Below are positions 1 to 64,000 of a stretch of 64,000 nucleotides of DNA, piece by piece. The DNA is from a virus, in IMG/VR virus record IMGVR_UViG_3300028608_000012, positions 13,792 through 77,791 of that record; one strand, given 5' to 3'. The notes under the pieces are model-generated. The model did no database searches, was not told where the DNA came from, and worked only from the letters and a program-made list of their open reading frames with translations. The position numbers and the translations under genes are program-made. Numbering within the stretch: position 1 is the stretch's first letter; the number at the start of each line of letters is the position of its first letter.

Positions 1-182
1 TCTACCAAGAAGAAGTTATGAACCTTAATGGTGTCCCAGGTTTCCCTGCGGATCTGCCACTTGGTGATCAGGGAGCTGCTGTAGAACTTCTCAATGTCTC
101 GTGCCAGTGCGCCGTATGAAACTCCTGTGATGTGTACAAAGACCCCAGTTTGCTTTACAGCAACTGAAAATAAGTTAAACAT
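1..182 (-). CDS. 5' part of a gene running off the window (MFNLFSVAVKQTGVFVHITG...); possibly the phiKZ-type SNF2/DEAD-like helicase
   Basis: ATG at 182 preceded by GGAGG; frame open to the window edge; product is a weak recollection only. Confidence 0.5.
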   Translation of the reverse strand, partial: MFNLFSVAVKQTGVFVHITGVSYGALARDIEKFYSSSLITKWQIRRETWDTIKVHNFFLV

Positions 183-220
183 GAACTGCCTCCGATGGCA
201 CCCATTTAAAAAGAGGGAAA

Positions 221-1813
221 GTGATGAGCGAAGAAAAGAAAGCAGGACCGGCTGGCAGTGTTGCTATTAAAAGCTTGCTGGAGAATCCAGTTGACTTCTC
301 TCAACAGTCGGTTGAGCTGGCCGGCTACGTCGCGCCTACCTACGAAAACGGTGTGGCCAATGGTTTCGTAGGTGCCGACGAAGAATGGAACGAACTGGTA
401 GCCAAGACTCGCGCAGAAGCGCCTAAAGAAGGTTACATCGAGCAGATGGTTGTTGAAACCCACACCCCAGAAAGCACCATGGAACTGCTGAAAGAAATGA
501 CCACTCCAAAAGAAGGCGAAGATACCGCCGCGATTAAAGTTGGTCAGGTGGAAAGCTTTGCCAGCAGCACCAAAGAAGCCAATCTTGCCGCAAAGATCGC
601 CAGCGCGTTGCACTCGCTGCCTCAGATCTTCCCCATGACCGATCGCGGTATGACCCAACCAACACCAGGCTGGGTGAAGTCGCTGCTCAAGTTCTATCAA
701 CTGGCGGTTACCGACATCCCCGTCACCAAGGTAGAAGTGGATCCTTCTGCTGGCGGTGTGATGTATCCGGCTGACCTGCGCATCTTCCGTTATGCCGGTA
801 TGGACGGTGATCAGGAAGTTACCTGGTTCCGGTTCCAAGTGGGTGAGCAATCGCGGTCGTTTGTTGTGTTGTCCAAAGACGTACCTACATTCCTCGGTCA
901 GATGACTGAAGAAGATCCAATGGTGTGGACCCATAAACGACGCCATTCGGAGAAGGGCTTCTTCCTGAATGTGACCCAGGCACCTATAGAGTTGCCGTTG
1001 AGCTTCTTCCCAATGGAGTTCAGTAAAGGTCCGCTGGATGACCTGTTCGATGGTGACTTCACCGTGGTGCGTGATGTCATTGAACGCCTGAACGAAGACC
1101 TCCGTGGCCGTCTGTCGGAACTCAACCGCTTCGCCATGAAACTGGCCGACCAGATCAAGGAAAAGGACCACGACCTCTACCTGAGCTTCAAGGGCGTCAA
1201 CGGCCTGAAGGCGATGAACGTTGCGCTGGATCGTGTCTATCCAAAGCTGCCTGAATCCGGTGAGATCGTTCTGGGTGATGAGCCGATCAACATCTTCGAG
1301 TGGGCTGACTACAGCAAAGTTGTTCAGGTCAACATCAAGCGGCTCAGCCACGGCACTCGCCAGATCAACCGCATGTTCGAACGTTACCGTGCGATGATCA
1401 ATCCACATCCAGCTATCCAGGAGATCTTTGATACCAACCTCAAAGAACAACTGATGGCTTCCAGTCACTTCCTCAACCGTGTGTATGGTTTCTCGCCTAC
1501 CTACGGTGTGAAGTACATGGAAGAAGTGGCCAACGAAGTGATCGGCAAGCTGAACGCTCACGGCGGTGCTATCGGTCTGGACCTGAATGAGTGGGTCGTT
1601 TACGAGTACCACGAAGAAGGTCGTCCTACTCCAATCGAAAGTGAAGAGCTGGACTTCAAGAAGCAGATCCTCAACAGCTACACACAGAGCTTCGTAGACG
1701 CCATCTACGGCTACCTGCTCGACGTACAGAACCCGTACATCAAACCGTACACCTACCGTGAAGTAGTGGAAGGTGACGACGGTATTGAAGTAGGTTCGAT
1801 CCGTCAGGTGTAA
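221..1813 (+). CDS. Hypothetical protein, probable virion/head protein (530 aa)
   Basis: Long ORF with strong phage codon bias; acidic N-terminus resembling a propeptide; hairpin follows the stop. Confidence 0.7.
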   Translation: MMSEEKKAGPAGSVAIKSLLENPVDFSQQSVELAGYVAPTYENGVANGFVGADEEWNELVAKTRAEAPKEGYIEQMVVETHTPESTMELLKEMTTPKEGEDTAAIKVGQVESFASSTKEANLAAKIASALHSLPQIFPMTDRGMTQPTPGWVKSLLKFYQLAVTDIPVTKVEVDPSAGGVMYPADLRIFRYAGMDGDQEVTWFRFQVGEQSRSFVVLSKDVPTFLGQMTEEDPMVWTHKRRHSEKGFFLNVTQAPIELPLSFFPMEFSKGPLDDLFDGDFTVVRDVIERLNEDLRGRLSELNRFAMKLADQIKEKDHDLYLSFKGVNGLKAMNVALDRVYPKLPESGEIVLGDEPINIFEWADYSKVVQVNIKRLSHGTRQINRMFERYRAMINPHPAIQEIFDTNLKEQLMASSHFLNRVYGFSPTYGVKYMEEVANEVIGKLNAHGGAIGLDLNEWVVYEYHEEGRPTPIESEELDFKKQILNSYTQSFVDAIYGYLLDVQNPYIKPYTYREVVEGDDGIEVGSIRQV

Positions 1814-1825
1814 AGACCACGACTA

Positions 1826-1857
1826 CCTCTAACAGCCCTTGTGGGGGCTGTTAGAGG
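1826..1857. terminator. Bidirectional hairpin between convergent genes
   Basis: CCTCTAACAGCC...GGCTGTTAGAGG, perfect 12-bp inverted repeat. Confidence 0.8.
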
Positions 1858-1870
1858 CGTTATGGCTGCA

Positions 1871-2635
1871 TCAGGTTGGAACTGGTATTGGCGGTAAGCT
1901 TGCTGCCACCAATGCAGCGTTAGCCTCTAGGAGTGCTGCTTTCATTGCGGCGGTTTTAGCTTTCTCTGTGACGACGTTAGCCTTCTCAGTAGTCAGCTCT
2001 GCCTTGGTCTGTATCAGGTCAGCTTCCAGTTTAGCGATGTACGCATCCTTGGAAGCCACCTTAAGAGTCAAGGCTCTGTTCTTCGCCACGTCGTTGCTAG
2101 TGTCGGTGATCAGGCCCTTACGTGTATTCTCATACGCGGTAGCTTGAGCCTGGCTCACATACCCAACCGTTGGAACGGTACCCAGCCTGACCACTGAGGA
2201 GATCCCCAGAGTAGCTTGGATGTACTGCTTGGTGTGATCCAGCACCTGTTCCATTGCTTGCGCCATGGATGGCGGTACAGGACCCAGGTCAGCAATCATG
2301 CACATGCGTTCGTACGACACACCATCTACCAACGGGAACGAAGTCAGATAGGTGGTCGGTACGTAAACAGGAAGCCCATTACGATCCAGCAAAGCACAGA
2401 TGATCGCACCAGCATCTCTTGCGCGTTTAAGCACTACTGGAAAGTCTTCAGGTGTAACCCCAACTGGTGCAAACACCAGCGTGTAAAGATCCAGCTTAGC
2501 CCCTTCCATCTCGTGGATGGTTCGAGTGGCCTCTACCGTATAAAAGGTAGACTGGTTTACAATCTGGTCAAATGGAGCAGCAGCTTCGAAACGCCCCGCC
2601 GCATTAATAGCGGGGATCATGTTTTGATCAGCCAT
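1871..2635 (-). CDS. Hypothetical protein with C-terminal coiled coil (254 aa)
   Basis: ORF abuts the upstream gene; heptad-like C-terminus. Confidence 0.75.
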   Translation of the reverse strand: MADQNMIPAINAAGRFEAAAPFDQIVNQSTFYTVEATRTIHEMEGAKLDLYTLVFAPVGVTPEDFPVVLKRARDAGAIICALLDRNGLPVYVPTTYLTSFPLVDGVSYERMCMIADLGPVPPSMAQAMEQVLDHTKQYIQATLGISSVVRLGTVPTVGYVSQAQATAYENTRKGLITDTSNDVAKNRALTLKVASKDAYIAKLEADLIQTKAELTTEKANVVTEKAKTAAMKAALLEANAALVAASLPPIPVPT

Positions 2636-2637
2636 GA

Positions 2638-3984
2638 TTATTCTTCCACTACGCCGTCAGTCAGCATTTGATACTTCGTCAGCACCAGGATTTTAACCTT
2701 ACCAACACGCTTTGCAACGTAGGTCTGGCCGAAGCGTTCAACACGGGTGATACCTTGAGGCGGCAGGCTGATAGGGGTTACCGTTTCAGCAGCAGCCAAC
2801 AGACCTTCCATCTCACGGACGAACTCCATGGTCACACCATTCATCAGATCGAAATCCGTGTCGAGTGGCGAGATCAGGGAATAGTCAGGGAACAACGCCG
2901 TGATCTTTTCCATGCCTTCACGGTTGTTCAGCTTAGCCACAAAGGCACAGTTGAGCGACTTGTAAAGGAAGGGAACTTCCTGCATCGATTTTATGACGTG
3001 TGCCGGCGTCATGTTCGGTGTTAGGTAGCGGTCAACCAGCGCCATCATGGTTTCACGATCGGTGATTGGCGAGTACTGCTTAGCGCCGTTGGTCTTGTTT
3101 GTCAGGCCATAGCGGTCGAAGTTCGGGATGACGTAGAACTCGAGCGGGTTGAACAGGTCTGGGATCTTCTCTTCCCAACGCGGTCGACCGAACTCGGAGT
3201 TGTCGAGGATTTCTTGTTGCAGTTGATCGAACAGCTGATCTTCCGCATCCTGACCGTTACCCCACCAGATGAAGGTCCAGCTACCGATGTTTACATTCGG
3301 GGTGTTGATGAGGTCCACGATTGGGAACTCAAGAACATCACGGTCGGTATAGGGCCATGCACTTTGGTTGTTCAGGGTCTTCAGGCGATCTTCGATAACC
3401 TTCGGAGTTTCCAGCGCCAGCCGAGCAGCAATCTGCTGGTAGTTGGCGTTCATCAGGAAATCCATTTCCCCTAAAGGAAGCGGATGTACTGCGGTGAACT
3501 TCACACGTGGAAACTGATCCTGGAAGTAGGCGTCAGCAAACCAGAGGTAGAACTCTTGTTTCTCGCCACCAGCTACAATGTGATTACCGTGCACAAAGCT
3601 CGGGAGCCAGATCGCATTGTTGGTTGCCATTTCGCCGATGTCGGTAATTTCGATATCGTTCGAGAAGTTGGCTTGCAACAGGGCCAGTGTGTTGGGACGG
3701 CTGCTGGTGATGTTACCGAGTTTGGCTTGGGCATAAAGCCAGTCACCCATGCCAATTTGGCGTAAGGCAATTGTGGTCGACATCTTGACTTCGACGTTAT
3801 CCGTAGTCGTCAGGAAGTTAACCAGTTCGGTAACTGTAGCACCGTCTGTTTTTGTAAAGGTCCCAGGGTCACGTTGGTAACTTCTGGATTTATTAGAAAG
3901 CTCTCCCAAAGGAGCGGCATTCTCTGGATTGTTGTTATAAAGTGGTGATATACTACCGAAAGACAAATACCTTGTAACGCTCAT
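2638..3984 (-). CDS. Putative virion structural protein (phiKZ gp157-like by position)
   Basis: ~448-aa ORF; RBS before ATG 3984; position near the RNase H-like gene. Confidence 0.65.
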   Translation of the reverse strand: MSVTRYLSFGSISPLYNNNPENAAPLGELSNKSRSYQRDPGTFTKTDGATVTELVNFLTTTDNVEVKMSTTIALRQIGMGDWLYAQAKLGNITSSRPNTLALLQANFSNDIEITDIGEMATNNAIWLPSFVHGNHIVAGGEKQEFYLWFADAYFQDQFPRVKFTAVHPLPLGEMDFLMNANYQQIAARLALETPKVIEDRLKTLNNQSAWPYTDRDVLEFPIVDLINTPNVNIGSWTFIWWGNGQDAEDQLFDQLQQEILDNSEFGRPRWEEKIPDLFNPLEFYVIPNFDRYGLTNKTNGAKQYSPITDRETMMALVDRYLTPNMTPAHVIKSMQEVPFLYKSLNCAFVAKLNNREGMEKITALFPDYSLISPLDTDFDLMNGVTMEFVREMEGLLAAAETVTPISLPPQGITRVERFGQTYVAKRVGKVKILVLTKYQMLTDGVVEE

Positions 3985-4014
3985 AACTCTCACCTCTTCA
4001 GTAAGGATGGTCCC

Positions 4015-4467
4015 ATGTTAGCGGTCTTTAGAGAGCTAACCAACAGATCTATAGAATTTGTCCTCTCGTTGACAAAGGGTGAAACGCTTGAAGAGCAATT
4101 GACGTCTGCCTTAAAGACTCTGATCTTCGGGATAACAGTCCTTATGTTTGTGGTGACCAGTCTTGCGATTGCGAACTTCAACATGCGTACTGAACTCGTG
4201 GACATGGAGTCGGGGATATCTAAAGTAAACCTTTTGTTCGATGGGGATAACGGCGGACCTATCAAAGGGTTCATCAGAATCAACGACATGCTGGCAGGTC
4301 AGAACGTGGCCTTAAAGCAAGAAAACATCCTGTTCCTCAAGACCAACACTCGTCTGTTTGAGCAAAACCATTGGTTGCGTTTGCAGTTGCTCCAAACGCT
4401 CGACGAGAACGAAATCTTGCGTAAAAACAACAAAGCGCTGATTGATCTCGTCCCTCGTAAACGGTGA
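4015..4467 (+). CDS. Membrane-anchored coiled-coil protein (150 aa)
   Basis: Hydrophobic segment LIFGITVLMFVVTSLAIA followed by a heptad-rich region; AAGGA RBS. Confidence 0.7.
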   Translation: MLAVFRELTNRSIEFVLSLTKGETLEEQLTSALKTLIFGITVLMFVVTSLAIANFNMRTELVDMESGISKVNLLFDGDNGGPIKGFIRINDMLAGQNVALKQENILFLKTNTRLFEQNHWLRLQLLQTLDENEILRKNNKALIDLVPRKR

Positions 4468-4527
4468 TATGTTTCTTCACCCTGGAACCCATTAATGTGT
4501 AACTACACCTCTTAAGGGCACATCACA

Positions 4528-6045
4528 ATGGACGAAATCATTCCGACGGTAAACATGGTCGTTTATCTCATCGCTAATGCCTTAGAACCCAAGGAAGGAC
4601 GTCGTAAACATCATTACTACTTGGGTGGCCATGGTTATACTTATGATGTCAAGGAAGAAGGCAAAAAGAAACTGGCCAAAGACGTAGCCACCTCAACCGG
4701 CTATTACACCGGCAACAAACAAAAACCAAACACGGTCGTGGTGGTACAGGATATCGTTAGTCTGACAGTGCCTAATGCGCACAGTTTGATTGACAGCTTG
4801 ATGAAGGGATTCTTGGAGGTTCTTAAAGTAGCAAACGAACGTGGTCAAAAGAACCTGTGGATCATCACTCCCCACAAGGAACTGGAAGCCATCAGTAAGC
4901 TGCAAGAGCCCGCTTGGAAAGTTGTATCGGGTCAAGATGTGAAAGTAGGTAAACACATCCTGACTCCGGAAGAAGTAAAGACTGGTTTGGAAATCTATCA
5001 ACAGCTGGAGATTCTTAGAGCCAACAAGGAACGTAAGTTGTTCTTTGATCTTCCAGGGGCTGCTGAAGGCGGTCTGGGTAACCGACTCGCCCACAAGCAG
5101 ATGGAAATCGCTGAGATTTCAAGTGTCTGGGGTCATGAGCAGAAGCCTGATGTTTCGGTTATGTCTCGTAAGGAATACGAGAACCCAGAGACAGATTTTA
5201 ACAAGATGGTCGATGCCACTCGTTGGTACTTCGAAACCGGTAATCGGTCGAAGTTCTACGATCTGTTGCATGGGTACCGGGTCTACAGTTTCGGTAAAGT
5301 AGAACCCGACAAGAACTACTACGGCAAAATCACTCCTGACGTCACGTACTCGAAGTTGTACAGCTTGGAACCAATCACGTTGTTGGACAAGATGTATGAG
5401 TTTACCGCGAAGAAGATTGCTAACCCAGACGGGTATCTTTCAGCGGGAACACTTAACAACCTCACGGGCAAAGACGTTGCGCGTATGCTGGACGGGATTC
5501 CTGCTGTTAAGGACAACAACGACCTGGTATCACCTGTTACCAAAGGCAATGGCAAACCGGTACTGATCGAACTGATCTCGCCTGTATTGATGTCGTATCG
5601 TATTCGTGAGTTCTTGGACACCATGGACATCGTGTTGGAATCGTTCCTTAAAAAGGACGAGAGCAATGTTTTTGGTCACACCAAGTTCTATGACATCACG
5701 GATCAGATCTTCGTTAAGGAAGCCAATACCAAGGGTGTTGTCAAGTTGAAGTTACATCCCGAGTTTAACCAACTCAAGACGGCATTCAAGATACCGGTAG
5801 AGCACCGCAATGCGGTTAAGCCCGTACCGATCATGCTGTCGATTGGTTATGACATTCCAGGGCGTAATGCGTTTAACTCGATTGATGATCCTGATGTAGA
5901 AGTGTGGGTGGCTGTTGATACCCGTAACGAGCAAGGTATGCGTTACTGCACGCTGGTGAAGACTAAGGACTTCATCTACGTGCACACTGCGGCAGGGGCA
6001 AATCTTCGTGTGTTGTCAGAAGCAGAGCTGGGTAGAAAGTCATAA
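4528..6045 (+). CDS. RNase H-like protein (phiKZ gp155 family); catalytic residues appear degenerate
   Basis: GHGYTY and GLGNRLAH motifs; position near uvsX. Confidence 0.65.
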   Translation: MDEIIPTVNMVVYLIANALEPKEGRRKHHYYLGGHGYTYDVKEEGKKKLAKDVATSTGYYTGNKQKPNTVVVVQDIVSLTVPNAHSLIDSLMKGFLEVLKVANERGQKNLWIITPHKELEAISKLQEPAWKVVSGQDVKVGKHILTPEEVKTGLEIYQQLEILRANKERKLFFDLPGAAEGGLGNRLAHKQMEIAEISSVWGHEQKPDVSVMSRKEYENPETDFNKMVDATRWYFETGNRSKFYDLLHGYRVYSFGKVEPDKNYYGKITPDVTYSKLYSLEPITLLDKMYEFTAKKIANPDGYLSAGTLNNLTGKDVARMLDGIPAVKDNNDLVSPVTKGNGKPVLIELISPVLMSYRIREFLDTMDIVLESFLKKDESNVFGHTKFYDITDQIFVKEANTKGVVKLKLHPEFNQLKTAFKIPVEHRNAVKPVPIMLSIGYDIPGRNAFNSIDDPDVEVWVAVDTRNEQGMRYCTLVKTKDFIYVHTAAGANLRVLSEAELGRKS

Positions 6046-6054
6046 GCAATTATA

Positions 6055-6090
6055 CTAACTACAGGAGCCCCGTAAGGCTCCTGTAGTTAG
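6055..6090. terminator. Bidirectional hairpin between convergent genes
   Basis: CTAACTACAGGAGCC...GGCTCCTGTAGTTAG, 15-bp inverted repeat. Confidence 0.85.
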
Positions 6091-6105
6091 GTTTATGGCT
6101 GCTTG

Positions 6106-6927
6106 TTACTTCAGGTCGGCCAACGTCTTGACTTGTTCGTTGAACACCGCTGTGAGGTCGTTCAGGAGCACCAGGACTGCACCCGACAGGTTCACCAGAC
6201 CAACAAACTTGTTGACGATGGTTTCGATGTCGTCGATACCCTGTTCACCGATCACCAGTTCGTTCGACTGGATCTTGTGTACCAGCAGTTGACCGAGTTC
6301 GTAAACGTTGGTCAGCTCTTTGGCCAGCAGTTCAACGTCACGCGCCCCCAGAGTCTGCACGGTGTTGTTGAAGGTATCAACGCAGGCGAAGAACTCGTCC
6401 CAGTTGAAATACACCTGGCCGATGGAGAACTTCAGTTTACGGCTACCGCTAGGCAGTTGACGCACGAAGTTTTCGGTCTTGCTCAGTGCGGTATCGAAGT
6501 CACGAATGCTCCAGTTGAAGCTGCGGTCGATACGGCCGTTACGAATGACTTGCTTCAGCCAATCATATAGTCTCGACGCCTCGGTTTTCAAACTGCACAC
6601 GATGTAGATGCCATCGGTTACAGCTTTGGTGTGTGCCATCATGTTACCCATGCCAGCTGCGAAGCCTTCTGGGGTCAGGATTTCAACACCGGTGTTCTTA
6701 ACGTACAACACTTTGTTGCCGACGAGGTTGTGTTTTGCAGCTGAGGCATCCACTTTGTGGATAGAGCGGCTCAGCACCGCCATGCGGCTGTCGATCGAGG
6801 TAGTGAACTCTTTAAAGAACAGCTTAAAGTTTTCACCGATGCTCAGAGCTTCGAAGCCCTGAACAGTAAATGGCTCTGGCTTTTGGACCAGTGCCAGGTA
6901 GTTTGGAGTATCGGTAGATTGTTCCAT
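6106..6927 (-). CDS. Putative virion head protein (phiKZ gp153-like by position)
   Basis: Likely start ATG 6927 with GAGG; G-F-E|A motif near the N-terminus resembles a prohead-protease site. Confidence 0.65.
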   Translation of the reverse strand: MEQSTDTPNYLALVQKPEPFTVQGFEALSIGENFKLFFKEFTTSIDSRMAVLSRSIHKVDASAAKHNLVGNKVLYVKNTGVEILTPEGFAAGMGNMMAHTKAVTDGIYIVCSLKTEASRLYDWLKQVIRNGRIDRSFNWSIRDFDTALSKTENFVRQLPSGSRKLKFSIGQVYFNWDEFFACVDTFNNTVQTLGARDVELLAKELTNVYELGQLLVHKIQSNELVIGEQGIDDIETIVNKFVGLVNLSGAVLVLLNDLTAVFNEQVKTLADLK

Positions 6928-7029
6928 TACTGACCTCTGTATTGATATAGTTTGGGGGAGGGCAGTTGCCCAGTAATAATTGGGCGGGTGGCCCTGGATT
7001 GAATTCATAAAATTATCAGGAAGGTAGCA

Positions 7030-8523
7030 ATGTCGAGTACAAGTCCGTTTTCTTTTGTTGAATCGATCAAGTCATCTGATTCGGTGATTCCAGCTTATAA
7101 CGTATCGCCGATTAACGACATGGTTAACGGCGAGCACGTGATCGGCCCAGGCGGCGTTACTTACCTTAACGGCGGCGCCTGTCGTAACAACGCGGTGTGT
7201 GGCGGTAACAACACGCAGAAGACCGGTGAAGCCGCGCTGCAAATCGTACGCATGTTGTTCCGTATCCCGACGTCGGTTGCTTTCGTCATGGATATCGAGG
7301 CCACGTTGTCGGTTAAGCGTATGGCAGACATGTATGACCGGGAATGTGGGATTCCGGGCTACTTCAACGAACACGTTCTCAACAAGCGCTTCTTCTACTT
7401 CAACCGTAACGACCATAAAGCTAACCCTTTCGGCCGTCATGATCCGAAGGCAGAGATCGCTGGCGTTGATGGTACTTGGGTGCATAACTTCTTCAAAGAC
7501 CTGAACGTCAAGGTTAAAGAAGACATCAAGGCCAAGAAAGACATTTACATCACCACGCCGTACCTCGGTAACGATGGCTTGCCAATCAAGCTGATCACTC
7601 CGATCATTACCTTTGTGGACTCGATCTCCGAGATGCACTTCCACAAGGTATCGGCACACTTCCAAGACGGCGACGTCGACGAGGGTGGCGAGAAGCGTAC
7701 CCGTGACATGGCCATCGGCAACATGAAGCGCATCGTCTATGAAGACGCTGACGTACTCGGTGGCGAAGTCGGCTGTGTGCAGTTCTGGACCGCTCAGGTT
7801 GTTGACACCATCAACATGTCCGGTCGCCCCCAGGAAAAGGAATCGGTCTTCATCCGTCCTGGTAAGAAACTCAAGGGGCCGAAGTCTCTGATGCGTATCC
7901 CGCAAGTAGGCTGGGAGATCATCAAAGGTTCCGCTCTGAAAAACGGCCAGGAATGGCTATACCCTAACCCTTATGGACGCGACATTGTTCTCGATGCAGA
8001 CGCTAAAGAAAACCCAGACCTTTTGTTTTACCCATTTACTGCCTATCGTAACAAGAGTGGCTCTAGTGGTGGCAGTTTCTTCTTTATTGGTTCCCAAAGT
8101 CTAGGGATTCAAGAAGGCTTGACCATGTATCATGCTATGAAAACCAACGGCATGTTCGGTCTTGAAGGCTCGGCGATCAGCCACGCCTGCGTTCTGTACC
8201 CGGAATGTAAACTGGGACGTACCACCATCTGGGAGAAGACTCTCACCGATGCCAAGTTGGAACGCGCCCTGACCATCTGCTACCAGATGCTGCACATGCA
8301 GTCCTTCTGGCTGGATACACCGAAGCGTTACCGCATCACCCCTCAAGAACTGTACACCAAGATCAAGGAGCAGGGGATCAGTTGGGACGACATTCTGGAA
8401 AACACCGTGTACTACTGGCACACGAACCCAGAGATCAAGAAGCACACCGTCTCCACCATGGAGCTGTTGAAGATCGCCATCGGCGAACGTAAGCCGTACT
8501 GGCTGGAAGCTGCTAAGAAATAA
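7030..8523 (+). CDS. uvsX: UvsX/RecA-like recombinase (phiKZ gp152 family)
   Basis: Variant Walker A GGNNTQKTG, MDIE motif, Walker B ITFVDSISE; gene order. Confidence 0.8.
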   Translation: MSSTSPFSFVESIKSSDSVIPAYNVSPINDMVNGEHVIGPGGVTYLNGGACRNNAVCGGNNTQKTGEAALQIVRMLFRIPTSVAFVMDIEATLSVKRMADMYDRECGIPGYFNEHVLNKRFFYFNRNDHKANPFGRHDPKAEIAGVDGTWVHNFFKDLNVKVKEDIKAKKDIYITTPYLGNDGLPIKLITPIITFVDSISEMHFHKVSAHFQDGDVDEGGEKRTRDMAIGNMKRIVYEDADVLGGEVGCVQFWTAQVVDTINMSGRPQEKESVFIRPGKKLKGPKSLMRIPQVGWEIIKGSALKNGQEWLYPNPYGRDIVLDADAKENPDLLFYPFTAYRNKSGSSGGSFFFIGSQSLGIQEGLTMYHAMKTNGMFGLEGSAISHACVLYPECKLGRTTIWEKTLTDAKLERALTICYQMLHMQSFWLDTPKRYRITPQELYTKIKEQGISWDDILENTVYYWHTNPEIKKHTVSTMELLKIAIGERKPYWLEAAKK

Positions 8524-8576
8524 GCAGCATTTGTATAGGGGACCCAAACCATCGGGTCCCTTTCACTATTAGGGGA

Positions 8577-8960
8577 ATGCAGGCAATGGACAATACCGAA
8601 CAATGTGGAAACGTCGTGTTAGTGGTTGCCGACAGTAATTTTATCAACCTCTGTGCAGACCCTTTCGCTTATATGGCTCGCTTAAAGGCCAAGCTGTCTG
8701 AACGCTCTGCCCAAGGCCTTACCATGTTCACTGTTTCTGGTAAGTTCGGCGTGGGCAACATCGACGACACCATCGGGGTGATTCCGGTCGATGACAAGAA
8801 CAAAACGGTGTTTGGTCAAACGCTGGAAAACGTCACCATGCTGTTCGACCAACTGGTCACGATCACCATCACTCAAAACGATCCCTTCCTCTCGATGGCA
8901 TGTGAGGTGGTGACCAACGCCAACAAGCCTTATACCAAGTACGGTTATCAGAGGAAGTAA
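8577..8960 (+). CDS. Hypothetical protein, possibly a degenerate SLOG/YspA-like fold
   Basis: Pattern VVLVVADSNF...TVSGKFG...FDQLVTI...KPY; next to uvsX. Confidence 0.55.
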   Translation: MQAMDNTEQCGNVVLVVADSNFINLCADPFAYMARLKAKLSERSAQGLTMFTVSGKFGVGNIDDTIGVIPVDDKNKTVFGQTLENVTMLFDQLVTITITQNDPFLSMACEVVTNANKPYTKYGYQRK

Positions 8961-8962
8961 TC

Positions 8963-9643
8963 ATGGCGAAGAACCGTAAAGGTTTTGAAGACTTTATCCT
9001 GACCTTTATGGGTAAAGTTACGAAGGGTGGAGGCAACCGGATCATTTATGAACGGTTGTTCAAAGCCATGAATGACAAACAGTTTGAAGAGTTCATGGTC
9101 AAACTGGAAGAGATTGAAGTGCTGGCCATCTGGGGCAGTAACAACGATCCGAATGAAATGATCGACTGGGAGAACCTCAAGAAGCTCGCAAAGGAGTATG
9201 GGGTCTCCCTGGAACAAAAGCTCGTGATCTACGACGAGGAGACGGGCATCAAGTCGATGACTCCGTACACCGCGATTGTGGGTACCGATGTGCTGCGTAA
9301 GCAACGTCAGATGTGGGTAAAAAAGTTCTCCGCTGCCAAAGACGACACAGCCATCGACGACCTTACAGGGCAGGTCATGGGTGACAGCCGTTCGACTGGT
9401 ATCAGCCAACCCGAGATTACCGTGTTGCGTAACCTTGGGTTGACCACGATGGCCAACGAACTGTACAACGTCAAGGGTGGTGATCAGCAAGCTCTGCGTG
9501 CGTACAAGAACGATATCCTCACTACGGGTAAAACCAACACCAACTCCAGCTTGGCTCGGGGTGATATTGCCAAGGTGTTGAAAACCGCACACTATCTGTT
9601 GCGGGCTCGTGGTATCGACAACAACATGAATAGCAGGGCGTAA
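8963..9643 (+). CDS. Virion RNA polymerase beta subunit, C-terminal fragment (phiKZ gp149-like)
   Basis: DDLTGQVMG..SR...ISQPE...ELYNVKGGD resembles the beta C-terminal TxQP..G..E..L..KSDD region. Confidence 0.8.
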   Translation: MAKNRKGFEDFILTFMGKVTKGGGNRIIYERLFKAMNDKQFEEFMVKLEEIEVLAIWGSNNDPNEMIDWENLKKLAKEYGVSLEQKLVIYDEETGIKSMTPYTAIVGTDVLRKQRQMWVKKFSAAKDDTAIDDLTGQVMGDSRSTGISQPEITVLRNLGLTTMANELYNVKGGDQQALRAYKNDILTTGKTNTNSSLARGDIAKVLKTAHYLLRARGIDNNMNSRA

Positions 9644-9645
9644 GT

Positions 9646-10077
9646 ATGGATGACATGAATGACCTGTTGCACCTTAAAGCGGTGATCAACAACGCCCTGA
9701 TTGACCTCCAGGCTGATACACGCCCTGATCTGAAGATTCCCCTGTCCGGTATCTTCCTGACTCCGCTGATTCGCTTTGGCGAGGGCTACGACGTCTTTAA
9801 CCGTGGCATTGGTATGTCTGGTGCGGCGTATGACAGCTGGATCAACTACCAGATGCAGGTACTGACGGATCTGGGTGTGGCTCGTGAGAAGCTGATCGAT
9901 AACTTCGAGAAGCTACTGGATAGCGTGATCGGCGGTACACCTGGCGGTGAAGTGGCTCAGCGGCATGACGACCATAAGGCGTTGTCTTACCTCGTGTTGT
10001 TGGCCACTCGTGTCTACGGCGATGCCATGCGTCTTGCGGTGGAGCCTGAGCCTGAGAAGAAGGAAGATAAGAAATGA
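9646..10077 (+). CDS. Hypothetical protein (143 aa)
   Basis: Operonic ORF; ATGA overlap with the next gene. Confidence 0.75.
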   Translation: MDDMNDLLHLKAVINNALIDLQADTRPDLKIPLSGIFLTPLIRFGEGYDVFNRGIGMSGAAYDSWINYQMQVLTDLGVAREKLIDNFEKLLDSVIGGTPGGEVAQRHDDHKALSYLVLLATRVYGDAMRLAVEPEPEKKEDKK

Positions 10078-10811
10078 ACAAGGTCCTGGAAATCTATACG
10101 GAGATCGATTGCATCTATGATCCCCGTCGTGGGTTGCTCAGTCTGTTGATGACTCCTGACATCACGGATGACGCTGAACGCGTAAAGCAGGGCAATGCTC
10201 TCTGGGACCTGCACGTTGCTGACAACTACAAGGAACGTCAAATCGACTACTTCAACTACCCGTTCTTCAACATCGATCGGGTCAAGTATGAAGCGGCTTG
10301 GAAGAAGCGTTCCATCAGCGACTGGCTTATGTACTACCCGTCTAACTTCTACAATGACTTCATCCGCACTGTGGTGGAGCTGGAGCAGTTGGACGAGAAA
10401 CCTGTGGCGATCAAGACGGTTAACCTGAACGTTAACACCTTTCCGTATGACTTTGATCAGGCGATGCTGGATGACTTTGTCCTTCATTGCAAAGCTGCGT
10501 TCAAAGGACTGGTGACAGTCAAGACGTTTAAGAGTGATCCGGCTAAAATGGATTCCTTGTACTACAAGCAATTCCGTTATGTATTCAAATACGATTCGCT
10601 GATTGGCGAAGACTCCAGGCTGTTGATTGAATCCCTGGGTAAGAATCCAATCCCGAATACGGCGTTTGTAGTACCTGACATCCTGGCACAGAAGCTCGAC
10701 ACCTTTACTGGTAGTGTTTCTGACTTGATCTTCAGCATGAGCATGTCGTTGGGTACAGCGATTACCCTGGTTCCAATCAAGCACCGGTTCTTCGATTACG
10801 CAGAAGCATAA
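10074..10811 (+). CDS. Hypothetical jumbo-phage protein, possibly HAD-like fold (245 aa)
   Basis: N-terminal IYTEIDCIYDPR resembles HAD motif I. Confidence 0.65.
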   Translation: MNKVLEIYTEIDCIYDPRRGLLSLLMTPDITDDAERVKQGNALWDLHVADNYKERQIDYFNYPFFNIDRVKYEAAWKKRSISDWLMYYPSNFYNDFIRTVVELEQLDEKPVAIKTVNLNVNTFPYDFDQAMLDDFVLHCKAAFKGLVTVKTFKSDPAKMDSLYYKQFRYVFKYDSLIGEDSRLLIESLGKNPIPNTAFVVPDILAQKLDTFTGSVSDLIFSMSMSLGTAITLVPIKHRFFDYAEA

Positions 10812-10822
10812 ACGTCCCGTTA

Positions 10823-10851
10823 CTAGAGTGGAGGCATTGCCTCCACTCTAG
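10823..10851. terminator. Bidirectional hairpin
   Basis: CTAGAGTGGAGGC-ATT-GCCTCCACTCTAG. Confidence 0.85.
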
Positions 10852-10869
10852 CTTTATGCTCGGTTATTT

Positions 10870-11412
10870 TTAAACGGGGTTACCATCTATGTCGACCAAA
10901 GAGTTACCCTGTACGAGTTCTTCTGGCTTGATCGGGGCGATGTCTTTGGCAGCATCCAGCAGGGACTTATTAGGGTCCAGCAAGAACCGCGTCATGTCGA
11001 ATACCGGCAGAGATACCGCACCACTGCTGATGGTCTTCATAGCTTCCAGCATTTCGTTGAAAGCCAGTACGTTGGTTTCGCCTTCTTTCTTTTTGGCTTT
11101 TTCCTTACGGTTATCCCGTACGGTTTTTTCCATGTGCCCGATCAGTGAGCTGACACCTTCCAGAAGAGATGCACTGGACGGCTTAGCCAAATACTGCTGC
11201 ATCGCGTAGTTCAACAGCAGGGCCCGGTTTTGCTGGATCGCTTCTACCAGTTTATTCTGGTCTTCGTCTTCCAGGTCCAGGACCAACGCCTTGCGCAATG
11301 CTTGCATCGCTGCGGCGGCTTCTTCATCCTCGGTCCGGTGCTTCTTATCCAGATCCGAGAGCTTGTCTGCGAATGGGGAAAGCTCTTTTACTGGCTGTTC
11401 GGTAGTGTCCAT
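10870..11412 (-). CDS. Hypothetical protein (180 aa)
   Basis: Helical ORF ending near the hairpin. Confidence 0.7.
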   Translation of the reverse strand: MDTTEQPVKELSPFADKLSDLDKKHRTEDEEAAAAMQALRKALVLDLEDEDQNKLVEAIQQNRALLLNYAMQQYLAKPSSASLLEGVSSLIGHMEKTVRDNRKEKAKKKEGETNVLAFNEMLEAMKTISSGAVSLPVFDMTRFLLDPNKSLLDAAKDIAPIKPEELVQGNSLVDIDGNPV

Positions 11413-11416
11413 AAAT

Positions 11417-11433
11417 TTATAAACCTATATTAC
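11417..11433 (+). promoter_or_regulatory. Putative early (virion RNAP) promoter
   Basis: TTATAAACC-TATATTAC; TATATTAC is the phiKZ early-promoter core. Confidence 0.6.
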
Positions 11434-11464
11434 TAGATTGAGAGAGCAGTAGGAGCATGGTTTC

Positions 11465-12091
11465 ATGATACTAACTAAACGGTCCACACTTCAGCTGCTA
11501 AGCAAACTCCCTATTGTTGGGAAATGGGCACAGCTGGAACACTGTAATCAGTTGTTGGAACAATTCGATGAAGTGCAGAGAGGCTATGGGTCTGCAAAGG
11601 TCCGTTTTATTGACTCTGTGACACTTCTATACGATGCGCTGCTAGAAGTCTGTGTCTTCGAGTTACAGGAAGACTTTGACTGGCTCTATACCCTAGAACT
11701 CAGTGTGTACACACGCACCTCTGGGGATGCTCATAGGCTGTTAGCGGGGCTATCAAGCGGGACCCCCGTCAAGGTGGAAGATTGCTTCCGCAGTTTTGAC
11801 GTGGGTAGGAAGATACCATTCATGGACTGGTATAGCAGTGGTCATACAGCGGCACTCTTCTTTACGTATGGGGTTAACCTGATCAAGCAGTACTGTGAGC
11901 AGCATGCTGAGGAACTCACACCCGAACAGGTTAAGGCGAAGAAGCGTGTTTACAATCCACCACTCGATGCATTCATGACGAGCAAACACTTCAAAATGTT
12001 AACTGAAGACCTAATCGCATTTGCTCGGGTCATGGTGCAATCTCAACAAAGGGTGCTTAATGGAGAAGCCAAAGAAATACCTCAGGGCTAA
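11465..12091 (+). CDS. Hypothetical protein (208 aa)
   Basis: AGGAG RBS; follows the promoter motif. Confidence 0.7.
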   Translation: MILTKRSTLQLLSKLPIVGKWAQLEHCNQLLEQFDEVQRGYGSAKVRFIDSVTLLYDALLEVCVFELQEDFDWLYTLELSVYTRTSGDAHRLLAGLSSGTPVKVEDCFRSFDVGRKIPFMDWYSSGHTAALFFTYGVNLIKQYCEQHAEELTPEQVKAKKRVYNPPLDAFMTSKHFKMLTEDLIAFARVMVQSQQRVLNGEAKEIPQG

Positions 12092-12503
12092 CCAGCTGGA
12101 CAGTATCTCCCACAAGTATGTCGATGACGATCAACTTCAGGACACACCCGCACGGTTGTACCGGAAGCTGTTGCATCAGATGGACATGAACCCACGTAAG
12201 TGGATCAGCTACTTGCGGGATTATCTGGACTGGCGGGTTACTACCACTGATCCTGATAAAGCGAAAGAGGAACGTACCACTCGAACTGGCAACATCAAGG
12301 ACACGTACTTTCAGAAGCCTGGCTTAACGTTTAGCAAGTTTCTGGAAGGACTTTCAATTTTAAGGATGGCTAAGGTGGAGATTATCTTTAAGGTAACCGA
12401 CACTGAAGGCAAGGAATATATCGTGTCAGAGGTGCAGCGGATTGTAGGTAAAGACCGTGCGCAGTTGCCTCCAGTACGTGATGACGAACCTGAAAGTTCT
12501 TGA
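12060..12503 (+). CDS. Hypothetical protein (~147 aa)
   Basis: Likely start ATG 12060; terminator downstream. Confidence 0.7.
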   Translation: MEKPKKYLRANQLDSISHKYVDDDQLQDTPARLYRKLLHQMDMNPRKWISYLRDYLDWRVTTTDPDKAKEERTTRTGNIKDTYFQKPGLTFSKFLEGLSILRMAKVEIIFKVTDTEGKEYIVSEVQRIVGKDRAQLPPVRDDEPESS

Positions 12504-12515
12504 CCGGTACGGTAT

Positions 12516-12561
12516 AGGTGGGGGTCTTCCCCCACCTCAACCTCCTTTATTTTTTTGTTTG
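12516..12561 (+). terminator. Intrinsic terminator
   Basis: AGGTGGGGG-TCTT-CCCCCACCT followed by a T-rich tract. Confidence 0.65.
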
Positions 12562-12574
12562 ATTAGGGGTTCAC

Positions 12575-13681
12575 ATGATGGATTTATTCAGCGGACTGGA
12601 TCTCAGCCCTTCTGTTAGCAATTTCCAGAGTAACACCAACACCGCAATGAAGACGGTCAAGGAGTCTTCTCTGACACCGGCTGACGTAACCACTGCTAAC
12701 CAGAAGCAGGGTGTGGCGTTAAAGACCAGTCGCGATACAGGCGTATTGGGTACAATCTCCGAATACCGCTCTACGGCCGTAGAACAACTCAACGGTATCA
12801 TTGGTGACCTGTCGGGTGGTTTCCTTAACTTCAAGGACCTCACCAAGAGTATCCGGATGGGGCCTGATGGCATAACCTTCAGTGACAGCGCGATCATCCA
12901 GGCAGTAACGGGTGCAGCAGGCTACAAGGTTAGCGGTCAAAGCGGTGCGGCCCGTGCGTTGTCGTCTGAGCTGGCCAACCAGTTCAAGAAGATCACTGGC
13001 TTGAACATCAGCAGTATCCTGACCACTAACGGTACCAAGTTCCGGGTCAATGATAACTGGCGTGGGCAGTTGGGGAAACAGACCCTGAACATGCTCGGTA
13101 AGGCAGCTGGTCTTGATGACTTGCTGGACACCAGTGTTAAAGGGGCCTTCTACAACAGCGTACTGAAGAATGCGGCTATCTTCGGTATGTCGGATAGCTA
13201 CCGCAAGATCTGGGACTCTTACCCGAAAGGGTTTGACATGATCCGTCGAGATGCTGCCATTGAAGCCATGCAGGACGTGATCACCAACGGTGACGTTGAA
13301 TCCATGGATGAGATGCTCAAGCTGTTCGACACTCAAACCAAGAACGTATTGCTGGGCAAATACCCACGGTTCGTTTCGACGTTGTTCAGCAACTTCAAGT
13401 TCGACAAGACCGCTATCCCGGAAGAGTACCCGATCATCCGTGGTAAGTTGTTGGCTATTCTGACTGAACTGATCGGACCGGAATGGTACCTGAAGCAAAC
13501 TTACTTCGGTAAGGTACTGGACCTCGGGTTGATGAATGCTGCAAGTCGTGACCTGATCAAGTTGCTACAACCGGTGGATGAATTGGTTCCCCTGTTGTGT
13601 ACGGCAGGCATGTTCCACGACCAGTCAGCCTTGGTACAGTTGCGTGGTCAATTCCCTGGTGCTGCAAAGTACGCCTTCTAA
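12575..13681 (+). CDS. Putative virion structural protein (368 aa)
   Basis: Long ORF; S/T/G-rich N-terminal half; next to the tail module. Confidence 0.6.
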   Translation: MMDLFSGLDLSPSVSNFQSNTNTAMKTVKESSLTPADVTTANQKQGVALKTSRDTGVLGTISEYRSTAVEQLNGIIGDLSGGFLNFKDLTKSIRMGPDGITFSDSAIIQAVTGAAGYKVSGQSGAARALSSELANQFKKITGLNISSILTTNGTKFRVNDNWRGQLGKQTLNMLGKAAGLDDLLDTSVKGAFYNSVLKNAAIFGMSDSYRKIWDSYPKGFDMIRRDAAIEAMQDVITNGDVESMDEMLKLFDTQTKNVLLGKYPRFVSTLFSNFKFDKTAIPEEYPIIRGKLLAILTELIGPEWYLKQTYFGKVLDLGLMNAASRDLIKLLQPVDELVPLLCTAGMFHDQSALVQLRGQFPGAAKYAF

Positions 13682-13689
13682 ACACGCTT

Positions 13690-13725
13690 TAACCCCTCCT
13701 ACCCTTTGCGGGGTAGGAGGGGTTA
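13690..13725. terminator. Bidirectional hairpin, related to the hairpin at 42141
   Basis: TAACCCCTCCTACCC-TTTGCG-GGGTAGGAGGGGTTA. Confidence 0.85.
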
Positions 13726-13743
13726 TAGTTACCACTAAGTTTT

Positions 13744-15918
13744 TTATCGGGCCATCGGTCTTACAAAGATGCGTGCCAGGTCGCCCACGATCGAATCGTT
13801 CACCTTGGCTGCAATGTTGTCAGCCCGGATACTTTGTTTCATGTCGAGGACAATGCCTGTCAGGTTACGGTTGAGACGTGCGTACTTCATCACGGTGTCG
13901 AGGTAGTCAACACCGGTCAAACGAGACAGGTAGTTGTTGTAAGCCGTATCGTCGTTGAACAAACGGTTCGCTACCTGAGACGGGTTGGTGGCATCCAGCA
14001 AGCTGATAGAGCGGTCAACTGGAACGGTGATCAACGGCTCAAGGTCAACGATGGTGAAGTCGATCTTGATGTTCAGTGGCTTACGATCCAGAGTCCAACC
14101 ACCGTCACCCGAACCAATGGTAAAGCTCAGGCTTTCCATCATGCCAGTACGAATGATCGAACGGGACTTACAGAAAGCTTTCAGCATGAACGGCGAGGTG
14201 TAGGTCGAACCACCCGCAGAGTTCGGAGCCACCATCGGCAGGAACAACGCCAGCAATACCCAGATCTTCATGATCTGTTCGTAAGGGTGGGCGTAGTTAC
14301 AGTTGGACGAGATCGAGTAGTTCTCCTTATGCAGGTTAGTCGTCGAACCGTCCCAGTGGTCAGCGATCTTCACGTAGCTGTTGTTCACCAGCGCCAGCGG
14401 GATGTTACCGATCACAGTACCAGACAGAGCACCGATTGCACCGTCTTTAAGGGTGTTCACAACGGTGTCGATGATACCGATACCCGTTGCACCACCAGCC
14501 ACGTCAAAGCGGAAGTCGTTCGCTGCCTTAACCACCGAGTTGAACTTCTCAGCCATAGGGGACGGAGAATGGCTGTTGGAGAAGCTGTCCGTTACAGGAC
14601 CCACGCCGCCATCAACACGGAAGGTGATTGCATCGAGACCGCCAGAGAACGCTGTCTGCACCAAGTCGGCTACGTCGCCTGCCCAGGTACGGTCGTTAGG
14701 GTTGTCTTCATACGAGATGGTTTGCCCACTCGCAATGGCCTCGTTACCCCCGGTGTATGACGAAGCAGGTTGTGGACGGGTAGAACTCTGGTTAGGGTTG
14801 ATCCCCGGCGTAGCACCCGGCGCACCTTGGCTGGAGTTCTCCATCCCAGTGCTTGAACCCGCAGTAGCACCAGTACCAGCACCGCCACCACTTAGATCGT
14901 CGACCTGTTCCTTAAAGCCGTTGTTGACGTTCTTGTAGGCTGATTCGTTGGCATACGCACTGTCCTGCTCAACAAACTTACCTTCATCCTCACCACGGTA
15001 CTTACTGACCGAGTTCATTTCCTTCTCAATAAACTCTTGAGTTGGATCACCTGCCCAAACAGTGTCATCGAAAGTAACTTCTTCCATGAGCTGTTGAGCG
15101 CGGTCGAACTTCTGGTCCGGTGTGGTCAGCGCCTCGTTATCCATCGCTGCCAGTTTATTCAACATGACACGGTGTTTACGAGTACCCTTCATGATCAACC
15201 GCATTAGGTCGATCGTGCCGTCGGCGTTGATAACGTCAGGCATCAGCAGGCTCATGTCCGCCACAGCCTTGCTGTTATCGTAATCAGGCTTACGGCCGTA
15301 CAGACCGTCAGTTTGTTCCTGGGTACGCTTAGGCAACACTGGATCGATGTAACCCAGCTTAACCATGAGGTCGTTGAGGATACCCGTGGCCGCCATGGTG
15401 TACGCACCCATCGCTGGCTTACAAGTCCAGAAGTTGTTCTTCGGTGCATCCGTCAGGAACGACAGGAACTGAATGCCGATGCTGATCAACTGCATAGGCC
15501 AGAAGGCAATAGCGGTAGCCGCCTGTCCCATGTAGAACGCCAATCCAGGAGCACGACCTTTGTTAGCAATGATCGCAGCAGAAGGGCTGAACATGTTGGT
15601 AATGAAACTGAGCAAACCAGCAAACTGCGGAACGCTCGGTGTCAGGGTCAATAGGGTAACGTTGTTTTCGTATACCTCTTTGTACATGCTTCCCATACCA
15701 CCCTCAGACGAATTCAAGAATCGACTGTAACGAGGGTCGGTGGCTGGGCTGCTTTGGGGAATAGGGTTAACGTAGCGGTTATCACCTGTTGCGCTGCTAA
15801 ACACGTTGAAGTAACGATCCCAGTCCATTTGCTGTAACAGGTCGCTGGGTTGGACACCACGTGTAAGCAAACGAAACGACTTGGTGATAATGTCGCGATC
15901 TCGAACACTTACGGTCAT
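13744..15918 (-). CDS. Virion tail/baseplate-associated protein (phiKZ gp182-like, 724 aa)
   Basis: Directly downstream of the giant tail protein gene; size and position. Confidence 0.7.
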   Translation of the reverse strand: MTVSVRDRDIITKSFRLLTRGVQPSDLLQQMDWDRYFNVFSSATGDNRYVNPIPQSSPATDPRYSRFLNSSEGGMGSMYKEVYENNVTLLTLTPSVPQFAGLLSFITNMFSPSAAIIANKGRAPGLAFYMGQAATAIAFWPMQLISIGIQFLSFLTDAPKNNFWTCKPAMGAYTMAATGILNDLMVKLGYIDPVLPKRTQEQTDGLYGRKPDYDNSKAVADMSLLMPDVINADGTIDLMRLIMKGTRKHRVMLNKLAAMDNEALTTPDQKFDRAQQLMEEVTFDDTVWAGDPTQEFIEKEMNSVSKYRGEDEGKFVEQDSAYANESAYKNVNNGFKEQVDDLSGGGAGTGATAGSSTGMENSSQGAPGATPGINPNQSSTRPQPASSYTGGNEAIASGQTISYEDNPNDRTWAGDVADLVQTAFSGGLDAITFRVDGGVGPVTDSFSNSHSPSPMAEKFNSVVKAANDFRFDVAGGATGIGIIDTVVNTLKDGAIGALSGTVIGNIPLALVNNSYVKIADHWDGSTTNLHKENYSISSNCNYAHPYEQIMKIWVLLALFLPMVAPNSAGGSTYTSPFMLKAFCKSRSIIRTGMMESLSFTIGSGDGGWTLDRKPLNIKIDFTIVDLEPLITVPVDRSISLLDATNPSQVANRLFNDDTAYNNYLSRLTGVDYLDTVMKYARLNRNLTGIVLDMKQSIRADNIAAKVNDSIVGDLARIFVRPMAR

Positions 15919-15937
15919 TGATAAATACTCGGCTTGT

Positions 15938-15976
15938 GAAAATAAAAAAGAGAAGGTGGGAGTGACCCCACCCTCT
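15938..15976 (-). terminator. Intrinsic terminator after the giant tail gene
   Basis: GGTGGG/CCCACC stem with a minus-strand T-tract. Confidence 0.6.
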
Positions 15977-15982
15977 GTAACA

Positions 15983-18900
15983 TCAGATGTTTACGCTGTT
16001 AGGCGCAGGCTCTGAGTTCTTAGCCATCTTCTCTAGGAGAGCATGGATACCCGCCAACAGTTGGTTCGTGTCGCTCTGCTTACTCACACCCTCCTCCGTA
16101 GTGGTGGTGAGTTTCGCCATCAAGCCACCCGGATCGGCAGGTTTCTCCGCTTCCGGAACTTGTACACGAGGTACTGGCTTGTATGGTTCAGGCGCCAGCT
16201 GGGCACTTGGCTGTGGAACAGCGCTAGGGCCAGCAACAGGACCTTGTGGGTTAGCAGTTGGACCACCTGGTTGTCCAGGCAATGGCAGGGAAGTATAAGG
16301 TCCAGGGATTGCCCCTCCACCTGCTCCCGGCGCAACTTGAGCACCCCCGCCTTCTGCTGGGGCGTTGCTTTTCATTGCTGGTGTTGGAACGGTCGTTGTA
16401 TCTGGCGGAGCAGAAGGCATCTGACCTGGATCGTACTGCTGATCCTTTTCAGTTACCGTACCACCCGCTGTTGTGTCCTGACCGGCTGGTTGTTCAGCAC
16501 CAGACGCTTGTGCGAACTTATCCGCTGCTTCCTTGGTCTTGAAGCCCACATGCACGTGACCGCCAGTAGCACCAGCCGAAGCCTTAGCGTACTCGTCGAT
16601 CAGAAGGAACTCACTAGGCGCCATGTTGGCCGACCGCAGAATCCCCATCACGACAGCCATCCCCACCCTGGCACCGGCCGCGCCGTTGGTCAGAGTAAAG
16701 TCTAGCGCCAGCCCTTGAGCATGCTTGGAGTTGGGCTTCTTGTTTTTGTGGAACGCGTCGTTCAACGCAGAGAAGTAACGGAAGTTAGGGCACTTACTCT
16801 GGATCAGTTGAGCCAGACGGATAATACCAGGGTGAGCGTTACCGCCCGCAATGGCCTCTCCTGACTTCAACCGCAAGCCACTCGAGTTAATACCTGCCCC
16901 GCCACCTACCAGAGAACCAGGTTCACTAGGAGCCTCGTTACCGTAGTTGCCACTGTAATCTCCGCCACCGCCACCGGGAGCCATCAGACTTGGAGGAGTC
17001 CCGTAGGAACCACCGCCGCCGCCGCTAGCAGCACCGGCTGCGTTACGCGAACCGCCGCCTGGAGCCACACCGATCGGCGGAGTAGTACCGCCACCAATGG
17101 TTGGACCAGCAGGAGCACCATACATACCACCAGCACCCTGAGAAGGCGCAGCATTGGTACCCTGTGCAGCAGCATCATCCGCTTTCAACTGACCGCTTTG
17201 CAATTGCTTCAAGTAGTCAGTGTAGAGCTGGAAGCGCTTAGGCATCCCCGGCAGTTCGTTACCACCATTCAAGCCAGTGGCTGCACGACCGAAGTTACCG
17301 TCCTGCGTGATGCTTTGCAGCAGCTTGCTGTTTTTGTAGAAGTTAACCGCAATAGCAGCCATGACGTTTGGATCGTTAGACGCCAGCTCTGGATTGTTCA
17401 CCAGGTCAATGCCCAGTTGTTGTCCAATGCGAGCGTACATTGACCGACCCGTCAGTTGTACCAAGCCACGACCGCGATACTTCCACCCATCTCCCGGTGC
17501 CACGTTACCGATCGACTGCCCCTTACCGCCACCGTAAACAGTGTTGGCGATAGCTACGGGACCTGCCGCGATAAGCGCACGCGCCTGTGGCAGGCTGGTA
17601 ACTTCCCTGAACGTCTTCACCAGGTTTTCAGGTGTGGAGTAGTTCATGTTCTCTACGGTACGGCTGTAACCGCCGGTCTCGTAGTTGGTAAGTGCCAACA
17701 TCTCAGCAATCGCACGAGGATCCGTAAACCCTTGTTTCAACATCTCGCGAATGATGAGCTGCTCTGCCAACGACTTAGGTACCTTAACCCCGTTGTCCTT
17801 CCCGTCGGCTTGTTGCACACCACTGAGGTCCAGGTGACTGGTGTCGCTGTCGCCTGTTAGCGGTGCATAGCCGTAGGAGTTGCCAGGGGTCTGATAAGTA
17901 CCGCCAAGCCCAAAGGTGTTGCCCGTACCAGAACCACGGCCGGTACTCGTACCAAACTGTCCACCGAGCGCAACGTCACGGCTGGTTTTAGCCTTGCTCA
18001 CGTCATCGACGTTTGCCCGTTTCGTTGTAAAGTCACCACCCGTCTTGTGAGGGGAGATGGTCGTAGCCCAAGCTTGAGTGTTGGTTTTACCGGCTTCCTT
18101 CTCTGGATCCTTCAGCTTAGCCGTTGTACTGGCTTCCCCGAGCACAGCCAGCATCCGGTCTACCCGGTCTGGTTTACCTGGAGATACCGAGTCCTTAAAC
18201 GGCGCAGCCCTGACTACCCAGATCGGCACCAGCGTCGATTTATTGATCTCGACCTTAGTCTCTACCAGCCCACGAGCGATTTCATACCGAGCAGTTACCG
18301 ACAGCGTACGCCACACCACCCCAGGGTTACCACGGCGGTAGTTTTGTACCAGGTTGAAGTAGTTGATGAGGACTGGCATGAAACGGTCTTTAAACCACTT
18401 ACACCAGTTGTCCGCATCTCCTGCATCCAGACGGAAGGCTTCCTTGAACAGGCCAAACACATCACCGACTTGACCGTTGAACTTAGCACCCCCTTCACCG
18501 ATGGTCATCAGGGATTCGCAGTAGCGTTCCAGTCTCAGAACGGCATCCACACGCCAGGTCATATCCAGGTCGTTACCGTAGCACGCCAAACGAATACCAG
18601 TGAGCATATCCACCGGACGGTCGTCAGGCAGCAAGTCCTTAATAAAGACCTGCGACGCCACCACACCTACCTTGTAGTTGCTGTTCAACTGCGCCAGCTG
18701 GCTATTCACCTCATTCAGACGAGTTTGTGCTTTGATTACAGTCTGCAACTTTTCATTGCTATCAAAGAACCCACGAGGTGCGTCTACCTGCGCTTGCAAC
18801 GCAGACTGTTCCTTCTTCAGCGCATCCACACCTACAGGCATAGCCACCGGTGCATTTTCAGCCACGCCATCGGTTTTACGGTCGATGTACTTCTTCAGCT

Positions 18901-21900
18901 CTTCCAGCAAGTTGTTGCAACGGACGACTGTAGCCTTCTCACCCAAGATAGGGGTTTCCGGATCGATCTTGGCGCTAATCGAGTACGGGAACGGCATCAC
19001 CGAACCGAGGGTCTGGTGAACCTGCTTGGCTACCTTGTAGACGTCCTGACTCACCGCATCGTCATACTCCTTTAACGACTTCATCTTGACAACGTCGAGA
19101 CAAGCCATGTAGGTCATGAAGACGGGTTTGAAACGACCGTTGAACCAGCTGAACACACTGCCCGCTTGTTGCTTGTCTTTAGGGTCGGTGATAAAGGCAT
19201 TGAGGACTTCTTGAAGTGGAGCATCTTTGGACAACGATGCGCGACCGTTACCGATCACAACGAAGTCTTTCAGTTTCTCCTCGATCTGCACGATCTTCTT
19301 CGCGAGGTCACTATCAGGATCAGACACACCGTACTGAGTCATCCGGAGTTCGTACTGCTTACCCGAACCACGTTTAACGTAGCGGTAGATCCCGTAGCCA
19401 ATTGCACCTACTGCAAGCACACCCAAAGTAACTGGGTTAAACAGCAGTGGAGCCGCCATCCCCCAACCAGCCGACAATGCAGTACCGGCACCCGCCGCAA
19501 GAGCACCCACACCGATGTCCACACCAGCAGCCGCAGCCACGCCAGTGGCCACCTGGTAAGCACCTACCACGTTAGTGGCCGTTGCTACGGTGTCACCCAG
19601 CGACTCCAGCGCTCCACCCTCGTCGATCATTCCGGAACTAACCAGAGCATCGACACCCAAACCAACCGCCATACCGGCACCCAGTTTCCAAGCACCCTTC
19701 CCTACACGCCCACCAGGGGTCTTACGACCAGCTTCACGTGCAGCACGTTCTTCTTTGGTACGCTTCTTCCCACGCAGTTGGTCAAAGGCATCAGCACCTG
19801 CGCTAGTGACACTGCGAGTGCGGATCAGTGTAAACAGACCCTTGGCAATGGCACCAATCCCCGTGGCGATAAATGGCAGCGTCTTGATACCGATACTGGC
19901 AAAACTGCCCAGCGTCTTGAAGCTGTTCCACCACGAACCCATGAAGAACGAAGAGAGACCAGCGATACCACCGGCAATTGCACCCAGTCCGTCTTTCAAC
20001 AGGCCGAAGATACCGGTGCGCTCTTTCTTCTCTTTCTCACCCTTCTTACCGAAGAACCCCATGCCCTTGCTCATACTGATCAAGGCATCTTTGGCGTCAC
20101 TGTCTTTCTTCTTCTCGGCCTTTTCCAGCTTATCGGCACGAGAGTTAAGACGGTTGTTCTCTTCAGGTTGTTCACCCAGTTGCTCGCGAACACGAGCCTT
20201 GATACCTTCTTCCACAGAGCCGAGGAACTTATCCTTAGGTCGAGTATCTTCCGTCTCCCGACGTTCCACTTCCTCTGGACTTACCAAAGGTTGTTGCGAA
20301 GCCTGAGGAATTTCCAGGCGATCGTGAACAACTTTGTTTTCCTCGTACTTCTTGTAGGCAGACTGCTTGAGCTTGATCTTCAGCTTCGGAGGCTTAACAC
20401 CAGACTCAGGCACTTCTACCATATCGCCGCTCGGTGGAACAACCGAGGTAACAGGTGGAAGCTCCAGCTCAGCGTAACCCCAGTGCTTCAGCAGCAAGTG
20501 GTAGATACGGTCGACTGAGTTGACGATCGGACTGTAGTCGGCCTTGAGAGCCTTTACAGTGGCGTCCTTAGCCTTAATGAGACCAGGCATTGCCTTGGCA
20601 CGCGCTTTGTTGAACAGGTCAAGACCAAAGACGCCCAGTTTCTTGCTAGCATCGCCCAGCTTGTTGATGCTCACACCCATCGAGGTTTTCAGACCACGGT
20701 CGTATTCCTCTTGGGTAATGATGACCTCACCGTCCTTGTCATAGACCGGACCCTCGATCTCATGCCAGCCTGTCAACTGAACCGCAGTACCGTCTTCACC
20801 ACGTTTCCAGTAAGCACCAGCAGCAAAACGTTTGCCTACCAACACCGGAGAGCTGTCGCCCTCTTTGTAAACGTCCATCTGGTGGAAACGGTTAACGATC
20901 TTGTTCTTCAGACCTACAGCACGCCCAAACGGATCGACCCACTTAAACGCCTTGATTGCGAGCGAGCGGATCTTGCTCAAACCGCTGAGAAGAACTTCTT
21001 TGTTCTCTTTGGTGAAGAGCTTAGCCGACAGACGACGAGCACCAATGATGGTTTTCGTCACACCGTCTCGAACGCTACCAGAGATCTGCTTCCACGACGT
21101 GATGAGGAATCCTTTCGTTGCATCGTAGTAGTCCTGGTTCGCCAGCTTGTGCGCTTCGAGGATTGGGGTATCAGAACCTTCCTCGTAGAGATCTTCGCTG
21201 TCCAGTGGGTCTCTGGCTTTCGCCATGGCGTGGTACTTGCTGTAAGCCAAAGCCACCGCAGCACCACCGCCTAACAGCGCAGCCGCTTTAGGGTCATGCA
21301 GGGCATAGGTAGCCAAGCCACCCAACAGACCACCCAACACCAACGGCTGGTTATCCAGCAGTTTACCCACGCCCTTGTTGAACATGTCCTTCAGGTTGGT
21401 TGCCTTCAGACGGTCAATGATCGAACGCTTACCGGCGTTCTCGTCACGTACCTCTTCAGAGGTCTTCGGGACGCCACCGGTTGGCTGGCTGTTGAGGATA
21501 CGAGTCAGGAGATCATTACGCTCACCCCCCATCTCTACCAGACGCTTAACCTGTTCGTTGAGACTGTCCATCCCTGCGGTTACAGGAGTCAGGTCCAGCA
21601 GCTGGCTCATTGGGTTACTAGGACCCATGTTGGCAAACGCGTTCTTCAAATCACCCATGCTAGCCAGTGATTCAGTCAGCTTGTCCATCCCCTGAACCTT
21701 GATGCCCTCTGGAGCGGCTTCATCAGGGATTACAGGCGTTCTGTTGCCGAAGGTCGGCACAGTGTAGGGGAAGCCACCGAAACCGCCTGAGCGAGTTGGC
21801 AGAGGCGCACGATCAGGGATCTGTTCACGTGTACGACGGTTAGGGTCAGCAATGAACTTACCCATCACGTCCCACATCATTTCCATGTTGACATCATCAC

Positions 21901-24016
21901 GGCCAAACTCATCCGTGGTGATTACGCCCGATTCCTTCAAGGCATCATAACTGCCGGTGCCTTTCAGGATGTCCAGCTGGTTGGTGATGTCTGGAACAAC
22001 GTTACCCAGACTCTTAACCGCATCAGCAATCCCGACAACGTTCTTACGGGCCTTTTCAGTTGGCAGGTAAGCTGCCTTCTTAATACGGTCCACGTCACTG
22101 CCAGTTTCAAAATCAGCAATGTGTTTGTCGGTAATGTCGAAGGCAGCCTTCATGGCACGAGCGATTTCACGAGCGATCTTCGGAGAGACGCCAGCATGCT
22201 CATCCAGCTTCAGGTAGTTCCATGGCGTGAACGCCTCTTCCTTATCTGCACCTTGAATCAACTGCATCGACAGGGTGCGCTTGGCCTCAGGGCTGAGTGT
22301 ACCCATACCCAGTTGGTCAATCGTGTCGGTCACGTTGTTAGACGCAGTTGCAGCCGACTGGAAGTTGTTACGGTTGAAGACCTGGTTAACAGCACTGTTA
22401 ACCTTTTGTTCGTGGGTGATGAACTTAGCCTTCACGTAGTCATACGACGCTGGCTTCAGCTTGTCATCGCCGGTACGGGTCTTTTCCAACGACAGGTGGA
22501 TCTGGCTCAACCACTGAGGAATGATTTCGTTCAGGGTGCGATCACTACGACGGCTCCACTGAGTTTGCTCGTAGCTGTCTGCCAGCGTACGGTTGGTCAG
22601 GGAGTAACGGTTGCCGGAACTGGACCACGAGTTCTCGTAGAGCATCCCCAGGCCTTTGTTAGCGCCCTTCTTCAGTCCGTTCATGACGTTCCATTCCAGT
22701 TTCGAAATGGGTTTGTCAGTTGGACCTAGGGACGCCAGGTACTCGTCGTAGTCTTCGTGACCAGTCGTGTCGAAGCCGCCACTGTAGTGACGCTGCATGG
22801 CGTTAACCAGGCCCTCGGCGTTACCCGTGGTGTAGGTCGCTACGTTACCCAGATCCTCCATTCGCTTGTAAGCGTCTTCCGCCCACTTCGCTTGTTTCGG
22901 ATAGTTCTTCTTGAACTTGGCTACGTACTCACGTGCCTTACCAGACTTCAGGAGGCGAGGCAGGTTGCTGATAAACAAACCAGCGGCAGCATTACCTGCG
23001 ATGTCACCGAGATTGAGGCTCATCCCCTCAGTCATCTCGGAAGCCATGCGCAGAGAGCCTACAACGTCGCCTACGCCCTGGATGCCATCACGCCGTGCAT
23101 CCTTACCGAACTTGTCGTTGATGAACTCAGAGATGCCACCGAACTTGCTCTTGACCGTGCTGAAGAACTGCGAACGGATTTCCTTGCGGATAGCCTGGCT
23201 GTGAGAGGTCTTCTCATAGTCCGACATCTCCGAGAATTTACGGATGCTCTTCAGTTCGTTGATAACCCGGTGTTGAGCAGCTTCCTGGAACTTATAGTAC
23301 TTGGCGTTGGTCAGGTACATCCGCGTCATGACGTTCAGTTGCATGGCATCGCTACGAGCTTTCACTCGACGCTGATGATCCAGCAACTGTTCCATGAGTT
23401 GGTTGTTACGCACCAGAGACCGGTTGAGGGTGTTGATACCACCAATGGTCCGCCCGCCGACTTCAGACATCATGTCCATGGTACGGTCAGCGATGGTTTC
23501 CATCGTCGAACGTTCTAGCAGGGAATTAGCTTCACCTGCCTCCATGACCATTTTGATTTCGTCGTCGTTGACGCCTTCCATCCGAGGAGCGCTGTCACTG
23601 TCCCCTTCATAGTCGACCTTTTCCCAGTCAGAAAAGTCGTGATCACTGAATTTCATCAGTTGATCGGAGATTTTATTAGGACCCCCTTTACCCAGTTTGC
23701 CCGCAGCTCTTTTTGCGAGATACTGGAGATCCTGTACCGTCTGGTAACTATCCCCCTTAACTTCCTCCATTACCTCTTTACGGCGGCGGTTAAGTTCAGC
23801 GACGTTACTGAAAGCGCCGAGCCAGGTATTGGGCAAAGCCATTTTGAGGGTGTTGACCCTGGCGTCTGTGTCACCAATCGTCTTTCCGACGACCCCCGAT
23901 AGGAAGCCCGTAGCAAAGCTTCTGATAAAGCCCGCTTTGGGTTTATCAAAATCGTCGTCAAAGTCTAGATCGCCACCGAAGGGATCATCGTCCCACGAAT
24001 CGAAATCATCGGCCAT
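15983..24016 (-). CDS. Giant tail-associated (tape-measure-like) protein with GH19 and peptidase M15 domains (phiKZ gp181-like, 2677 aa)
   Basis: GH19 motifs YETGG and DGWKYRGRGLVQLTGR; M15 motifs SKHAQGLALDF and GHVHVG; hydrophobic segments; divergent from the RNAP beta' gene. Confidence 0.85.
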   Translation of the reverse strand: MADDFDSWDDDPFGGDLDFDDDFDKPKAGFIRSFATGFLSGVVGKTIGDTDARVNTLKMALPNTWLGAFSNVAELNRRRKEVMEEVKGDSYQTVQDLQYLAKRAAGKLGKGGPNKISDQLMKFSDHDFSDWEKVDYEGDSDSAPRMEGVNDDEIKMVMEAGEANSLLERSTMETIADRTMDMMSEVGGRTIGGINTLNRSLVRNNQLMEQLLDHQRRVKARSDAMQLNVMTRMYLTNAKYYKFQEAAQHRVINELKSIRKFSEMSDYEKTSHSQAIRKEIRSQFFSTVKSKFGGISEFINDKFGKDARRDGIQGVGDVVGSLRMASEMTEGMSLNLGDIAGNAAAGLFISNLPRLLKSGKAREYVAKFKKNYPKQAKWAEDAYKRMEDLGNVATYTTGNAEGLVNAMQRHYSGGFDTTGHEDYDEYLASLGPTDKPISKLEWNVMNGLKKGANKGLGMLYENSWSSSGNRYSLTNRTLADSYEQTQWSRRSDRTLNEIIPQWLSQIHLSLEKTRTGDDKLKPASYDYVKAKFITHEQKVNSAVNQVFNRNNFQSAATASNNVTDTIDQLGMGTLSPEAKRTLSMQLIQGADKEEAFTPWNYLKLDEHAGVSPKIAREIARAMKAAFDITDKHIADFETGSDVDRIKKAAYLPTEKARKNVVGIADAVKSLGNVVPDITNQLDILKGTGSYDALKESGVITTDEFGRDDVNMEMMWDVMGKFIADPNRRTREQIPDRAPLPTRSGGFGGFPYTVPTFGNRTPVIPDEAAPEGIKVQGMDKLTESLASMGDLKNAFANMGPSNPMSQLLDLTPVTAGMDSLNEQVKRLVEMGGERNDLLTRILNSQPTGGVPKTSEEVRDENAGKRSIIDRLKATNLKDMFNKGVGKLLDNQPLVLGGLLGGLATYALHDPKAAALLGGGAAVALAYSKYHAMAKARDPLDSEDLYEEGSDTPILEAHKLANQDYYDATKGFLITSWKQISGSVRDGVTKTIIGARRLSAKLFTKENKEVLLSGLSKIRSLAIKAFKWVDPFGRAVGLKNKIVNRFHQMDVYKEGDSSPVLVGKRFAAGAYWKRGEDGTAVQLTGWHEIEGPVYDKDGEVIITQEEYDRGLKTSMGVSINKLGDASKKLGVFGLDLFNKARAKAMPGLIKAKDATVKALKADYSPIVNSVDRIYHLLLKHWGYAELELPPVTSVVPPSGDMVEVPESGVKPPKLKIKLKQSAYKKYEENKVVHDRLEIPQASQQPLVSPEEVERRETEDTRPKDKFLGSVEEGIKARVREQLGEQPEENNRLNSRADKLEKAEKKKDSDAKDALISMSKGMGFFGKKGEKEKKERTGIFGLLKDGLGAIAGGIAGLSSFFMGSWWNSFKTLGSFASIGIKTLPFIATGIGAIAKGLFTLIRTRSVTSAGADAFDQLRGKKRTKEERAAREAGRKTPGGRVGKGAWKLGAGMAVGLGVDALVSSGMIDEGGALESLGDTVATATNVVGAYQVATGVAAAAGVDIGVGALAAGAGTALSAGWGMAAPLLFNPVTLGVLAVGAIGYGIYRYVKRGSGKQYELRMTQYGVSDPDSDLAKKIVQIEEKLKDFVVIGNGRASLSKDAPLQEVLNAFITDPKDKQQAGSVFSWFNGRFKPVFMTYMACLDVVKMKSLKEYDDAVSQDVYKVAKQVHQTLGSVMPFPYSISAKIDPETPILGEKATVVRCNNLLEELKKYIDRKTDGVAENAPVAMPVGVDALKKEQSALQAQVDAPRGFFDSNEKLQTVIKAQTRLNEVNSQLAQLNSNYKVGVVASQVFIKDLLPDDRPVDMLTGIRLACYGNDLDMTWRVDAVLRLERYCESLMTIGEGGAKFNGQVGDVFGLFKEAFRLDAGDADNWCKWFKDRFMPVLINYFNLVQNYRRGNPGVVWRTLSVTARYEIARGLVETKVEINKSTLVPIWVVRAAPFKDSVSPGKPDRVDRMLAVLGEASTTAKLKDPEKEAGKTNTQAWATTISPHKTGGDFTTKRANVDDVSKAKTSRDVALGGQFGTSTGRGSGTGNTFGLGGTYQTPGNSYGYAPLTGDSDTSHLDLSGVQQADGKDNGVKVPKSLAEQLIIREMLKQGFTDPRAIAEMLALTNYETGGYSRTVENMNYSTPENLVKTFREVTSLPQARALIAAGPVAIANTVYGGGKGQSIGNVAPGDGWKYRGRGLVQLTGRSMYARIGQQLGIDLVNNPELASNDPNVMAAIAVNFYKNSKLLQSITQDGNFGRAATGLNGGNELPGMPKRFQLYTDYLKQLQSGQLKADDAAAQGTNAAPSQGAGGMYGAPAGPTIGGGTTPPIGVAPGGGSRNAAGAASGGGGGSYGTPPSLMAPGGGGGDYSGNYGNEAPSEPGSLVGGGAGINSSGLRLKSGEAIAGGNAHPGIIRLAQLIQSKCPNFRYFSALNDAFHKNKKPNSKHAQGLALDFTLTNGAAGARVGMAVVMGILRSANMAPSEFLLIDEYAKASAGATGGHVHVGFKTKEAADKFAQASGAEQPAGQDTTAGGTVTEKDQQYDPGQMPSAPPDTTTVPTPAMKSNAPAEGGGAQVAPGAGGGAIPGPYTSLPLPGQPGGPTANPQGPVAGPSAVPQPSAQLAPEPYKPVPRVQVPEAEKPADPGGLMAKLTTTTEEGVSKQSDTNQLLAGIHALLEKMAKNSEPAPNSVNI

Positions 24017-24043
24017 CTTTAACTCCTAAGGGATAATTTTTAA

Positions 24044-25660
24044 ATGAAACCCACAAACCTAACGTTACTGGACTTTAACAAAATCGCACCGCCTGTGTTC
24101 AAGCCGGTAACGTCCACTGACGCGTTTGAAGGCATGACCCAAAACCTCAATGATGAGGGCCTGTATTCGCTGGAAATCTTTGGCAAGCTGGGTAGCAAGG
24201 AGCGCGACGAAACCGAAGCGTACATTGACACCAAATTAGAAATTTTCAACCCAACTTACTTTAAAGCGATGATTCAAACAAAGTCGCTTTACCTCGGAAT
24301 TCTCAAAGGCACGGAATACGCCACCTGGGACCCACAGGCCAAAGATTTCATAAAATCCAACCTCCTCGAAGGTGAGACAGGTTTCAGTTTCTTTGTAAGC
24401 CATTTCAAGGAACTGATCCCCACAATGACCGAGAGTTACAAGCGCAAACAAAAGGTTGAAATGGTTAAACGTTTCAAACCGATTGCCTTGGCAGCTAAGG
24501 TCTTGGTTCCTCCTGCGGGTCTGCGAGACATCGAGTTCCAACCGGATGGCACTGTAGTAGAGCCAGAGATTACCGACTTCTACCGCAAGCTGCTGTTCCG
24601 TACTCGAGTGGTTTCGCTGGGTAGCAAGGAGGATGGCGAGAACCCACTGTACGATACCGTGCGTTGGGGTCTGCAAAGTTCTTACAACGACATCGACCAG
24701 TACATCTTTGATCTCATGGATGGCAAGTCGGGTCTGTTCCAGCGTCGCGTATCGACTCGTGGTGTAGTGTCGGGTACACGTAACGTTATTACCGCACGTA
24801 AGGTCTCCAGAGAGCATTTGCACAGAGGGAACGGGGTAAGCCCCAACTCGGTGGATATGGGTCTCTATCAGGCGCTGCTGAACTTCCAGTACGTCTGCAT
24901 TCACGCATTGCTCACCAAGTACCTGGGCACTATCTTCAGTCCAGGATCCCAAAACGTCAAATTGGTCAATACCAAGTCACTGGAGTATGAATATGTTGAG
25001 GTCTCAGCAGCCGTTGTCGAGAAGTGGTCAACGGCCACAGGCATCTCCAAACTCTTCAACGGTTTTGGAAACGCGCGTCTTCGCTCAAAACCCATCGTCC
25101 TTTCGGGCCACTATCTGGCGCTGGTGTACGACGACGGTAGCGATGTTTGTGTCCTGAGTGATATCAACGATTTGCCAGCCGGTAAAGACCGTAAACTGGT
25201 GACTCCGATTACCTACATGCAACTCTACTACCTCTCCTGCCACAAGGTTATTGGTGATCAGGTCTCCCAGCAGACTCGTTACCCGGTAATTGGTATCGGC
25301 TCGATCTTCCCTGCCAAGGTTAACCTCTTGAGCATTGAAGGTGCCAAGCCGCGTACCATTCGTGACACTGAGTGGGAAGTGGTTGAGCAGTGCATGCGTT
25401 ATCCTCACAACGTTGACCACCCTGACTACTTCGACGCAATGTCGGTAGACCCTAGCCGTGAAGCGGGTCTCGATTCCGACCACGACGGTGACATGCTCAA
25501 CAGTAACAGCGTGTGTGCCGAAGACAGTAAGGCTCAGGTCAACGACCTGTTCGGTAAACGCGAGTACTACATCAGCGGCAGCGGTCGGTTCCTCTACGAC
25601 CCTGTGAACGAACCCATCTTGTTTATGCTTAAAGCCGCCACCAGCGGTATGGAGGAATAA
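24044..25660 (+). CDS. Virion RNA polymerase beta' subunit, catalytic fragment (phiKZ gp180-like)
   Basis: GLYSLEIFG, VPPAGLRD, GTRNVIT, TRYPV and the metal-binding DSDHDGD motif. Confidence 0.9.
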   Translation: MKPTNLTLLDFNKIAPPVFKPVTSTDAFEGMTQNLNDEGLYSLEIFGKLGSKERDETEAYIDTKLEIFNPTYFKAMIQTKSLYLGILKGTEYATWDPQAKDFIKSNLLEGETGFSFFVSHFKELIPTMTESYKRKQKVEMVKRFKPIALAAKVLVPPAGLRDIEFQPDGTVVEPEITDFYRKLLFRTRVVSLGSKEDGENPLYDTVRWGLQSSYNDIDQYIFDLMDGKSGLFQRRVSTRGVVSGTRNVITARKVSREHLHRGNGVSPNSVDMGLYQALLNFQYVCIHALLTKYLGTIFSPGSQNVKLVNTKSLEYEYVEVSAAVVEKWSTATGISKLFNGFGNARLRSKPIVLSGHYLALVYDDGSDVCVLSDINDLPAGKDRKLVTPITYMQLYYLSCHKVIGDQVSQQTRYPVIGIGSIFPAKVNLLSIEGAKPRTIRDTEWEVVEQCMRYPHNVDHPDYFDAMSVDPSREAGLDSDHDGDMLNSNSVCAEDSKAQVNDLFGKREYYISGSGRFLYDPVNEPILFMLKAATSGMEE

Positions 25661-25664
25661 AGGT

Positions 25665-28600
25665 ATGAATCTCCCACCGGCGATTACATTCAGTGCTCTG
25701 GATGCTGTGACCGGGGACGAAGCGCTGTACCCCCAGTTTTACCGCGCCTTTGTTCAGCGTAAGCGTCAAGAGTTGATCGCCCCTGTCTTTATCGGGATTG
25801 GCGAGATTATCTTGCCACGTGCCTCGCTTGTTCACTTCTTCCCCAGCAACCCACAAGAGATCGGTCCTTCCGTCTCTGAAGCCTTTATCAGTAACTACCC
25901 TGATGAGGTGTTTGTTGAGTTCCCCGCTAAATACACTCCGGTGATTGGTAACGGTCGTGCTGTACAGATCGAACCCCGCAAGATCATCCAGGGTTATCGC
26001 GGCTCGCATTACAAGTACAATTGGACCAAGGATATCAACACGGTCTACAACAAGGAGAAGGTACTGGTTGTTAAGAGCTACGGTCTTGCCGATATGCTCT
26101 GGCACCCACGTGCTTCTCTGTTCATCAACTTCGAGCGTCATTACAACCACTTCAACTTGTTGATGGAAGGTGTTAACGAAGAGGCAGTTAAAGGCAAGCG
26201 CAAGCAGTTCTTCCGTATTGACCTGCCGCTGCACATGCCGTCCTTTACCGACTTGATGGTCGACTACGATCATTACATCGATAGCTTCCGGGATGGCTTG
26301 CCACTGCCAAGCAACAGGACTGTACGCACTACCAAGCAAGAGAACTCCTACTGGTTGATGGACTGGATGGCATTCTTGTTTGGCGACTACGAATACAGCC
26401 AGCTGAATAAGTTGTCTGCCAAGGCAATCGAAGACTTCCACCTGATCTTCGTATTCAACAGTCGTGCCCTTGTGATTCACCTGGGTACACTGAAAGGGTG
26501 GCTGGACGCTGAGATGGACCCGCGTGCAAAAGACAAGGGTAGCAGTAAGAAAAGTGAGCGTGAGAAACACGGTAAGCGCTTGAATGCGTCGAAGCGTGTC
26601 TACTTGGCCCTGATGAATCTTACCCGTGGTGGTGTCACGGAAGAGGAAGTAGTAAAAGAGGGAGAAGGAAATGGAAGAGGAGAAGAAGGAGGGGAAGAAG
26701 CCTCGGCGGCTGACCGTCTGGATGCAAAAAAGAAGGGAACTCAGAAAGGGTCGGGCACGGCATCCAGTGGATCCGGAGAAGGAACGCTTCCTGGCAAAAA
26801 TGACGGTGGGCGAACTCATGGTAATCCTGATCCTCTCCGTGATGCTTTCGGTGGTGGTAAAGGAACTGACCACGGAGATCCTGAAGGGGCCGGACAAGAG
26901 GGAGACGGAACAAATTCTGAAAGCATTGAGGACTGGACATCCCACGTAGATGACAGTTTGCTCGAGCAGGAAAAGGTTGTTGCCGAAACCTCTACCAAGA
27001 AGGACCCGTTCCCCAAGTTTGAAAGTGGCGTTAGCGCTGCTCTGGAAGAGCGAGCACGTGAAGGCCAGCTGACAGTTGCTGAACAGCAGTTCTTCATGCG
27101 TAAGGCAACCCAGGTTTATCACATCGAAATGGAAAACGGTCAGAGTTTGGCTGAATACATGGAGATCAAGCCTGACGAGCTGAAGACACTTACAGCCGAC
27201 GCCAAGATCGAGGGTACCTTTCCTACGATCCTGGACGAGTCGATGCTCCAGAGCCGCGCCAAGGTCTTGAAGCAGGGTTATGTCGACAAGTTCCTGCACA
27301 AAGACATGGCCGCCATGGCTGTGGCTGTTCAGAATGCCGGGTTTGCCCTCAACGACTATCGTCACGAGGTGCTTAATGGTGTTGAGGGTTCCTACGACGT
27401 TATTACCATTCAGGTTCATCCTGTTGACGGCGAGCAGTCCACTCATGCGATTCGTTTCCCACGGGTTAGCAACGACGATGCTTCCTTTACCGTTGATGGT
27501 GTGAAGTCTCACCTGCAACTGCAACGCATGGAGCTACCGATTCGCAAGATCGATTCGGGCACTGTGCTGTTGACCAGTCACTACGACCGCCAGTTGATGG
27601 TGACTCGTAGCAAGAAGGTGGTCGACGACCTGGGCGTGTGGCTGAAGAAACAGATCCTGCTGAAAGCCATGAGTGACAAGAGCATCACGTTGAGTCGTGG
27701 TAATGGCCGTAACCGTGACTACACTGGTCCACGGATCTACACCATTCTTGCCAGTCGCTTCCAGTGGATCAATGTGGGCGGCTACATGTTGGACTTCCGC
27801 ATCGAGAAGCTGTTGGAAGACCATCCTGAGTTCAAGAAGTTTACCAAGCCAGAAATGTTCTTGGTGGGTGTCAAGGACAAGAAGCCAATCACCATCGACA
27901 GCTACGGCAACCTCTACCTGGACGGTGTTGAGTTTAACACCTTTGAAGGGCTGATGGGGATCAACACCGCTAAAGCGCCTAACGAACATGCCGTGGTTAA
28001 CATCAGTGGCTATCTGTTCCCGTTGGGTGTTGTGCTGTGTTACTACTTCGGGATTGATGAACTGCTGAAGGTCATCAAGGCTACCACCCGGGCAGTCCCT
28101 ATGGGTACCCGCCCTAAGCTGACAGAAGACGAGTACGCCATTCAGTTCAACGACGAGTATCTGATCTTCAACCGTCGTGAGAAGCTGACCACCCTGATTT
28201 TTGGTGGCATGCCTAAGTTGAACAACATCAGTAACTTCAGCCGAAGTGACCTGAACAACAAAGGTATCTGGGGTCCTCTGATGGGTGATCCGAAGGTTCG
28301 TCCTGCTCAGTTCATTGAGATGAACCTGCTGTACAAAATGTTCATCGACCCAATCACCAAGAAGCAACTGCACCAGCTGGGTTACAGTGAGTCGTTCCAT
28401 CACTTGCTCATCGATGCAGCTAAGCTGTTGGAAACCGACTACACCCCTCATGAGGTGGAATTGGAAGAACAGCGGTTCGTGGGTTACGAGCGTTTTGCGG
28501 GTCACTTCTACAAGGTCCTGGTGGGCGCACAACGTCAGTACTTCAACAAGGGCAAGGGTCGTAAGCAGAAGCTTGAGATCAACCCTGAAGCTGTGATCAT

Positions 28601-30044
28601 GAACATCCTCAAGGACACCTCGGTTAACCGAGTCGAGGAAGTAAACCCGATCCACCAGTTGAAGGATCAAGAGGAACTGACCTTCGGTGGTACCGGTGGG
28701 CGTAGTGAGATCACAGTAGTTAAGCGGGCTCGTGTACAGCTGCCAAGCTACCGTGGCAAGATCTCTGAGGCGAACAAGGACAGCGGTAAGGTAGGCTTCG
28801 TAACCTACACTACCTCTGACCCACAGGTCCTCGACTACCGTGGCAATATCGACACCAAGAGCAAACCATCCGCTACCTCGCTGTATTCGGTGACGGGTAA
28901 CTTGGCGTTTGGTATGAACAAGGATGACACCAAGCGAGGCATGTTTACCTCGACTCAGGCGTCTCAAGCGGTCAGTGCTCAAAACTACACCATGCCGATC
29001 ACCCGTACGGGTTATGACAACGTCATTGCTCACCGGACTTCCGAACTCTACAGCAAAGTCGCTAAAGAGGCCGGTAAGGTAACGGCTGTTGAAGAGGACT
29101 ATCTGGAAATCACCTATAACGACGGCAACACTGAAAAGTATCCGTTGGGCTTGGTTATTGGTGAGGCCAGTGGTGAGTACCATCGTCACACCCGTGTTAC
29201 CGATATGAAAGTCGGCGACAAGTTTGTTAAGGGTGACATCTTGGGTTGGGACCAGCAGTGGTTTGCACGGGATCCTTTCTGCCCAGGACAAGTAGTCTGG
29301 AAGAACGGTCGTCAAGTTCGTATTGCACTAGTAGAAGACCAGGATACCTACGAGGACTCCATTGCTGTCTCGAAAGAGATCATGGGCGAATCGATTACCC
29401 CATTCCTCACGAAGAACTCTTTCGCGGTGGATGTGGATAAGGTTGTCACCTTTAAGGTTAAAAAGGGTGACCAAATCGACTACGATGCGATTTTATGCGA
29501 AATTGAAGAGGACCACCTAGCGGGGGCCGGAGCGGGGGCTAGCCAGGTTGACGAGATCAACCGTTTGGGCATTAAGCAGATCCGTTCTAAGTACCACGGC
29601 GAGGTGGTCAAGATCGAGGTGATGTACAACTCACCTGTGGAAAAGATGACTGACAGTGTGCGTAAACTTATCGCTAGTTCGGATAAAGAACGCAAACGCA
29701 TGTCCGCGATTGACGGCAGTTTTGAATCAGGTAGCGTGAGTAACAACCTCAACGTGAGTAAACCTGTTTTGTCGCCAGGCAAGGTATTGTTTACTGTATA
29801 CGTCGAATCCATGGATGGGTCTACCACCTCGGACAAATACGTTATCGGTAACCAGATGAAAGGTACAGTCAACGGTGTAATGAAGAAGCCGTTGATGACT
29901 CAAGACGGTCGAGTAGTGGACGTCAAGTGTAGCTTTAAAGGCGGCTTCAACCGCATGGTACTGAGCTTACGGGATCGACTGGGCACAAGTGAACTGTCGG
30001 TTGGGGTTACCAAACAGGCTATTGCCATTTACAGAGGTAAGTAA
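25665..30044 (+). CDS. Virion RNA polymerase beta subunit, N-terminal/main fragment (phiKZ gp178-like, 1459 aa)
   Basis: Beta motifs NPIHQLK..TFGGTGGR, DSGKVG, DDTKR...SQASQAV, YEDSI, DKYVIGNQMKG. Confidence 0.9.
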   Translation: MNLPPAITFSALDAVTGDEALYPQFYRAFVQRKRQELIAPVFIGIGEIILPRASLVHFFPSNPQEIGPSVSEAFISNYPDEVFVEFPAKYTPVIGNGRAVQIEPRKIIQGYRGSHYKYNWTKDINTVYNKEKVLVVKSYGLADMLWHPRASLFINFERHYNHFNLLMEGVNEEAVKGKRKQFFRIDLPLHMPSFTDLMVDYDHYIDSFRDGLPLPSNRTVRTTKQENSYWLMDWMAFLFGDYEYSQLNKLSAKAIEDFHLIFVFNSRALVIHLGTLKGWLDAEMDPRAKDKGSSKKSEREKHGKRLNASKRVYLALMNLTRGGVTEEEVVKEGEGNGRGEEGGEEASAADRLDAKKKGTQKGSGTASSGSGEGTLPGKNDGGRTHGNPDPLRDAFGGGKGTDHGDPEGAGQEGDGTNSESIEDWTSHVDDSLLEQEKVVAETSTKKDPFPKFESGVSAALEERAREGQLTVAEQQFFMRKATQVYHIEMENGQSLAEYMEIKPDELKTLTADAKIEGTFPTILDESMLQSRAKVLKQGYVDKFLHKDMAAMAVAVQNAGFALNDYRHEVLNGVEGSYDVITIQVHPVDGEQSTHAIRFPRVSNDDASFTVDGVKSHLQLQRMELPIRKIDSGTVLLTSHYDRQLMVTRSKKVVDDLGVWLKKQILLKAMSDKSITLSRGNGRNRDYTGPRIYTILASRFQWINVGGYMLDFRIEKLLEDHPEFKKFTKPEMFLVGVKDKKPITIDSYGNLYLDGVEFNTFEGLMGINTAKAPNEHAVVNISGYLFPLGVVLCYYFGIDELLKVIKATTRAVPMGTRPKLTEDEYAIQFNDEYLIFNRREKLTTLIFGGMPKLNNISNFSRSDLNNKGIWGPLMGDPKVRPAQFIEMNLLYKMFIDPITKKQLHQLGYSESFHHLLIDAAKLLETDYTPHEVELEEQRFVGYERFAGHFYKVLVGAQRQYFNKGKGRKQKLEINPEAVIMNILKDTSVNRVEEVNPIHQLKDQEELTFGGTGGRSEITVVKRARVQLPSYRGKISEANKDSGKVGFVTYTTSDPQVLDYRGNIDTKSKPSATSLYSVTGNLAFGMNKDDTKRGMFTSTQASQAVSAQNYTMPITRTGYDNVIAHRTSELYSKVAKEAGKVTAVEEDYLEITYNDGNTEKYPLGLVIGEASGEYHRHTRVTDMKVGDKFVKGDILGWDQQWFARDPFCPGQVVWKNGRQVRIALVEDQDTYEDSIAVSKEIMGESITPFLTKNSFAVDVDKVVTFKVKKGDQIDYDAILCEIEEDHLAGAGAGASQVDEINRLGIKQIRSKYHGEVVKIEVMYNSPVEKMTDSVRKLIASSDKERKRMSAIDGSFESGSVSNNLNVSKPVLSPGKVLFTVYVESMDGSTTSDKYVIGNQMKGTVNGVMKKPLMTQDGRVVDVKCSFKGGFNRMVLSLRDRLGTSELSVGVTKQAIAIYRGK
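26671..26949 (+). CDS. Candidate overprinted single-TM membrane protein (92 aa) in the +1 frame of the vRNAP beta gene
   Basis: GGAG-AAGGAA-ATG; basic N-terminus then LMVILILSVMLSVVV; the host frame here is a low-complexity linker with atypical codons. Confidence 0.45.
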   Translation: MEEEKKEGKKPRRLTVWMQKRRELRKGRARHPVDPEKERFLAKMTVGELMVILILSVMLSVVVKELTTEILKGPDKRETEQILKALRTGHPT

Positions 30045-30046
30045 AG

Positions 30047-30973
30047 ATGAGCTTCCAGACAGTCAACGTGGTTAAAGACATTCAAGTGGTCCTCCAAGAG
30101 GCCCATGTCTACTCCGGTGGTATTGACGGTGTCTGGGGTGCTGGTTCAGCGAATGGGGTCTTGAAGCTTCTTCAGGACTACCATTTGTTTCTGAATGGGG
30201 GGCGCTCTGTGCCCCTCCCAGTTACCTCGGGTAAAGGTTTCGATGTTGCTGTTCAAGGTATCAAGGACATCCAGAGCAACCTGAAGCTGGTGGGTATGTA
30301 CGCTGGCGCTGTCGACGGTATTCCAGGTGCTGGTAGCCTAAGTGGTTTGCGTCAGTTGGCGTTCAGTTATGCCAAGCGTAATAAGGCACCGTTCTACGAC
30401 CTGGGTTGGAGCACTCGTGTTCCGCCTGCCTTCACCATGAAGGTGCGTGACTGGTGCATCAAGCAAAACATGTTCCCCGGCGCAGCCTCTGCGTTGATGG
30501 CCTGCATGTGCTTCGAATCGGGCGGTACGTTCCGTCCTGATAAACAGAACAACGGCGGTAGCAACTACTGGGGCCTGATTCAGTTCGGTACCGCAGCAGT
30601 GATTGACCTGGCGAAGACCTTCGGGCTGAAGATCACCCTGGACGACGTCAAGGGCATGAGCCAACTGGATCAACTCGATCTGGTGTTCAAGTATTTCGAG
30701 ATGTGGCAGAAGCGCGGTAAGGCTTACAAGCGTCTTGAGGATTTCTATCTGACGATCTTCTATCCCGCTGCTGTGGGTAAAGGTCCGGACGAAGTTCTGT
30801 TCCGCAAAGATTCACCTGTCCCTATTGAAGCCAAGTCCTACCTGCAAAACAGCGGGTTCGACATTGACAAAGATGGTGACATCACCGTTGGCGAGATCTG
30901 TACCCGGCTCTACGACACGTATTACCAAGGGATGTCGGTCAAGAACCGTACCTTCAGCAACGCTCCACTTTAA
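30047..30973 (+). CDS. Modular endolysin: N-terminal peptidoglycan-binding repeats and a lysozyme-like/transglycosylase domain
   Basis: Two DGxxG repeats (GIDGVWG, AVDGIPG); catalytic FESGG...GLIQF; EF-hand-like DIDKDGDITVGE. Confidence 0.8.
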   Translation: MSFQTVNVVKDIQVVLQEAHVYSGGIDGVWGAGSANGVLKLLQDYHLFLNGGRSVPLPVTSGKGFDVAVQGIKDIQSNLKLVGMYAGAVDGIPGAGSLSGLRQLAFSYAKRNKAPFYDLGWSTRVPPAFTMKVRDWCIKQNMFPGAASALMACMCFESGGTFRPDKQNNGGSNYWGLIQFGTAAVIDLAKTFGLKITLDDVKGMSQLDQLDLVFKYFEMWQKRGKAYKRLEDFYLTIFYPAAVGKGPDEVLFRKDSPVPIEAKSYLQNSGFDIDKDGDITVGEICTRLYDTYYQGMSVKNRTFSNAPL

Positions 30974-30997
30974 GCACCCTACCAGGAGATCGGTCCG

Positions 30998-31174
30998 ATG
31001 ACTGATAAAGAGCAACTCATCACCAACATTGTCACGGTCGCCAATACCGTGGAAGTGGTTAAAAAGACCCTCGCCAAAGTAGGGTTGCAATTCCTCGCAC
31101 CGCTGGGTGAGTCTGTCATGGACGAGAAGATCAGCAAAGCCATCGTTGCCCGTGTCAAAGGAGCGTCGAAATGA
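30998..31174 (+). CDS. Small 58-aa protein (MTDKEQLITNIVTV...VKGASK), absent from the ORF track
   Basis: AGGAG RBS; stop overlaps the next start (ATGA). Confidence 0.7.
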   Translation: MTDKEQLITNIVTVANTVEVVKKTLAKVGLQFLAPLGESVMDEKISKAIVARVKGASK

Positions 31175-32706
31175 TTCGTGAATCCAGCGTTGCACTTGGC
31201 GAACTGATCGCCGTTGCTGGCGGTAACTTCCGCCCTAGCCCTGTGATTGCCGGTCTGAACGGTGAATCCGGTGGCGCCCTGGCCTTTACCGACAATTTCC
31301 GTCAGGAGATTCTCGAGGCCAGCCAGGGTAACATGCACACCGAGACCGTCGAAGGCGCCAGTGAACGTCTGGCTGAGATCATTCGTGACTCGCTGGGCAA
31401 CATCCGCACCTATGGCGTGCCGATGGCTCGCCGTGTGTTGAAAGACACCCGCCTGCTGTACTCCCGCAAACAACTGCAAAGCCTGACCGAGCAGTTGATC
31501 GAAGTGCAGTACGTCAACGTCGACAACGGTTTCTTCGAATCGTCGCTGTACCCGACTGAAGTGCGCGACAAGTCGCTCACTTACACCGGTGTTGACCTGG
31601 CCCCTGGCAGCACGCTGAAATGGCGCTACCCTGACGCCCAAGAAGTGCTCGCCTTCATCGGTGCTTCTCACGCTGACCTGGTCTCCATCCTCGAAGATGA
31701 TGACGAGTCCATCACCGACGCGGCCGGTCGTATTGGTGACCTCGGCGAACTGATGAACCTGTTCGTCAACAAAGACGGTATCTACGACTTCTCGCAGATC
31801 AAATCGGTGCGCTTTGTACTGCTGCTGAAGATGTACGTCCTGTTGACCAAGATGTACTTCTCCGAAGATCCGGCGCCGTGGTTGCAGACCGGTGAGCTGT
31901 CGGCCTACCGCAGTTTCGTTAGCCTGCTGTGGAACGGCATGACGCTGTACCTCATCAAGCTGAAGCAAGTGGTGGTCACCTACCGCCAGCGTAAACTGGT
32001 GATCGTGGCCGAGAAGCAAGCCGCTCTGACTCCGCACAGCCAGTCGCAGTACGGCGATACCCGTTTCATGACGGCCAAGCTGAAGGTGTTCTACACCAAC
32101 CAGATCCTGGAGAAAGTCCAGGCGGCTGGCGTGGGCTTCACTGAAGCGGTTATGGGTTACCACTGGGCTGCGTTGTCTGGCACTCCAATGACCATCGTCG
32201 ACTTCATCGAAGACGTGGGTCGTGGTGCCGGTTACGTCAAGGCGTACTACAACCACATCCACGAAAAGCTGTCGATGCAATCGAAGCAGTTGTTCATCAA
32301 GGGCGGCATCAAGGCGATCAACGACTTCATCAACGAGCACCCTCACCTGCTCGACCGTGCCAAAAGTCAGATGGGTGAAAACACCATGCTGATCAGCTGG
32401 GTACAGGGCATGTTCTCCGGCGAGCTGGAGAAAGCGCATTACATCCTGTCCGAGCGTTTCCATGGCGATGACGTTGCCGAAGTAATTGCCGGCGGTGTGG
32501 AGGACGGTGCTGATCCTCGTCTAGACGCCCTGCTGGAAACCACCCTGATCCCTGCGTTCCTGCGGGCCTGTGGTGCCACTCTGACGGCTGACATCATCGA
32601 AGCCACCTTCGTGGACACGAGCAAAGAAGACAACGTCATGGACAAGCGTGAGCGCCTGACCGTAGCGGTGATCAACGAACTCGTGAAGCGCTTGCTCGAG
32701 GCATAA
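31171..32706 (+). CDS. Virion head protein (phiKZ gp177 / SPN3US gp243-like, 511 aa)
   Basis: Strong codon bias; position between vRNAP beta and the protease. Confidence 0.7.
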   Translation: MIRESSVALGELIAVAGGNFRPSPVIAGLNGESGGALAFTDNFRQEILEASQGNMHTETVEGASERLAEIIRDSLGNIRTYGVPMARRVLKDTRLLYSRKQLQSLTEQLIEVQYVNVDNGFFESSLYPTEVRDKSLTYTGVDLAPGSTLKWRYPDAQEVLAFIGASHADLVSILEDDDESITDAAGRIGDLGELMNLFVNKDGIYDFSQIKSVRFVLLLKMYVLLTKMYFSEDPAPWLQTGELSAYRSFVSLLWNGMTLYLIKLKQVVVTYRQRKLVIVAEKQAALTPHSQSQYGDTRFMTAKLKVFYTNQILEKVQAAGVGFTEAVMGYHWAALSGTPMTIVDFIEDVGRGAGYVKAYYNHIHEKLSMQSKQLFIKGGIKAINDFINEHPHLLDRAKSQMGENTMLISWVQGMFSGELEKAHYILSERFHGDDVAEVIAGGVEDGADPRLDALLETTLIPAFLRACGATLTADIIEATFVDTSKEDNVMDKRERLTVAVINELVKRLLEA

Positions 32707-32709
32707 TCG

Positions 32710-33435
32710 ATGGACGTCGGCAATCTCAAGCACGATCCCGATATTGCTGACCGACTGTTCACCGAATTGGAAGATGGGTCTGTTATTGCTAAACGCGATT
32801 TCGAGATCCATCTGCCTAAGCGGTTTGTTGACAGCGGTATGGCGGTGGTCGGGGAAACAGTCACAACGCCTGCGGTGCTTGGGTTGGTGATACCGGGGGA
32901 GAGTTACGCTCCCCTGATGTCATTGATGGACATTACCCTCGTTCCGTTAAGCATTCGTGAAGTTGCAATCAAGGGTACTCAGTATCTGGTGTTGGAGTTT
33001 ACCAAAGGCGACACGGTAATCGAGAACACCAACGTCCTGCAAGAACCCAATCAGCCATATGCGTATTACATGGAGTTCCTCTACTACGCCAAACGTCCTT
33101 GGTATGTCACTGAAAACGCGTTGTCGTCGATGTTTGACTTGGCGGCTACGCAGAGTGGCGATCCGGTGGGTAGCAGTCCCCAGGTAATGCGGGTTTACAT
33201 GTCGCTGATGTTCCGCGATCCAGATAACCTGGAAAAACCGTACCGGTACAGTAAGGCGATGTTGGAAGGCAGGCCTCCAGTAATTGTGGGTCTTAACAAC
33301 AGTGGGCTCTTGATCGACGGGACCTTCCCGAAAATCATGGGCGGTTACCAACGCGACAACACGGTAGCAGCTATTGTGAACCCCGACGACCGTGTTACTG
33401 ATCTGGAGAAGATTATTAAAGGGGTCCCTGTATGA
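32710..33435 (+). CDS. Probable virion RNAP beta' C-terminal subunit (phiKZ gp176 / SPN3US gp244-like)
   Basis: C-terminus IVGLNN...TFPKIMGGY...LEKIIKG resembles the beta' C-terminal region; gene order. Confidence 0.65.
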   Translation: MDVGNLKHDPDIADRLFTELEDGSVIAKRDFEIHLPKRFVDSGMAVVGETVTTPAVLGLVIPGESYAPLMSLMDITLVPLSIREVAIKGTQYLVLEFTKGDTVIENTNVLQEPNQPYAYYMEFLYYAKRPWYVTENALSSMFDLAATQSGDPVGSSPQVMRVYMSLMFRDPDNLEKPYRYSKAMLEGRPPVIVGLNNSGLLIDGTFPKIMGGYQRDNTVAAIVNPDDRVTDLEKIIKGVPV

Positions 33436-34292
33436 GTCAAGTCATCACATTCGGCAGCACGGTGCTGGAAGGAAGTGGTAAACGTGGCATTCTGAAGCCG
33501 ATGGAGCCTAACAGCCCCTACTACCTGATGAATGCCGGTGGGTTCAACATTCAGAACCGCGCTGGTGTGGGTTACCGACTCAATGACTATGTCAAAGAGT
33601 GCATGTCGCCTGACAGCGATCTAAACCGTCGGGCATCCGAAGGTCAACTCTGGTGCGAGTTGGGTCATCCGCCGCAGTACTTCTGGGAACGTCAAGGTGG
33701 TCGGATCATTCAGACTCCGATCACAGACCTCTACCAGTGGATCCACCGCCTGCGCACGGTGTTGGAACCGAACGTCTGTGGGTCGATCCGCAAGATTCAC
33801 TGGATCTTCACCGGTGGCGATCGCGATCCTGTGCACAACAAAGTAGAGATCCGTTCATTCGGTCCTCTCAAAGATGTGTTCCAGGACAGCCTCGAAGACC
33901 CGGACATGAACACGGCGATTTCCATCCGTACGGTGACCAAGCCGCAACAGATGGGTGACCGTAACCGTGAGGTGGAATACTTCACCGGTTATGACGTGGT
34001 GATGGAGCAGGGTATGTTGAATGCCTGTAAGCACCGCACTGCTGGTCTGGAAGACTTCTTGTCTTCTGCGCTGTACGACCCAACCCCGGCTGAAGTTGTA
34101 GCCACGGTTGACGAGTTCCTGTTCATGTGCAAGCAAACGGTAAACAACGAAGCAGCCCAGGCTCGCTTTGCTGGTACTGAAAGCTTTGCTCACGTTTCGA
34201 AGATGATTCGTGAAGTAGAGCAACGCCTTCGTGGTCAACACGGCAAGAAGGTGCAGGTCGTTCGCTCCAGCGCTTTGTCTGTTTTCAAATAA
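33432..34292 (+). CDS. Prohead serine protease (phiKZ gp175 / SPN3US gp245-like)
   Basis: Catalytic ELGHP (His), AISIRT (Ser), YDVV (Asp). Confidence 0.85.
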   Translation: MSQVITFGSTVLEGSGKRGILKPMEPNSPYYLMNAGGFNIQNRAGVGYRLNDYVKECMSPDSDLNRRASEGQLWCELGHPPQYFWERQGGRIIQTPITDLYQWIHRLRTVLEPNVCGSIRKIHWIFTGGDRDPVHNKVEIRSFGPLKDVFQDSLEDPDMNTAISIRTVTKPQQMGDRNREVEYFTGYDVVMEQGMLNACKHRTAGLEDFLSSALYDPTPAEVVATVDEFLFMCKQTVNNEAAQARFAGTESFAHVSKMIREVEQRLRGQHGKKVQVVRSSALSVFK

Positions 34293-34301
34293 GACACCCA
34301 T

Positions 34302-34335
34302 TAACTCCTACTAGGGGCATCCCTAGTAGGAGTTA
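34302..34335 (+). terminator. Terminator hairpin
   Basis: TAACTCCTACTAGGG-GCAT-CCCTAGTAGGAGTTA. Confidence 0.85.
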
Positions 34336-34404
34336 TATTTATTCACGGGTTCACCATACCTATAGCCATTAGTGCATTTTGCCATAGACCAAGAGGAAGA
34401 AGTA

Positions 34405-35301
34405 ATGGATACTCAATCTCGTGCTGCTGTTCAGCTGTTGGAAACTCTGTCGTTCGTTAACACGCTGCGCGAAACCACGGGCGGCATCAACGTTCTGCAC
34501 GCTCTGCTGGAAACCTCGTCCAAAGAGTGGGATAACTCCAAGGACGCCAACACTGACAACCACCTGATCAAAGGTGTACACGTCAATAGCAAGAAGACCG
34601 ACGCTATTCACGTTTACATCGCCAAGATCGTAGCCCAGCACATGCGTTCTGTGGGCAACCGTCTGACGGCCTGGACCAAAGGTACCATCGCTTCCGAAAA
34701 CCACACCAACGTCGCTGTGTCCAACCGTGTGGCCACTGCTGACTTCACCAGCCACGAACAACTGTTCAAAATGGTCGCCGGGCGCCTGTTGGGTTACGAC
34801 GATGCGCTGATCGATATTGCGTTGGCTACTACTCCGCGTCTTCAGGCAGAAGCACTGGTCGCTTACCTGGCCACTCGCTACGACCTGTCGGAAGATCGTG
34901 ACGCTGCTCTGGCCGGTTACACCAACGCCATCGACTTCGTTGAAGTCATGCTGGAGAAGCAAGGTTTCAACAACGACTACTTCCTGAAAACCACTGGTCA
35001 GGTGATCGCGTACTACAAGACCCCTGTCAGCGAAGGTGGTAGCCATCTGAGCGATCCACTGGACCTGCTGGACATGCTGGCCACCGACGGCGAGTTCGAT
35101 ACTCTGGGCGAGGCAGCCGCATTGCTGGGCGTACAAGTTCACACCGTTATCATCGACAAGGATGATCCGGATCCTGCCAGCACCATCGCTGAGCTGCGCA
35201 AGGTCTACGGCGAGCACGTGAAGATCGTCACCCCTACCGGTGAAGTGGACCTGAGCAAAAACGAAGCCGTTGTGGTTCAAGTCGGAACCGCGGCAGAGTA
35301 A
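34405..35301 (+). CDS. Hypothetical protein, probably highly expressed (~298 aa)
   Basis: GAGGA RBS before ATG 34405; strong codon bias. Confidence 0.75.
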   Translation: MDTQSRAAVQLLETLSFVNTLRETTGGINVLHALLETSSKEWDNSKDANTDNHLIKGVHVNSKKTDAIHVYIAKIVAQHMRSVGNRLTAWTKGTIASENHTNVAVSNRVATADFTSHEQLFKMVAGRLLGYDDALIDIALATTPRLQAEALVAYLATRYDLSEDRDAALAGYTNAIDFVEVMLEKQGFNNDYFLKTTGQVIAYYKTPVSEGGSHLSDPLDLLDMLATDGEFDTLGEAAALLGVQVHTVIIDKDDPDPASTIAELRKVYGEHVKIVTPTGEVDLSKNEAVVVQVGTAAE

Positions 35302-35330
35302 CCGTCCGGTCTGTTGTTTGGGTTAGAATA

Positions 35331-35347
35331 TTTCAAGCCTATATTAC
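35331..35347 (+). promoter_or_regulatory. Early (virion RNAP) promoter
   Basis: TTTCAAGCC-TATATTAC. Confidence 0.75.
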
Positions 35348-35444
35348 TATCCCGAGCAACAGACTTACCGTCTGGGGGGACGTGGACACCACCTCTTCTT
35401 GCTTCCTAATTTCTCAACAACCATAATCACTCACGAGGTTTACA

Positions 35445-35885
35445 ATGAGCTTGAATAAAGAATACACCGCAGCACAAGACGCAGCCGTTAAAGAACTGGT
35501 GGAAAACGTCACTTACAACAAGGCCACCAACCACGCTACGTTCGATGCTACGAAACTGGAACTGCCGGAAGACATCACTCCGGAGTCGATGCAGGCTCAC
35601 GTCTCTTACATCAATCAGCTGTCTGGCCAGGTTGAAGTTGCCACCGCACAAGTAGCGCGTGATCAATTCGCTGAAAACGACAAGCTGACCACCATCGACG
35701 GCACTCTGGACTTCGGCGGTTTCACCATCAATTCCCAGCACCACCTGCAACAGCAAGTGGGCGATGATCACCTGTACGGCGTGTCGACCACCGCGATCGA
35801 CTACTACCACAGCGAAGAACAAACTGACTGGTTGCAAGAGCACCGCGACCAACACGTATCGCTGGCCACCAAGCTGTTCGGCTAA
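35445..35885 (+). CDS. Early hypothetical protein, probably highly expressed (146 aa)
   Basis: Own promoter motif and terminator; GAGG RBS; strong codon bias. Confidence 0.85.
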   Translation: MSLNKEYTAAQDAAVKELVENVTYNKATNHATFDATKLELPEDITPESMQAHVSYINQLSGQVEVATAQVARDQFAENDKLTTIDGTLDFGGFTINSQHHLQQQVGDDHLYGVSTTAIDYYHSEEQTDWLQEHRDQHVSLATKLFG

Positions 35886-35901
35886 TATTCCGCAGTAGTA
35901 A

Positions 35902-35954
35902 GGATGACTAGGGAGCGATCCTTAGTCATCCACTATTACGCATTTTTGTTTTTT
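35902..35954 (+). terminator. Intrinsic terminator
   Basis: GGATGACTAGGGA...TCCTTAGTCATCC followed by a T-tract. Confidence 0.75.
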
Positions 35955-35964
35955 GGGGTAAAGG

Positions 35965-36279
35965 ATGAAGCCTGACTACGGGAAGTTATATCGCGAGTTA
36001 GATAGAACGGGGTTCTTTACCGACCGTAAGTCCGAAGCGTCTATAAACGGTTTCAGGATAACTTACCAGCTTACGTTTACCATGAAGCCTAATGGCGTTC
36101 ATATCACCTGTGCAATACCAGGATACAACCGCAGTAAGGGAAAGATCGCCGTTCCTAATGTGCGTGTTGTGGAGTTCTATTCTGATGGCAGTGCATGGGT
36201 CGCTCAACCGGGTAAGTTAGCCGAAGCAATCCAAGCCGTTGAAACACTTATTGAAGACCGTGAGATACTGGGGACGTAA
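35965..36279 (+). CDS. Hypothetical protein (104 aa)
   Basis: ORF; TAATG coupling to the next gene. Confidence 0.65.
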   Translation: MKPDYGKLYRELDRTGFFTDRKSEASINGFRITYQLTFTMKPNGVHITCAIPGYNRSKGKIAVPNVRVVEFYSDGSAWVAQPGKLAEAIQAVETLIEDREILGT

Positions 36280-37073
36280 TGGACACGTATACACTTGTAG
36301 AGCTGCTTGTTAAATTGGGGATGTTTACAGCAGCCCGTGACAAGTTTGTGTTGGCTGGGTACTTGATAACACTTTACACCACGCCAGAGTTTGACGGGAA
36401 TCGGCTGTGTATCTCCGCTAAGCATCCGGTTATTAAGGGTGGATACACGCCTTGGTACAGTTACGATGGAGAAGCTAGGCATGGTCACTGCTTTCATGTG
36501 ATAGCGTTTGACGCTAAGGTGTGTCGCACACTGCTACGCTCGCTTATTGTCACCTGGTACACAGCTACTGAAGTCGACGCGTTAACCAAGCCGGGTACTT
36601 ACCTGGAGTTCATTAGCGATGCGTTTACACTAGACCCTTTCTTTAAAGGACACTGGAAAATCATGACGTCTAAAGCACACGAGTTCAACGTAAACGCCTT
36701 GGATGACGCTGAGCGTAATCGCATGAGCGGTCATCACTACAGGCCGACTAAGGGTGAACCTAGTCCCTTCGGCTATCCACCGGCCGGTTGTGAGCACCCA
36801 TGGACGGTTTGGCGCCGTAGTCACTTCTCCACTCCGGTGGGTGTCAAGGGTAATGAACCGCGTCTCAAGCTGATCGATGTACTGACAAGTGAACCGTTGC
36901 GTAAGTTGGACATGGTTCATGAGTTAACCGGTCTTGAGATGGAGGACGGTCACGGTCATCTTACACTGGCGTGGGTTATCTGTATGTACTACAACTTCGG
37001 CTCTAAGTCCTGGGCTGACATTCACCAGGTCGGTGTTAACCGCATCAATTTCTATCGCAATATCCAGGAGTAG
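36279..37073 (+). CDS. Hypothetical protein (264 aa)
   Basis: Operonic ORF. Confidence 0.7.
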   Translation: MDTYTLVELLVKLGMFTAARDKFVLAGYLITLYTTPEFDGNRLCISAKHPVIKGGYTPWYSYDGEARHGHCFHVIAFDAKVCRTLLRSLIVTWYTATEVDALTKPGTYLEFISDAFTLDPFFKGHWKIMTSKAHEFNVNALDDAERNRMSGHHYRPTKGEPSPFGYPPAGCEHPWTVWRRSHFSTPVGVKGNEPRLKLIDVLTSEPLRKLDMVHELTGLEMEDGHGHLTLAWVICMYYNFGSKSWADIHQVGVNRINFYRNIQE

Positions 37074-37081
37074 GGGACTAT

Positions 37082-37462
37082 ATGTCTGTTCTTGAAACAA
37101 CCGATATCTTCGAGGAACGTTCTACTTTGTGGCGTGCAATTTTGGAATACAACCCCGAATTGCATCAGGGTCTCAAAGTTGAAGAGTTATCTGATAGCGA
37201 GATTGACAAAATCCTAGCGGATAACGCCGATAAACTGGTGTTGCCACAACGCCTGTTGAAATGGAAGTACCATATGCGCGATAAGCAGCCAGACGGTACG
37301 ACCAATCCGTATTACGTTATCCAGGCGATGTACCCTCCGGGCTATCAGCTTACTGAGGAAGATAAGACCTGGCAGGAAAGGAACGACAAAGAAACACAAG
37401 CCATGCACGCCAGCCCTACAGAGGCTGGTTACATCTATCGTTACACTAAACCGGAGCAATAA
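37082..37462 (+). CDS. Hypothetical protein (126 aa)
   Basis: RBS; operonic. Confidence 0.7.
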   Translation: MSVLETTDIFEERSTLWRAILEYNPELHQGLKVEELSDSEIDKILADNADKLVLPQRLLKWKYHMRDKQPDGTTNPYYVIQAMYPPGYQLTEEDKTWQERNDKETQAMHASPTEAGYIYRYTKPEQ

Positions 37463-37465
37463 AAC

Positions 37466-38275
37466 ATGCTGTTGAACTCTATCCCTAAAGGCGCTGAATT
37501 CACTTACGGTGTTCACGGTCCATCTCTGGCCGCCATCGTTCCTGACAACGCGTTCACGCTGTTGCCGCAGGAAAAGCTACACACGGCACTGCGTGAACTC
37601 GATGCCATCACCATGGGCTCCGTGCGCGCTCTGAACGGCAAGTTCGAACTGCTGCGTCAAGGCATTGGCTACATCTTGTTCTACCGCATCATCCAGAACC
37701 TCCAGCAAGACCGTCCTCAAGTTGTCTTCATGGTCTATCGCCGCAACAAGACCAACAACGAAGGTCGTCTGGCATCCAAGCTGAGCCTGGGCGCCGGTGG
37801 TCACATCGAAGGTTACGACGTCTCGTACCACATGATCAGCGATTCCGGTCTGTTGACTCAGACGCCGCTGATCGACATGGACGAAACCACCGACGACTCC
37901 GTCGACCGTGAAGGTAGCGAAGAAGTCAAGCTGTTCGACAAGAACGGCATGGACGTTACCGACAGTGTTATGGTGGACGCCAAAGAAGCTCGTTTCAACA
38001 AAGTCGGTTTCGTGATGGACAGCAAGCCAGAACACGGCTACGTCGGCAACATCCACTACGGTGTGGTGTACGCCATCGACGCGTCTGAAGCCGTTCGCTT
38101 CGACATGGCTGAACCTCAGAACGACGCCGTTGCCTGGGCAACTGCCGAGGAGCTCAAGAACGCTCCACTGTTCAAAGATCCAGAAGTGCCATTCGAACCA
38201 TGGTCGCAGATGATCGTTGACCAGATCGAAGCGGTTGAAGACTATATCCTGTCGCACTTCGCGCCGGCTGCTTGA
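37466..38275 (+). CDS. Nudix-superfamily phosphoesterase (COG4112/YmaB-like)
   Basis: RQ.I.Y, YRR....E.RL...SLG.GGHI, RE..EEV, VG.IH.G, EPWSQ. Confidence 0.8.
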   Translation: MLLNSIPKGAEFTYGVHGPSLAAIVPDNAFTLLPQEKLHTALRELDAITMGSVRALNGKFELLRQGIGYILFYRIIQNLQQDRPQVVFMVYRRNKTNNEGRLASKLSLGAGGHIEGYDVSYHMISDSGLLTQTPLIDMDETTDDSVDREGSEEVKLFDKNGMDVTDSVMVDAKEARFNKVGFVMDSKPEHGYVGNIHYGVVYAIDASEAVRFDMAEPQNDAVAWATAEELKNAPLFKDPEVPFEPWSQMIVDQIEAVEDYILSHFAPAA

Positions 38276-38282
38276 CTGTAAC

Positions 38283-38318
38283 ACCTTACCCTCTTCGGAG
38301 GGTAGGGTTTATTTTTTT
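38283..38318 (+). terminator. Intrinsic terminator with a cUUCGg loop
   Basis: ACCTTACCCTC-TTCG-GAGGGTAGGGT followed by a T-tract. Confidence 0.9.
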
Positions 38319-38338
38319 GATCGATTAGGAAGTAGTAC

Positions 38339-38992
38339 ATGAAAGGGCAGTTCTGGGTAGTAGACGGTCTTGACGGTTCTGGCAAGACAGGGTTGATGGA
38401 CAAGATAAAGGCGTTCCTTACCGATCACCGCATTCCATTTATTTGGTCGCGTGAACCCGGCGGTACTCCGTTTGCGGAGATGTTGCGTGACGGTCTGAAG
38501 TTCGGCTTCTACGGGTTGGGGGATTACGAACTGTCGCCTATGACACAGACCATGCTGTTTAACGCAGCGCGGGTGGATCACATCGAAAAGGTGATCAAGC
38601 CACACATGGCTCAAGGCAAGATCGTACTGTGCGACCGCTACAAGGATTCCACCTTTGCGTACCAGGGTGGCGCTGGCGGTATCAACGCGTCCAAGCTTAC
38701 AACGATCCATGACCTGGTCTGTGGGTTCAACCCAGACATGGTCTTCATGATGGACGGCGATCCAAAGGTATTCGCTGAGCGCATGGCGGGTCGTGGACAA
38801 CCGGATAAACTGGATAAGCTCCAGTTGGATAAGGCTGATGAGATGCGTGACGTTTACCAGTATCGGGCCAGCCTTGAGCCGGACGTATACCGGGTGATTG
38901 ACGCAACTCAGAGCGAAGAACAGGTTTGGGCTCAGGTTCTCCCCCATCTGATGGAGAAACTCAATCAACTGAAGCAACGCCCAACGGCGTGA
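38339..38992 (+). CDS. tmk: Thymidylate (dTMP) kinase
   Basis: P-loop DGLDGSGKT, REPGGT, LFNAAR, CDRY. Confidence 0.95.
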   Translation: MKGQFWVVDGLDGSGKTGLMDKIKAFLTDHRIPFIWSREPGGTPFAEMLRDGLKFGFYGLGDYELSPMTQTMLFNAARVDHIEKVIKPHMAQGKIVLCDRYKDSTFAYQGGAGGINASKLTTIHDLVCGFNPDMVFMMDGDPKVFAERMAGRGQPDKLDKLQLDKADEMRDVYQYRASLEPDVYRVIDATQSEEQVWAQVLPHLMEKLNQLKQRPTA

Positions 38993-39014
38993 TCTGCATT
39001 AGAGGGAGCCTGAT

Positions 39015-39659
39015 ATGTGTCTGAAACTCTACCACTATTCACCTTTGCTGTATCCCACGTTGCTAACCAAACGTAAGTCTGGTGCTGCGTCGAAGGAAGA
39101 GATCAAACAGGCTGAGCGTCGTGCTTCCGGTAAAGGACCTGATATGAAGCCGTATGTGGATCATATCTCGTTCTTCTTTGATCCTATTCCTTCGGTGATG
39201 TTGTCGCGCATCTTTGGCACCAATCACCAGGTATGGTTTACAGGCAGTAAGTTGTATGAGTACACGGTCACCGTAGACTCGCTGTCTGATGACTTCTCGT
39301 TTGAAGTGGTGGAGTCTGCCCAGCGCACTAAGCTGCTGGATGTCTTCTCTGAAAAGCATGACTGGGTTAACGACAATCCAGCCACACTCAAACTGTGGGA
39401 AGCACACGAGATCAAGCACAAGTTGCAGTGGGGCGAGATCGGTCGTGGTAAGCAGGCATTGAAGGTTCAGATGTTGGGAACTGATGGTGATCTGGGCAAG
39501 GCTTTCTTGTCTGCGTACAACCGTCCTGACTTCGAAGATGGGCGTTTTAAATACGCTGCCAATGTACCGCATGTTATGATTTACCCCTCCTCGGGCGAGA
39601 TCCAATATACGGCAGTCGAGCGACTTACCATTGGCAAGAACAAGAGAGACCCCCTATGA
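39015..39659 (+). CDS. Hypothetical jumbo-phage protein (214 aa)
   Basis: GAGGGAG RBS; LYHYS and YVDHISFFFDPIP motifs. Confidence 0.7.
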   Translation: MCLKLYHYSPLLYPTLLTKRKSGAASKEEIKQAERRASGKGPDMKPYVDHISFFFDPIPSVMLSRIFGTNHQVWFTGSKLYEYTVTVDSLSDDFSFEVVESAQRTKLLDVFSEKHDWVNDNPATLKLWEAHEIKHKLQWGEIGRGKQALKVQMLGTDGDLGKAFLSAYNRPDFEDGRFKYAANVPHVMIYPSSGEIQYTAVERLTIGKNKRDPL

Positions 39660-39844
39660 CACCTGATGACGAGATGCGTCAAAGGCTTCACCTGGATGCA
39701 CTGGGCAAAGTCTATTCGACCGTACCTCCAGAGCGTCAACCTTGGAGCCCACAAGGCTTGAAGGAAGATCCCAACTTCGTGAAACGTGCTGAACCGCCTA
39801 AGCAGTTCGGTTACGGCATGGAACTGCAGATGCCCAAACGTTAA
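39656..39844 (+). CDS. Hypothetical protein (62 aa)
   Basis: ATGA overlap; hairpin follows. Confidence 0.6.
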   Translation: MTPDDEMRQRLHLDALGKVYSTVPPERQPWSPQGLKEDPNFVKRAEPPKQFGYGMELQMPKR

Positions 39845-39852
39845 CCCGTTAT

Positions 39853-39889
39853 TATTCCTACCTAGCCCTTAACAGGCTAGGTAGGAATA
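39853..39889 (+). terminator. Terminator hairpin
   Basis: TATTCCTACCTAGCC...GGCTAGGTAGGAATA. Confidence 0.8.
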
Positions 39890-39905
39890 TTTAAGATACA
39901 TTGTT

Positions 39906-39922
39906 TTTCAGGTCTATATTAC
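39906..39922 (+). promoter_or_regulatory. Early (virion RNAP) promoter
   Basis: TTTCAGGTC-TATATTAC. Confidence 0.75.
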
Positions 39923-39969
39923 TCATGTGATTAAGACAATTAAGTCTTTCATACTCCGGAGTAATAAAC

Positions 39970-40332
39970 ATGTCTCATTTCAACGCTGGCCAGTTCGACG
40001 AAATCGTTGCAGTTGTTAAAGCTAACGAAGGTGTAATCGGTGACGACCACAACAATGGCAACGGCACTATGCAGATCGCCGGTCTTGGCATCTTCCGCAA
40101 GCCTGGTGTACAGAAAGGGATCGTGGTTCCTCTGTGCCACAGCAAGATTGGTTTCTGTCTGAACCACATGTACCTGGAAGACGGTGCCGTTCGTGTCTCC
40201 CGTGACTCGGTAGGTGGGTTAATCGAAACCGGTAAACACGCCAGCCTGCAAGCCGCAGTTGAAGCATTCAACCGCGACCAGGAACATAACCAGTGGTCCA
40301 TGGGTGTTCTTGAACGTGTTGTATATCTGTAA
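39970..40332 (+). CDS. Early hypothetical protein (120 aa)
   Basis: GGAG RBS; own promoter motif and terminator. Confidence 0.8.
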   Translation: MSHFNAGQFDEIVAVVKANEGVIGDDHNNGNGTMQIAGLGIFRKPGVQKGIVVPLCHSKIGFCLNHMYLEDGAVRVSRDSVGGLIETGKHASLQAAVEAFNRDQEHNQWSMGVLERVVYL

Positions 40333-40344
40333 GTAACTGGATTG

Positions 40345-40380
40345 AAAGGCAGAGGGTAACTCCTCTGTCTTTTATTTTTT
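40345..40380 (+). terminator. Intrinsic terminator
   Basis: AAAGGCAGAGG...CCTCTGTCTTT followed by a T-tract. Confidence 0.8.
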
Positions 40381-40420
40381 GGGGGATTAGGAATATTCCC
40401 CTTCATCAAAGGAGTTAGTT

Positions 40421-40897
40421 ATGCGATTGCTTATTGTGCTGTTATTGGCTTTCTTTGCTTCGGCAGAGTGCACCATCGCCAGTGCAGATATCATGGCTGG
40501 GATACCTAAGGATAAACAAGAAGAGGTACTGCTGAGTTGTGACACGGAAGCTGGCAAGAGTTTGCTGGTACTGCGTGACGCTGCAACGGATACCTTCACG
40601 ATCCTGTACGGTAAGGATTTGGTCCAGCCTGAACAAATAGTAGTCAAACTAGGCAATGACATGGGTACCTCCTACCACCACTCCGCGTCGGAAGCAACCG
40701 ACTCTCGAGAGATCTACTCGGCGGATGGTAAACAGTTCACTACCGTGGGCTACATGGATAAGGCAGGCGTCATATCAGCGTATTACAAATTACAGACTGG
40801 TGTGACGGTGTTGATCTCGGATAAGTGTACTGCCAGCAGTGTGAGCAGTGCATTTGACTTCTCTGAGAAATTCTCCAATATGACCGAAGTTGACTAG
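40421..40897 (+). CDS. Secreted/periplasmic protein (158 aa)
   Basis: Sec-type signal peptide MRLLIVLLLAFFASA; AAGGAG RBS. Confidence 0.75.
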   Translation: MRLLIVLLLAFFASAECTIASADIMAGIPKDKQEEVLLSCDTEAGKSLLVLRDAATDTFTILYGKDLVQPEQIVVKLGNDMGTSYHHSASEATDSREIYSADGKQFTTVGYMDKAGVISAYYKLQTGVTVLISDKCTASSVSSAFDFSEKFSNMTEVD

Positions 40898-40903
40898 GAC
40901 AGC

Positions 40904-40943
40904 GGGGAGGAAACCCTCCCCCCTGCCTCTTCTTTATTTTTTT
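40904..40943 (+). terminator. Intrinsic terminator
   Basis: GGGGAGG-AAAC-CCTCCCC followed by a T-tract. Confidence 0.65.
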
Positions 40944-40964
40944 GCCCTAAAACAGGAGTGCACT

Positions 40965-41699
40965 ATGAACCGCTTCCGTATGGCGGACCGTCAGAACTTC
41001 GAACTCTTCCAAGGTACTCTTAATGTGGTAGGAAACCACTTACCCCTGGACTTTATCTTCCGTATTTTTAACCACATGAAGAAAAACCCAGAAGGTTACG
41101 ATCATGCATGGCTCTACAACGCTCTGTGCGCTACCAAGGACCTCGCACAGTTGCATTCCCTACCTGAGGGTGCTCTTCACGTAATGTACGCTGTAACGAT
41201 GCTCATGGAGACTGGCAGGACCTATGATGGTTCTACGCCTACAGATGCAGCCGGTGCCTTTGCCGTAGTCTTCTTGAATGAGCACGCCGACCGTTTCTTC
41301 GAAGACGAGGAAATTGAAACCATCTACAAGGCCTGTCGCCGAGTCAGTGTCATGAACATGCGGCCATCCGTGGACACCACGATTGCTGTGATTGCTAACG
41401 AAGTGAGATTGTTAACTGACGTCTTTTACCCAGACCCCACAAAGATGGTGGTGGACTTTGTCAGAAACAATTCTACGCCTAATCTTGCCCCCATGGAACC
41501 TGATGAATGGTGTCAAGCTCTGGCGAGAAGTTTTGCCGAACGCTTTGGACGACGTGGAACGGCATGGAAAATGCTGCCCGTAATGGTCCTCAACAACAAG
41601 CAGGAGCAGTTAAGGAACTTCCAAGCATTGGCTGATGACGAGAATTATATCACCGAGCTTGTGAAGAATAACTATAACCGCATTTTTGCTCGTAGGTAA
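40965..41699 (+). CDS. HD-domain-like protein lacking the metal ligands (~244 aa)
   Basis: AGGAG RBS; MLMETGR where LLHDIGR is expected; F..EEIETI..AC helix pattern. Confidence 0.6.
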   Translation: MNRFRMADRQNFELFQGTLNVVGNHLPLDFIFRIFNHMKKNPEGYDHAWLYNALCATKDLAQLHSLPEGALHVMYAVTMLMETGRTYDGSTPTDAAGAFAVVFLNEHADRFFEDEEIETIYKACRRVSVMNMRPSVDTTIAVIANEVRLLTDVFYPDPTKMVVDFVRNNSTPNLAPMEPDEWCQALARSFAERFGRRGTAWKMLPVMVLNNKQEQLRNFQALADDENYITELVKNNYNRIFARR

Positions 41700-41703
41700 C
41701 AGT

Positions 41704-42132
41704 ATGTCAGAGTTCATCATGAATTTGATAACGGGCGTGATCTGGCTAACCGTTATTCTCTTACTGGTGATCAGGCGAAAGGAGCGCCGTGGATTACTCT
41801 ACGGTTTGACTTTAACCGATGACGGTATGACGTTCTGGTACAGATTAGGAATCTACGCCGGGACGGTAACAATGATTCGTGATGTGTTGGTGAAGGAACC
41901 TCAGCTGTCCGGAAATGTTTTAGGCTGGGTGTGTCGCTTCCCTGTGCGTTACACAAATAAGGAGATGTGTAACTACATTAGGGCCTATGCCCCTCACTGT
42001 TCAGACTTAGAACCCCACTCTCAGGATCTTTGGATCTTTAATGAGGTTGTGAATCGGAACAACAACGCACTGATCAGCATTTATGGTCAGGTATATGTGT
42101 TCGACAATCGCGATGGTAAAGGCTTTTATTAA
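41704..42132 (+). CDS. Membrane-anchored hypothetical protein
   Basis: N-terminal TM LITGVIWLTVILLLVI followed by RRKERR. Confidence 0.7.
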   Translation: MSEFIMNLITGVIWLTVILLLVIRRKERRGLLYGLTLTDDGMTFWYRLGIYAGTVTMIRDVLVKEPQLSGNVLGWVCRFPVRYTNKEMCNYIRAYAPHCSDLEPHSQDLWIFNEVVNRNNNALISIYGQVYVFDNRDGKGFY

Positions 42133-42140
42133 GTTGCAGC

Positions 42141-42180
42141 TATAACCCCTCCCAGCCTTTGCGGGCTGGGAGGGGTTATA
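42141..42180. terminator. Bidirectional hairpin, related to the hairpin at 13690
   Basis: TATAACCCCTCCCAGCC-TTTGCG-GGCTGGGAGGGGTTATA. Confidence 0.85.
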
Positions 42181-42187
42181 TTCATGC

Positions 42188-43096
42188 TTAACCCAGGTAG
42201 TCGCCTGCCTCGGCCGCTACGGTTGCTTTCGCCGCCGTCATGCGTTCGATGGTACCAGCGTTGGTCAGGTTTTCCAGAACCGAAGTACGTTCCTGGAAGC
42301 CAGCCGGCGCAGTTACCGCGTCAGGGTTGAACAGTGGGAGCAGTTGCAGCATTTTGCGAGCGATCTGTTTCACCGCGAGGGTGTCCATTTCGATCACGCC
42401 GGTGAATTCCATCTCGATAGAACGGATCTGGTTTTCATCGGCTTTGTTGCGCTTGATCTCGATCGGAACGGTCGTGGTCGGCTGACCGGCAACCAGGATA
42501 GCAGCGTGAGCTACGTCCTTCATGTTGCGGGTTGGCTCGAAGTAGATCGCCGAGTACGAGGTGTCGTCGAGCAGCATGTCTCCCGGATCGTCCAGGATGA
42601 CCATCTTGGCGTTCAGGATCTCAGGATCCATAACACCCCAGCGCGACCAGGTCTTCAACATGTGAGTGAAGACTTCACCTTCCACGTCGTAGGCCTTGTG
42701 AGTCACGCTGCCCAGGCTACGAGTAGCGCCGGTAGCGACGGACATTTTGTGACCTGTCCACTCCATCGAACCGAAGTTGATTTCTGTGGAGTCACGGATG
42801 CCGCTCCATTCCTGCGAACGGTTCTCGAAGAACGCCTTGCACAGGGAATGGAGTTTGTTGCCGCCTGGGAGACGGGAGAAGAAGGCCGGGGTGCTCAGAA
42901 CGATACACCAGCCCTGTTGAGACACATGTGGCTGGGCCGACATGTACTCGAAGATGTTGCCTGCCCAGCCGTACATGCCACCGGCGTCGCCATCGATGAC
43001 TGGACGGTTACCGAGGTCCAAGGCCTCGACAAACGGGTCACTCGTTGGCATCAACGTGGTGTCTGTACGGTGCGGGTAGTTAGTATCAGCAGCCAT
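42188..43096 (-). CDS. Tail tube protein (phiKZ gp30-like)
   Basis: Follows the sheath gene; ~300 aa; strong codon bias. Confidence 0.75.
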   Translation of the reverse strand: MAADTNYPHRTDTTLMPTSDPFVEALDLGNRPVIDGDAGGMYGWAGNIFEYMSAQPHVSQQGWCIVLSTPAFFSRLPGGNKLHSLCKAFFENRSQEWSGIRDSTEINFGSMEWTGHKMSVATGATRSLGSVTHKAYDVEGEVFTHMLKTWSRWGVMDPEILNAKMVILDDPGDMLLDDTSYSAIYFEPTRNMKDVAHAAILVAGQPTTTVPIEIKRNKADENQIRSIEMEFTGVIEMDTLAVKQIARKMLQLLPLFNPDAVTAPAGFQERTSVLENLTNAGTIERMTAAKATVAAEAGDYLG

Positions 43097-43109
43097 AACT
43101 ACTTACTCC

Positions 43110-45281
43110 TTACGAGTTGGCCAGATCTTCTTCGTTGTAGGCGAAGAGGTCCAGGTTCATCATGTACTTACCCTTGTTGAAGTAAGCATGGGCGATGGTG
43201 TTCATCACAGCACGACCACCCGGCTGGGTTTCGTCGTAGCTTGGTACGAACGTGATGGACTTGCACAGGCCACCGAGGCGATCGCGGCACTTACGCTCCG
43301 CGCCGTCTTTGAAGTTCGCCACGTAGTCGGAAGCCGACAACGAGGTGTCACCGCAGACGTTGTTCCACTCGTCTTGTGCAATCTTTTCGATGCACACGCA
43401 GAGGAAGTTGGTGACCAGGTCCTTCAGCACGGAATCCGCGTTCGGGTACAGGGTGACCAGGGACGGACGGAACAGCGTTTCCACGTTGCGCGGACGCAGA
43501 GTGATACCGCCGTTGATGAAGTTGTCACCGGCAACGAAGTCTTCCTCGAACTCGATGTTAGGCGAGTGCATGGTACGCAGGTTGCGGTTGTCCTTGCTGT
43601 CCGGACTGAACGCTGCACGGATCACACCAGCGCCGTTACCGGCGAACAGTGCGAACGCGTAAGCCAGGTCGAGGTTACCCGACATTGCTTCGCCGCTCTT
43701 CTCGTCGATCACATACGCTTCGATGAGGTTGATGGACGAACGGCAGGACGGAGTCCCCCAGTAAGTCGATTCCGGGAACAGCTTGGCTTGCGCGGACAGC
43801 GAAGTGAATCGCGAGTACACGTCGGCCAGGGTGTTGGTCTTGCCAGGCACGTACACCGTCGCATCAGGGATAACGATGATGTCTTTACGGCTGGCCAGCA
43901 ACTGCACCGCGAGGTCTTTAACTTCCTGGGAGAAACCAACGTCCCAGTAGAAGGATTGACGGTTCTTGGTGTAGTTCTTGGTCTCGGTGCCCGCGAGGTA
44001 CTCGGTCATGTCCAGAGCCATCAGCTTGTTGTTCACTTGCCAGGCTTGTTCACTTGTGATCGGGTACTTGGCGTTGGCCAAGACGTTGAACGGATCGTCG
44101 ACTGGATCAACGACCACGTACTCCGGCAGCTCGCCATCGGCGTTCAGGAACGGAGATACGCCACCGGTGGCTTTAACCGAACCGGTCATGTCCCAGGACA
44201 CAGCGCCGGCGTTAACCAGAGAGAAGTACGGGGCACCAGTGTGGTTCACGCAGGTGAACGGGTTCATCTGCTGGTACGGGAACTGGCTGGTATCAACCAG
44301 AGTGGTGTTGTTCGGCTCTTCGACCGCGTACATTGCCTGGCACAGCGCAGTGATCGAGTCTTCGTAAACGTGAACCGAGTTGAACGGTTGCTGAACAGGA
44401 ACAACCTTACGGTTGACGTTCGTGCCGGTGAACTGACCGAAGCCGTCCTTGATGCCGTACTTGGTCTTGTTCAGTTCAGTCTTGAACAAGGTGTAGGTAA
44501 CGGTTTCCAGACGTTTTGGCGTCTTGGAGAACGAACGAGAACCAGCTTCGGTCTCGGTGAACATCTTCAGGTCGAACGGGAATACACCCGTAGCAACTAC
44601 GAAGTCCGAGATTTGACGCCAGTTGAGCGCGTTGTCCGGAACACCGGTCACCAGGCCGCCGCGGTTGTAGACGTCACCCACACCGGCTACCGCTTCGTAA
44701 AGCGGGTAAACGATGGTCTCAGGGATAGCCGGGATTTGGCCGTTGGCCGGAACAGCGGCGATGGTACGACGCTGGAGGGCGCCAACCGCAACACCTTTCT
44801 TCGCTTCAGGATCAGGTTTGATCTCGATGCTCAGTGCGGTGGTGAACGATTCGCCGGTTGGAATCTTCTTCCCTTCTGCGTCACGCTTGAACTTGCCGGC
44901 CAGGTCACGCTCGTAGTCTGGCAGAGTCACCAGCTGAACGAACGCAGAGATCGCCACACGGGCAACTTCTTTGTTGGCAGACAAACGACGAACACCGATG
45001 GCCGCTTGTTGGCCCAAAGCGAGCTGAGAGATCAGCGCGGCGTTCGGGTTGTAGAACGGGGTGTTGTGGTCGAAAACGTTACCGAATTTCTTTTGAAAGT
45101 CGGAAGTGGCGATCCACTGAGTACCTTTGTCGTCAGCCAGATCACCCACGGGGGTCACCATGGAAATCACTGGAAGGTGCAGCGGATACGTCGGCTCGGA
45201 GATGGTGTAATCGGGGATCGACTTGTCGTTGATACCACGATTATTCACTTTCCCCGGAATGATGCTGTTAAGAACAGTCAT
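43110..45281 (-). CDS. Tail sheath protein (phiKZ gp29-like)
   Basis: GINDKS, PLHLP, YWDVGF, PESTYWGT motifs; 723 aa; strong codon bias. Confidence 0.85.
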   Translation of the reverse strand: MTVLNSIIPGKVNNRGINDKSIPDYTISEPTYPLHLPVISMVTPVGDLADDKGTQWIATSDFQKKFGNVFDHNTPFYNPNAALISQLALGQQAAIGVRRLSANKEVARVAISAFVQLVTLPDYERDLAGKFKRDAEGKKIPTGESFTTALSIEIKPDPEAKKGVAVGALQRRTIAAVPANGQIPAIPETIVYPLYEAVAGVGDVYNRGGLVTGVPDNALNWRQISDFVVATGVFPFDLKMFTETEAGSRSFSKTPKRLETVTYTLFKTELNKTKYGIKDGFGQFTGTNVNRKVVPVQQPFNSVHVYEDSITALCQAMYAVEEPNNTTLVDTSQFPYQQMNPFTCVNHTGAPYFSLVNAGAVSWDMTGSVKATGGVSPFLNADGELPEYVVVDPVDDPFNVLANAKYPITSEQAWQVNNKLMALDMTEYLAGTETKNYTKNRQSFYWDVGFSQEVKDLAVQLLASRKDIIVIPDATVYVPGKTNTLADVYSRFTSLSAQAKLFPESTYWGTPSCRSSINLIEAYVIDEKSGEAMSGNLDLAYAFALFAGNGAGVIRAAFSPDSKDNRNLRTMHSPNIEFEEDFVAGDNFINGGITLRPRNVETLFRPSLVTLYPNADSVLKDLVTNFLCVCIEKIAQDEWNNVCGDTSLSASDYVANFKDGAERKCRDRLGGLCKSITFVPSYDETQPGGRAVMNTIAHAYFNKGKYMMNLDLFAYNEEDLANS

Positions 45282-45399
45282 GGAGAACCTCGTAGATGTC
45301 CTGTTTGTGGGTCCTAAAACAATCGTATGCTAGCCATTTCTGGGCCGTACAGTGTGTTATACCACTGGCACATAACATGTTATTTTTAGAGGTAACCTC

Positions 45400-46278
45400 A
45401 TGCTGATCAACGCCTATGACACCACGGTCGGGAAACCCTTCAAGGCCACTGACAAGGTTGAGAGTACTATCAAGACCCTTCATGTGACCCGCAATCTCAC
45501 CCCGACGAAGAAGCCTGGGGTGTTTGTAATTACTCATGAAACCGATCTCCCTATTCCCGTTTTCGCCTTTCCAATCACCATGGAAGGGTTCAATCGTCAG
45601 ATGATCACCGTCTATGACGAACGTCCATTCCGCAACAAAAGCAACGCCATTGTAAACCAAAACGAAATCACCATCATGCGCTTGGCAGCGTTCCTGCAAC
45701 ACGACGTAGCCGAAGGTGATGTGGTTCCGTTGAAGAACTGCCGACTGATGGCGACCAAGGCGTTTGCTGAAGCTTTCGGTAGCCGCCTGATCAAACGTGC
45801 TGGTCTGGACGTTAACGCCGGCATGACCATCAAGGTGCTGCTGGCGTACTTCATGATCTGCACTCAGGAAGATGTAACCACCGATCTCGAGCTGTTGGCC
45901 TTGAACGTAATCCGTTCGATCTACGGCACCGAGAAAGGTTACATCCTGGGTATCGTTGAAGGCCTGCCGAAGATGTCTACGCTGCAAGACCTCTACGAAG
46001 CCATCCGTGCTAACCCTGTGCTGTATCAACTCAAGGGTGTGGAGTTCAAGGACTTCATGGCTCTGCTGGGTGGCATCACGTTCATGGCACTGGGCAGCAA
46101 GATCATCATTGCCGCCGCTGAAGCACCGTCGTTGTTTACTGCATTGGTGTATGGTGCAGCTCGTTACAAACTGTATGCCAAGACCCCGTTGGGGATGGCG
46201 TTGGATCCTAAATACAACAAGGGTGTACTGGAGTCGTTTACCAAACACATCGACTACACCTACGACCTCAACGGGTAA
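45400..46278 (+). CDS. Virion structural protein (phiKZ gp28-like)
   Basis: Divergent from the sheath gene; gene order. Confidence 0.7.
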   Translation: MLINAYDTTVGKPFKATDKVESTIKTLHVTRNLTPTKKPGVFVITHETDLPIPVFAFPITMEGFNRQMITVYDERPFRNKSNAIVNQNEITIMRLAAFLQHDVAEGDVVPLKNCRLMATKAFAEAFGSRLIKRAGLDVNAGMTIKVLLAYFMICTQEDVTTDLELLALNVIRSIYGTEKGYILGIVEGLPKMSTLQDLYEAIRANPVLYQLKGVEFKDFMALLGGITFMALGSKIIIAAAEAPSLFTALVYGAARYKLYAKTPLGMALDPKYNKGVLESFTKHIDYTYDLNG

Positions 46279-46283
46279 ACATC

Positions 46284-48953
46284 ATGGGTATTCGTGGACC
46301 GGAAGATAATACACCGCTGGTCAAATACACGGACGATCGACTCTGGTCTAATCCGGAAGAAAACCAGCAGTACCAGGTAAAGCTTAATCGCATTACCGAA
46401 GAGTACGGTTACAGTAACAACTTCAGCTACATGAACAAGTGGCGGACTGTGCCGAAGAAGAATACCTTCTACCACGTGTTCTCGGCGGGGGGTTTGCATC
46501 CTGGGTTCTGGAACTTCAAGAACAACACCTTGCGTCGTAACCCGCTGGATCGTTGGGTAAACCTGGGGCTGTTGTGTAAGTCTCGAGGTTTGCTGACCGA
46601 CGTGTATTCGACTAAGGGCTACATGCAGAGTCGCAGTCACTGCTGGATCATGGTTACCTACGACGGGCTGGTGCTGATCGCTATCGAGAAGTTGACCAAG
46701 ACCCTGATTCTTGATGGCGACGACATGCACTTCCGCTGCTACACCCCTTCGGTGTTGGTGGACAAGAGCGATGCCGTTATCAATGAGACCGGTAACCCGT
46801 ACATCTTCGAAAGCTGTGTGTACGAGAACCCTGGGGAGTACAGCGTATTCCTCGGTCGTTATAACGCTGTGAAGGCACGTCCTGGTTATACCGGGCTGTT
46901 CCATAACGGTGTGACGATCAATGGTACTCCTACGGCGGTCACCCCCATTGCACCGGGTGACGTGATTGAGTTCTGGCATGACCCGACGGTGATAGGGACG
47001 AAGCTGTATTCATACAACACCTTGCAGGCGTTCTATTCCGAACTCGACCTGAAGAACAAGGTCATCCTTCACCCACCGAAGATCAAGGGCGACTTCACCC
47101 TCCGTTACTTCGACGACAACGATTACTTCCTTGTCGGCAAGAAGTCCCATGCACTGTACATCCACCGTAACGCCGAGTCGACGGTTCGCCAGTTAACTCA
47201 TGCGGATGTGGCCATTGCGGATGACGTGATTCGGACGGCCTGTAACTTCCACCCTGATCTGTCTGCTATTGCATCCAACAAGATCCTGGTGTTGATTCGC
47301 AAGACCAACTGGGAGTTCCAGTGGCCTCATGAGCATCAACGTATCCGTTACCTGTACCGGATGCCTGATGCGGACATCATGAAAGCCATGGTTGACGCTC
47401 GGGCTAATATGCCGGAATGGACTGCCAAGCAATTGGAACAAGGTCCGGTGATGTCTCTGCTGCGTAAACAGTGGAAGAACGTTAAGCGTGAAGACGCGAT
47501 CCTGTCGGTAGGCTACAACGCCGCCACACGCGTTCTGAGCGAGACGCCGGTTCGAGCGACCTACGAGTTGGGTAGTCGAGGTGTCGACGTCCCTGTGACC
47601 TACCAGGGGGCCTGTACAGCCTGGGAGCATGATGCCAACGGCAAGTTGCTGGAATGGCGCAACATGACGGGTATCCTGTACTACTCGCCGAAGAACCCGG
47701 CCTGTGCCATGGTAGAGTTTACCATGGGGTCGACCGGCCGTGACCTGGACATGCGTATCACCAACCAGGACGTGGCGGTTACCAAAGACTGGGACTACCA
47801 GGTCTACATCGTCAACTGGAACATCAACATCCAGGATATCGTCGGTCCTTGGACCAATGTCACTGGCGACGTGACCAAGTATCGGATCGAAAACGGTACG
47901 TTGGTGTGGACAGGTCTGGATCGTGTCAACAAGCGTGGCATCCTGATCAGCAACAAGAAGATCCTGGGCTACAAGTTCCAACTGGAACACATCGACCACA
48001 GTTTGGCGTTTGCTATCACGGACATCTATCCTGATGGTGGGCATCTGACTGGGCTGACGTGGGCGCAGATCGACATCTGGGTTAACGGGCATCCGTTGAT
48101 TGATAAGGTTGACTGGATCTACGACGACCAGTACTGCTACATCAACAACAAGGAGTTCCTCGTAGATGGCCCTCAAGATATTGTTGTGCGCGCTATGGGG
48201 CTCGGTAAAGATGTGGTGCTACCGAACTCTGACACCGAACTCGGATTTGTGGATGGCGGTGTTATTGGCCGCGTTGACCGTTACAATCTGCGTGGTGATC
48301 GAGTCACTCGTACGGTTATCAATGGAGCCCTTTACCTGACCGATGAAGTACCACGGGCAGAGCGAGACGTTCCGGATGACATTGCTAACCCGCTAAACGG
48401 TAGACCGTACATGGTTAAACATGTCTGGTGTCCGATTCGATTTGTGGAGGATCACAACCAACTCCCTTATCGTCAGCGCAGCCGGGATGTTGACCAACGG
48501 GTCAGTGATTACCTCACGCTGTGGTTGGAAAAGCCACGGAACAACGCTGAGGAGATTCACTGGGAAAGCGGGGACCCTCTACGTCCGAACGGTTCTGGTG
48601 TAGCGGTTATCGCGAACCTGCAAGACAAGTATCGGTTGTATAGCCCGTTTATGAACGTCGTGGTAAACGGCGTGCTGAATGGCTTGATCAGGCTGCCGAA
48701 TAAGACGAGTGGGGAGACTTACTACAGCGACCAGGACGTACAGGATGCGGTTAGACCTTACCTCTGGTGGTTGCGGTACGATCCAATCGTGCTGAACTAC
48801 GATCGTCGTTACTTTGCGATCACACCGTTTGCAAACTTCGGTAAGCTGACGGTAACGGACAAACAACTCATTTTCTTCAAACAGGTGAACGACCTCTACC
48901 TGAGTTCGGTTACTGTGATTGAGGGCTATTTCGAGGTAACCCCTAATGTTTGA
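46284..48953 (+). CDS. Virion/baseplate structural protein (phiKZ gp27-like, 889 aa)
   Basis: Size and position between the gp28-like and gp26-like genes. Confidence 0.7.
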   Translation: MGIRGPEDNTPLVKYTDDRLWSNPEENQQYQVKLNRITEEYGYSNNFSYMNKWRTVPKKNTFYHVFSAGGLHPGFWNFKNNTLRRNPLDRWVNLGLLCKSRGLLTDVYSTKGYMQSRSHCWIMVTYDGLVLIAIEKLTKTLILDGDDMHFRCYTPSVLVDKSDAVINETGNPYIFESCVYENPGEYSVFLGRYNAVKARPGYTGLFHNGVTINGTPTAVTPIAPGDVIEFWHDPTVIGTKLYSYNTLQAFYSELDLKNKVILHPPKIKGDFTLRYFDDNDYFLVGKKSHALYIHRNAESTVRQLTHADVAIADDVIRTACNFHPDLSAIASNKILVLIRKTNWEFQWPHEHQRIRYLYRMPDADIMKAMVDARANMPEWTAKQLEQGPVMSLLRKQWKNVKREDAILSVGYNAATRVLSETPVRATYELGSRGVDVPVTYQGACTAWEHDANGKLLEWRNMTGILYYSPKNPACAMVEFTMGSTGRDLDMRITNQDVAVTKDWDYQVYIVNWNINIQDIVGPWTNVTGDVTKYRIENGTLVWTGLDRVNKRGILISNKKILGYKFQLEHIDHSLAFAITDIYPDGGHLTGLTWAQIDIWVNGHPLIDKVDWIYDDQYCYINNKEFLVDGPQDIVVRAMGLGKDVVLPNSDTELGFVDGGVIGRVDRYNLRGDRVTRTVINGALYLTDEVPRAERDVPDDIANPLNGRPYMVKHVWCPIRFVEDHNQLPYRQRSRDVDQRVSDYLTLWLEKPRNNAEEIHWESGDPLRPNGSGVAVIANLQDKYRLYSPFMNVVVNGVLNGLIRLPNKTSGETYYSDQDVQDAVRPYLWWLRYDPIVLNYDRRYFAITPFANFGKLTVTDKQLIFFKQVNDLYLSSVTVIEGYFEVTPNV

Positions 48954-50667
48954 CCAATCCCCCTTGTCTAATGCGATTCAGGCAGTAGCAGGTACGAACA
49001 TCAGCCCCTTCAACACAGGGGAACGCAAGAACTTCCACTACATCGAAAACGTCTACGACCCGGATATCCATCCGCCTAGTGACCTGACGAAGTACGTGGT
49101 TCCTCAGGAAGGGGAGTTGGTATTCGACACCTCTAACGGTGTCATCTACTTTGTGGCCAAGGTAGATTGGCAGGGTACCCTGAAGTCGACGCTGGTGCCT
49201 TGGCGCTTGCAGAACATCGACGAAGGTAACACCACCGATCAGGATTACATCTACGGTCTCCGCGGTGGTCCTATGGCTGGTGAAGCCCTGCTGTCGATCG
49301 ACTACTCGGTCCGTCCAAACGTGGCGCGTGTGGATTCCACCATCATGCGTCCAGGTGCAGCGTATGCCTACGTCTACCTGGGCAGTGCTGCAATCGAGTC
49401 GAACATCATCTCGGCTCAGTACGACCAGTCGTTGAACATGATCAGCAAGAAGGTTCCAGTCCAACTGGCGTTGATCAACGAATACACCAATATGTCGATC
49501 ATGACCTCTGGTGCGTTCAGCGTGACCAAGAACGAAGAGGCACTGCCTGACGGTGAACGTGCCTGGCTGGTGTTCTTCGACGAGGGGAATAACTTCATTC
49601 CTCCTGCTCAGCCGTTGATGGTTCAGCATTCGTCGTACATGAAGGACCACAACATCGGCGTCAAGTACGTCACTGGTGTGGAACTGATCTCGCCTTGGTT
49701 CACTCGCATCAACGATCCAGATCGTCTGATCATTCCAGTCAACGTGCAGTTGGCGTCGGTTGAACTGCGTGCTATCACGCATTACTCCGATGGTTCGACC
49801 TCTGCACCCGCTGCGGTCAACGGTGGCGAGTACAGCCTGTTGGGTGTGTCCGAGTATCGTCCGAAGTTCCCTGGTCAAACGGGTGATGTGGTTCTGGTCA
49901 AGAAATTGGCTGAGAACGAACAGCATTACATCGCACAGCCGGGTAACCCTGACTTCGTTCGTCATACCTACACCTTCGAGGCCGGTGCAGCCAAGGGTGC
50001 TTACAGCCCGCGGATCTTCTCCTACCCTCAGTGGGACGCGTCGCTCACGGGTTATCGCTTGCAGCATTACCTGTACGACCTGGACCGCAAGACGTTCATC
50101 GACGTCACCGCCGTTGTTACTTACAACGACAAGAGCCCGGTCTACAAGCCATCTGCGTATGGCCTGTCGCAAGCGTTGATCTTCAACATCAACCTGAAAG
50201 ATGTCGCTCCAACGTACGAGTCGGTGCCGTTCATTCAGCATACCGAAGTCGTTCTGTTGAAAGACATCAACGGTCCTGGCGACCGCTGGCAGGTGAACTA
50301 TGCCTACGGCAAGCCAACCTACGCCGCGAAGAGAGCTGTAGCGACGAACAACGGTGCTCTCACCAAGTTCAATATCGCCAACGGCCAAGACGAAGTGAAC
50401 GAGTGGCTCGACGTGATGTACTGGTCGGTCCAACCGAGCTACGACGTCTTCAACGAAGACAAGGCTCCAACTCCTACGCACTTCGACCTCATGCACGAAG
50501 ACGGGCGCAAATGGCGGTATCCGCTCAGCGCCTGGAATCAGGACAATGGTATCACCATTTCCATGCAGAAGGGTAAGACCTGGTACATTTGCTGGGTTAA
50601 CAAGAACGCGTCGGGTGTTGAGCTGCAACTCGGCATGACCGGCGTTACGGTGGAGTTGGCACCTTAA
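48946..50667 (+). CDS. Virion/baseplate structural protein (phiKZ gp26-like, 573 aa)
   Basis: Beta-rich ORF upstream of the terminase. Confidence 0.7.
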   Translation: MFDQSPLSNAIQAVAGTNISPFNTGERKNFHYIENVYDPDIHPPSDLTKYVVPQEGELVFDTSNGVIYFVAKVDWQGTLKSTLVPWRLQNIDEGNTTDQDYIYGLRGGPMAGEALLSIDYSVRPNVARVDSTIMRPGAAYAYVYLGSAAIESNIISAQYDQSLNMISKKVPVQLALINEYTNMSIMTSGAFSVTKNEEALPDGERAWLVFFDEGNNFIPPAQPLMVQHSSYMKDHNIGVKYVTGVELISPWFTRINDPDRLIIPVNVQLASVELRAITHYSDGSTSAPAAVNGGEYSLLGVSEYRPKFPGQTGDVVLVKKLAENEQHYIAQPGNPDFVRHTYTFEAGAAKGAYSPRIFSYPQWDASLTGYRLQHYLYDLDRKTFIDVTAVVTYNDKSPVYKPSAYGLSQALIFNINLKDVAPTYESVPFIQHTEVVLLKDINGPGDRWQVNYAYGKPTYAAKRAVATNNGALTKFNIANGQDEVNEWLDVMYWSVQPSYDVFNEDKAPTPTHFDLMHEDGRKWRYPLSAWNQDNGITISMQKGKTWYICWVNKNASGVELQLGMTGVTVELAP

Positions 50668-50700
50668 TGTTATACGTGTAATCCCTCATCGGAGAAATGT

Positions 50701-50895
50701 ATGACCTCGCAAGTTAAGACCTCTGCACACTGCGCTAGCAACAAAGAAGTCGTGGTTCGTGTAACCAACATTGTCACAGGTGAACAGATCGAGGAGTACG
50801 TCCTGCAAAACGGCGAATCCCGCGAACTGGCCGTCTGGGATGATCGTGCTGTCACGTCGTTCGAGCGCTTGAAAGAAGTACCGGCTGCAGAGTAA
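50701..50895 (+). CDS. Small beta-rich hypothetical protein (64 aa)
   Basis: GGAG RBS; own terminator. Confidence 0.7.
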   Translation: MTSQVKTSAHCASNKEVVVRVTNIVTGEQIEEYVLQNGESRELAVWDDRAVTSFERLKEVPAAE

Positions 50896-50906
50896 CACCG
50901 TTCTAA

Positions 50907-50945
50907 CAGGCCTGGGGGTAACACCCTGGGCCTGCTTTATTTTTG
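50907..50945 (+). terminator. Intrinsic terminator
   Basis: CAGGCCTGGGG...CCCTGGGCCTG followed by a T-tract. Confidence 0.75.
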
Positions 50946-50976
50946 TAAGGTGTATATTTTTTAATGGGGATTTATC

Positions 50977-53900
50977 ATGGAAACAGTTGATGACGCCAAG
51001 GTAGAAGACTCTACCCTCAAGTTTGCAAAAGACCTCATGAACTACCTGGGTGCACAAAACCTCCCGCGTGAATTGATCGACGACCGTAAGCGTCGAGTGG
51101 ACTGGGAGAAGCGTACTGAAGATGAGTTGGTCATGGCTCACTTCGATGAAGACAGTCTGTCGAAGATCAAGACCGTTCGTTTCCTCAAGGACTTTGCTCG
51201 CTACAAGGCACAGCCCGACCTCACCACCAAGAACACCAGTTTCCTACGTACTGCTGAGATCTTCCGGCAACAGGGGATCAAGAACTACTACTTCCTCCTG
51301 CAACTGAACAACCCGGCACTGCAAGGTGTTGATCCGTATGACGAAAACCTGACCAACGAACAGAAGGTCATGATCATGCACGAATCGGAGACCAACTTCT
51401 GGTACTTCCTTCGTGAGGTCTGTAAGCTGCGGGCGGATCGTCAGTTCTTGGCGAACCGGGGTAACATCAGTTTCATCTGGAACTACCTGAACCACATTAC
51501 TCAGTACATGATCATGCCTCGTCAGCAGGGCAAGTATCAGGATGACAACAACAAGGTTCGTATTGCCACGCCTGACGGTCATGTGAATGGTCCGAATGAT
51601 GCCTGGGTGCGGATTGGTGATCTCAAAGCCGGTGATGAGGTTATTGACCGTTATGGTAAGCGGTCTACCGTTATCGGTATTCACCCTCAGGGCGTCAAGC
51701 GACTGTACCGGGTGTACGCCAGCGATGGTCGTTATGTGGATGCAGGTCCTGAGCATCTCTGGACAGTGGCTGACCACAGCCGTGCGGTCAACGATGACCC
51801 GATCTGGGATGACTACACCACTGCTGAGATGATCGAGAAACTTAAGGTTGATGTAAAGCTTGAGTTCCCGTTGATTGAAGCGGAGCAAGGTGTCAAGAAG
51901 AACTTCGTGGTGGACCCTTATGTCATGGGTACACTTATTGGCGGGGTAGCTATCGCCAGCGGGTTGCTGGTCCGTAAGGTCTCTGACGCAGCCGATGCGT
52001 ACCTGATCGAAAACATGCCAAAAGGCATGGAGCTGGAATGCACCGGTAACCGTCGTGTTATCAAGAAGACCGAAGAAGGCAAGGATATTAACTTCGATTC
52101 TTTCCTGGGTCTCCCGGTTGGCTATCTGGAAGGGGCTCTGGAAGATCGCCTAGCGGTGCTACAGGCGTTTATGGATCAAGGGGTACTCAGTGAGGAGGGT
52201 GTGGTTTACAGCAACCCTAGCCGCCTTGTATGCGGTCATATCCAATACCTTGCTCGTGGTCTTGGCGGTACCGCTTCCAAAGTGGGTAGCAAGCTCACAG
52301 TAACCCTGCCTCACTCGATGCGGATGTTTAAATTCAAACACGTCGAGGAGGAGTCGGTCTATCCTAACCAGTTGTTTGTGGAGCGGATCGAGTATCAAGG
52401 CGAAGCCCCTTGCACTTGCATCGAGGTGGATAACGAGGATCACCTCTATGTCACCGATGACTTCCTGCTGACCCACAACACGGTGTCGGTCCAGGTGATT
52501 GCGTTCTGGCTGACGTACATCATGGGACGGGGATACAAGTCTCACCTCGTAACCCTGAAGTCGGATAACCGGGCTCAGTTCATTGACGCGATCAAGAAGA
52601 TCCGTACGTGTCTGCCGAAGTATCTGGTTAACCCAACCTGGAAGGACAAGGATGCGGGTAACTACCTGACGTATAAGGCGTTTGGGGAGGAGCACGTTAA
52701 CACCCTGACCATCTCGGTACCCCAGATGGGTGAAGATGCCGCAGGCGACCTTGGACGGGGTCTCACGGTAGGTACCACGAACTACGACGAGCCAGGTTAC
52801 ATCAACTGGATCGAGGCGATCATCAACGGATGCTCACCATCTGCTCTTACAGAGATGGAGATCTGTCGTGACAGCGGCATTCCTTACGGGATCAGTTATA
52901 TCACGACACCGAACACAACTCTTCACCCAAGTGGCGAGTTCATGTTCGAGAAACTAATGACGTCGACTGAGTGGCGTGAGAAGTTCTTTGACTCGTACAG
53001 CGAGAGTCATCTGAAGATGCGCTTGTTGAAAGCCTCTCCGAAGAAGACTACCTCGCCTTCTGTGGCTCTTGTGTATAACTACTTGCAACTGGGTAAAGAC
53101 AAGGCCTGGGTACGGGAGACCATCGACAGTCTGAACCTCAGCCTAGCTAAGGCTAAGATCGACTTGCTTCTGATGTGGGTTGAAGACGGTGAGAACCGTG
53201 TGTTCGACGATATCACTCGTGAAGCGATTAACAACGTGAAGCGGGATAAGGTTTGGAGTAAGGAGTATCGTGACAGTGGTCTGTTTATGGACTTCTTTGT
53301 CACGCAGCAGGAGCTGCTGGAGATGGCGAAGAAGAGCTACAACGACTTCTTCCTCATTGGGGTGGATACCTCGTCGGCTATCAACAAGGACGCCTGTACG
53401 TTGATTATCCGCAGTATGAAGACGGGCAAGGTGATTGGGGTAGGACGATACCAGTTGGCATTCCTGGATGACGTGACCGGCATTATCGTGGACATGTTGT
53501 CGACTCTGGAAAACAGCCTGCTGGTGATTGAGCGCAACTATGCTCACCACATGATCGACAACCTGCTGGTGATGCTGCCGGCTAAAGGGATGGACCCATT
53601 CACTCGCATCTACAACACGGTCTTCCAGGATCCTGTTAACCATGCGAAGGAATACGAGGCAGTTCAGCACACCAAGTTTGCCCACCGTAGCAAAAGCTTC
53701 TACCTGAAATACAAACAGTTCTTCGGGTTCGTGACGACAGCTACATCGCGTCAGGTCCTGTACGGTTTGATTCAGGAGGCTGTGGGTAACACAGGGTACG
53801 GCTTGAACTACGACAGGCTTGCTGATGAGCTTATCAACCTCAAGACACGGGGCGACCGAATCGACCACGACAGTAAGCAGCACGATGACTTGGTTATCGC

Positions 53901-54267
53901 CTGGCTACTGACTTACTGGTTTATCAAGCTGGGGCAGAACAAACCGATGTACGGGATTCCAACCGGGATTGCGTTGTCGGAAACACGTAACCTGCTCGAT
54001 GCCGGTAAGAATAGGAACGCTCCTGAAGTGGATCCAAGTGTTGTATCGTTCCTGGACAACATCAAGAAACGGGTAGCGAAGTTGACAGATGAGTTGTTGA
54101 ACACCAACGACAACATCCTGGCCATGCGACTGGAAGCTGAGATCAATAAGCTCAGCAGACTCCTTCCGGTTGAGACGGCTAAACTGTTGACCGTAGACAC
54201 CCTGATCGAAAACGCTAAGCTGGAACGTGCTAAGCGGATATTGCGAGAACGTAAACGCGCTGCATAA
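50977..54267 (+). CDS. terL: Terminase large subunit containing an intein (1096-aa precursor, ~781 aa spliced)
   Basis: NFWYFLRE; Walker A PRQQGK|T split by the intein; GRG; Walker B YDE; TTP; nuclease GVDTS and HDDLVIAW. Confidence 0.92.
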   Translation: METVDDAKVEDSTLKFAKDLMNYLGAQNLPRELIDDRKRRVDWEKRTEDELVMAHFDEDSLSKIKTVRFLKDFARYKAQPDLTTKNTSFLRTAEIFRQQGIKNYYFLLQLNNPALQGVDPYDENLTNEQKVMIMHESETNFWYFLREVCKLRADRQFLANRGNISFIWNYLNHITQYMIMPRQQGKYQDDNNKVRIATPDGHVNGPNDAWVRIGDLKAGDEVIDRYGKRSTVIGIHPQGVKRLYRVYASDGRYVDAGPEHLWTVADHSRAVNDDPIWDDYTTAEMIEKLKVDVKLEFPLIEAEQGVKKNFVVDPYVMGTLIGGVAIASGLLVRKVSDAADAYLIENMPKGMELECTGNRRVIKKTEEGKDINFDSFLGLPVGYLEGALEDRLAVLQAFMDQGVLSEEGVVYSNPSRLVCGHIQYLARGLGGTASKVGSKLTVTLPHSMRMFKFKHVEEESVYPNQLFVERIEYQGEAPCTCIEVDNEDHLYVTDDFLLTHNTVSVQVIAFWLTYIMGRGYKSHLVTLKSDNRAQFIDAIKKIRTCLPKYLVNPTWKDKDAGNYLTYKAFGEEHVNTLTISVPQMGEDAAGDLGRGLTVGTTNYDEPGYINWIEAIINGCSPSALTEMEICRDSGIPYGISYITTPNTTLHPSGEFMFEKLMTSTEWREKFFDSYSESHLKMRLLKASPKKTTSPSVALVYNYLQLGKDKAWVRETIDSLNLSLAKAKIDLLLMWVEDGENRVFDDITREAINNVKRDKVWSKEYRDSGLFMDFFVTQQELLEMAKKSYNDFFLIGVDTSSAINKDACTLIIRSMKTGKVIGVGRYQLAFLDDVTGIIVDMLSTLENSLLVIERNYAHHMIDNLLVMLPAKGMDPFTRIYNTVFQDPVNHAKEYEAVQHTKFAHRSKSFYLKYKQFFGFVTTATSRQVLYGLIQEAVGNTGYGLNYDRLADELINLKTRGDRIDHDSKQHDDLVIAWLLTYWFIKLGQNKPMYGIPTGIALSETRNLLDAGKNRNAPEVDPSVVSFLDNIKKRVAKLTDELLNTNDNILAMRLEAEINKLSRLLPVETAKLLTVDTLIENAKLERAKRILRERKRAA
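51535..52479 (+). mobile_element. Intein (315 aa, class-3-type W-C-T signature) with a degenerate LAGLIDADG domain
   Basis: Hint motifs IGDLKAGDEV, GPEHLW, CTCIEVD, LLTHN|T; inserted between K and T of Walker A. Confidence 0.9.
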
Positions 54268-54276
54268 AGACCTAAA

Positions 54277-54306
54277 CCCTAGAGCCCCCGCAAGGAGGCT
54301 CTAGGG
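54277..54306. terminator. Bidirectional hairpin
   Basis: CCCTAGAGCC...GGCTCTAGGG between convergent genes. Confidence 0.75.
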
Positions 54307-54312
54307 CAAGGG

Positions 54313-54993
54313 TTATGCATCGCCGTGAGTAACACTCAGTTCAGAGATGATCGAAACAGACCCATCACCTTCAGGAGTATCCTCGGAGTAATCGACCTGG
54401 TTGTACAAGCCACCGTGGAACTGCAGCAACTGATCCTGCCAGGAGCTGTCCAGACGCAGGGTAGTCTTGTAAGACCCGACCCCGTTGCACAGGACATTGA
54501 CCGAGACCGAACCGCTGGCGGTAACCCCAATGCTCAGCTTGAACTTAGCACCCAGTGGCACATCGTCGTGCAGGGTAAAGTTCAGGATCTCGGGATTGTC
54601 AAAGCTTTGGCGGAAGCCGGCTGTGATCTTGCCCTTGTTCCAGAACACCTTCAACGGTGGGGTGGTTGCGTTCTTGACGTGGATCTGACCGACAACAACC
54701 TTTCTCGCCCAGTTGACTTGTAGCAGTGTCATCTCTTGGCGGTTCCAGTGTTTGGCCGCACTGGCTAAAGACCAGTACCCATCTTCCTTCCATTCGCAAC
54801 GAGTGCGTTTGGTACTCTTGCTTGACGCTCCTTGAGTGGGTGCAGTTAACTGGATAGATCCATCCTCCAGTTGGCTAATCACGCTTGGACACATAACCAG
54901 GGCGTCAGCGCCCATGAGTTCAAGCGCTACCGGATTCGTTTCCGAAACAGGCAGAGGAGTAGCAATACGAAAGGGGGTAATGTCTACGGTCAT
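54313..54993 (-). CDS. Polysaccharide lyase family 7 (alginate lyase)
   Basis: PL7 motifs RCEWKE, GQIH, FHGGLYNQ. Confidence 0.85.
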   Translation of the reverse strand: MTVDITPFRIATPLPVSETNPVALELMGADALVMCPSVISQLEDGSIQLTAPTQGASSKSTKRTRCEWKEDGYWSLASAAKHWNRQEMTLLQVNWARKVVVGQIHVKNATTPPLKVFWNKGKITAGFRQSFDNPEILNFTLHDDVPLGAKFKLSIGVTASGSVSVNVLCNGVGSYKTTLRLDSSWQDQLLQFHGGLYNQVDYSEDTPEGDGSVSIISELSVTHGDA

Positions 54994-55078
54994 AGTAGTC
55001 TCACATTAAGCGGGGTAAATCCAACCACTCCCCTAGCCCGTGAAGACTAAGAGAGTGATTAGGTTGTGTTACATAAAA

Positions 55079-55528
55079 TTAGAACCACTCAGTGCGTTCG
55101 ATGACCACATTGAGACAGGTTTCCAAACAGGACAGCTGCGACTGCATAAGCTGTACTTCCCAAGGAGTAGAGATGAAATCATCCGTATCCTTGAGTTTGT
55201 CGTGGACCCTGATATCTTCCTTGAGTCTTGCGATCCAGTGCTCCAGCTGAACCTTCTCAGCGAAGACCTTTTGCTGCGCCGGGGTGAAGGTTCCCATGTT
55301 GCCCATTTTCAGGTAGGCATTTTCATGTTGTTCCTTCGGCGACCAGGAGATGTATCCTTCATGGTCAGGATGGTTGGGTTTTCCGCCATCCAAGTATTCG
55401 ACCAAATAACCCGCGTCAGCGCCATCCTCGTCAGCCGGAAGTTCCCAGCCCCGATAAGAGACATACTCCAAACGGGACATCGCTTTCGACTTGACGAGTT
55501 TCGTTCCTACGAAGTGTTGAAGATCCAT
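55079..55528 (-). CDS. Two-domain small phage protein: GTK..GYLVEY..YISWSPK domain plus a crAss001_48-like helical domain
   Basis: FVGTKLVK...GYLVEYLDGG...YISWSPK..AY; C-terminal QQKV..EK..L...L...Q......ER pattern. Confidence 0.7.
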   Translation of the reverse strand: MDLQHFVGTKLVKSKAMSRLEYVSYRGWELPADEDGADAGYLVEYLDGGKPNHPDHEGYISWSPKEQHENAYLKMGNMGTFTPAQQKVFAEKVQLEHWIARLKEDIRVHDKLKDTDDFISTPWEVQLMQSQLSCLETCLNVVIERTEWF

Positions 55529-55544
55529 GACTGGTCTCCGGTTC

Positions 55545-56111
55545 TCATGAGTTAAGTAATGGGGCTACCTCCCAAGGATGGGTATCACCCAGCGTGTAGT
55601 GCAGACATTTGAAGCGCGACATGGCGTCACCCATGCGACATGCACGTTCAGAAAACCGTTCAGCGTAATCTTCAACGATGCAGTCCTCCCCAAGCTTATC
55701 GGCCAGGATAACTCCGGCAGGATAAGCGACTCCGCCCAGGGATTGCAACATCTCGAGATTCTCCCTCAGCACTGTTTGAAACGAGTCATATCGGTAATCC
55801 ATCCACCGCATGTCGTGGATGATCCCTCCCCGGACCAAAATGATCTCGTACTCTCCCAGTCCTGGCAGAAGCGTCTCTTTGTAGAACTTTGAACGTGCAT
55901 CAAGCAACGCTGCAATCTTTGCCTCGTTGCTTTTCTCGGGATGAGTAAGAGTTAACCAGAGTTCCCTCTCTTCGAACAGTGCATTGTACCCAACTCCGAC
56001 GTCAGTACAGATCGCAACCTTCTTGCCTTGCAGGGTAAGTAGGTCATGTAGTTTCGCAATGCAAGCCGACACAGTTAGGTCTGACTGTCCATCAACGTTG
56101 AAGTAATGCAT
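55545..56111 (-). CDS. Degenerate thymidylate-kinase-like protein (188 aa)
   Basis: TMK-like layout, but the P-loop reads DGQSDLTV and DR is replaced by RG. Confidence 0.6.
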   Translation of the reverse strand: MHYFNVDGQSDLTVSACIAKLHDLLTLQGKKVAICTDVGVGYNALFEERELWLTLTHPEKSNEAKIAALLDARSKFYKETLLPGLGEYEIILVRGGIIHDMRWMDYRYDSFQTVLRENLEMLQSLGGVAYPAGVILADKLGEDCIVEDYAERFSERACRMGDAMSRFKCLHYTLGDTHPWEVAPLLNS

Positions 56112-56120
56112 TGTAACTCC

Positions 56121-57521
56121 TTACTCAAAATAGTCCTTGCTCAGGATACGCAGCACGATGTAGAGACACAGTGCGGTACGAACCAGTTGCACGGTTTGTT
56201 GGGTTTTAACGCCCGTTTGTTCTTTGACGATTTCGTCACCCAGGGTTCGGATAACCTTGACGGTATCGTTCTTGGAACGAGGAGCCCCGTAGGCACCACG
56301 CATCTTGATCAAGACGTCATACACGTTGGTTTTCTTAATACCATTAGTGTGCAGGTATTCAAACATGTGCTGAAGAACAGCGTCAGCAAACTGTTTGTAT
56401 TCCGGCTTCTTCGGGTTGTTGTACAACGTCGGGAACTTCTGGATCACAAAGGCCAGCTTGTCACGAGGGGTACCCTCTAGGGCATCCGCGGAGTACTTGA
56501 TCAACTCGTCCTTGTAGAACGAGGTTTCCTCAGTGAGGATCCGATCAAGGTAGAGACCGTACTGGGTGATCTCTTTGGTCTGAGACTTCAGCGCCAACTC
56601 ATCGCCAAGGTTAACCTTTGCCCCATCGATGCGGACAATGTTGGTTTTGTTCTTGACGTCGTGAAAGACTTTGTTGATGTCGTTGATTGCCCGACGCAGG
56701 CGGTTCTGGATATCCCCGACCATGTAGACGATTTTCTTGTCGTCATCCATTTTGCTGAAAGCGTCGTAGTGGATACCGGTTTTCGGGTTGATAATAAACT
56801 CAGCCCGAGCCTCGATCAGCATCCGCCAGCTACCGTAACGCTTGATGTCGTATTTCAGACTCAAGCGGTTGTAGGTTTCCAGTACCACTTCTTTCCGTGC
56901 CATAAACGGATAGTCGTTGTGAATGATGGAGGTCAAACACTTGTAGTGGTACATCGCCAGGATGTCGATCATCGCCTGATGCTTGGTGTCCTTGCTCAGG
57001 TTCGAGCGGTTCACCCGGTACAGCAGGTAAGGGATGGTCAGGTTGAAGGTATCGCCCACAACACTCCATTCCTTGTTCACCGCTTTGGCTGCGTGCAGGT
57101 TTTCCTTGAGTTCCTCTTCGTCAACGTCGAAGATCTCAGAGAACCACTGGTTACGGTCCGCAGTAGTGAAGGTGATCTTGTGCAAGCCGAGATACGGAGA
57201 ACCGAAGAACTCCATATGACTCACTACGCCTACGCTTCGAGTTACAAACGAATAGACGTATCGACGCAGGGCCTTTGCCCATTTCTCATCCACAACAAGA
57301 AAGTCACCAAACTTGTTGCAGATGTCGAGGATGGCGTTGTTACTGTCGAAGTTGATGCCCGACAGCAACGCCTCGGTACCCGATACCGACTGAACCTCTT
57401 CAGGAAACAGCGGGTACAGGTACAAACCATCCATCGATAGTTTGGAGTGTTCCTCCATGCCTTCGAACAGGCTGAATAACGTTTCGCCGTTAAGCACCGG
57501 CGGTTCAACGAAAAGAGTCAT
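56121..57521 (-). CDS. Conserved jumbo-phage protein (phiKZ gp32-like, 466 aa)
   Basis: FFGSPYLG and LSLKYDIKRYGSW motifs; gene order. Confidence 0.7.
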   Translation of the reverse strand: MTLFVEPPVLNGETLFSLFEGMEEHSKLSMDGLYLYPLFPEEVQSVSGTEALLSGINFDSNNAILDICNKFGDFLVVDEKWAKALRRYVYSFVTRSVGVVSHMEFFGSPYLGLHKITFTTADRNQWFSEIFDVDEEELKENLHAAKAVNKEWSVVGDTFNLTIPYLLYRVNRSNLSKDTKHQAMIDILAMYHYKCLTSIIHNDYPFMARKEVVLETYNRLSLKYDIKRYGSWRMLIEARAEFIINPKTGIHYDAFSKMDDDKKIVYMVGDIQNRLRRAINDINKVFHDVKNKTNIVRIDGAKVNLGDELALKSQTKEITQYGLYLDRILTEETSFYKDELIKYSADALEGTPRDKLAFVIQKFPTLYNNPKKPEYKQFADAVLQHMFEYLHTNGIKKTNVYDVLIKMRGAYGAPRSKNDTVKVIRTLGDEIVKEQTGVKTQQTVQLVRTALCLYIVLRILSKDYFE

Positions 57522-58369
57522 CAGAATCTCCTTGGTACGGCACGACGGACGGAGTCGGTCACTCGCTGACGGTCACTGTAGGCCATCCGTTTGGTCCATT
57601 CCGTGGTGAGGTATTCGTGGTAGTCTTTCCAGGCATCACGGTATTCCATGATGTCATCCTTGATGTCAGACAAACTGATACCGCTGCGGATGATGGCTTC
57701 CTGGGTAGGACGACGACAGGTGCGGTAGATGTGCGCTTTAACAGCCAACTCTACCAGGTGAGCAAAGTGTTCGTACTGCCGTTCAGGAATACTGCTCAGA
57801 CCCTCGTCGTATTCGAGGATCATCTTGGCCGACATCGAGTAGGTACCCGAGTTCAAACCGAAGATCACGAAGCAGTTGTTACCGGTCATGTGGATGTTGT
57901 TGTAGGTCACCGGCATCTGACGGTTAGAGCTGAGGCTGTCAATCAATGCCTCGGTCATGTCCGTGATGGAACCTTGACCACACATGTCGTTGGTGTTGGT
58001 GCTCATCCCCAGCATACCAGTCGACGAGGTCATCGAGCCGAGATACACCTCAGTAACCGAAATGATCTTGCGACCACCGGTAACGATATCGGGTACGTTC
58101 ACTTCAATACAGGCGTTACCCAGATCGCGGATACGCGCACCGCTCAAGTCAATGAGTTCGGTCTTACCGCCGTTCGCATTACAAGCCGGCAGTACGATAC
58201 GGTGGATCACTTTTTCACGGATACCCTGTTCCACGGTGGTGTGGTTAACCAGGTTGTACCAGTTGCCTGCGAAGTTACCGTTGGGTGATTCGAAAGCAAG
58301 TTTAAGAAGGTAGTCGTCGATGTCACAGTTGGTGACCCGATTGATGGCATAGTCCACCGCATTGCTCAT
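57521..58369 (-). CDS. Conserved jumbo-phage protein (phiKZ gp33-like, 282 aa)
   Basis: LVELAVKAHIY motif; TGATG coupling to the next gene. Confidence 0.7.
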   Translation of the reverse strand: MSNAVDYAINRVTNCDIDDYLLKLAFESPNGNFAGNWYNLVNHTTVEQGIREKVIHRIVLPACNANGGKTELIDLSGARIRDLGNACIEVNVPDIVTGGRKIISVTEVYLGSMTSSTGMLGMSTNTNDMCGQGSITDMTEALIDSLSSNRQMPVTYNNIHMTGNNCFVIFGLNSGTYSMSAKMILEYDEGLSSIPERQYEHFAHLVELAVKAHIYRTCRRPTQEAIIRSGISLSDIKDDIMEYRDAWKDYHEYLTTEWTKRMAYSDRQRVTDSVRRAVPRRF

Positions 58370-58551
58370 GATTGAATTCTCGGTGAGGTAATATGAAGGA
58401 GGTCATAGCATCGTATATCTTTTTTCATTTTTCGTTTTAGATGCTTTAGATTTAAGACCCATCGCCAGTCTACCATGTGGGGTACAGTGGGTAATGTTGA
58501 GAACGTGTCTCTAATCGTGTCTCAGGAGGTCTGAGGATACAGGTAGGATAT

Positions 58552-58568
58552 TCTTAGATCTACATTAT
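58552..58568 (+). promoter_or_regulatory. Possible variant early promoter
   Basis: TCTTAGATC-TACATTAT resembles the TAYATTAC motif. Confidence 0.4.
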
Positions 58569-58841
58569 CTGGGTGATCAGTAATCGAAGTATTTTCTTAC
58601 CTTTTTTCCCTAATCATATACGGAGAAAAATGGGGAGGGGGTCAAACAGTAAAACAGCAACTGTTTAGTAAAAGTGTTTAACTCAGTTGGCAACAAAGAG
58701 AAAGAACCTATTCTTAATAGTCCTTCTGTAGCCGATAGGCTATGGAGGGGTAAAGGGATATATACGCGTTATATCTAACTCTAGAACCCATATTCTAGAA
58801 AAACGAGTTGAAAGCGACACAGAACACATGAGGAGTGACCT

Positions 58842-59399
58842 ATGACAGTCGTAGCGTTTGATGGGAAGAAGATGGTGTCTGATTCGCAAGTGTCGTTGGG
58901 GACGACCGCGAGTCCAGGTGCATTCAAAAAGATCTATGAACCTGAGGAAGGTGAATACTGGGAGTGCTACGGTACCAAGGTACTGGCTTTCGGTGTCTCG
59001 GGGGATGGTAAGGCAATTGGCTACATCCGGGACAAGCTGTGTGAGGGTATTACCCACCGCACTCGTTTCGACGAAGTAGAGGAACTGGGGTTCGGTACTC
59101 TGCTGGTCCTGGAAGACGGTACCTGCTACCGCTGGCAAGCCAGTAAACGACAAGGTCGCCCACAGAACCAGGATCTGACCCAGTTGCTGCCACCTTGCAC
59201 TGTAGGGTCTGGCCACGCTTACGCATTGGGCGTACTGTCGATTGGTAAAGACATCGAAACCGCAGTCAAGTGCGCAATCAAGCTGGACAAATTCTCCGGG
59301 GGCGATTTGCAGATTTGGGAACTCCCTCCTAAACCAGCGATCAAATCCACCCGTCCGGTTATCCAACACACACCGGTTGCCGAAACACCCGCAGCCTAA
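58842..59399 (+). CDS. HslV/proteasome-beta-like Ntn hydrolase, paralog 1
   Basis: Thr1 after Met; SDSQ, KKI, GSG..YA.G, D..SGG; GAGGAG RBS. Confidence 0.8.
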   Translation: MTVVAFDGKKMVSDSQVSLGTTASPGAFKKIYEPEEGEYWECYGTKVLAFGVSGDGKAIGYIRDKLCEGITHRTRFDEVEELGFGTLLVLEDGTCYRWQASKRQGRPQNQDLTQLLPPCTVGSGHAYALGVLSIGKDIETAVKCAIKLDKFSGGDLQIWELPPKPAIKSTRPVIQHTPVAETPAA

Positions 59400-59413
59400 C
59401 CAGGGAAACAGTT

Positions 59414-60022
59414 ATGTCTACAGTAGCGTTTGATGGTAAACGACTGGTTAGTGATTCTTCGATCTCGGTCGATAACACAGTCAGTCAAACTCCGTTCCGC
59501 AAGATCTTCACTCCGGATGATGACGGTGAGTATTGGGAGATCTGCGGGGTTAAGGCTGTGGCCTTTGCTACCGTCGGGTTGCCATGCAGTGGTCGTGAAC
59601 TCCGTAAGGCGTTGCAGAAGGGTCTGGATGAGGACACAGATACCTCCTGCTTCACCGAACAGTTCGACGGCATTGTCATTGACGAGAACGGAGTAGCACA
59701 CCAACTCGTGGCCACCGCCAGGAACAAGGGCGGCCAAGAGATTATCCGGCTCCACTTCATTCCTACGATGGGGATGGTGGCAATTGGCTCTGGTGAACAA
59801 TATGCCATGGCGGTAATGTCTGTGGGCAAGTCTGCTCGGTCGGCTATCAAGGCGGCGATTGCTTTGAACATCGACACGGCAGGTTGTCTCCAGGTGTTCG
59901 AAGTACCACCGAAGCCTGAAACACCTTCCAAGCGTCCTGCGGTTAGCGTGGAGGCGATAGAAGCAAAACTCGCCCAAGTCGAGAAAGAACTTGACAAGCT
60001 TGAAGCTGCTGTAATGTCGTAA
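59414..60022 (+). CDS. HslV/proteasome-beta-like Ntn hydrolase, paralog 2
   Basis: Ser1-Thr2; SDSS, RKI, IGSG..YA; clear paralog of the preceding gene. Confidence 0.75.
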   Translation: MSTVAFDGKRLVSDSSISVDNTVSQTPFRKIFTPDDDGEYWEICGVKAVAFATVGLPCSGRELRKALQKGLDEDTDTSCFTEQFDGIVIDENGVAHQLVATARNKGGQEIIRLHFIPTMGMVAIGSGEQYAMAVMSVGKSARSAIKAAIALNIDTAGCLQVFEVPPKPETPSKRPAVSVEAIEAKLAQVEKELDKLEAAVMS

Positions 60023-60029
60023 ATCTTCT

Positions 60030-60480
60030 ATGCTATGTGAACTCGTGAGTTTGCTCCTGCTTGAAGATAGTTAGCCCTGGCGTACCCGCGGGAATAGTTT
60101 GGAGTCCCCTACCCGCAACAGTCGGTTGTCCCCCATTAACGACCGGCTGTCCTGACAAGTTATCGTTGGGAAAAGCTCCACCTGCCAAAGATATTTCCAT
60201 CGTACCCGCCTGCCTTAGGGTGGCCGGGTGCGGTGGGACTATTTTGCATTTTGTTTTTTCACCAGGTAGATATATTTTATACTTGCACACGTCATCCGGG
60301 TTTTCTCGTAGCTGGGTTTTCTGGATGGAGTGGATTGGAGGTGGGTCCTACTGTCCTTCGGTTAGCAAGTACCCCTTCACAGGCGTTAAGTCTTTTGCTG
60401 AGGACAACCTCTGTCGCGGAGTAACTCGGGCATGCCGAGGACTCTATTTGCGGCAGGGGTTCTTTTTCACCTGGGGGGCG
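60030..60480 (+). ncRNA. Candidate structured non-coding RNA
   Basis: No credible ORF; at least six stems, most with G-U pairs on the + strand. Confidence 0.45.
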
Positions 60481-60525
60481 ATTCTTAGAGGGATGTAGGC
60501 AATGGGTTGAAGTCATGTAAAAAGA

Positions 60526-60542
60526 TTTCAAGCCTACATTAC
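60526..60542 (+). promoter_or_regulatory. Early promoter for phuZ
   Basis: TTTCAAGCC-TACATTAC, 16/17 identical to the motif at 35331. Confidence 0.7.
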
Positions 60543-60604
60543 CTGTGTGTTGACCTAATTGGTCTAACGAATTCTTTCAATCGGTAACTCAAAGAGAACA
60601 TCAC

Positions 60605-61606
60605 ATGAACAATGCAAACACTTCCGATCTGGCTTATTTCCTCTGCGGTGGTACCGGTATCAACATCGGCGTGGCTCTGAAGAAGGGTACTCACACCGAC
60701 AACAACAAAAACGCTTTCTACGTCGGCCTGGATTCCTCCGACCGCAACAGCTCGCACGATCTCTTCGAAGTTGTGCAGATGTCCGTGGCCAACGACCCTG
60801 ACCAGAAAGCTTCGGGCTCTGGTAAAGTCAAGGCGACCAACTACCCACAAGCTGAGCAGTTCGTTACCCAGTTCCTGACCAACCACAAGCCGCGCAAGTT
60901 CAACATCGTCGTCTGCTCCACCGGCGGCGGTACTGGCAGCATGTTGGCATTCGTGCTGGCGCGCATGCTGTTCGAACGCGATCAACTGGTCGTGCTGTGC
61001 TTCATCAACGACAAGACCTCCCAGGTCGAAGAAATCAACGTCGTGAACAGCTACCGTTCGTACGCGTCGCTGACCACCCCGAACTCCCTGAACCGCGTTG
61101 TGCCGTACATGGAATTCGACAACACCCTGACCAACACCCGTGGTGAAGTCAACCAGATGGTGATCGACAAGCTCGATGTGGCCAGCCTGTTCCTGACCAA
61201 CGACAACAAGGAACAAGACCACACCGACCTGAAGAACCTGCTGAACTTCTCCAAGTACTACGGCGTTCCTCCGTCCATGTCGCGCATTCGCTTCTACGAC
61301 GAGAAGGGCGTTACCGAGTTCAACGGTAAAGTGCCGGTGGCCGTATCGTCTCTGTTCGACAGCAGCGATGCAGTTATCCCGCGCTTCAATGGCACCGTGA
61401 TCCGTTCCACTGGTGTGTTCGCCGACGGCGTCAAGCGTCCAAGCAACGCCCAGGAACTGCACATGGTCCTGGACCACGGCGAAGCAATGAAAGAGCTGGA
61501 GCGTCACATCGAAGCGATGGAAAACCGCAAGGTTGAAACCCAGTCGACCTTCGTCCAGCAGAAAGACCTGTCGGCCGGTGCTGACGACAAAGGCTTCTTC
61601 ATGTAA
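60605..61606 (+). CDS. phuZ: Phage tubulin PhuZ
   Basis: CGGTGINIG, LDSS, GSGK, tubulin signature GGGTGS, acidic/aromatic C-terminal tail DDKGFFM. Confidence 0.93.
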   Translation: MNNANTSDLAYFLCGGTGINIGVALKKGTHTDNNKNAFYVGLDSSDRNSSHDLFEVVQMSVANDPDQKASGSGKVKATNYPQAEQFVTQFLTNHKPRKFNIVVCSTGGGTGSMLAFVLARMLFERDQLVVLCFINDKTSQVEEINVVNSYRSYASLTTPNSLNRVVPYMEFDNTLTNTRGEVNQMVIDKLDVASLFLTNDNKEQDHTDLKNLLNFSKYYGVPPSMSRIRFYDEKGVTEFNGKVPVAVSSLFDSSDAVIPRFNGTVIRSTGVFADGVKRPSNAQELHMVLDHGEAMKELERHIEAMENRKVETQSTFVQQKDLSAGADDKGFFM

Positions 61607-61621
61607 CACAGCTTAGCGGTT

Positions 61622-61657
61622 TATAAGGTACCTGGGGTGATTCCCAGGTACCTTATA
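61622..61657 (+). terminator. Terminator hairpin after phuZ
   Basis: TATAAGGTACCTGGG...CCCAGGTACCTTATA. Confidence 0.85.
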
Positions 61658-61739
61658 GCTTCTATGTTGTTTTTTAATATCTTTTTCCACCGCCATACTC
61701 ATTCTTATGAGGAATGGTTTTTATAAAGGGGTCTAGAAG

Positions 61740-62036
61740 GTGTCTAGAAGCTTCGCTCTGGATTTAAAATCCTATACCCTACTCGTACCAGTGGGTGGAA
61801 GTCAAGTGGTCCTGAAACGGGCAATGAACACGCTTGATATACATTCGCTTCTCGTCGATGAGGGGTTTAATTCATTCGAGGTCGCCAGGGGTTACTATCG
61901 TCCCTGGGGAAATGACATTAATTCGTTAAGGGATCAGATTTCTAGTAAGCTGTTGGGGGTACCTAGAGATGCGCTGGTCAAAATACAGACATTCGGGAAA
62001 CTCCGAGAACAAGTACTGGTTATTCTGAAATACTAA
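61740..62036 (+). CDS. Hypothetical protein (98 aa)
   Basis: GTG start; first gene of the downstream cluster. Confidence 0.5.
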   Translation: MSRSFALDLKSYTLLVPVGGSQVVLKRAMNTLDIHSLLVDEGFNSFEVARGYYRPWGNDINSLRDQISSKLLGVPRDALVKIQTFGKLREQVLVILKY

Positions 62037-62049
62037 GAAGGGGCACGCA

Positions 62050-62601
62050 GTGATCAGATACGACGTCATGAACTTGGCTAATAGCTTTGTCATGGAAGTG
62101 GAAGATATTCCAGCAGTCAGGGAATCAATCGCTGTACGGATGCTGGAAGCCGCAGTAGAGATGATCAATCATCCATCGCGCACGGACAGCATTCTTGACC
62201 AACTGGGGAATGTGTACGAAACGCATTATGAGATGCTCACACCGGATCTCGTAATCATCAAGGTAAAAGAAAGCCTGGAAAAGGAAATGAAACGGCGGTC
62301 ATGGGATTCGCGCTTGAAGGTTCAAGTCAAGTTCAAGAAAGTCTCCCATGCGTTTCATCAGGCCTTTATTGATATGGACCTGGATGCTACGTTGAGAGCT
62401 GCAGCTAAACCCAAACCTGTTCGTAAGGTTACACGGGCAAAACTAACGGCAGATACTATCAACGATAATCCATGTCAGGAGACTCTCAATGAATTCCTTG
62501 AAACTGTTGAGCGTCGGAGTATTCGGCGAACTCCGCAGCTTTCAGATCGACAACCGACAGCTGTTAGAGAACCTTTTGAGCGAGATCGGCACACTCAGTA
62601 A
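62050..62601 (+). CDS. Hypothetical protein (183 aa)
   Basis: ORF, GTG start. Confidence 0.65.
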   Translation: MIRYDVMNLANSFVMEVEDIPAVRESIAVRMLEAAVEMINHPSRTDSILDQLGNVYETHYEMLTPDLVIIKVKESLEKEMKRRSWDSRLKVQVKFKKVSHAFHQAFIDMDLDATLRAAAKPKPVRKVTRAKLTADTINDNPCQETLNEFLETVERRSIRRTPQLSDRQPTAVREPFERDRHTQ

Positions 62602-62986
62602 CGATTACGTTCCCCATCTTCATAAAGAGATGGCGTGGGGGTTGCTTGAGATGGGTATTGAGCAGCTCCAACAATCGAAAGGCAAAAACCTTTACGACTG
62701 TCGCTACAATCAGAAGGCTGTGCGCTGCTTTACGTATGCAGACGAGTTAGAGGATAAGCTATCTGAAATCGTCTCACACCTCTGCACGCAGATCGGCAAT
62801 GCTACCAATAAAACATCACCGGATCATCCCTTTGTATACCAGATCCTAGCAAACGGTGATTTGTTGGTCTACATGGATGTCAGAGACTTCGAGCCTCTGG
62901 CAAGTGATACCTTTAGTCAGGAGGAATGCGGCGATGAGCAAGATATTAGGCTTGGCCCTCGGCTGCATCCCGATAGCCTTTGGTGA
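62489..62986 (+). CDS. Hypothetical protein (165 aa)
   Basis: AGGAG RBS before ATG 62489; overlaps the previous gene by 113 nt. Confidence 0.65.
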   Translation: MNSLKLLSVGVFGELRSFQIDNRQLLENLLSEIGTLSNDYVPHLHKEMAWGLLEMGIEQLQQSKGKNLYDCRYNQKAVRCFTYADELEDKLSEIVSHLCTQIGNATNKTSPDHPFVYQILANGDLLVYMDVRDFEPLASDTFSQEECGDEQDIRLGPRLHPDSLW

Positions 62987-63302
62987 GCGTGGGTTCCATC
63001 CCAATGAAACAATTAACCTGATCACACTGTTAATGGGAGTGTGCAGGCATAATGAGGTGGATTACATTCCCTCGGTTATCGCGGAGTTTATTCGCACGGA
63101 GATGGATCTGGATCCGCTACACGCCCAGATCCTTATCCTGGATACCCTGCCTACGTTAATAGACGTGGGCACACAATTCAGAAGGATGGCCGCCACAGGC
63201 TGTCTGCAACGTTATGTTGTACACCGACACATCATTTTAATGGAAGTTGACGATGACTACCAAGACCATTACACACACAGTGATGCTCCCCCCAAATACT
63301 GA
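62934..63302 (+). CDS. Hypothetical protein (~122 aa)
   Basis: AGGAGG RBS before ATG 62934. Confidence 0.65.
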   Translation: MSKILGLALGCIPIAFGERGFHPNETINLITLLMGVCRHNEVDYIPSVIAEFIRTEMDLDPLHAQILILDTLPTLIDVGTQFRRMAATGCLQRYVVHRHIILMEVDDDYQDHYTHSDAPPKY

Positions 63303-63564
63303 CGTCACGCAATTCATAGGTGTTCATCGCAACCTTATGGAGTCAATGCAAATTCCGCACTCGCTGAGTTTCTTTGATTCCGCTGAGAGTTTCACGCACC
63401 CGATTGAAGAGTGTCAGAAGCAGTTGACCACGGCGTTCTTCGAATTCTTCCGTCAATTGCAAGACCTGAAATCCACTTACGGATCGGTAACCTGTACTAA
63501 CGCCACGGTGGGTAACAGCACGGTAACCTTCGTCTTTACCTATCAAGTACCGTCCTCTGCATAA
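63253..63564 (+). CDS. Hypothetical protein (~103 aa)
   Basis: ORF overlapping the previous gene. Confidence 0.6.
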   Translation: MTTKTITHTVMLPPNTDVTQFIGVHRNLMESMQIPHSLSFFDSAESFTHPIEECQKQLTTAFFEFFRQLQDLKSTYGSVTCTNATVGNSTVTFVFTYQVPSSA

Positions 63565-63574
63565 AGAGAGCATC

Positions 63575-63934
63575 ATGTGGAAACGCATCCTACCCATTGA
63601 CTACGAAGAGCTGGCCGACCACTTGTTGGCGTCCTATGCCATGGATTGCATGGACTGGCCCGCTGAGCCATTTGATTTTCAGATGGCAAAAAATGTACTG
63701 ATCGATCATGTGGAAGCCATCATGGAAGACGGCGAGTGTTGCGAAGACGCATACCTAACCGATGTGTTGTTCAAGCACCACATCCATGGATCGGTTAAAT
63801 CCATCCACGTAACGAGCCTCCCAGGCACGGTCGTATTTCGAGACGGACATCCTTTGAAGCTTCCGTTAGTTATTATCGAACTCGATTCGCAAGGAGACCT
63901 CCCGTATGGCAACCCCCAATCCTTCACGTGGTGA
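63575..63934 (+). CDS. Hypothetical protein (119 aa)
   Basis: Acidic operonic ORF. Confidence 0.65.
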   Translation: MWKRILPIDYEELADHLLASYAMDCMDWPAEPFDFQMAKNVLIDHVEAIMEDGECCEDAYLTDVLFKHHIHGSVKSIHVTSLPGTVVFRDGHPLKLPLVIIELDSQGDLPYGNPQSFTW

Positions 63935-64000
63935 CATCGTTTCATTTCAGCTGGTAAAGAACGGCATCAACGGTGGAGATCGTGTCGACGTTAAAGTTGA
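63906..64000 (+). CDS. 5' part of a gene running off the window (MATPNPSRGDIVSFQL...)
   Basis: AAGGAG RBS; frame open to the window edge. Confidence 0.6.
   Translation, partial: MATPNPSRGDIVSFQLVKNGINGGDRVDVKV

Follow-up and report, generated by a model that had tools for sequence, protein, structure and literature searches.

The virion RNA polymerase gene and its nested reading frame

The DNA analysed here (the window) is a stretch of 64,000 nucleotides from a viral record which is itself a 77.8 kb fragment, estimated to be 34% complete. As the absence of lysis genes cannot be judged on a fragment, the complete relative G002 was used for the lysis-gene inventory instead of the record of the window. 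The stretch is present in DNA metagenomes from soil, wetland and food, with no RNA run among the sequencing runs listed with it. Long spurious antisense ORFs are abundant in the genome. The features relevant to this study, all on the + strand, are:

25665..30044, +, host gene, jumbo-phage virion RNA polymerase (vRNAP) beta-like subunit of 1459 aa (phrog_3148, E=0)
26628..26945, +, disordered low-complexity linker in the RNAP frame, residues 322-427, which supplies the coding space (AF2 model, drop in identity)
26661..26664, +, Shine-Dalgarno-like GGAG with a 6-nt spacer to the ATG (direct reading)
26671..26949, +, putative nested gene in the +1 frame, 92 codons plus TAG, inside the RNAP beta gene and covering RNAP residues 336-429
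26704..26745, +, basic helix in the N-terminal (predicted cytoplasmic) domain, residues 12-25 of the nested protein, with conserved W17, R21, R22 and R25 (AF2)
26803..26859, +, helix predicted to span the membrane, residues 45-63; its Ser60 is invariant (KD19 = 2.47; inside AF2 helix 46-71)
26890..26931, +, C-terminal helix, residues 74-87, predicted to be periplasmic; R77, E78 and E80 in it are conserved, and an invariant G89 lies just past it (AF2)
26947..26949, +, stop codon TAG of the nested frame, formed by the RNAP codon GTA (Val) and the G of GAT (Asp)
30047..30973, +, endolysin-like gene, the next one past the RNAP gene (synteny), outside the nested gene and given for context only

The protein encoded by the host gene is 55% identical to EL gp186/187 and 54% identical to RisingSun gp230, and matches the Thermus RNAP beta subunit weakly. 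In an AF2 model of its N-terminal part, the linker has pLDDT values of 20-27 and no secondary structure; identity in the RNAP frame is 0.35-0.38 over the linker versus 0.55-0.80 in the rest of the gene, and the apparent RNAP-frame dN/dS over the linker is 1.0-5.7. The original prediction had been that the ends of the nested ORF coincide with this linker, and the disordered residues 322-427 do indeed match the RNAP residues 336-429 covered by the ORF. It had also placed an endolysin immediately after the RNAP gene, which is borne out by synteny: the gene at 30047..30973 corresponds in position to the genes for the EL gp188 endolysin, the RisingSun gp231 transglycosylase and RAY gp165, while its Pfam matches (PG_binding_1 and Phage_lysozyme2) are weak and fall under the cut-off.

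The nested ORF itself, with its GGAG, 6-nt spacer and ATG, is present exactly where it had been described, and so are the parts of its product: the N-terminal half is basic (net charge +8 in the window), and is followed by one hydrophobic stretch (LMVILILSVMLSVVV, residues 49-63) and a short C-terminal tail of 29 aa. AF2 places helices at residues 12-25, 35-42, 46-71 and 74-87; the model is only moderate overall (mean pLDDT 69), with means of 81, 94 and 83 for the three 10-residue blocks spanning residues 41-70. The N-in/C-out topology is a prediction from the positive-inside rule; across 22 lineages the net charge of the N-terminal domain is +3 to +10, versus -2 to +5 for the C-terminal tail.

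Conservation of the nested reading frame in related phages

The +1 frame is open in all 22 clade lineages examined, and begins at about the same alignment column with an ATG in 20 of these and a GTG in the other two (L042 and OBP). In 21/22 lineages the start codon is preceded, at a distance of 4-9 nt, by an SD-like core, which taken alone is weak evidence given the purine-rich nature of the region. The stop codon occupies the same column in 19 of 20 IMG/VR relatives, and therefore the synonymous choice GTA is needed for the RNAP valine. Each of the 22 proteins has a single hydrophobic 19-mer (KD 1.4-2.8), and start, stop and residues are kept down to 40% RNAP identity. In alignment A1, W17 and R21 are invariant and R22 and R25 are at least 90% conserved, the substitutions are conservative (L/I/V/M/F within the helix, K/R within the basic part), and the charged C-terminal tail with its R77/E78/E80 motif is conserved in the aligned members. 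The relatives, in which ORF, ATG, SD-like site and transmembrane segment have all been kept, thus agree with the proposal that a single-pass membrane protein is encoded by a nested gene which has a ribosome binding site and a start codon of its own.

We also searched phage genomes with a profile built from the metagenomic relatives only. This gave one significant match per genome, each within the vRNAP beta gene (EL, 5e-21; RisingSun, 1e-19; Miami, 7e-11; OBP, 5e-7; pTD1, 2e-6; N1M2, 4e-6), and no match in phiKZ, Psa21 or RAY; the L042 copy is likewise nested in the RNAP gene. On the RNAP tree a single, fully supported branch divides 21 carriers from three non-carriers. The nested gene is confined to one clade, and invariably lies in the vRNAP beta gene. 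When 50,697 phage records were searched by tblastn with the 92-aa peptide, there was no match at E<=0.1, because the peptide is short and diverged and the low-complexity filter was on; homologues were later recovered with the profile. No family matching the nested protein was found in Pfam or PHROG, a Foldseek search of BFVD with the AF2 model gave nothing at E<=0.001, and the top scores in a protein atlas (0.80-0.81) were for unnamed clusters and hence uninformative. The nested gene is absent from the GenBank annotations examined and from the published literature searched.

Selection on the +1 frame

The distribution of variable sites over the codon positions was compared between the overlap and the remainder of the RNAP gene. 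In clade A, 45, 27 and 19 of 87 sites in the overlap are variable at RNAP codon positions 1, 2 and 3, respectively, versus fractions of 0.20, 0.11 and 0.59 elsewhere (p=1.7e-16), and in clade B the corresponding numbers in the overlap are 45, 23 and 15 (p=4.9e-22). Hence in both of these independent clades the RNAP third positions are the least variable in the overlap and the first positions the most. Sliding windows limit this flip to RNAP residues 331-420, with a position-3 variability of 0.06-0.15 in the overlap versus at least 0.18 elsewhere. When read in the +1 frame, the order of variability is position 3 > position 1 > position 2, which is the signature of a coding sequence.

Pairwise estimates gave the same picture. 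Within clades, the Nei-Gojobori dN/dS of the +1 frame is 0.14-0.32 with a dS of 0.40-0.90, which is near-neutral, while the dS of the RNAP frame is 0.03-0.25 in the overlap versus 0.43-0.98 over the remaining gene; the suppression of synonymous variation in the RNAP frame which the original prediction had put forward as a check is therefore found. In 99 of 105 pairs, conservation is higher for the +1 peptide than for the RNAP peptide, and this is so only in this part of the gene. These data show that the +1 frame is under purifying selection. Below the transmembrane helix the RNAP frame has a conserved motif of its own (roughly s-I-L-D-v-F), and conservation at that point is therefore partly common to both frames.

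Chance expectation, codon usage and alternative explanations

The first alternative is that of a chance ORF, in which a purine-rich, T-poor linker has few stop codons in any of the frames and its T-ending codons happen to spell out a hydrophobic stretch that is never translated. There is something to be said for this with regard to ORF length. The T content is 15% in the overlap versus 23% gene-wide, and when synonymous codons were resampled with the RNAP protein held fixed, the +1 frame of the window was open in 93% of cases, so that an open frame alone proves little (P(open)=0.93, given the linker amino acids); the joint probability of open frames is about 1e-7.7 over 13 lineages, which are non-independent. 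The linkers of Psa21 and RAY, as well as other parts of L006, also contain chance +1 ORFs of 75-111 aa, with lengths of 96-111 aa among those located elsewhere, and the genome is rich in long antisense ORFs that are likewise spurious. Against this stand the flip in codon-position variability seen in two independent clades, the low +1-frame dN/dS combined with the lowered RNAP-frame dS, the conservation of ATG, stop and residues to 40% RNAP identity, and the restriction of the profile matches (E 1e-6 to 1e-21) to this one spot, while the chance ORFs of Psa21 and RAY have neither a transmembrane segment nor a profile match. The length of the ORF is no more than expected by chance, whereas the comparative evidence is far beyond chance, and we consider it very improbable that the frame is a fortuitous one.

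With regard to codon usage, the original prediction had itself pointed out that T-ending codons make +1 frames hydrophobic by default. Binomial p-values were set aside because the stretch had been picked by its hydrophobicity, and a gene-wide maximum test was used in their place: of all runs of T-ending codons in the gene, which has about 1450 codons, the densest lies under the transmembrane helix, at the homologous place in 8/9 lineages, which answers the caveat. The rare codons which had been noticed in the RNAP frame are indeed unusual, with GGA used for 12 of the 23 glycines in the overlap versus 6/249 in reference genes, and the T-ending AAT for all four asparagines versus 21/136. The further statement that the +1 ORF uses the usual codons of the genome holds only in part: it scores best of all +1 windows, but below ordinary genes, and conversely the RNAP-frame overlap has the worst codon adaptation among all frame-0 windows. 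Codon usage is compromised in both frames.

A second alternative is a programmed frameshift from the RNAP frame into the +1 frame, which would yield an RNAP shortened to its N-terminal domain and anchored in the membrane by its tail, instead of a separate protein of 92 aa. The two frames overlap and share a strand, and the RNAP frame contains a heptamer A_AAA_AAG at 26726-26732; however, slippage on this heptamer would lead into the -1 (= +2) frame, which is full of stops, and the heptamer is not kept in the relatives. In most lineages there are +1 stops within about 10 codons 5' of the ATG, the aligned start codon and SD-like site are conserved (ATG in 20/22, SD-like site in 21/22), and peptide conservation starts directly past the ATG, all of which leaves very little room for a frameshift product. 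Least probable of all is that the constraint acts on the RNAP mRNA itself, through a structured or regulatory element that controls, for example, its translation or decay. Such an element would likewise suppress synonymous variation in the RNAP frame, but over about 270 nt the constraint strictly follows a three-base period in the +1 phase, the replacements in helix and basic part are conservative at the amino acid level, and start and stop codons are conserved. An RNA element may exist in addition to the gene.

The locus is thus very probably a real overprinted gene coding for a membrane protein, with translation of the nested frame being something that we infer from evolution only. The vRNAP linker would tolerate almost any sequence and could thereby accommodate a second gene read in the +1 frame. 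This gene would travel on the mRNA of the virion RNAP, which is a late gene in phiKZ-type phages, and its translation would start independently, at an SD-like site of its own and the ATG at 26671. The predicted product of about 90 aa would consist of a strongly basic cytoplasmic N-terminal domain of about 45 aa, a single transmembrane helix in which one serine is invariant, and a periplasmic C-terminal helix of about 29 aa. The observation behind the original prediction is confirmed; its interpretation as a whole is partly supported, with strong support for the nested gene.

Possible functions of the nested gene

For a membrane protein encoded upstream of an endolysin, the original prediction had suggested a hidden holin, antiholin or spanin-like component, and had argued that holins are generally not recognised in phiKZ-like phages. 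The latter view is outdated, as phiKZ gp142 is a class III holin (PMC12894885). The spanin-like role does not fit. Spanins, whose architecture is summarised in PMC12894885, have either an N-terminal TMD and a long coiled coil in the periplasm or a signal peptide with a lipobox, whereas the TMD of the nested protein lies in the middle, beginning around residue 45, the predicted periplasmic tail is only about 29 aa long, and there is no cysteine and no lipobox. G002 has a canonical-looking overlapping spanin pair elsewhere, about 110 kb away. EL, RisingSun, G001 and G002 have no member of the phiKZ i-spanin family (phrog_7584), and the gp143 family (phrog_2935) is a multi-paralogue family of virion proteins with weak matches in EL and RisingSun.

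If the gene is real, a role outside lysis has a slightly better than even chance. The protein could be a small factor of the inner membrane that serves, for example, in superinfection exclusion, in envelope remodelling, in the membrane-bound vesicle which nucleus-forming phages have early in infection, or in virion assembly at the membrane. Homology to lysis families was not found, including to gp142 (BLASTP E=2.1), and the end of the nested ORF is 3.1 kb away from the start of the endolysin gene, on the same strand. G002 contains at least six other small membrane ORFs which are possible holins, several of them with two transmembrane domains, and RAY keeps the synteny of RNAP and endolysin genes while lacking the nested gene. 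The very basic N-terminal helix with its tryptophan and arginines could bind nucleic acid or lipid head groups. On the other hand, there is no positive pointer to any of the roles listed, an early function would be odd for a gene inside a virion-protein gene, and the size and gross topology of the nested protein match those of a demonstrated jumbo-phage holin (PMC12894885).

Our leading single guess, though with a chance well below even, is that the protein takes part in the timing of lysis, either as a holin of the class III type or as a holin partner for the downstream endolysin. Members of the gp142 family (phrog_14484) occur in phiKZ and Psa21 and in none of the 11 carrier genomes tested, and RAY has neither the nested ORF nor gp142; the complementary distribution of gp142 and the nested gene amounts to one or two evolutionary events. 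In a stronger version, which we regard as unlikely, the nested gene has arisen de novo by overprinting and serves the EL/OBP/RisingSun/Miami/pTD1 branch as its missing holin or as an essential lysis timer. If true, it would mean that the lysis clock is physically tied to the expression of a late virion gene, and is sited just upstream of the endolysin.

Significance and comparison with known systems

Overprinted genes are textbook examples in tiny phages and RNA viruses, and have rarely been documented in large dsDNA phages. They escape standard gene callers, and in this case a conserved and selected candidate membrane-protein gene has gone unannotated in phages used in the laboratory or considered for therapy (EL, OBP, RisingSun and Miami, in the GenBank annotations examined). 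The soil giant phage of the window and its relatives EL, OBP, RisingSun, Miami and pTD1 all carry it, and together they represent an entire branch of the nucleus-forming jumbo phages, a group under intensive study. The literature found on this branch describes the endolysin only, and the nested gene offers a testable candidate for a holin or lysis regulator. There is also a practical side to this, as anyone who engineers the vRNAP linker, or recodes the RNAP gene "synonymously", would alter a second gene without being aware of it. With regard to evolution, the single gain on the RNAP tree would make this a clean and datable case of a gene born de novo, the place of birth being a disordered linker within a core enzyme.

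A close known counterpart is phiKZ gp142, a class IIIB holin with a cytoplasmic N-terminal domain, one TMD and a periplasmic tail of about 28 aa, which is encoded by a stand-alone gene in a spanin-holin-regulator-endolysin cassette, and of which a truncated form still functions with about 14 N-terminal residues left in front of the TMD and tail (Manohar et al. 2026, PMC12894885). Like gp142, the nested protein is a small protein of the Chimalliviridae with one TMD, a predicted N-in/C-out topology, a helical N-terminal domain and a C-terminal tail of about 28-29 aa, and the functional truncation of gp142 is about the size of the core of the nested protein. Unlike gp142, the nested gene is overprinted in the RNAP gene, its product has a highly basic N-terminal domain, and the PHROG family is different or absent.

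With regard to the overprinting, the nested gene resembles two lysis genes of small phages, E of phiX174, which lies within gene D, and L of MS2, which extends across the coat and replicase genes, in that a small membrane protein (in the group of 75-91 aa) is encoded in a shifted frame within another gene. In MS2 L, too, a basic N-terminal part is combined with a hydrophobic domain, and a Leu-Ser dipeptide is conserved; the invariant Ser60 of the nested protein is preceded by L, F, M or S. The differences lie in the setting, as E and L are single-gene lysis proteins, and phiX174 and MS2 have tiny genomes without an endolysin, whereas here the host gene encodes a core enzyme in a dsDNA phage of more than 200 kb. 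A single-gene lysis role is unlikely, because an endolysin is present here and spanin-like genes are present in the relatives. The third comparison is with Rz1 of phage lambda, an outer-membrane lipoprotein encoded in the +1 frame within Rz. While Rz1 lies inside the gene of its functional partner, the nested protein has no lipobox and is encoded within the gene of a functionally unrelated enzyme; what the two systems have in common is that a tailed dsDNA phage encodes a protein of the cell envelope in the +1 frame of another gene, fully embedded in it and on the same strand.

An overlapping reading frame in the virion RNA polymerase gene

The window comes from a 77.8-kb IMG/VR fragment, with its DNA found mainly in soil metagenomes. 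The product of the host gene is 55% identical to EL gp186/187 and 54% to RisingSun gp230, and is weakly matched by the Thermus RNAP beta subunit. The relevant features are:

25665..30044, + strand, host gene, jumbo-phage RNA polymerase beta-like subunit, 1459 aa (phrog_3148, E=0)
26671..26949, + strand, nested +1-frame ORF within the host gene, 92 residues
30047..30973, same strand as the host gene, endolysin-like gene (two N-terminal peptidoglycan-binding-type repeats and a lysozyme-like domain, both domain types scoring below Pfam cut-offs)
30998..31174, gene after the endolysin for a 58-aa protein, counterpart of EL gp189 and phiKZ gp177.1

Synteny comparison showed that the gene order is kept from EL to phiKZ-distant phages: a giant tail-lysin or fibre gene on the opposite strand, a 538-aa RNAP subunit, the RNAP beta-like subunit, an endolysin-type gene (the next gene after the host gene, as predicted), a gene of about 58 aa and then virion proteins. 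The 58-aa protein was ruled out as a holin, since it has no hydrophobic helix. The vRNAP beta gene of EL (L028), like that of several EL-like phages, consists of two CDS (2983-6186 and 6644-7717 in L028) parted by an insertion of about 460 bp, with the HNH endonuclease gene gp185 just upstream in EL, an arrangement reminiscent of an intron or a homing element; the nested gene lies within the first CDS part and is left untouched by the insertion.

The nested ORF is preceded by GGAG at 26661-26664, six bases ahead of the ATG, and its product has the basic N-terminal half (net charge +8), the one hydrophobic stretch (residues 49-63) and the short C-tail (29 aa) ascribed to it from the start. Its boundaries do match a linker in the polymerase, as RNAP residues 322-427 have no secondary structure and a pLDDT of 20-27 in an AF2 model that was built on 13 homologues and is of low confidence overall. 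The unusual codons noticed in the RNAP frame were also found, with GGA making up 12/23 Gly codons in the overlap (6/249 in reference genes) and AAT 4/4 Asn codons (21/136 in reference genes), and this stretch has the lowest codon adaptation among all frame-0 windows. The claim that the +1 ORF uses the usual codons of the genome held only in part: it has the best codon adaptation of any +1 window, but is still below ordinary genes.

Composition and chance reading frames

ORF length by itself is not evidence for a nested gene. When synonymous codons were resampled according to the usage of the gene, with the RNAP protein unchanged, 93% of trials for the window, where T content is 15% in the overlap versus 23% gene-wide, left the +1 frame open; the same resampling over 13 lineages gave 4-78%, with a joint value of about 1e-7.7 over lineages that are non-independent. 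Chance +1 ORFs of 75-111 aa are present in the RAY and Psa21 linkers and elsewhere in the related locus L006. Since the codons TTA, CTA and TCA are hardly used (7/1460 codons in the RNAP gene), the genome also has very long spurious antisense ORFs, and those opposite real genes were rejected as compositional artefacts:

25629..27524, - strand, antisense ORF of 631 aa
27534..29315, - strand, antisense ORF of 593 aa
30979..32463, - strand, antisense ORF of 494 aa

The relative L042 has an antisense ORF of 940 aa. A caveat of the original prediction was that +1 frames are hydrophobic by default wherever codons end in T. This is answered by the densest T-ending run of the whole gene (about 1450 codons), which falls at the homologous transmembrane site in 8/9 lineages, and is thus an anomaly maintained by selection.

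Selection on the +1 frame

We compared 27 related IMG/VR loci with RNAPs 54-90% identical to that of the window, aligning their codons along the RNAP protein, a choice that is conservative towards the other frame. An open +1 frame, with a Met at about the same column, is present in 20/20 full-length relatives, in agreement with the predicted conservation of the ORF, and its stop is at the same alignment column in 19/20. Codon-position variability shifts phase over RNAP residues 331-420 only (48 windows). In the overlap of clade A (the window and five close relatives), 45, 27 and 19 of 87 sites are variable at RNAP positions 1, 2 and 3, respectively, versus fractions of 0.20, 0.11 and 0.59 elsewhere (p=1.7e-16), and in clade B, the independent L016 group, the numbers are 45, 23 and 15 (p=4.9e-22). 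In +1 terms, position 3 varies more than position 1 and position 1 more than position 2, which is the signature of coding sequence. Within clades, the +1-frame dN/dS in the overlap is 0.14-0.32 (Nei-Gojobori) with a dS of 0.40-0.90, resembling the neutral dS in the rest of the gene (0.43-0.98), while synonymous variation in the RNAP frame is suppressed there as anticipated (dS just 0.03-0.25, apparent dN/dS 1.0-5.7). In this part of the gene only, the +1 peptide is better conserved than the RNAP peptide, in 99/105 pairs. The +1 reading frame is therefore under purifying selection, with start, stop and architecture conserved, and this is confined to one clade.

An RNA element may be present in addition to the nested gene. 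Access to the +1 frame by frameshift fusion from the RNAP frame is unlikely, since in most lineages the +1 frame has stops a short way before the ATG, and the start codon and SD-like site are conserved. There is one classical -1 slippery heptamer, A_AAA_AAG, in RNAP phase within the overlap (26726-26732), but the third frame, into which it leads, is packed with stops, and relatives do not share the heptamer, which is thus probably accidental. An RNA-level element as the explanation of the constraint is highly improbable, given the strict three-base periodicity in the +1 phase, the conservative amino-acid replacements and the conserved start and stop codons. A chance ORF is excluded in practice by the codon-phase flip in both clades and by the low +1-frame dN/dS with lowered RNAP-frame dS. 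We consider it very probable that the nested gene is real.

Features of the nested protein

A single pass through the inner membrane is predicted for the protein, and the positive-inside rule predicts an N-in/C-out topology. The N-terminal part is 31-44 aa with a net charge of +3 to +10 in 22/22 lineages, the best 19-residue window scores 1.4-2.8 (Kyte-Doolittle), and the C-tail is 25-45 aa with a net charge of -2 to +5. AF2 gave helices at residues 12-25, 35-42, 46-71 and 74-87 (mean pLDDT 69; 10-residue block means over residues 41-70 of 81, 94 and 83). In A1, the alignment from metagenomic relatives, M1, W17, R21, S60, E78 and G89 are invariant, and R22, R25, L41, L49, R77 and E80 nearly so.

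Beneath the C-terminal half of the transmembrane helix, the RNAP frame holds its own short conserved motif (~s-I-L-D-v-F), and hence this segment is constrained in both frames. The motif, D/G-P/S-I/L-L/R-D-A/V/I-F (window ~26826-26850, residues ~388-395), lies in an otherwise unconserved linker, is kept clade-wide, in the window as well as in EL, RisingSun and Miami, and may be a polymerase linear motif or a by-product of the other frame.

Phylogenetic range

The architecture is seen in EL, RisingSun, Miami, pTD1, N1M2 and OBP, and partly in LAh10. The A1 profile, made from metagenomic relatives only, gave a single match per complete genome in six named phages, always within the vRNAP beta gene (E-values: EL 5e-21, RisingSun 1e-19, Miami 7e-11, OBP 5e-7, pTD1 2e-6, N1M2 4e-6), and no match in the phiKZ, Psa21 and RAY genomes. 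In a quick, unrooted maximum-likelihood tree of RNAP proteins, one fully supported branch parts all 21 carriers from the three non-carriers, a distribution compatible with one gain or one loss. The LAh10 (L034) RNAP gene has a +1 ORF at nt 956-1318 with an 'R-T-P-M-W + hydrophobic helix' start similar to N1M2 and OBP, a different C-terminal part and no A1 match; this ORF may be a copy, diverged or decaying, at the clade edge.

A profile search of 1.84 billion representative proteins returned only six small metagenomic gene calls of like architecture and low-complexity matches, with no stand-alone homologue; a relative of one call could be placed (L042), and there too it is nested in the RNAP gene. 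One 79-aa JGI call (P0003), 63% identical to the nested protein, is named 'Na+/H+ antiporter NhaD/arsenite permease-like protein' in one source, a name evidently given in error to a short hydrophobic peptide, and it shows that gene callers sometimes choose the nested frame on short contigs. The gene is not annotated in any of the 11 GenBank records examined at the RNAP gene, has no Pfam or PHROG family, and no description was found in the literature searched. Compared with what has been published, this is a gene family that had gone unrecognised, within the known phenomenon of overprinted small membrane or lysis genes.

Possible function and comparison with the phiKZ lysis cassette

vRNAP genes are late in phiKZ-type phages. 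The nested gene would be expressed along with the late virion-RNAP message by independent initiation at the conserved ATG behind the SD-like site, and its product would insert into the membrane. We lean slightly towards some membrane role other than lysis; a role in lysis timing is rather doubtful, although a holin-type role is the leading testable idea, and the small remainder is that the gene is not what it seems. Several observations count against a lysis role: the nested ORF ends 3.1 kb before the endolysin gene, and G002, a complete relative, has a spanin-like pair as well as six or more further small ORFs for membrane proteins, some of them with two transmembrane domains, that are equally possible holins. 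The G002 features include:

L069:4169-4717, + strand, spanin-architecture gene 1, 182 aa, N-terminal TMD and helical periplasmic part
L069:4494-5033, + strand, spanin-architecture gene 2, 179 aa, strong lipobox (LLMSGC), overlapping gene 1
L066:9515-9685, 11066-11275, 14495-14695, 16717-16941 and L065:2301-2501, - strand, loose cluster of small membrane ORFs, 56-74 aa, one or two strong hydrophobic helices

The spanin-like pair (G002 194169-195033; phrog_21243 and phrog_17307, PHROGs without assigned function) is about 110 kb from the endolysin, and lysis genes are thus dispersed in this clade. Four ORFs of the small cluster had no PHROG match and the fifth is phrog_16613 (function unassigned); all five are candidates for an alternative holin or an accessory membrane protein.

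In the phiKZ lysis cassette, characterised recently, gp142 acts as a class III(B) holin: its N-domain is cytoplasmic, it crosses the membrane once and its short tail is periplasmic, and it still functions as a holin with most of the N-domain deleted (PMC12894885). Members of its family, phrog_14484, occur in phiKZ and Psa21 and in 0/11 carrier genomes, but this complementary distribution represents only one or two evolutionary events, and RAY has neither gp142 nor the nested gene. While there is no sequence similarity between them, the nested protein as predicted and gp142 have the same gross design, the nested gene has the endolysin gene downstream on its own strand, and the phiKZ lysis cassette offers the best functional lead for the nested gene.
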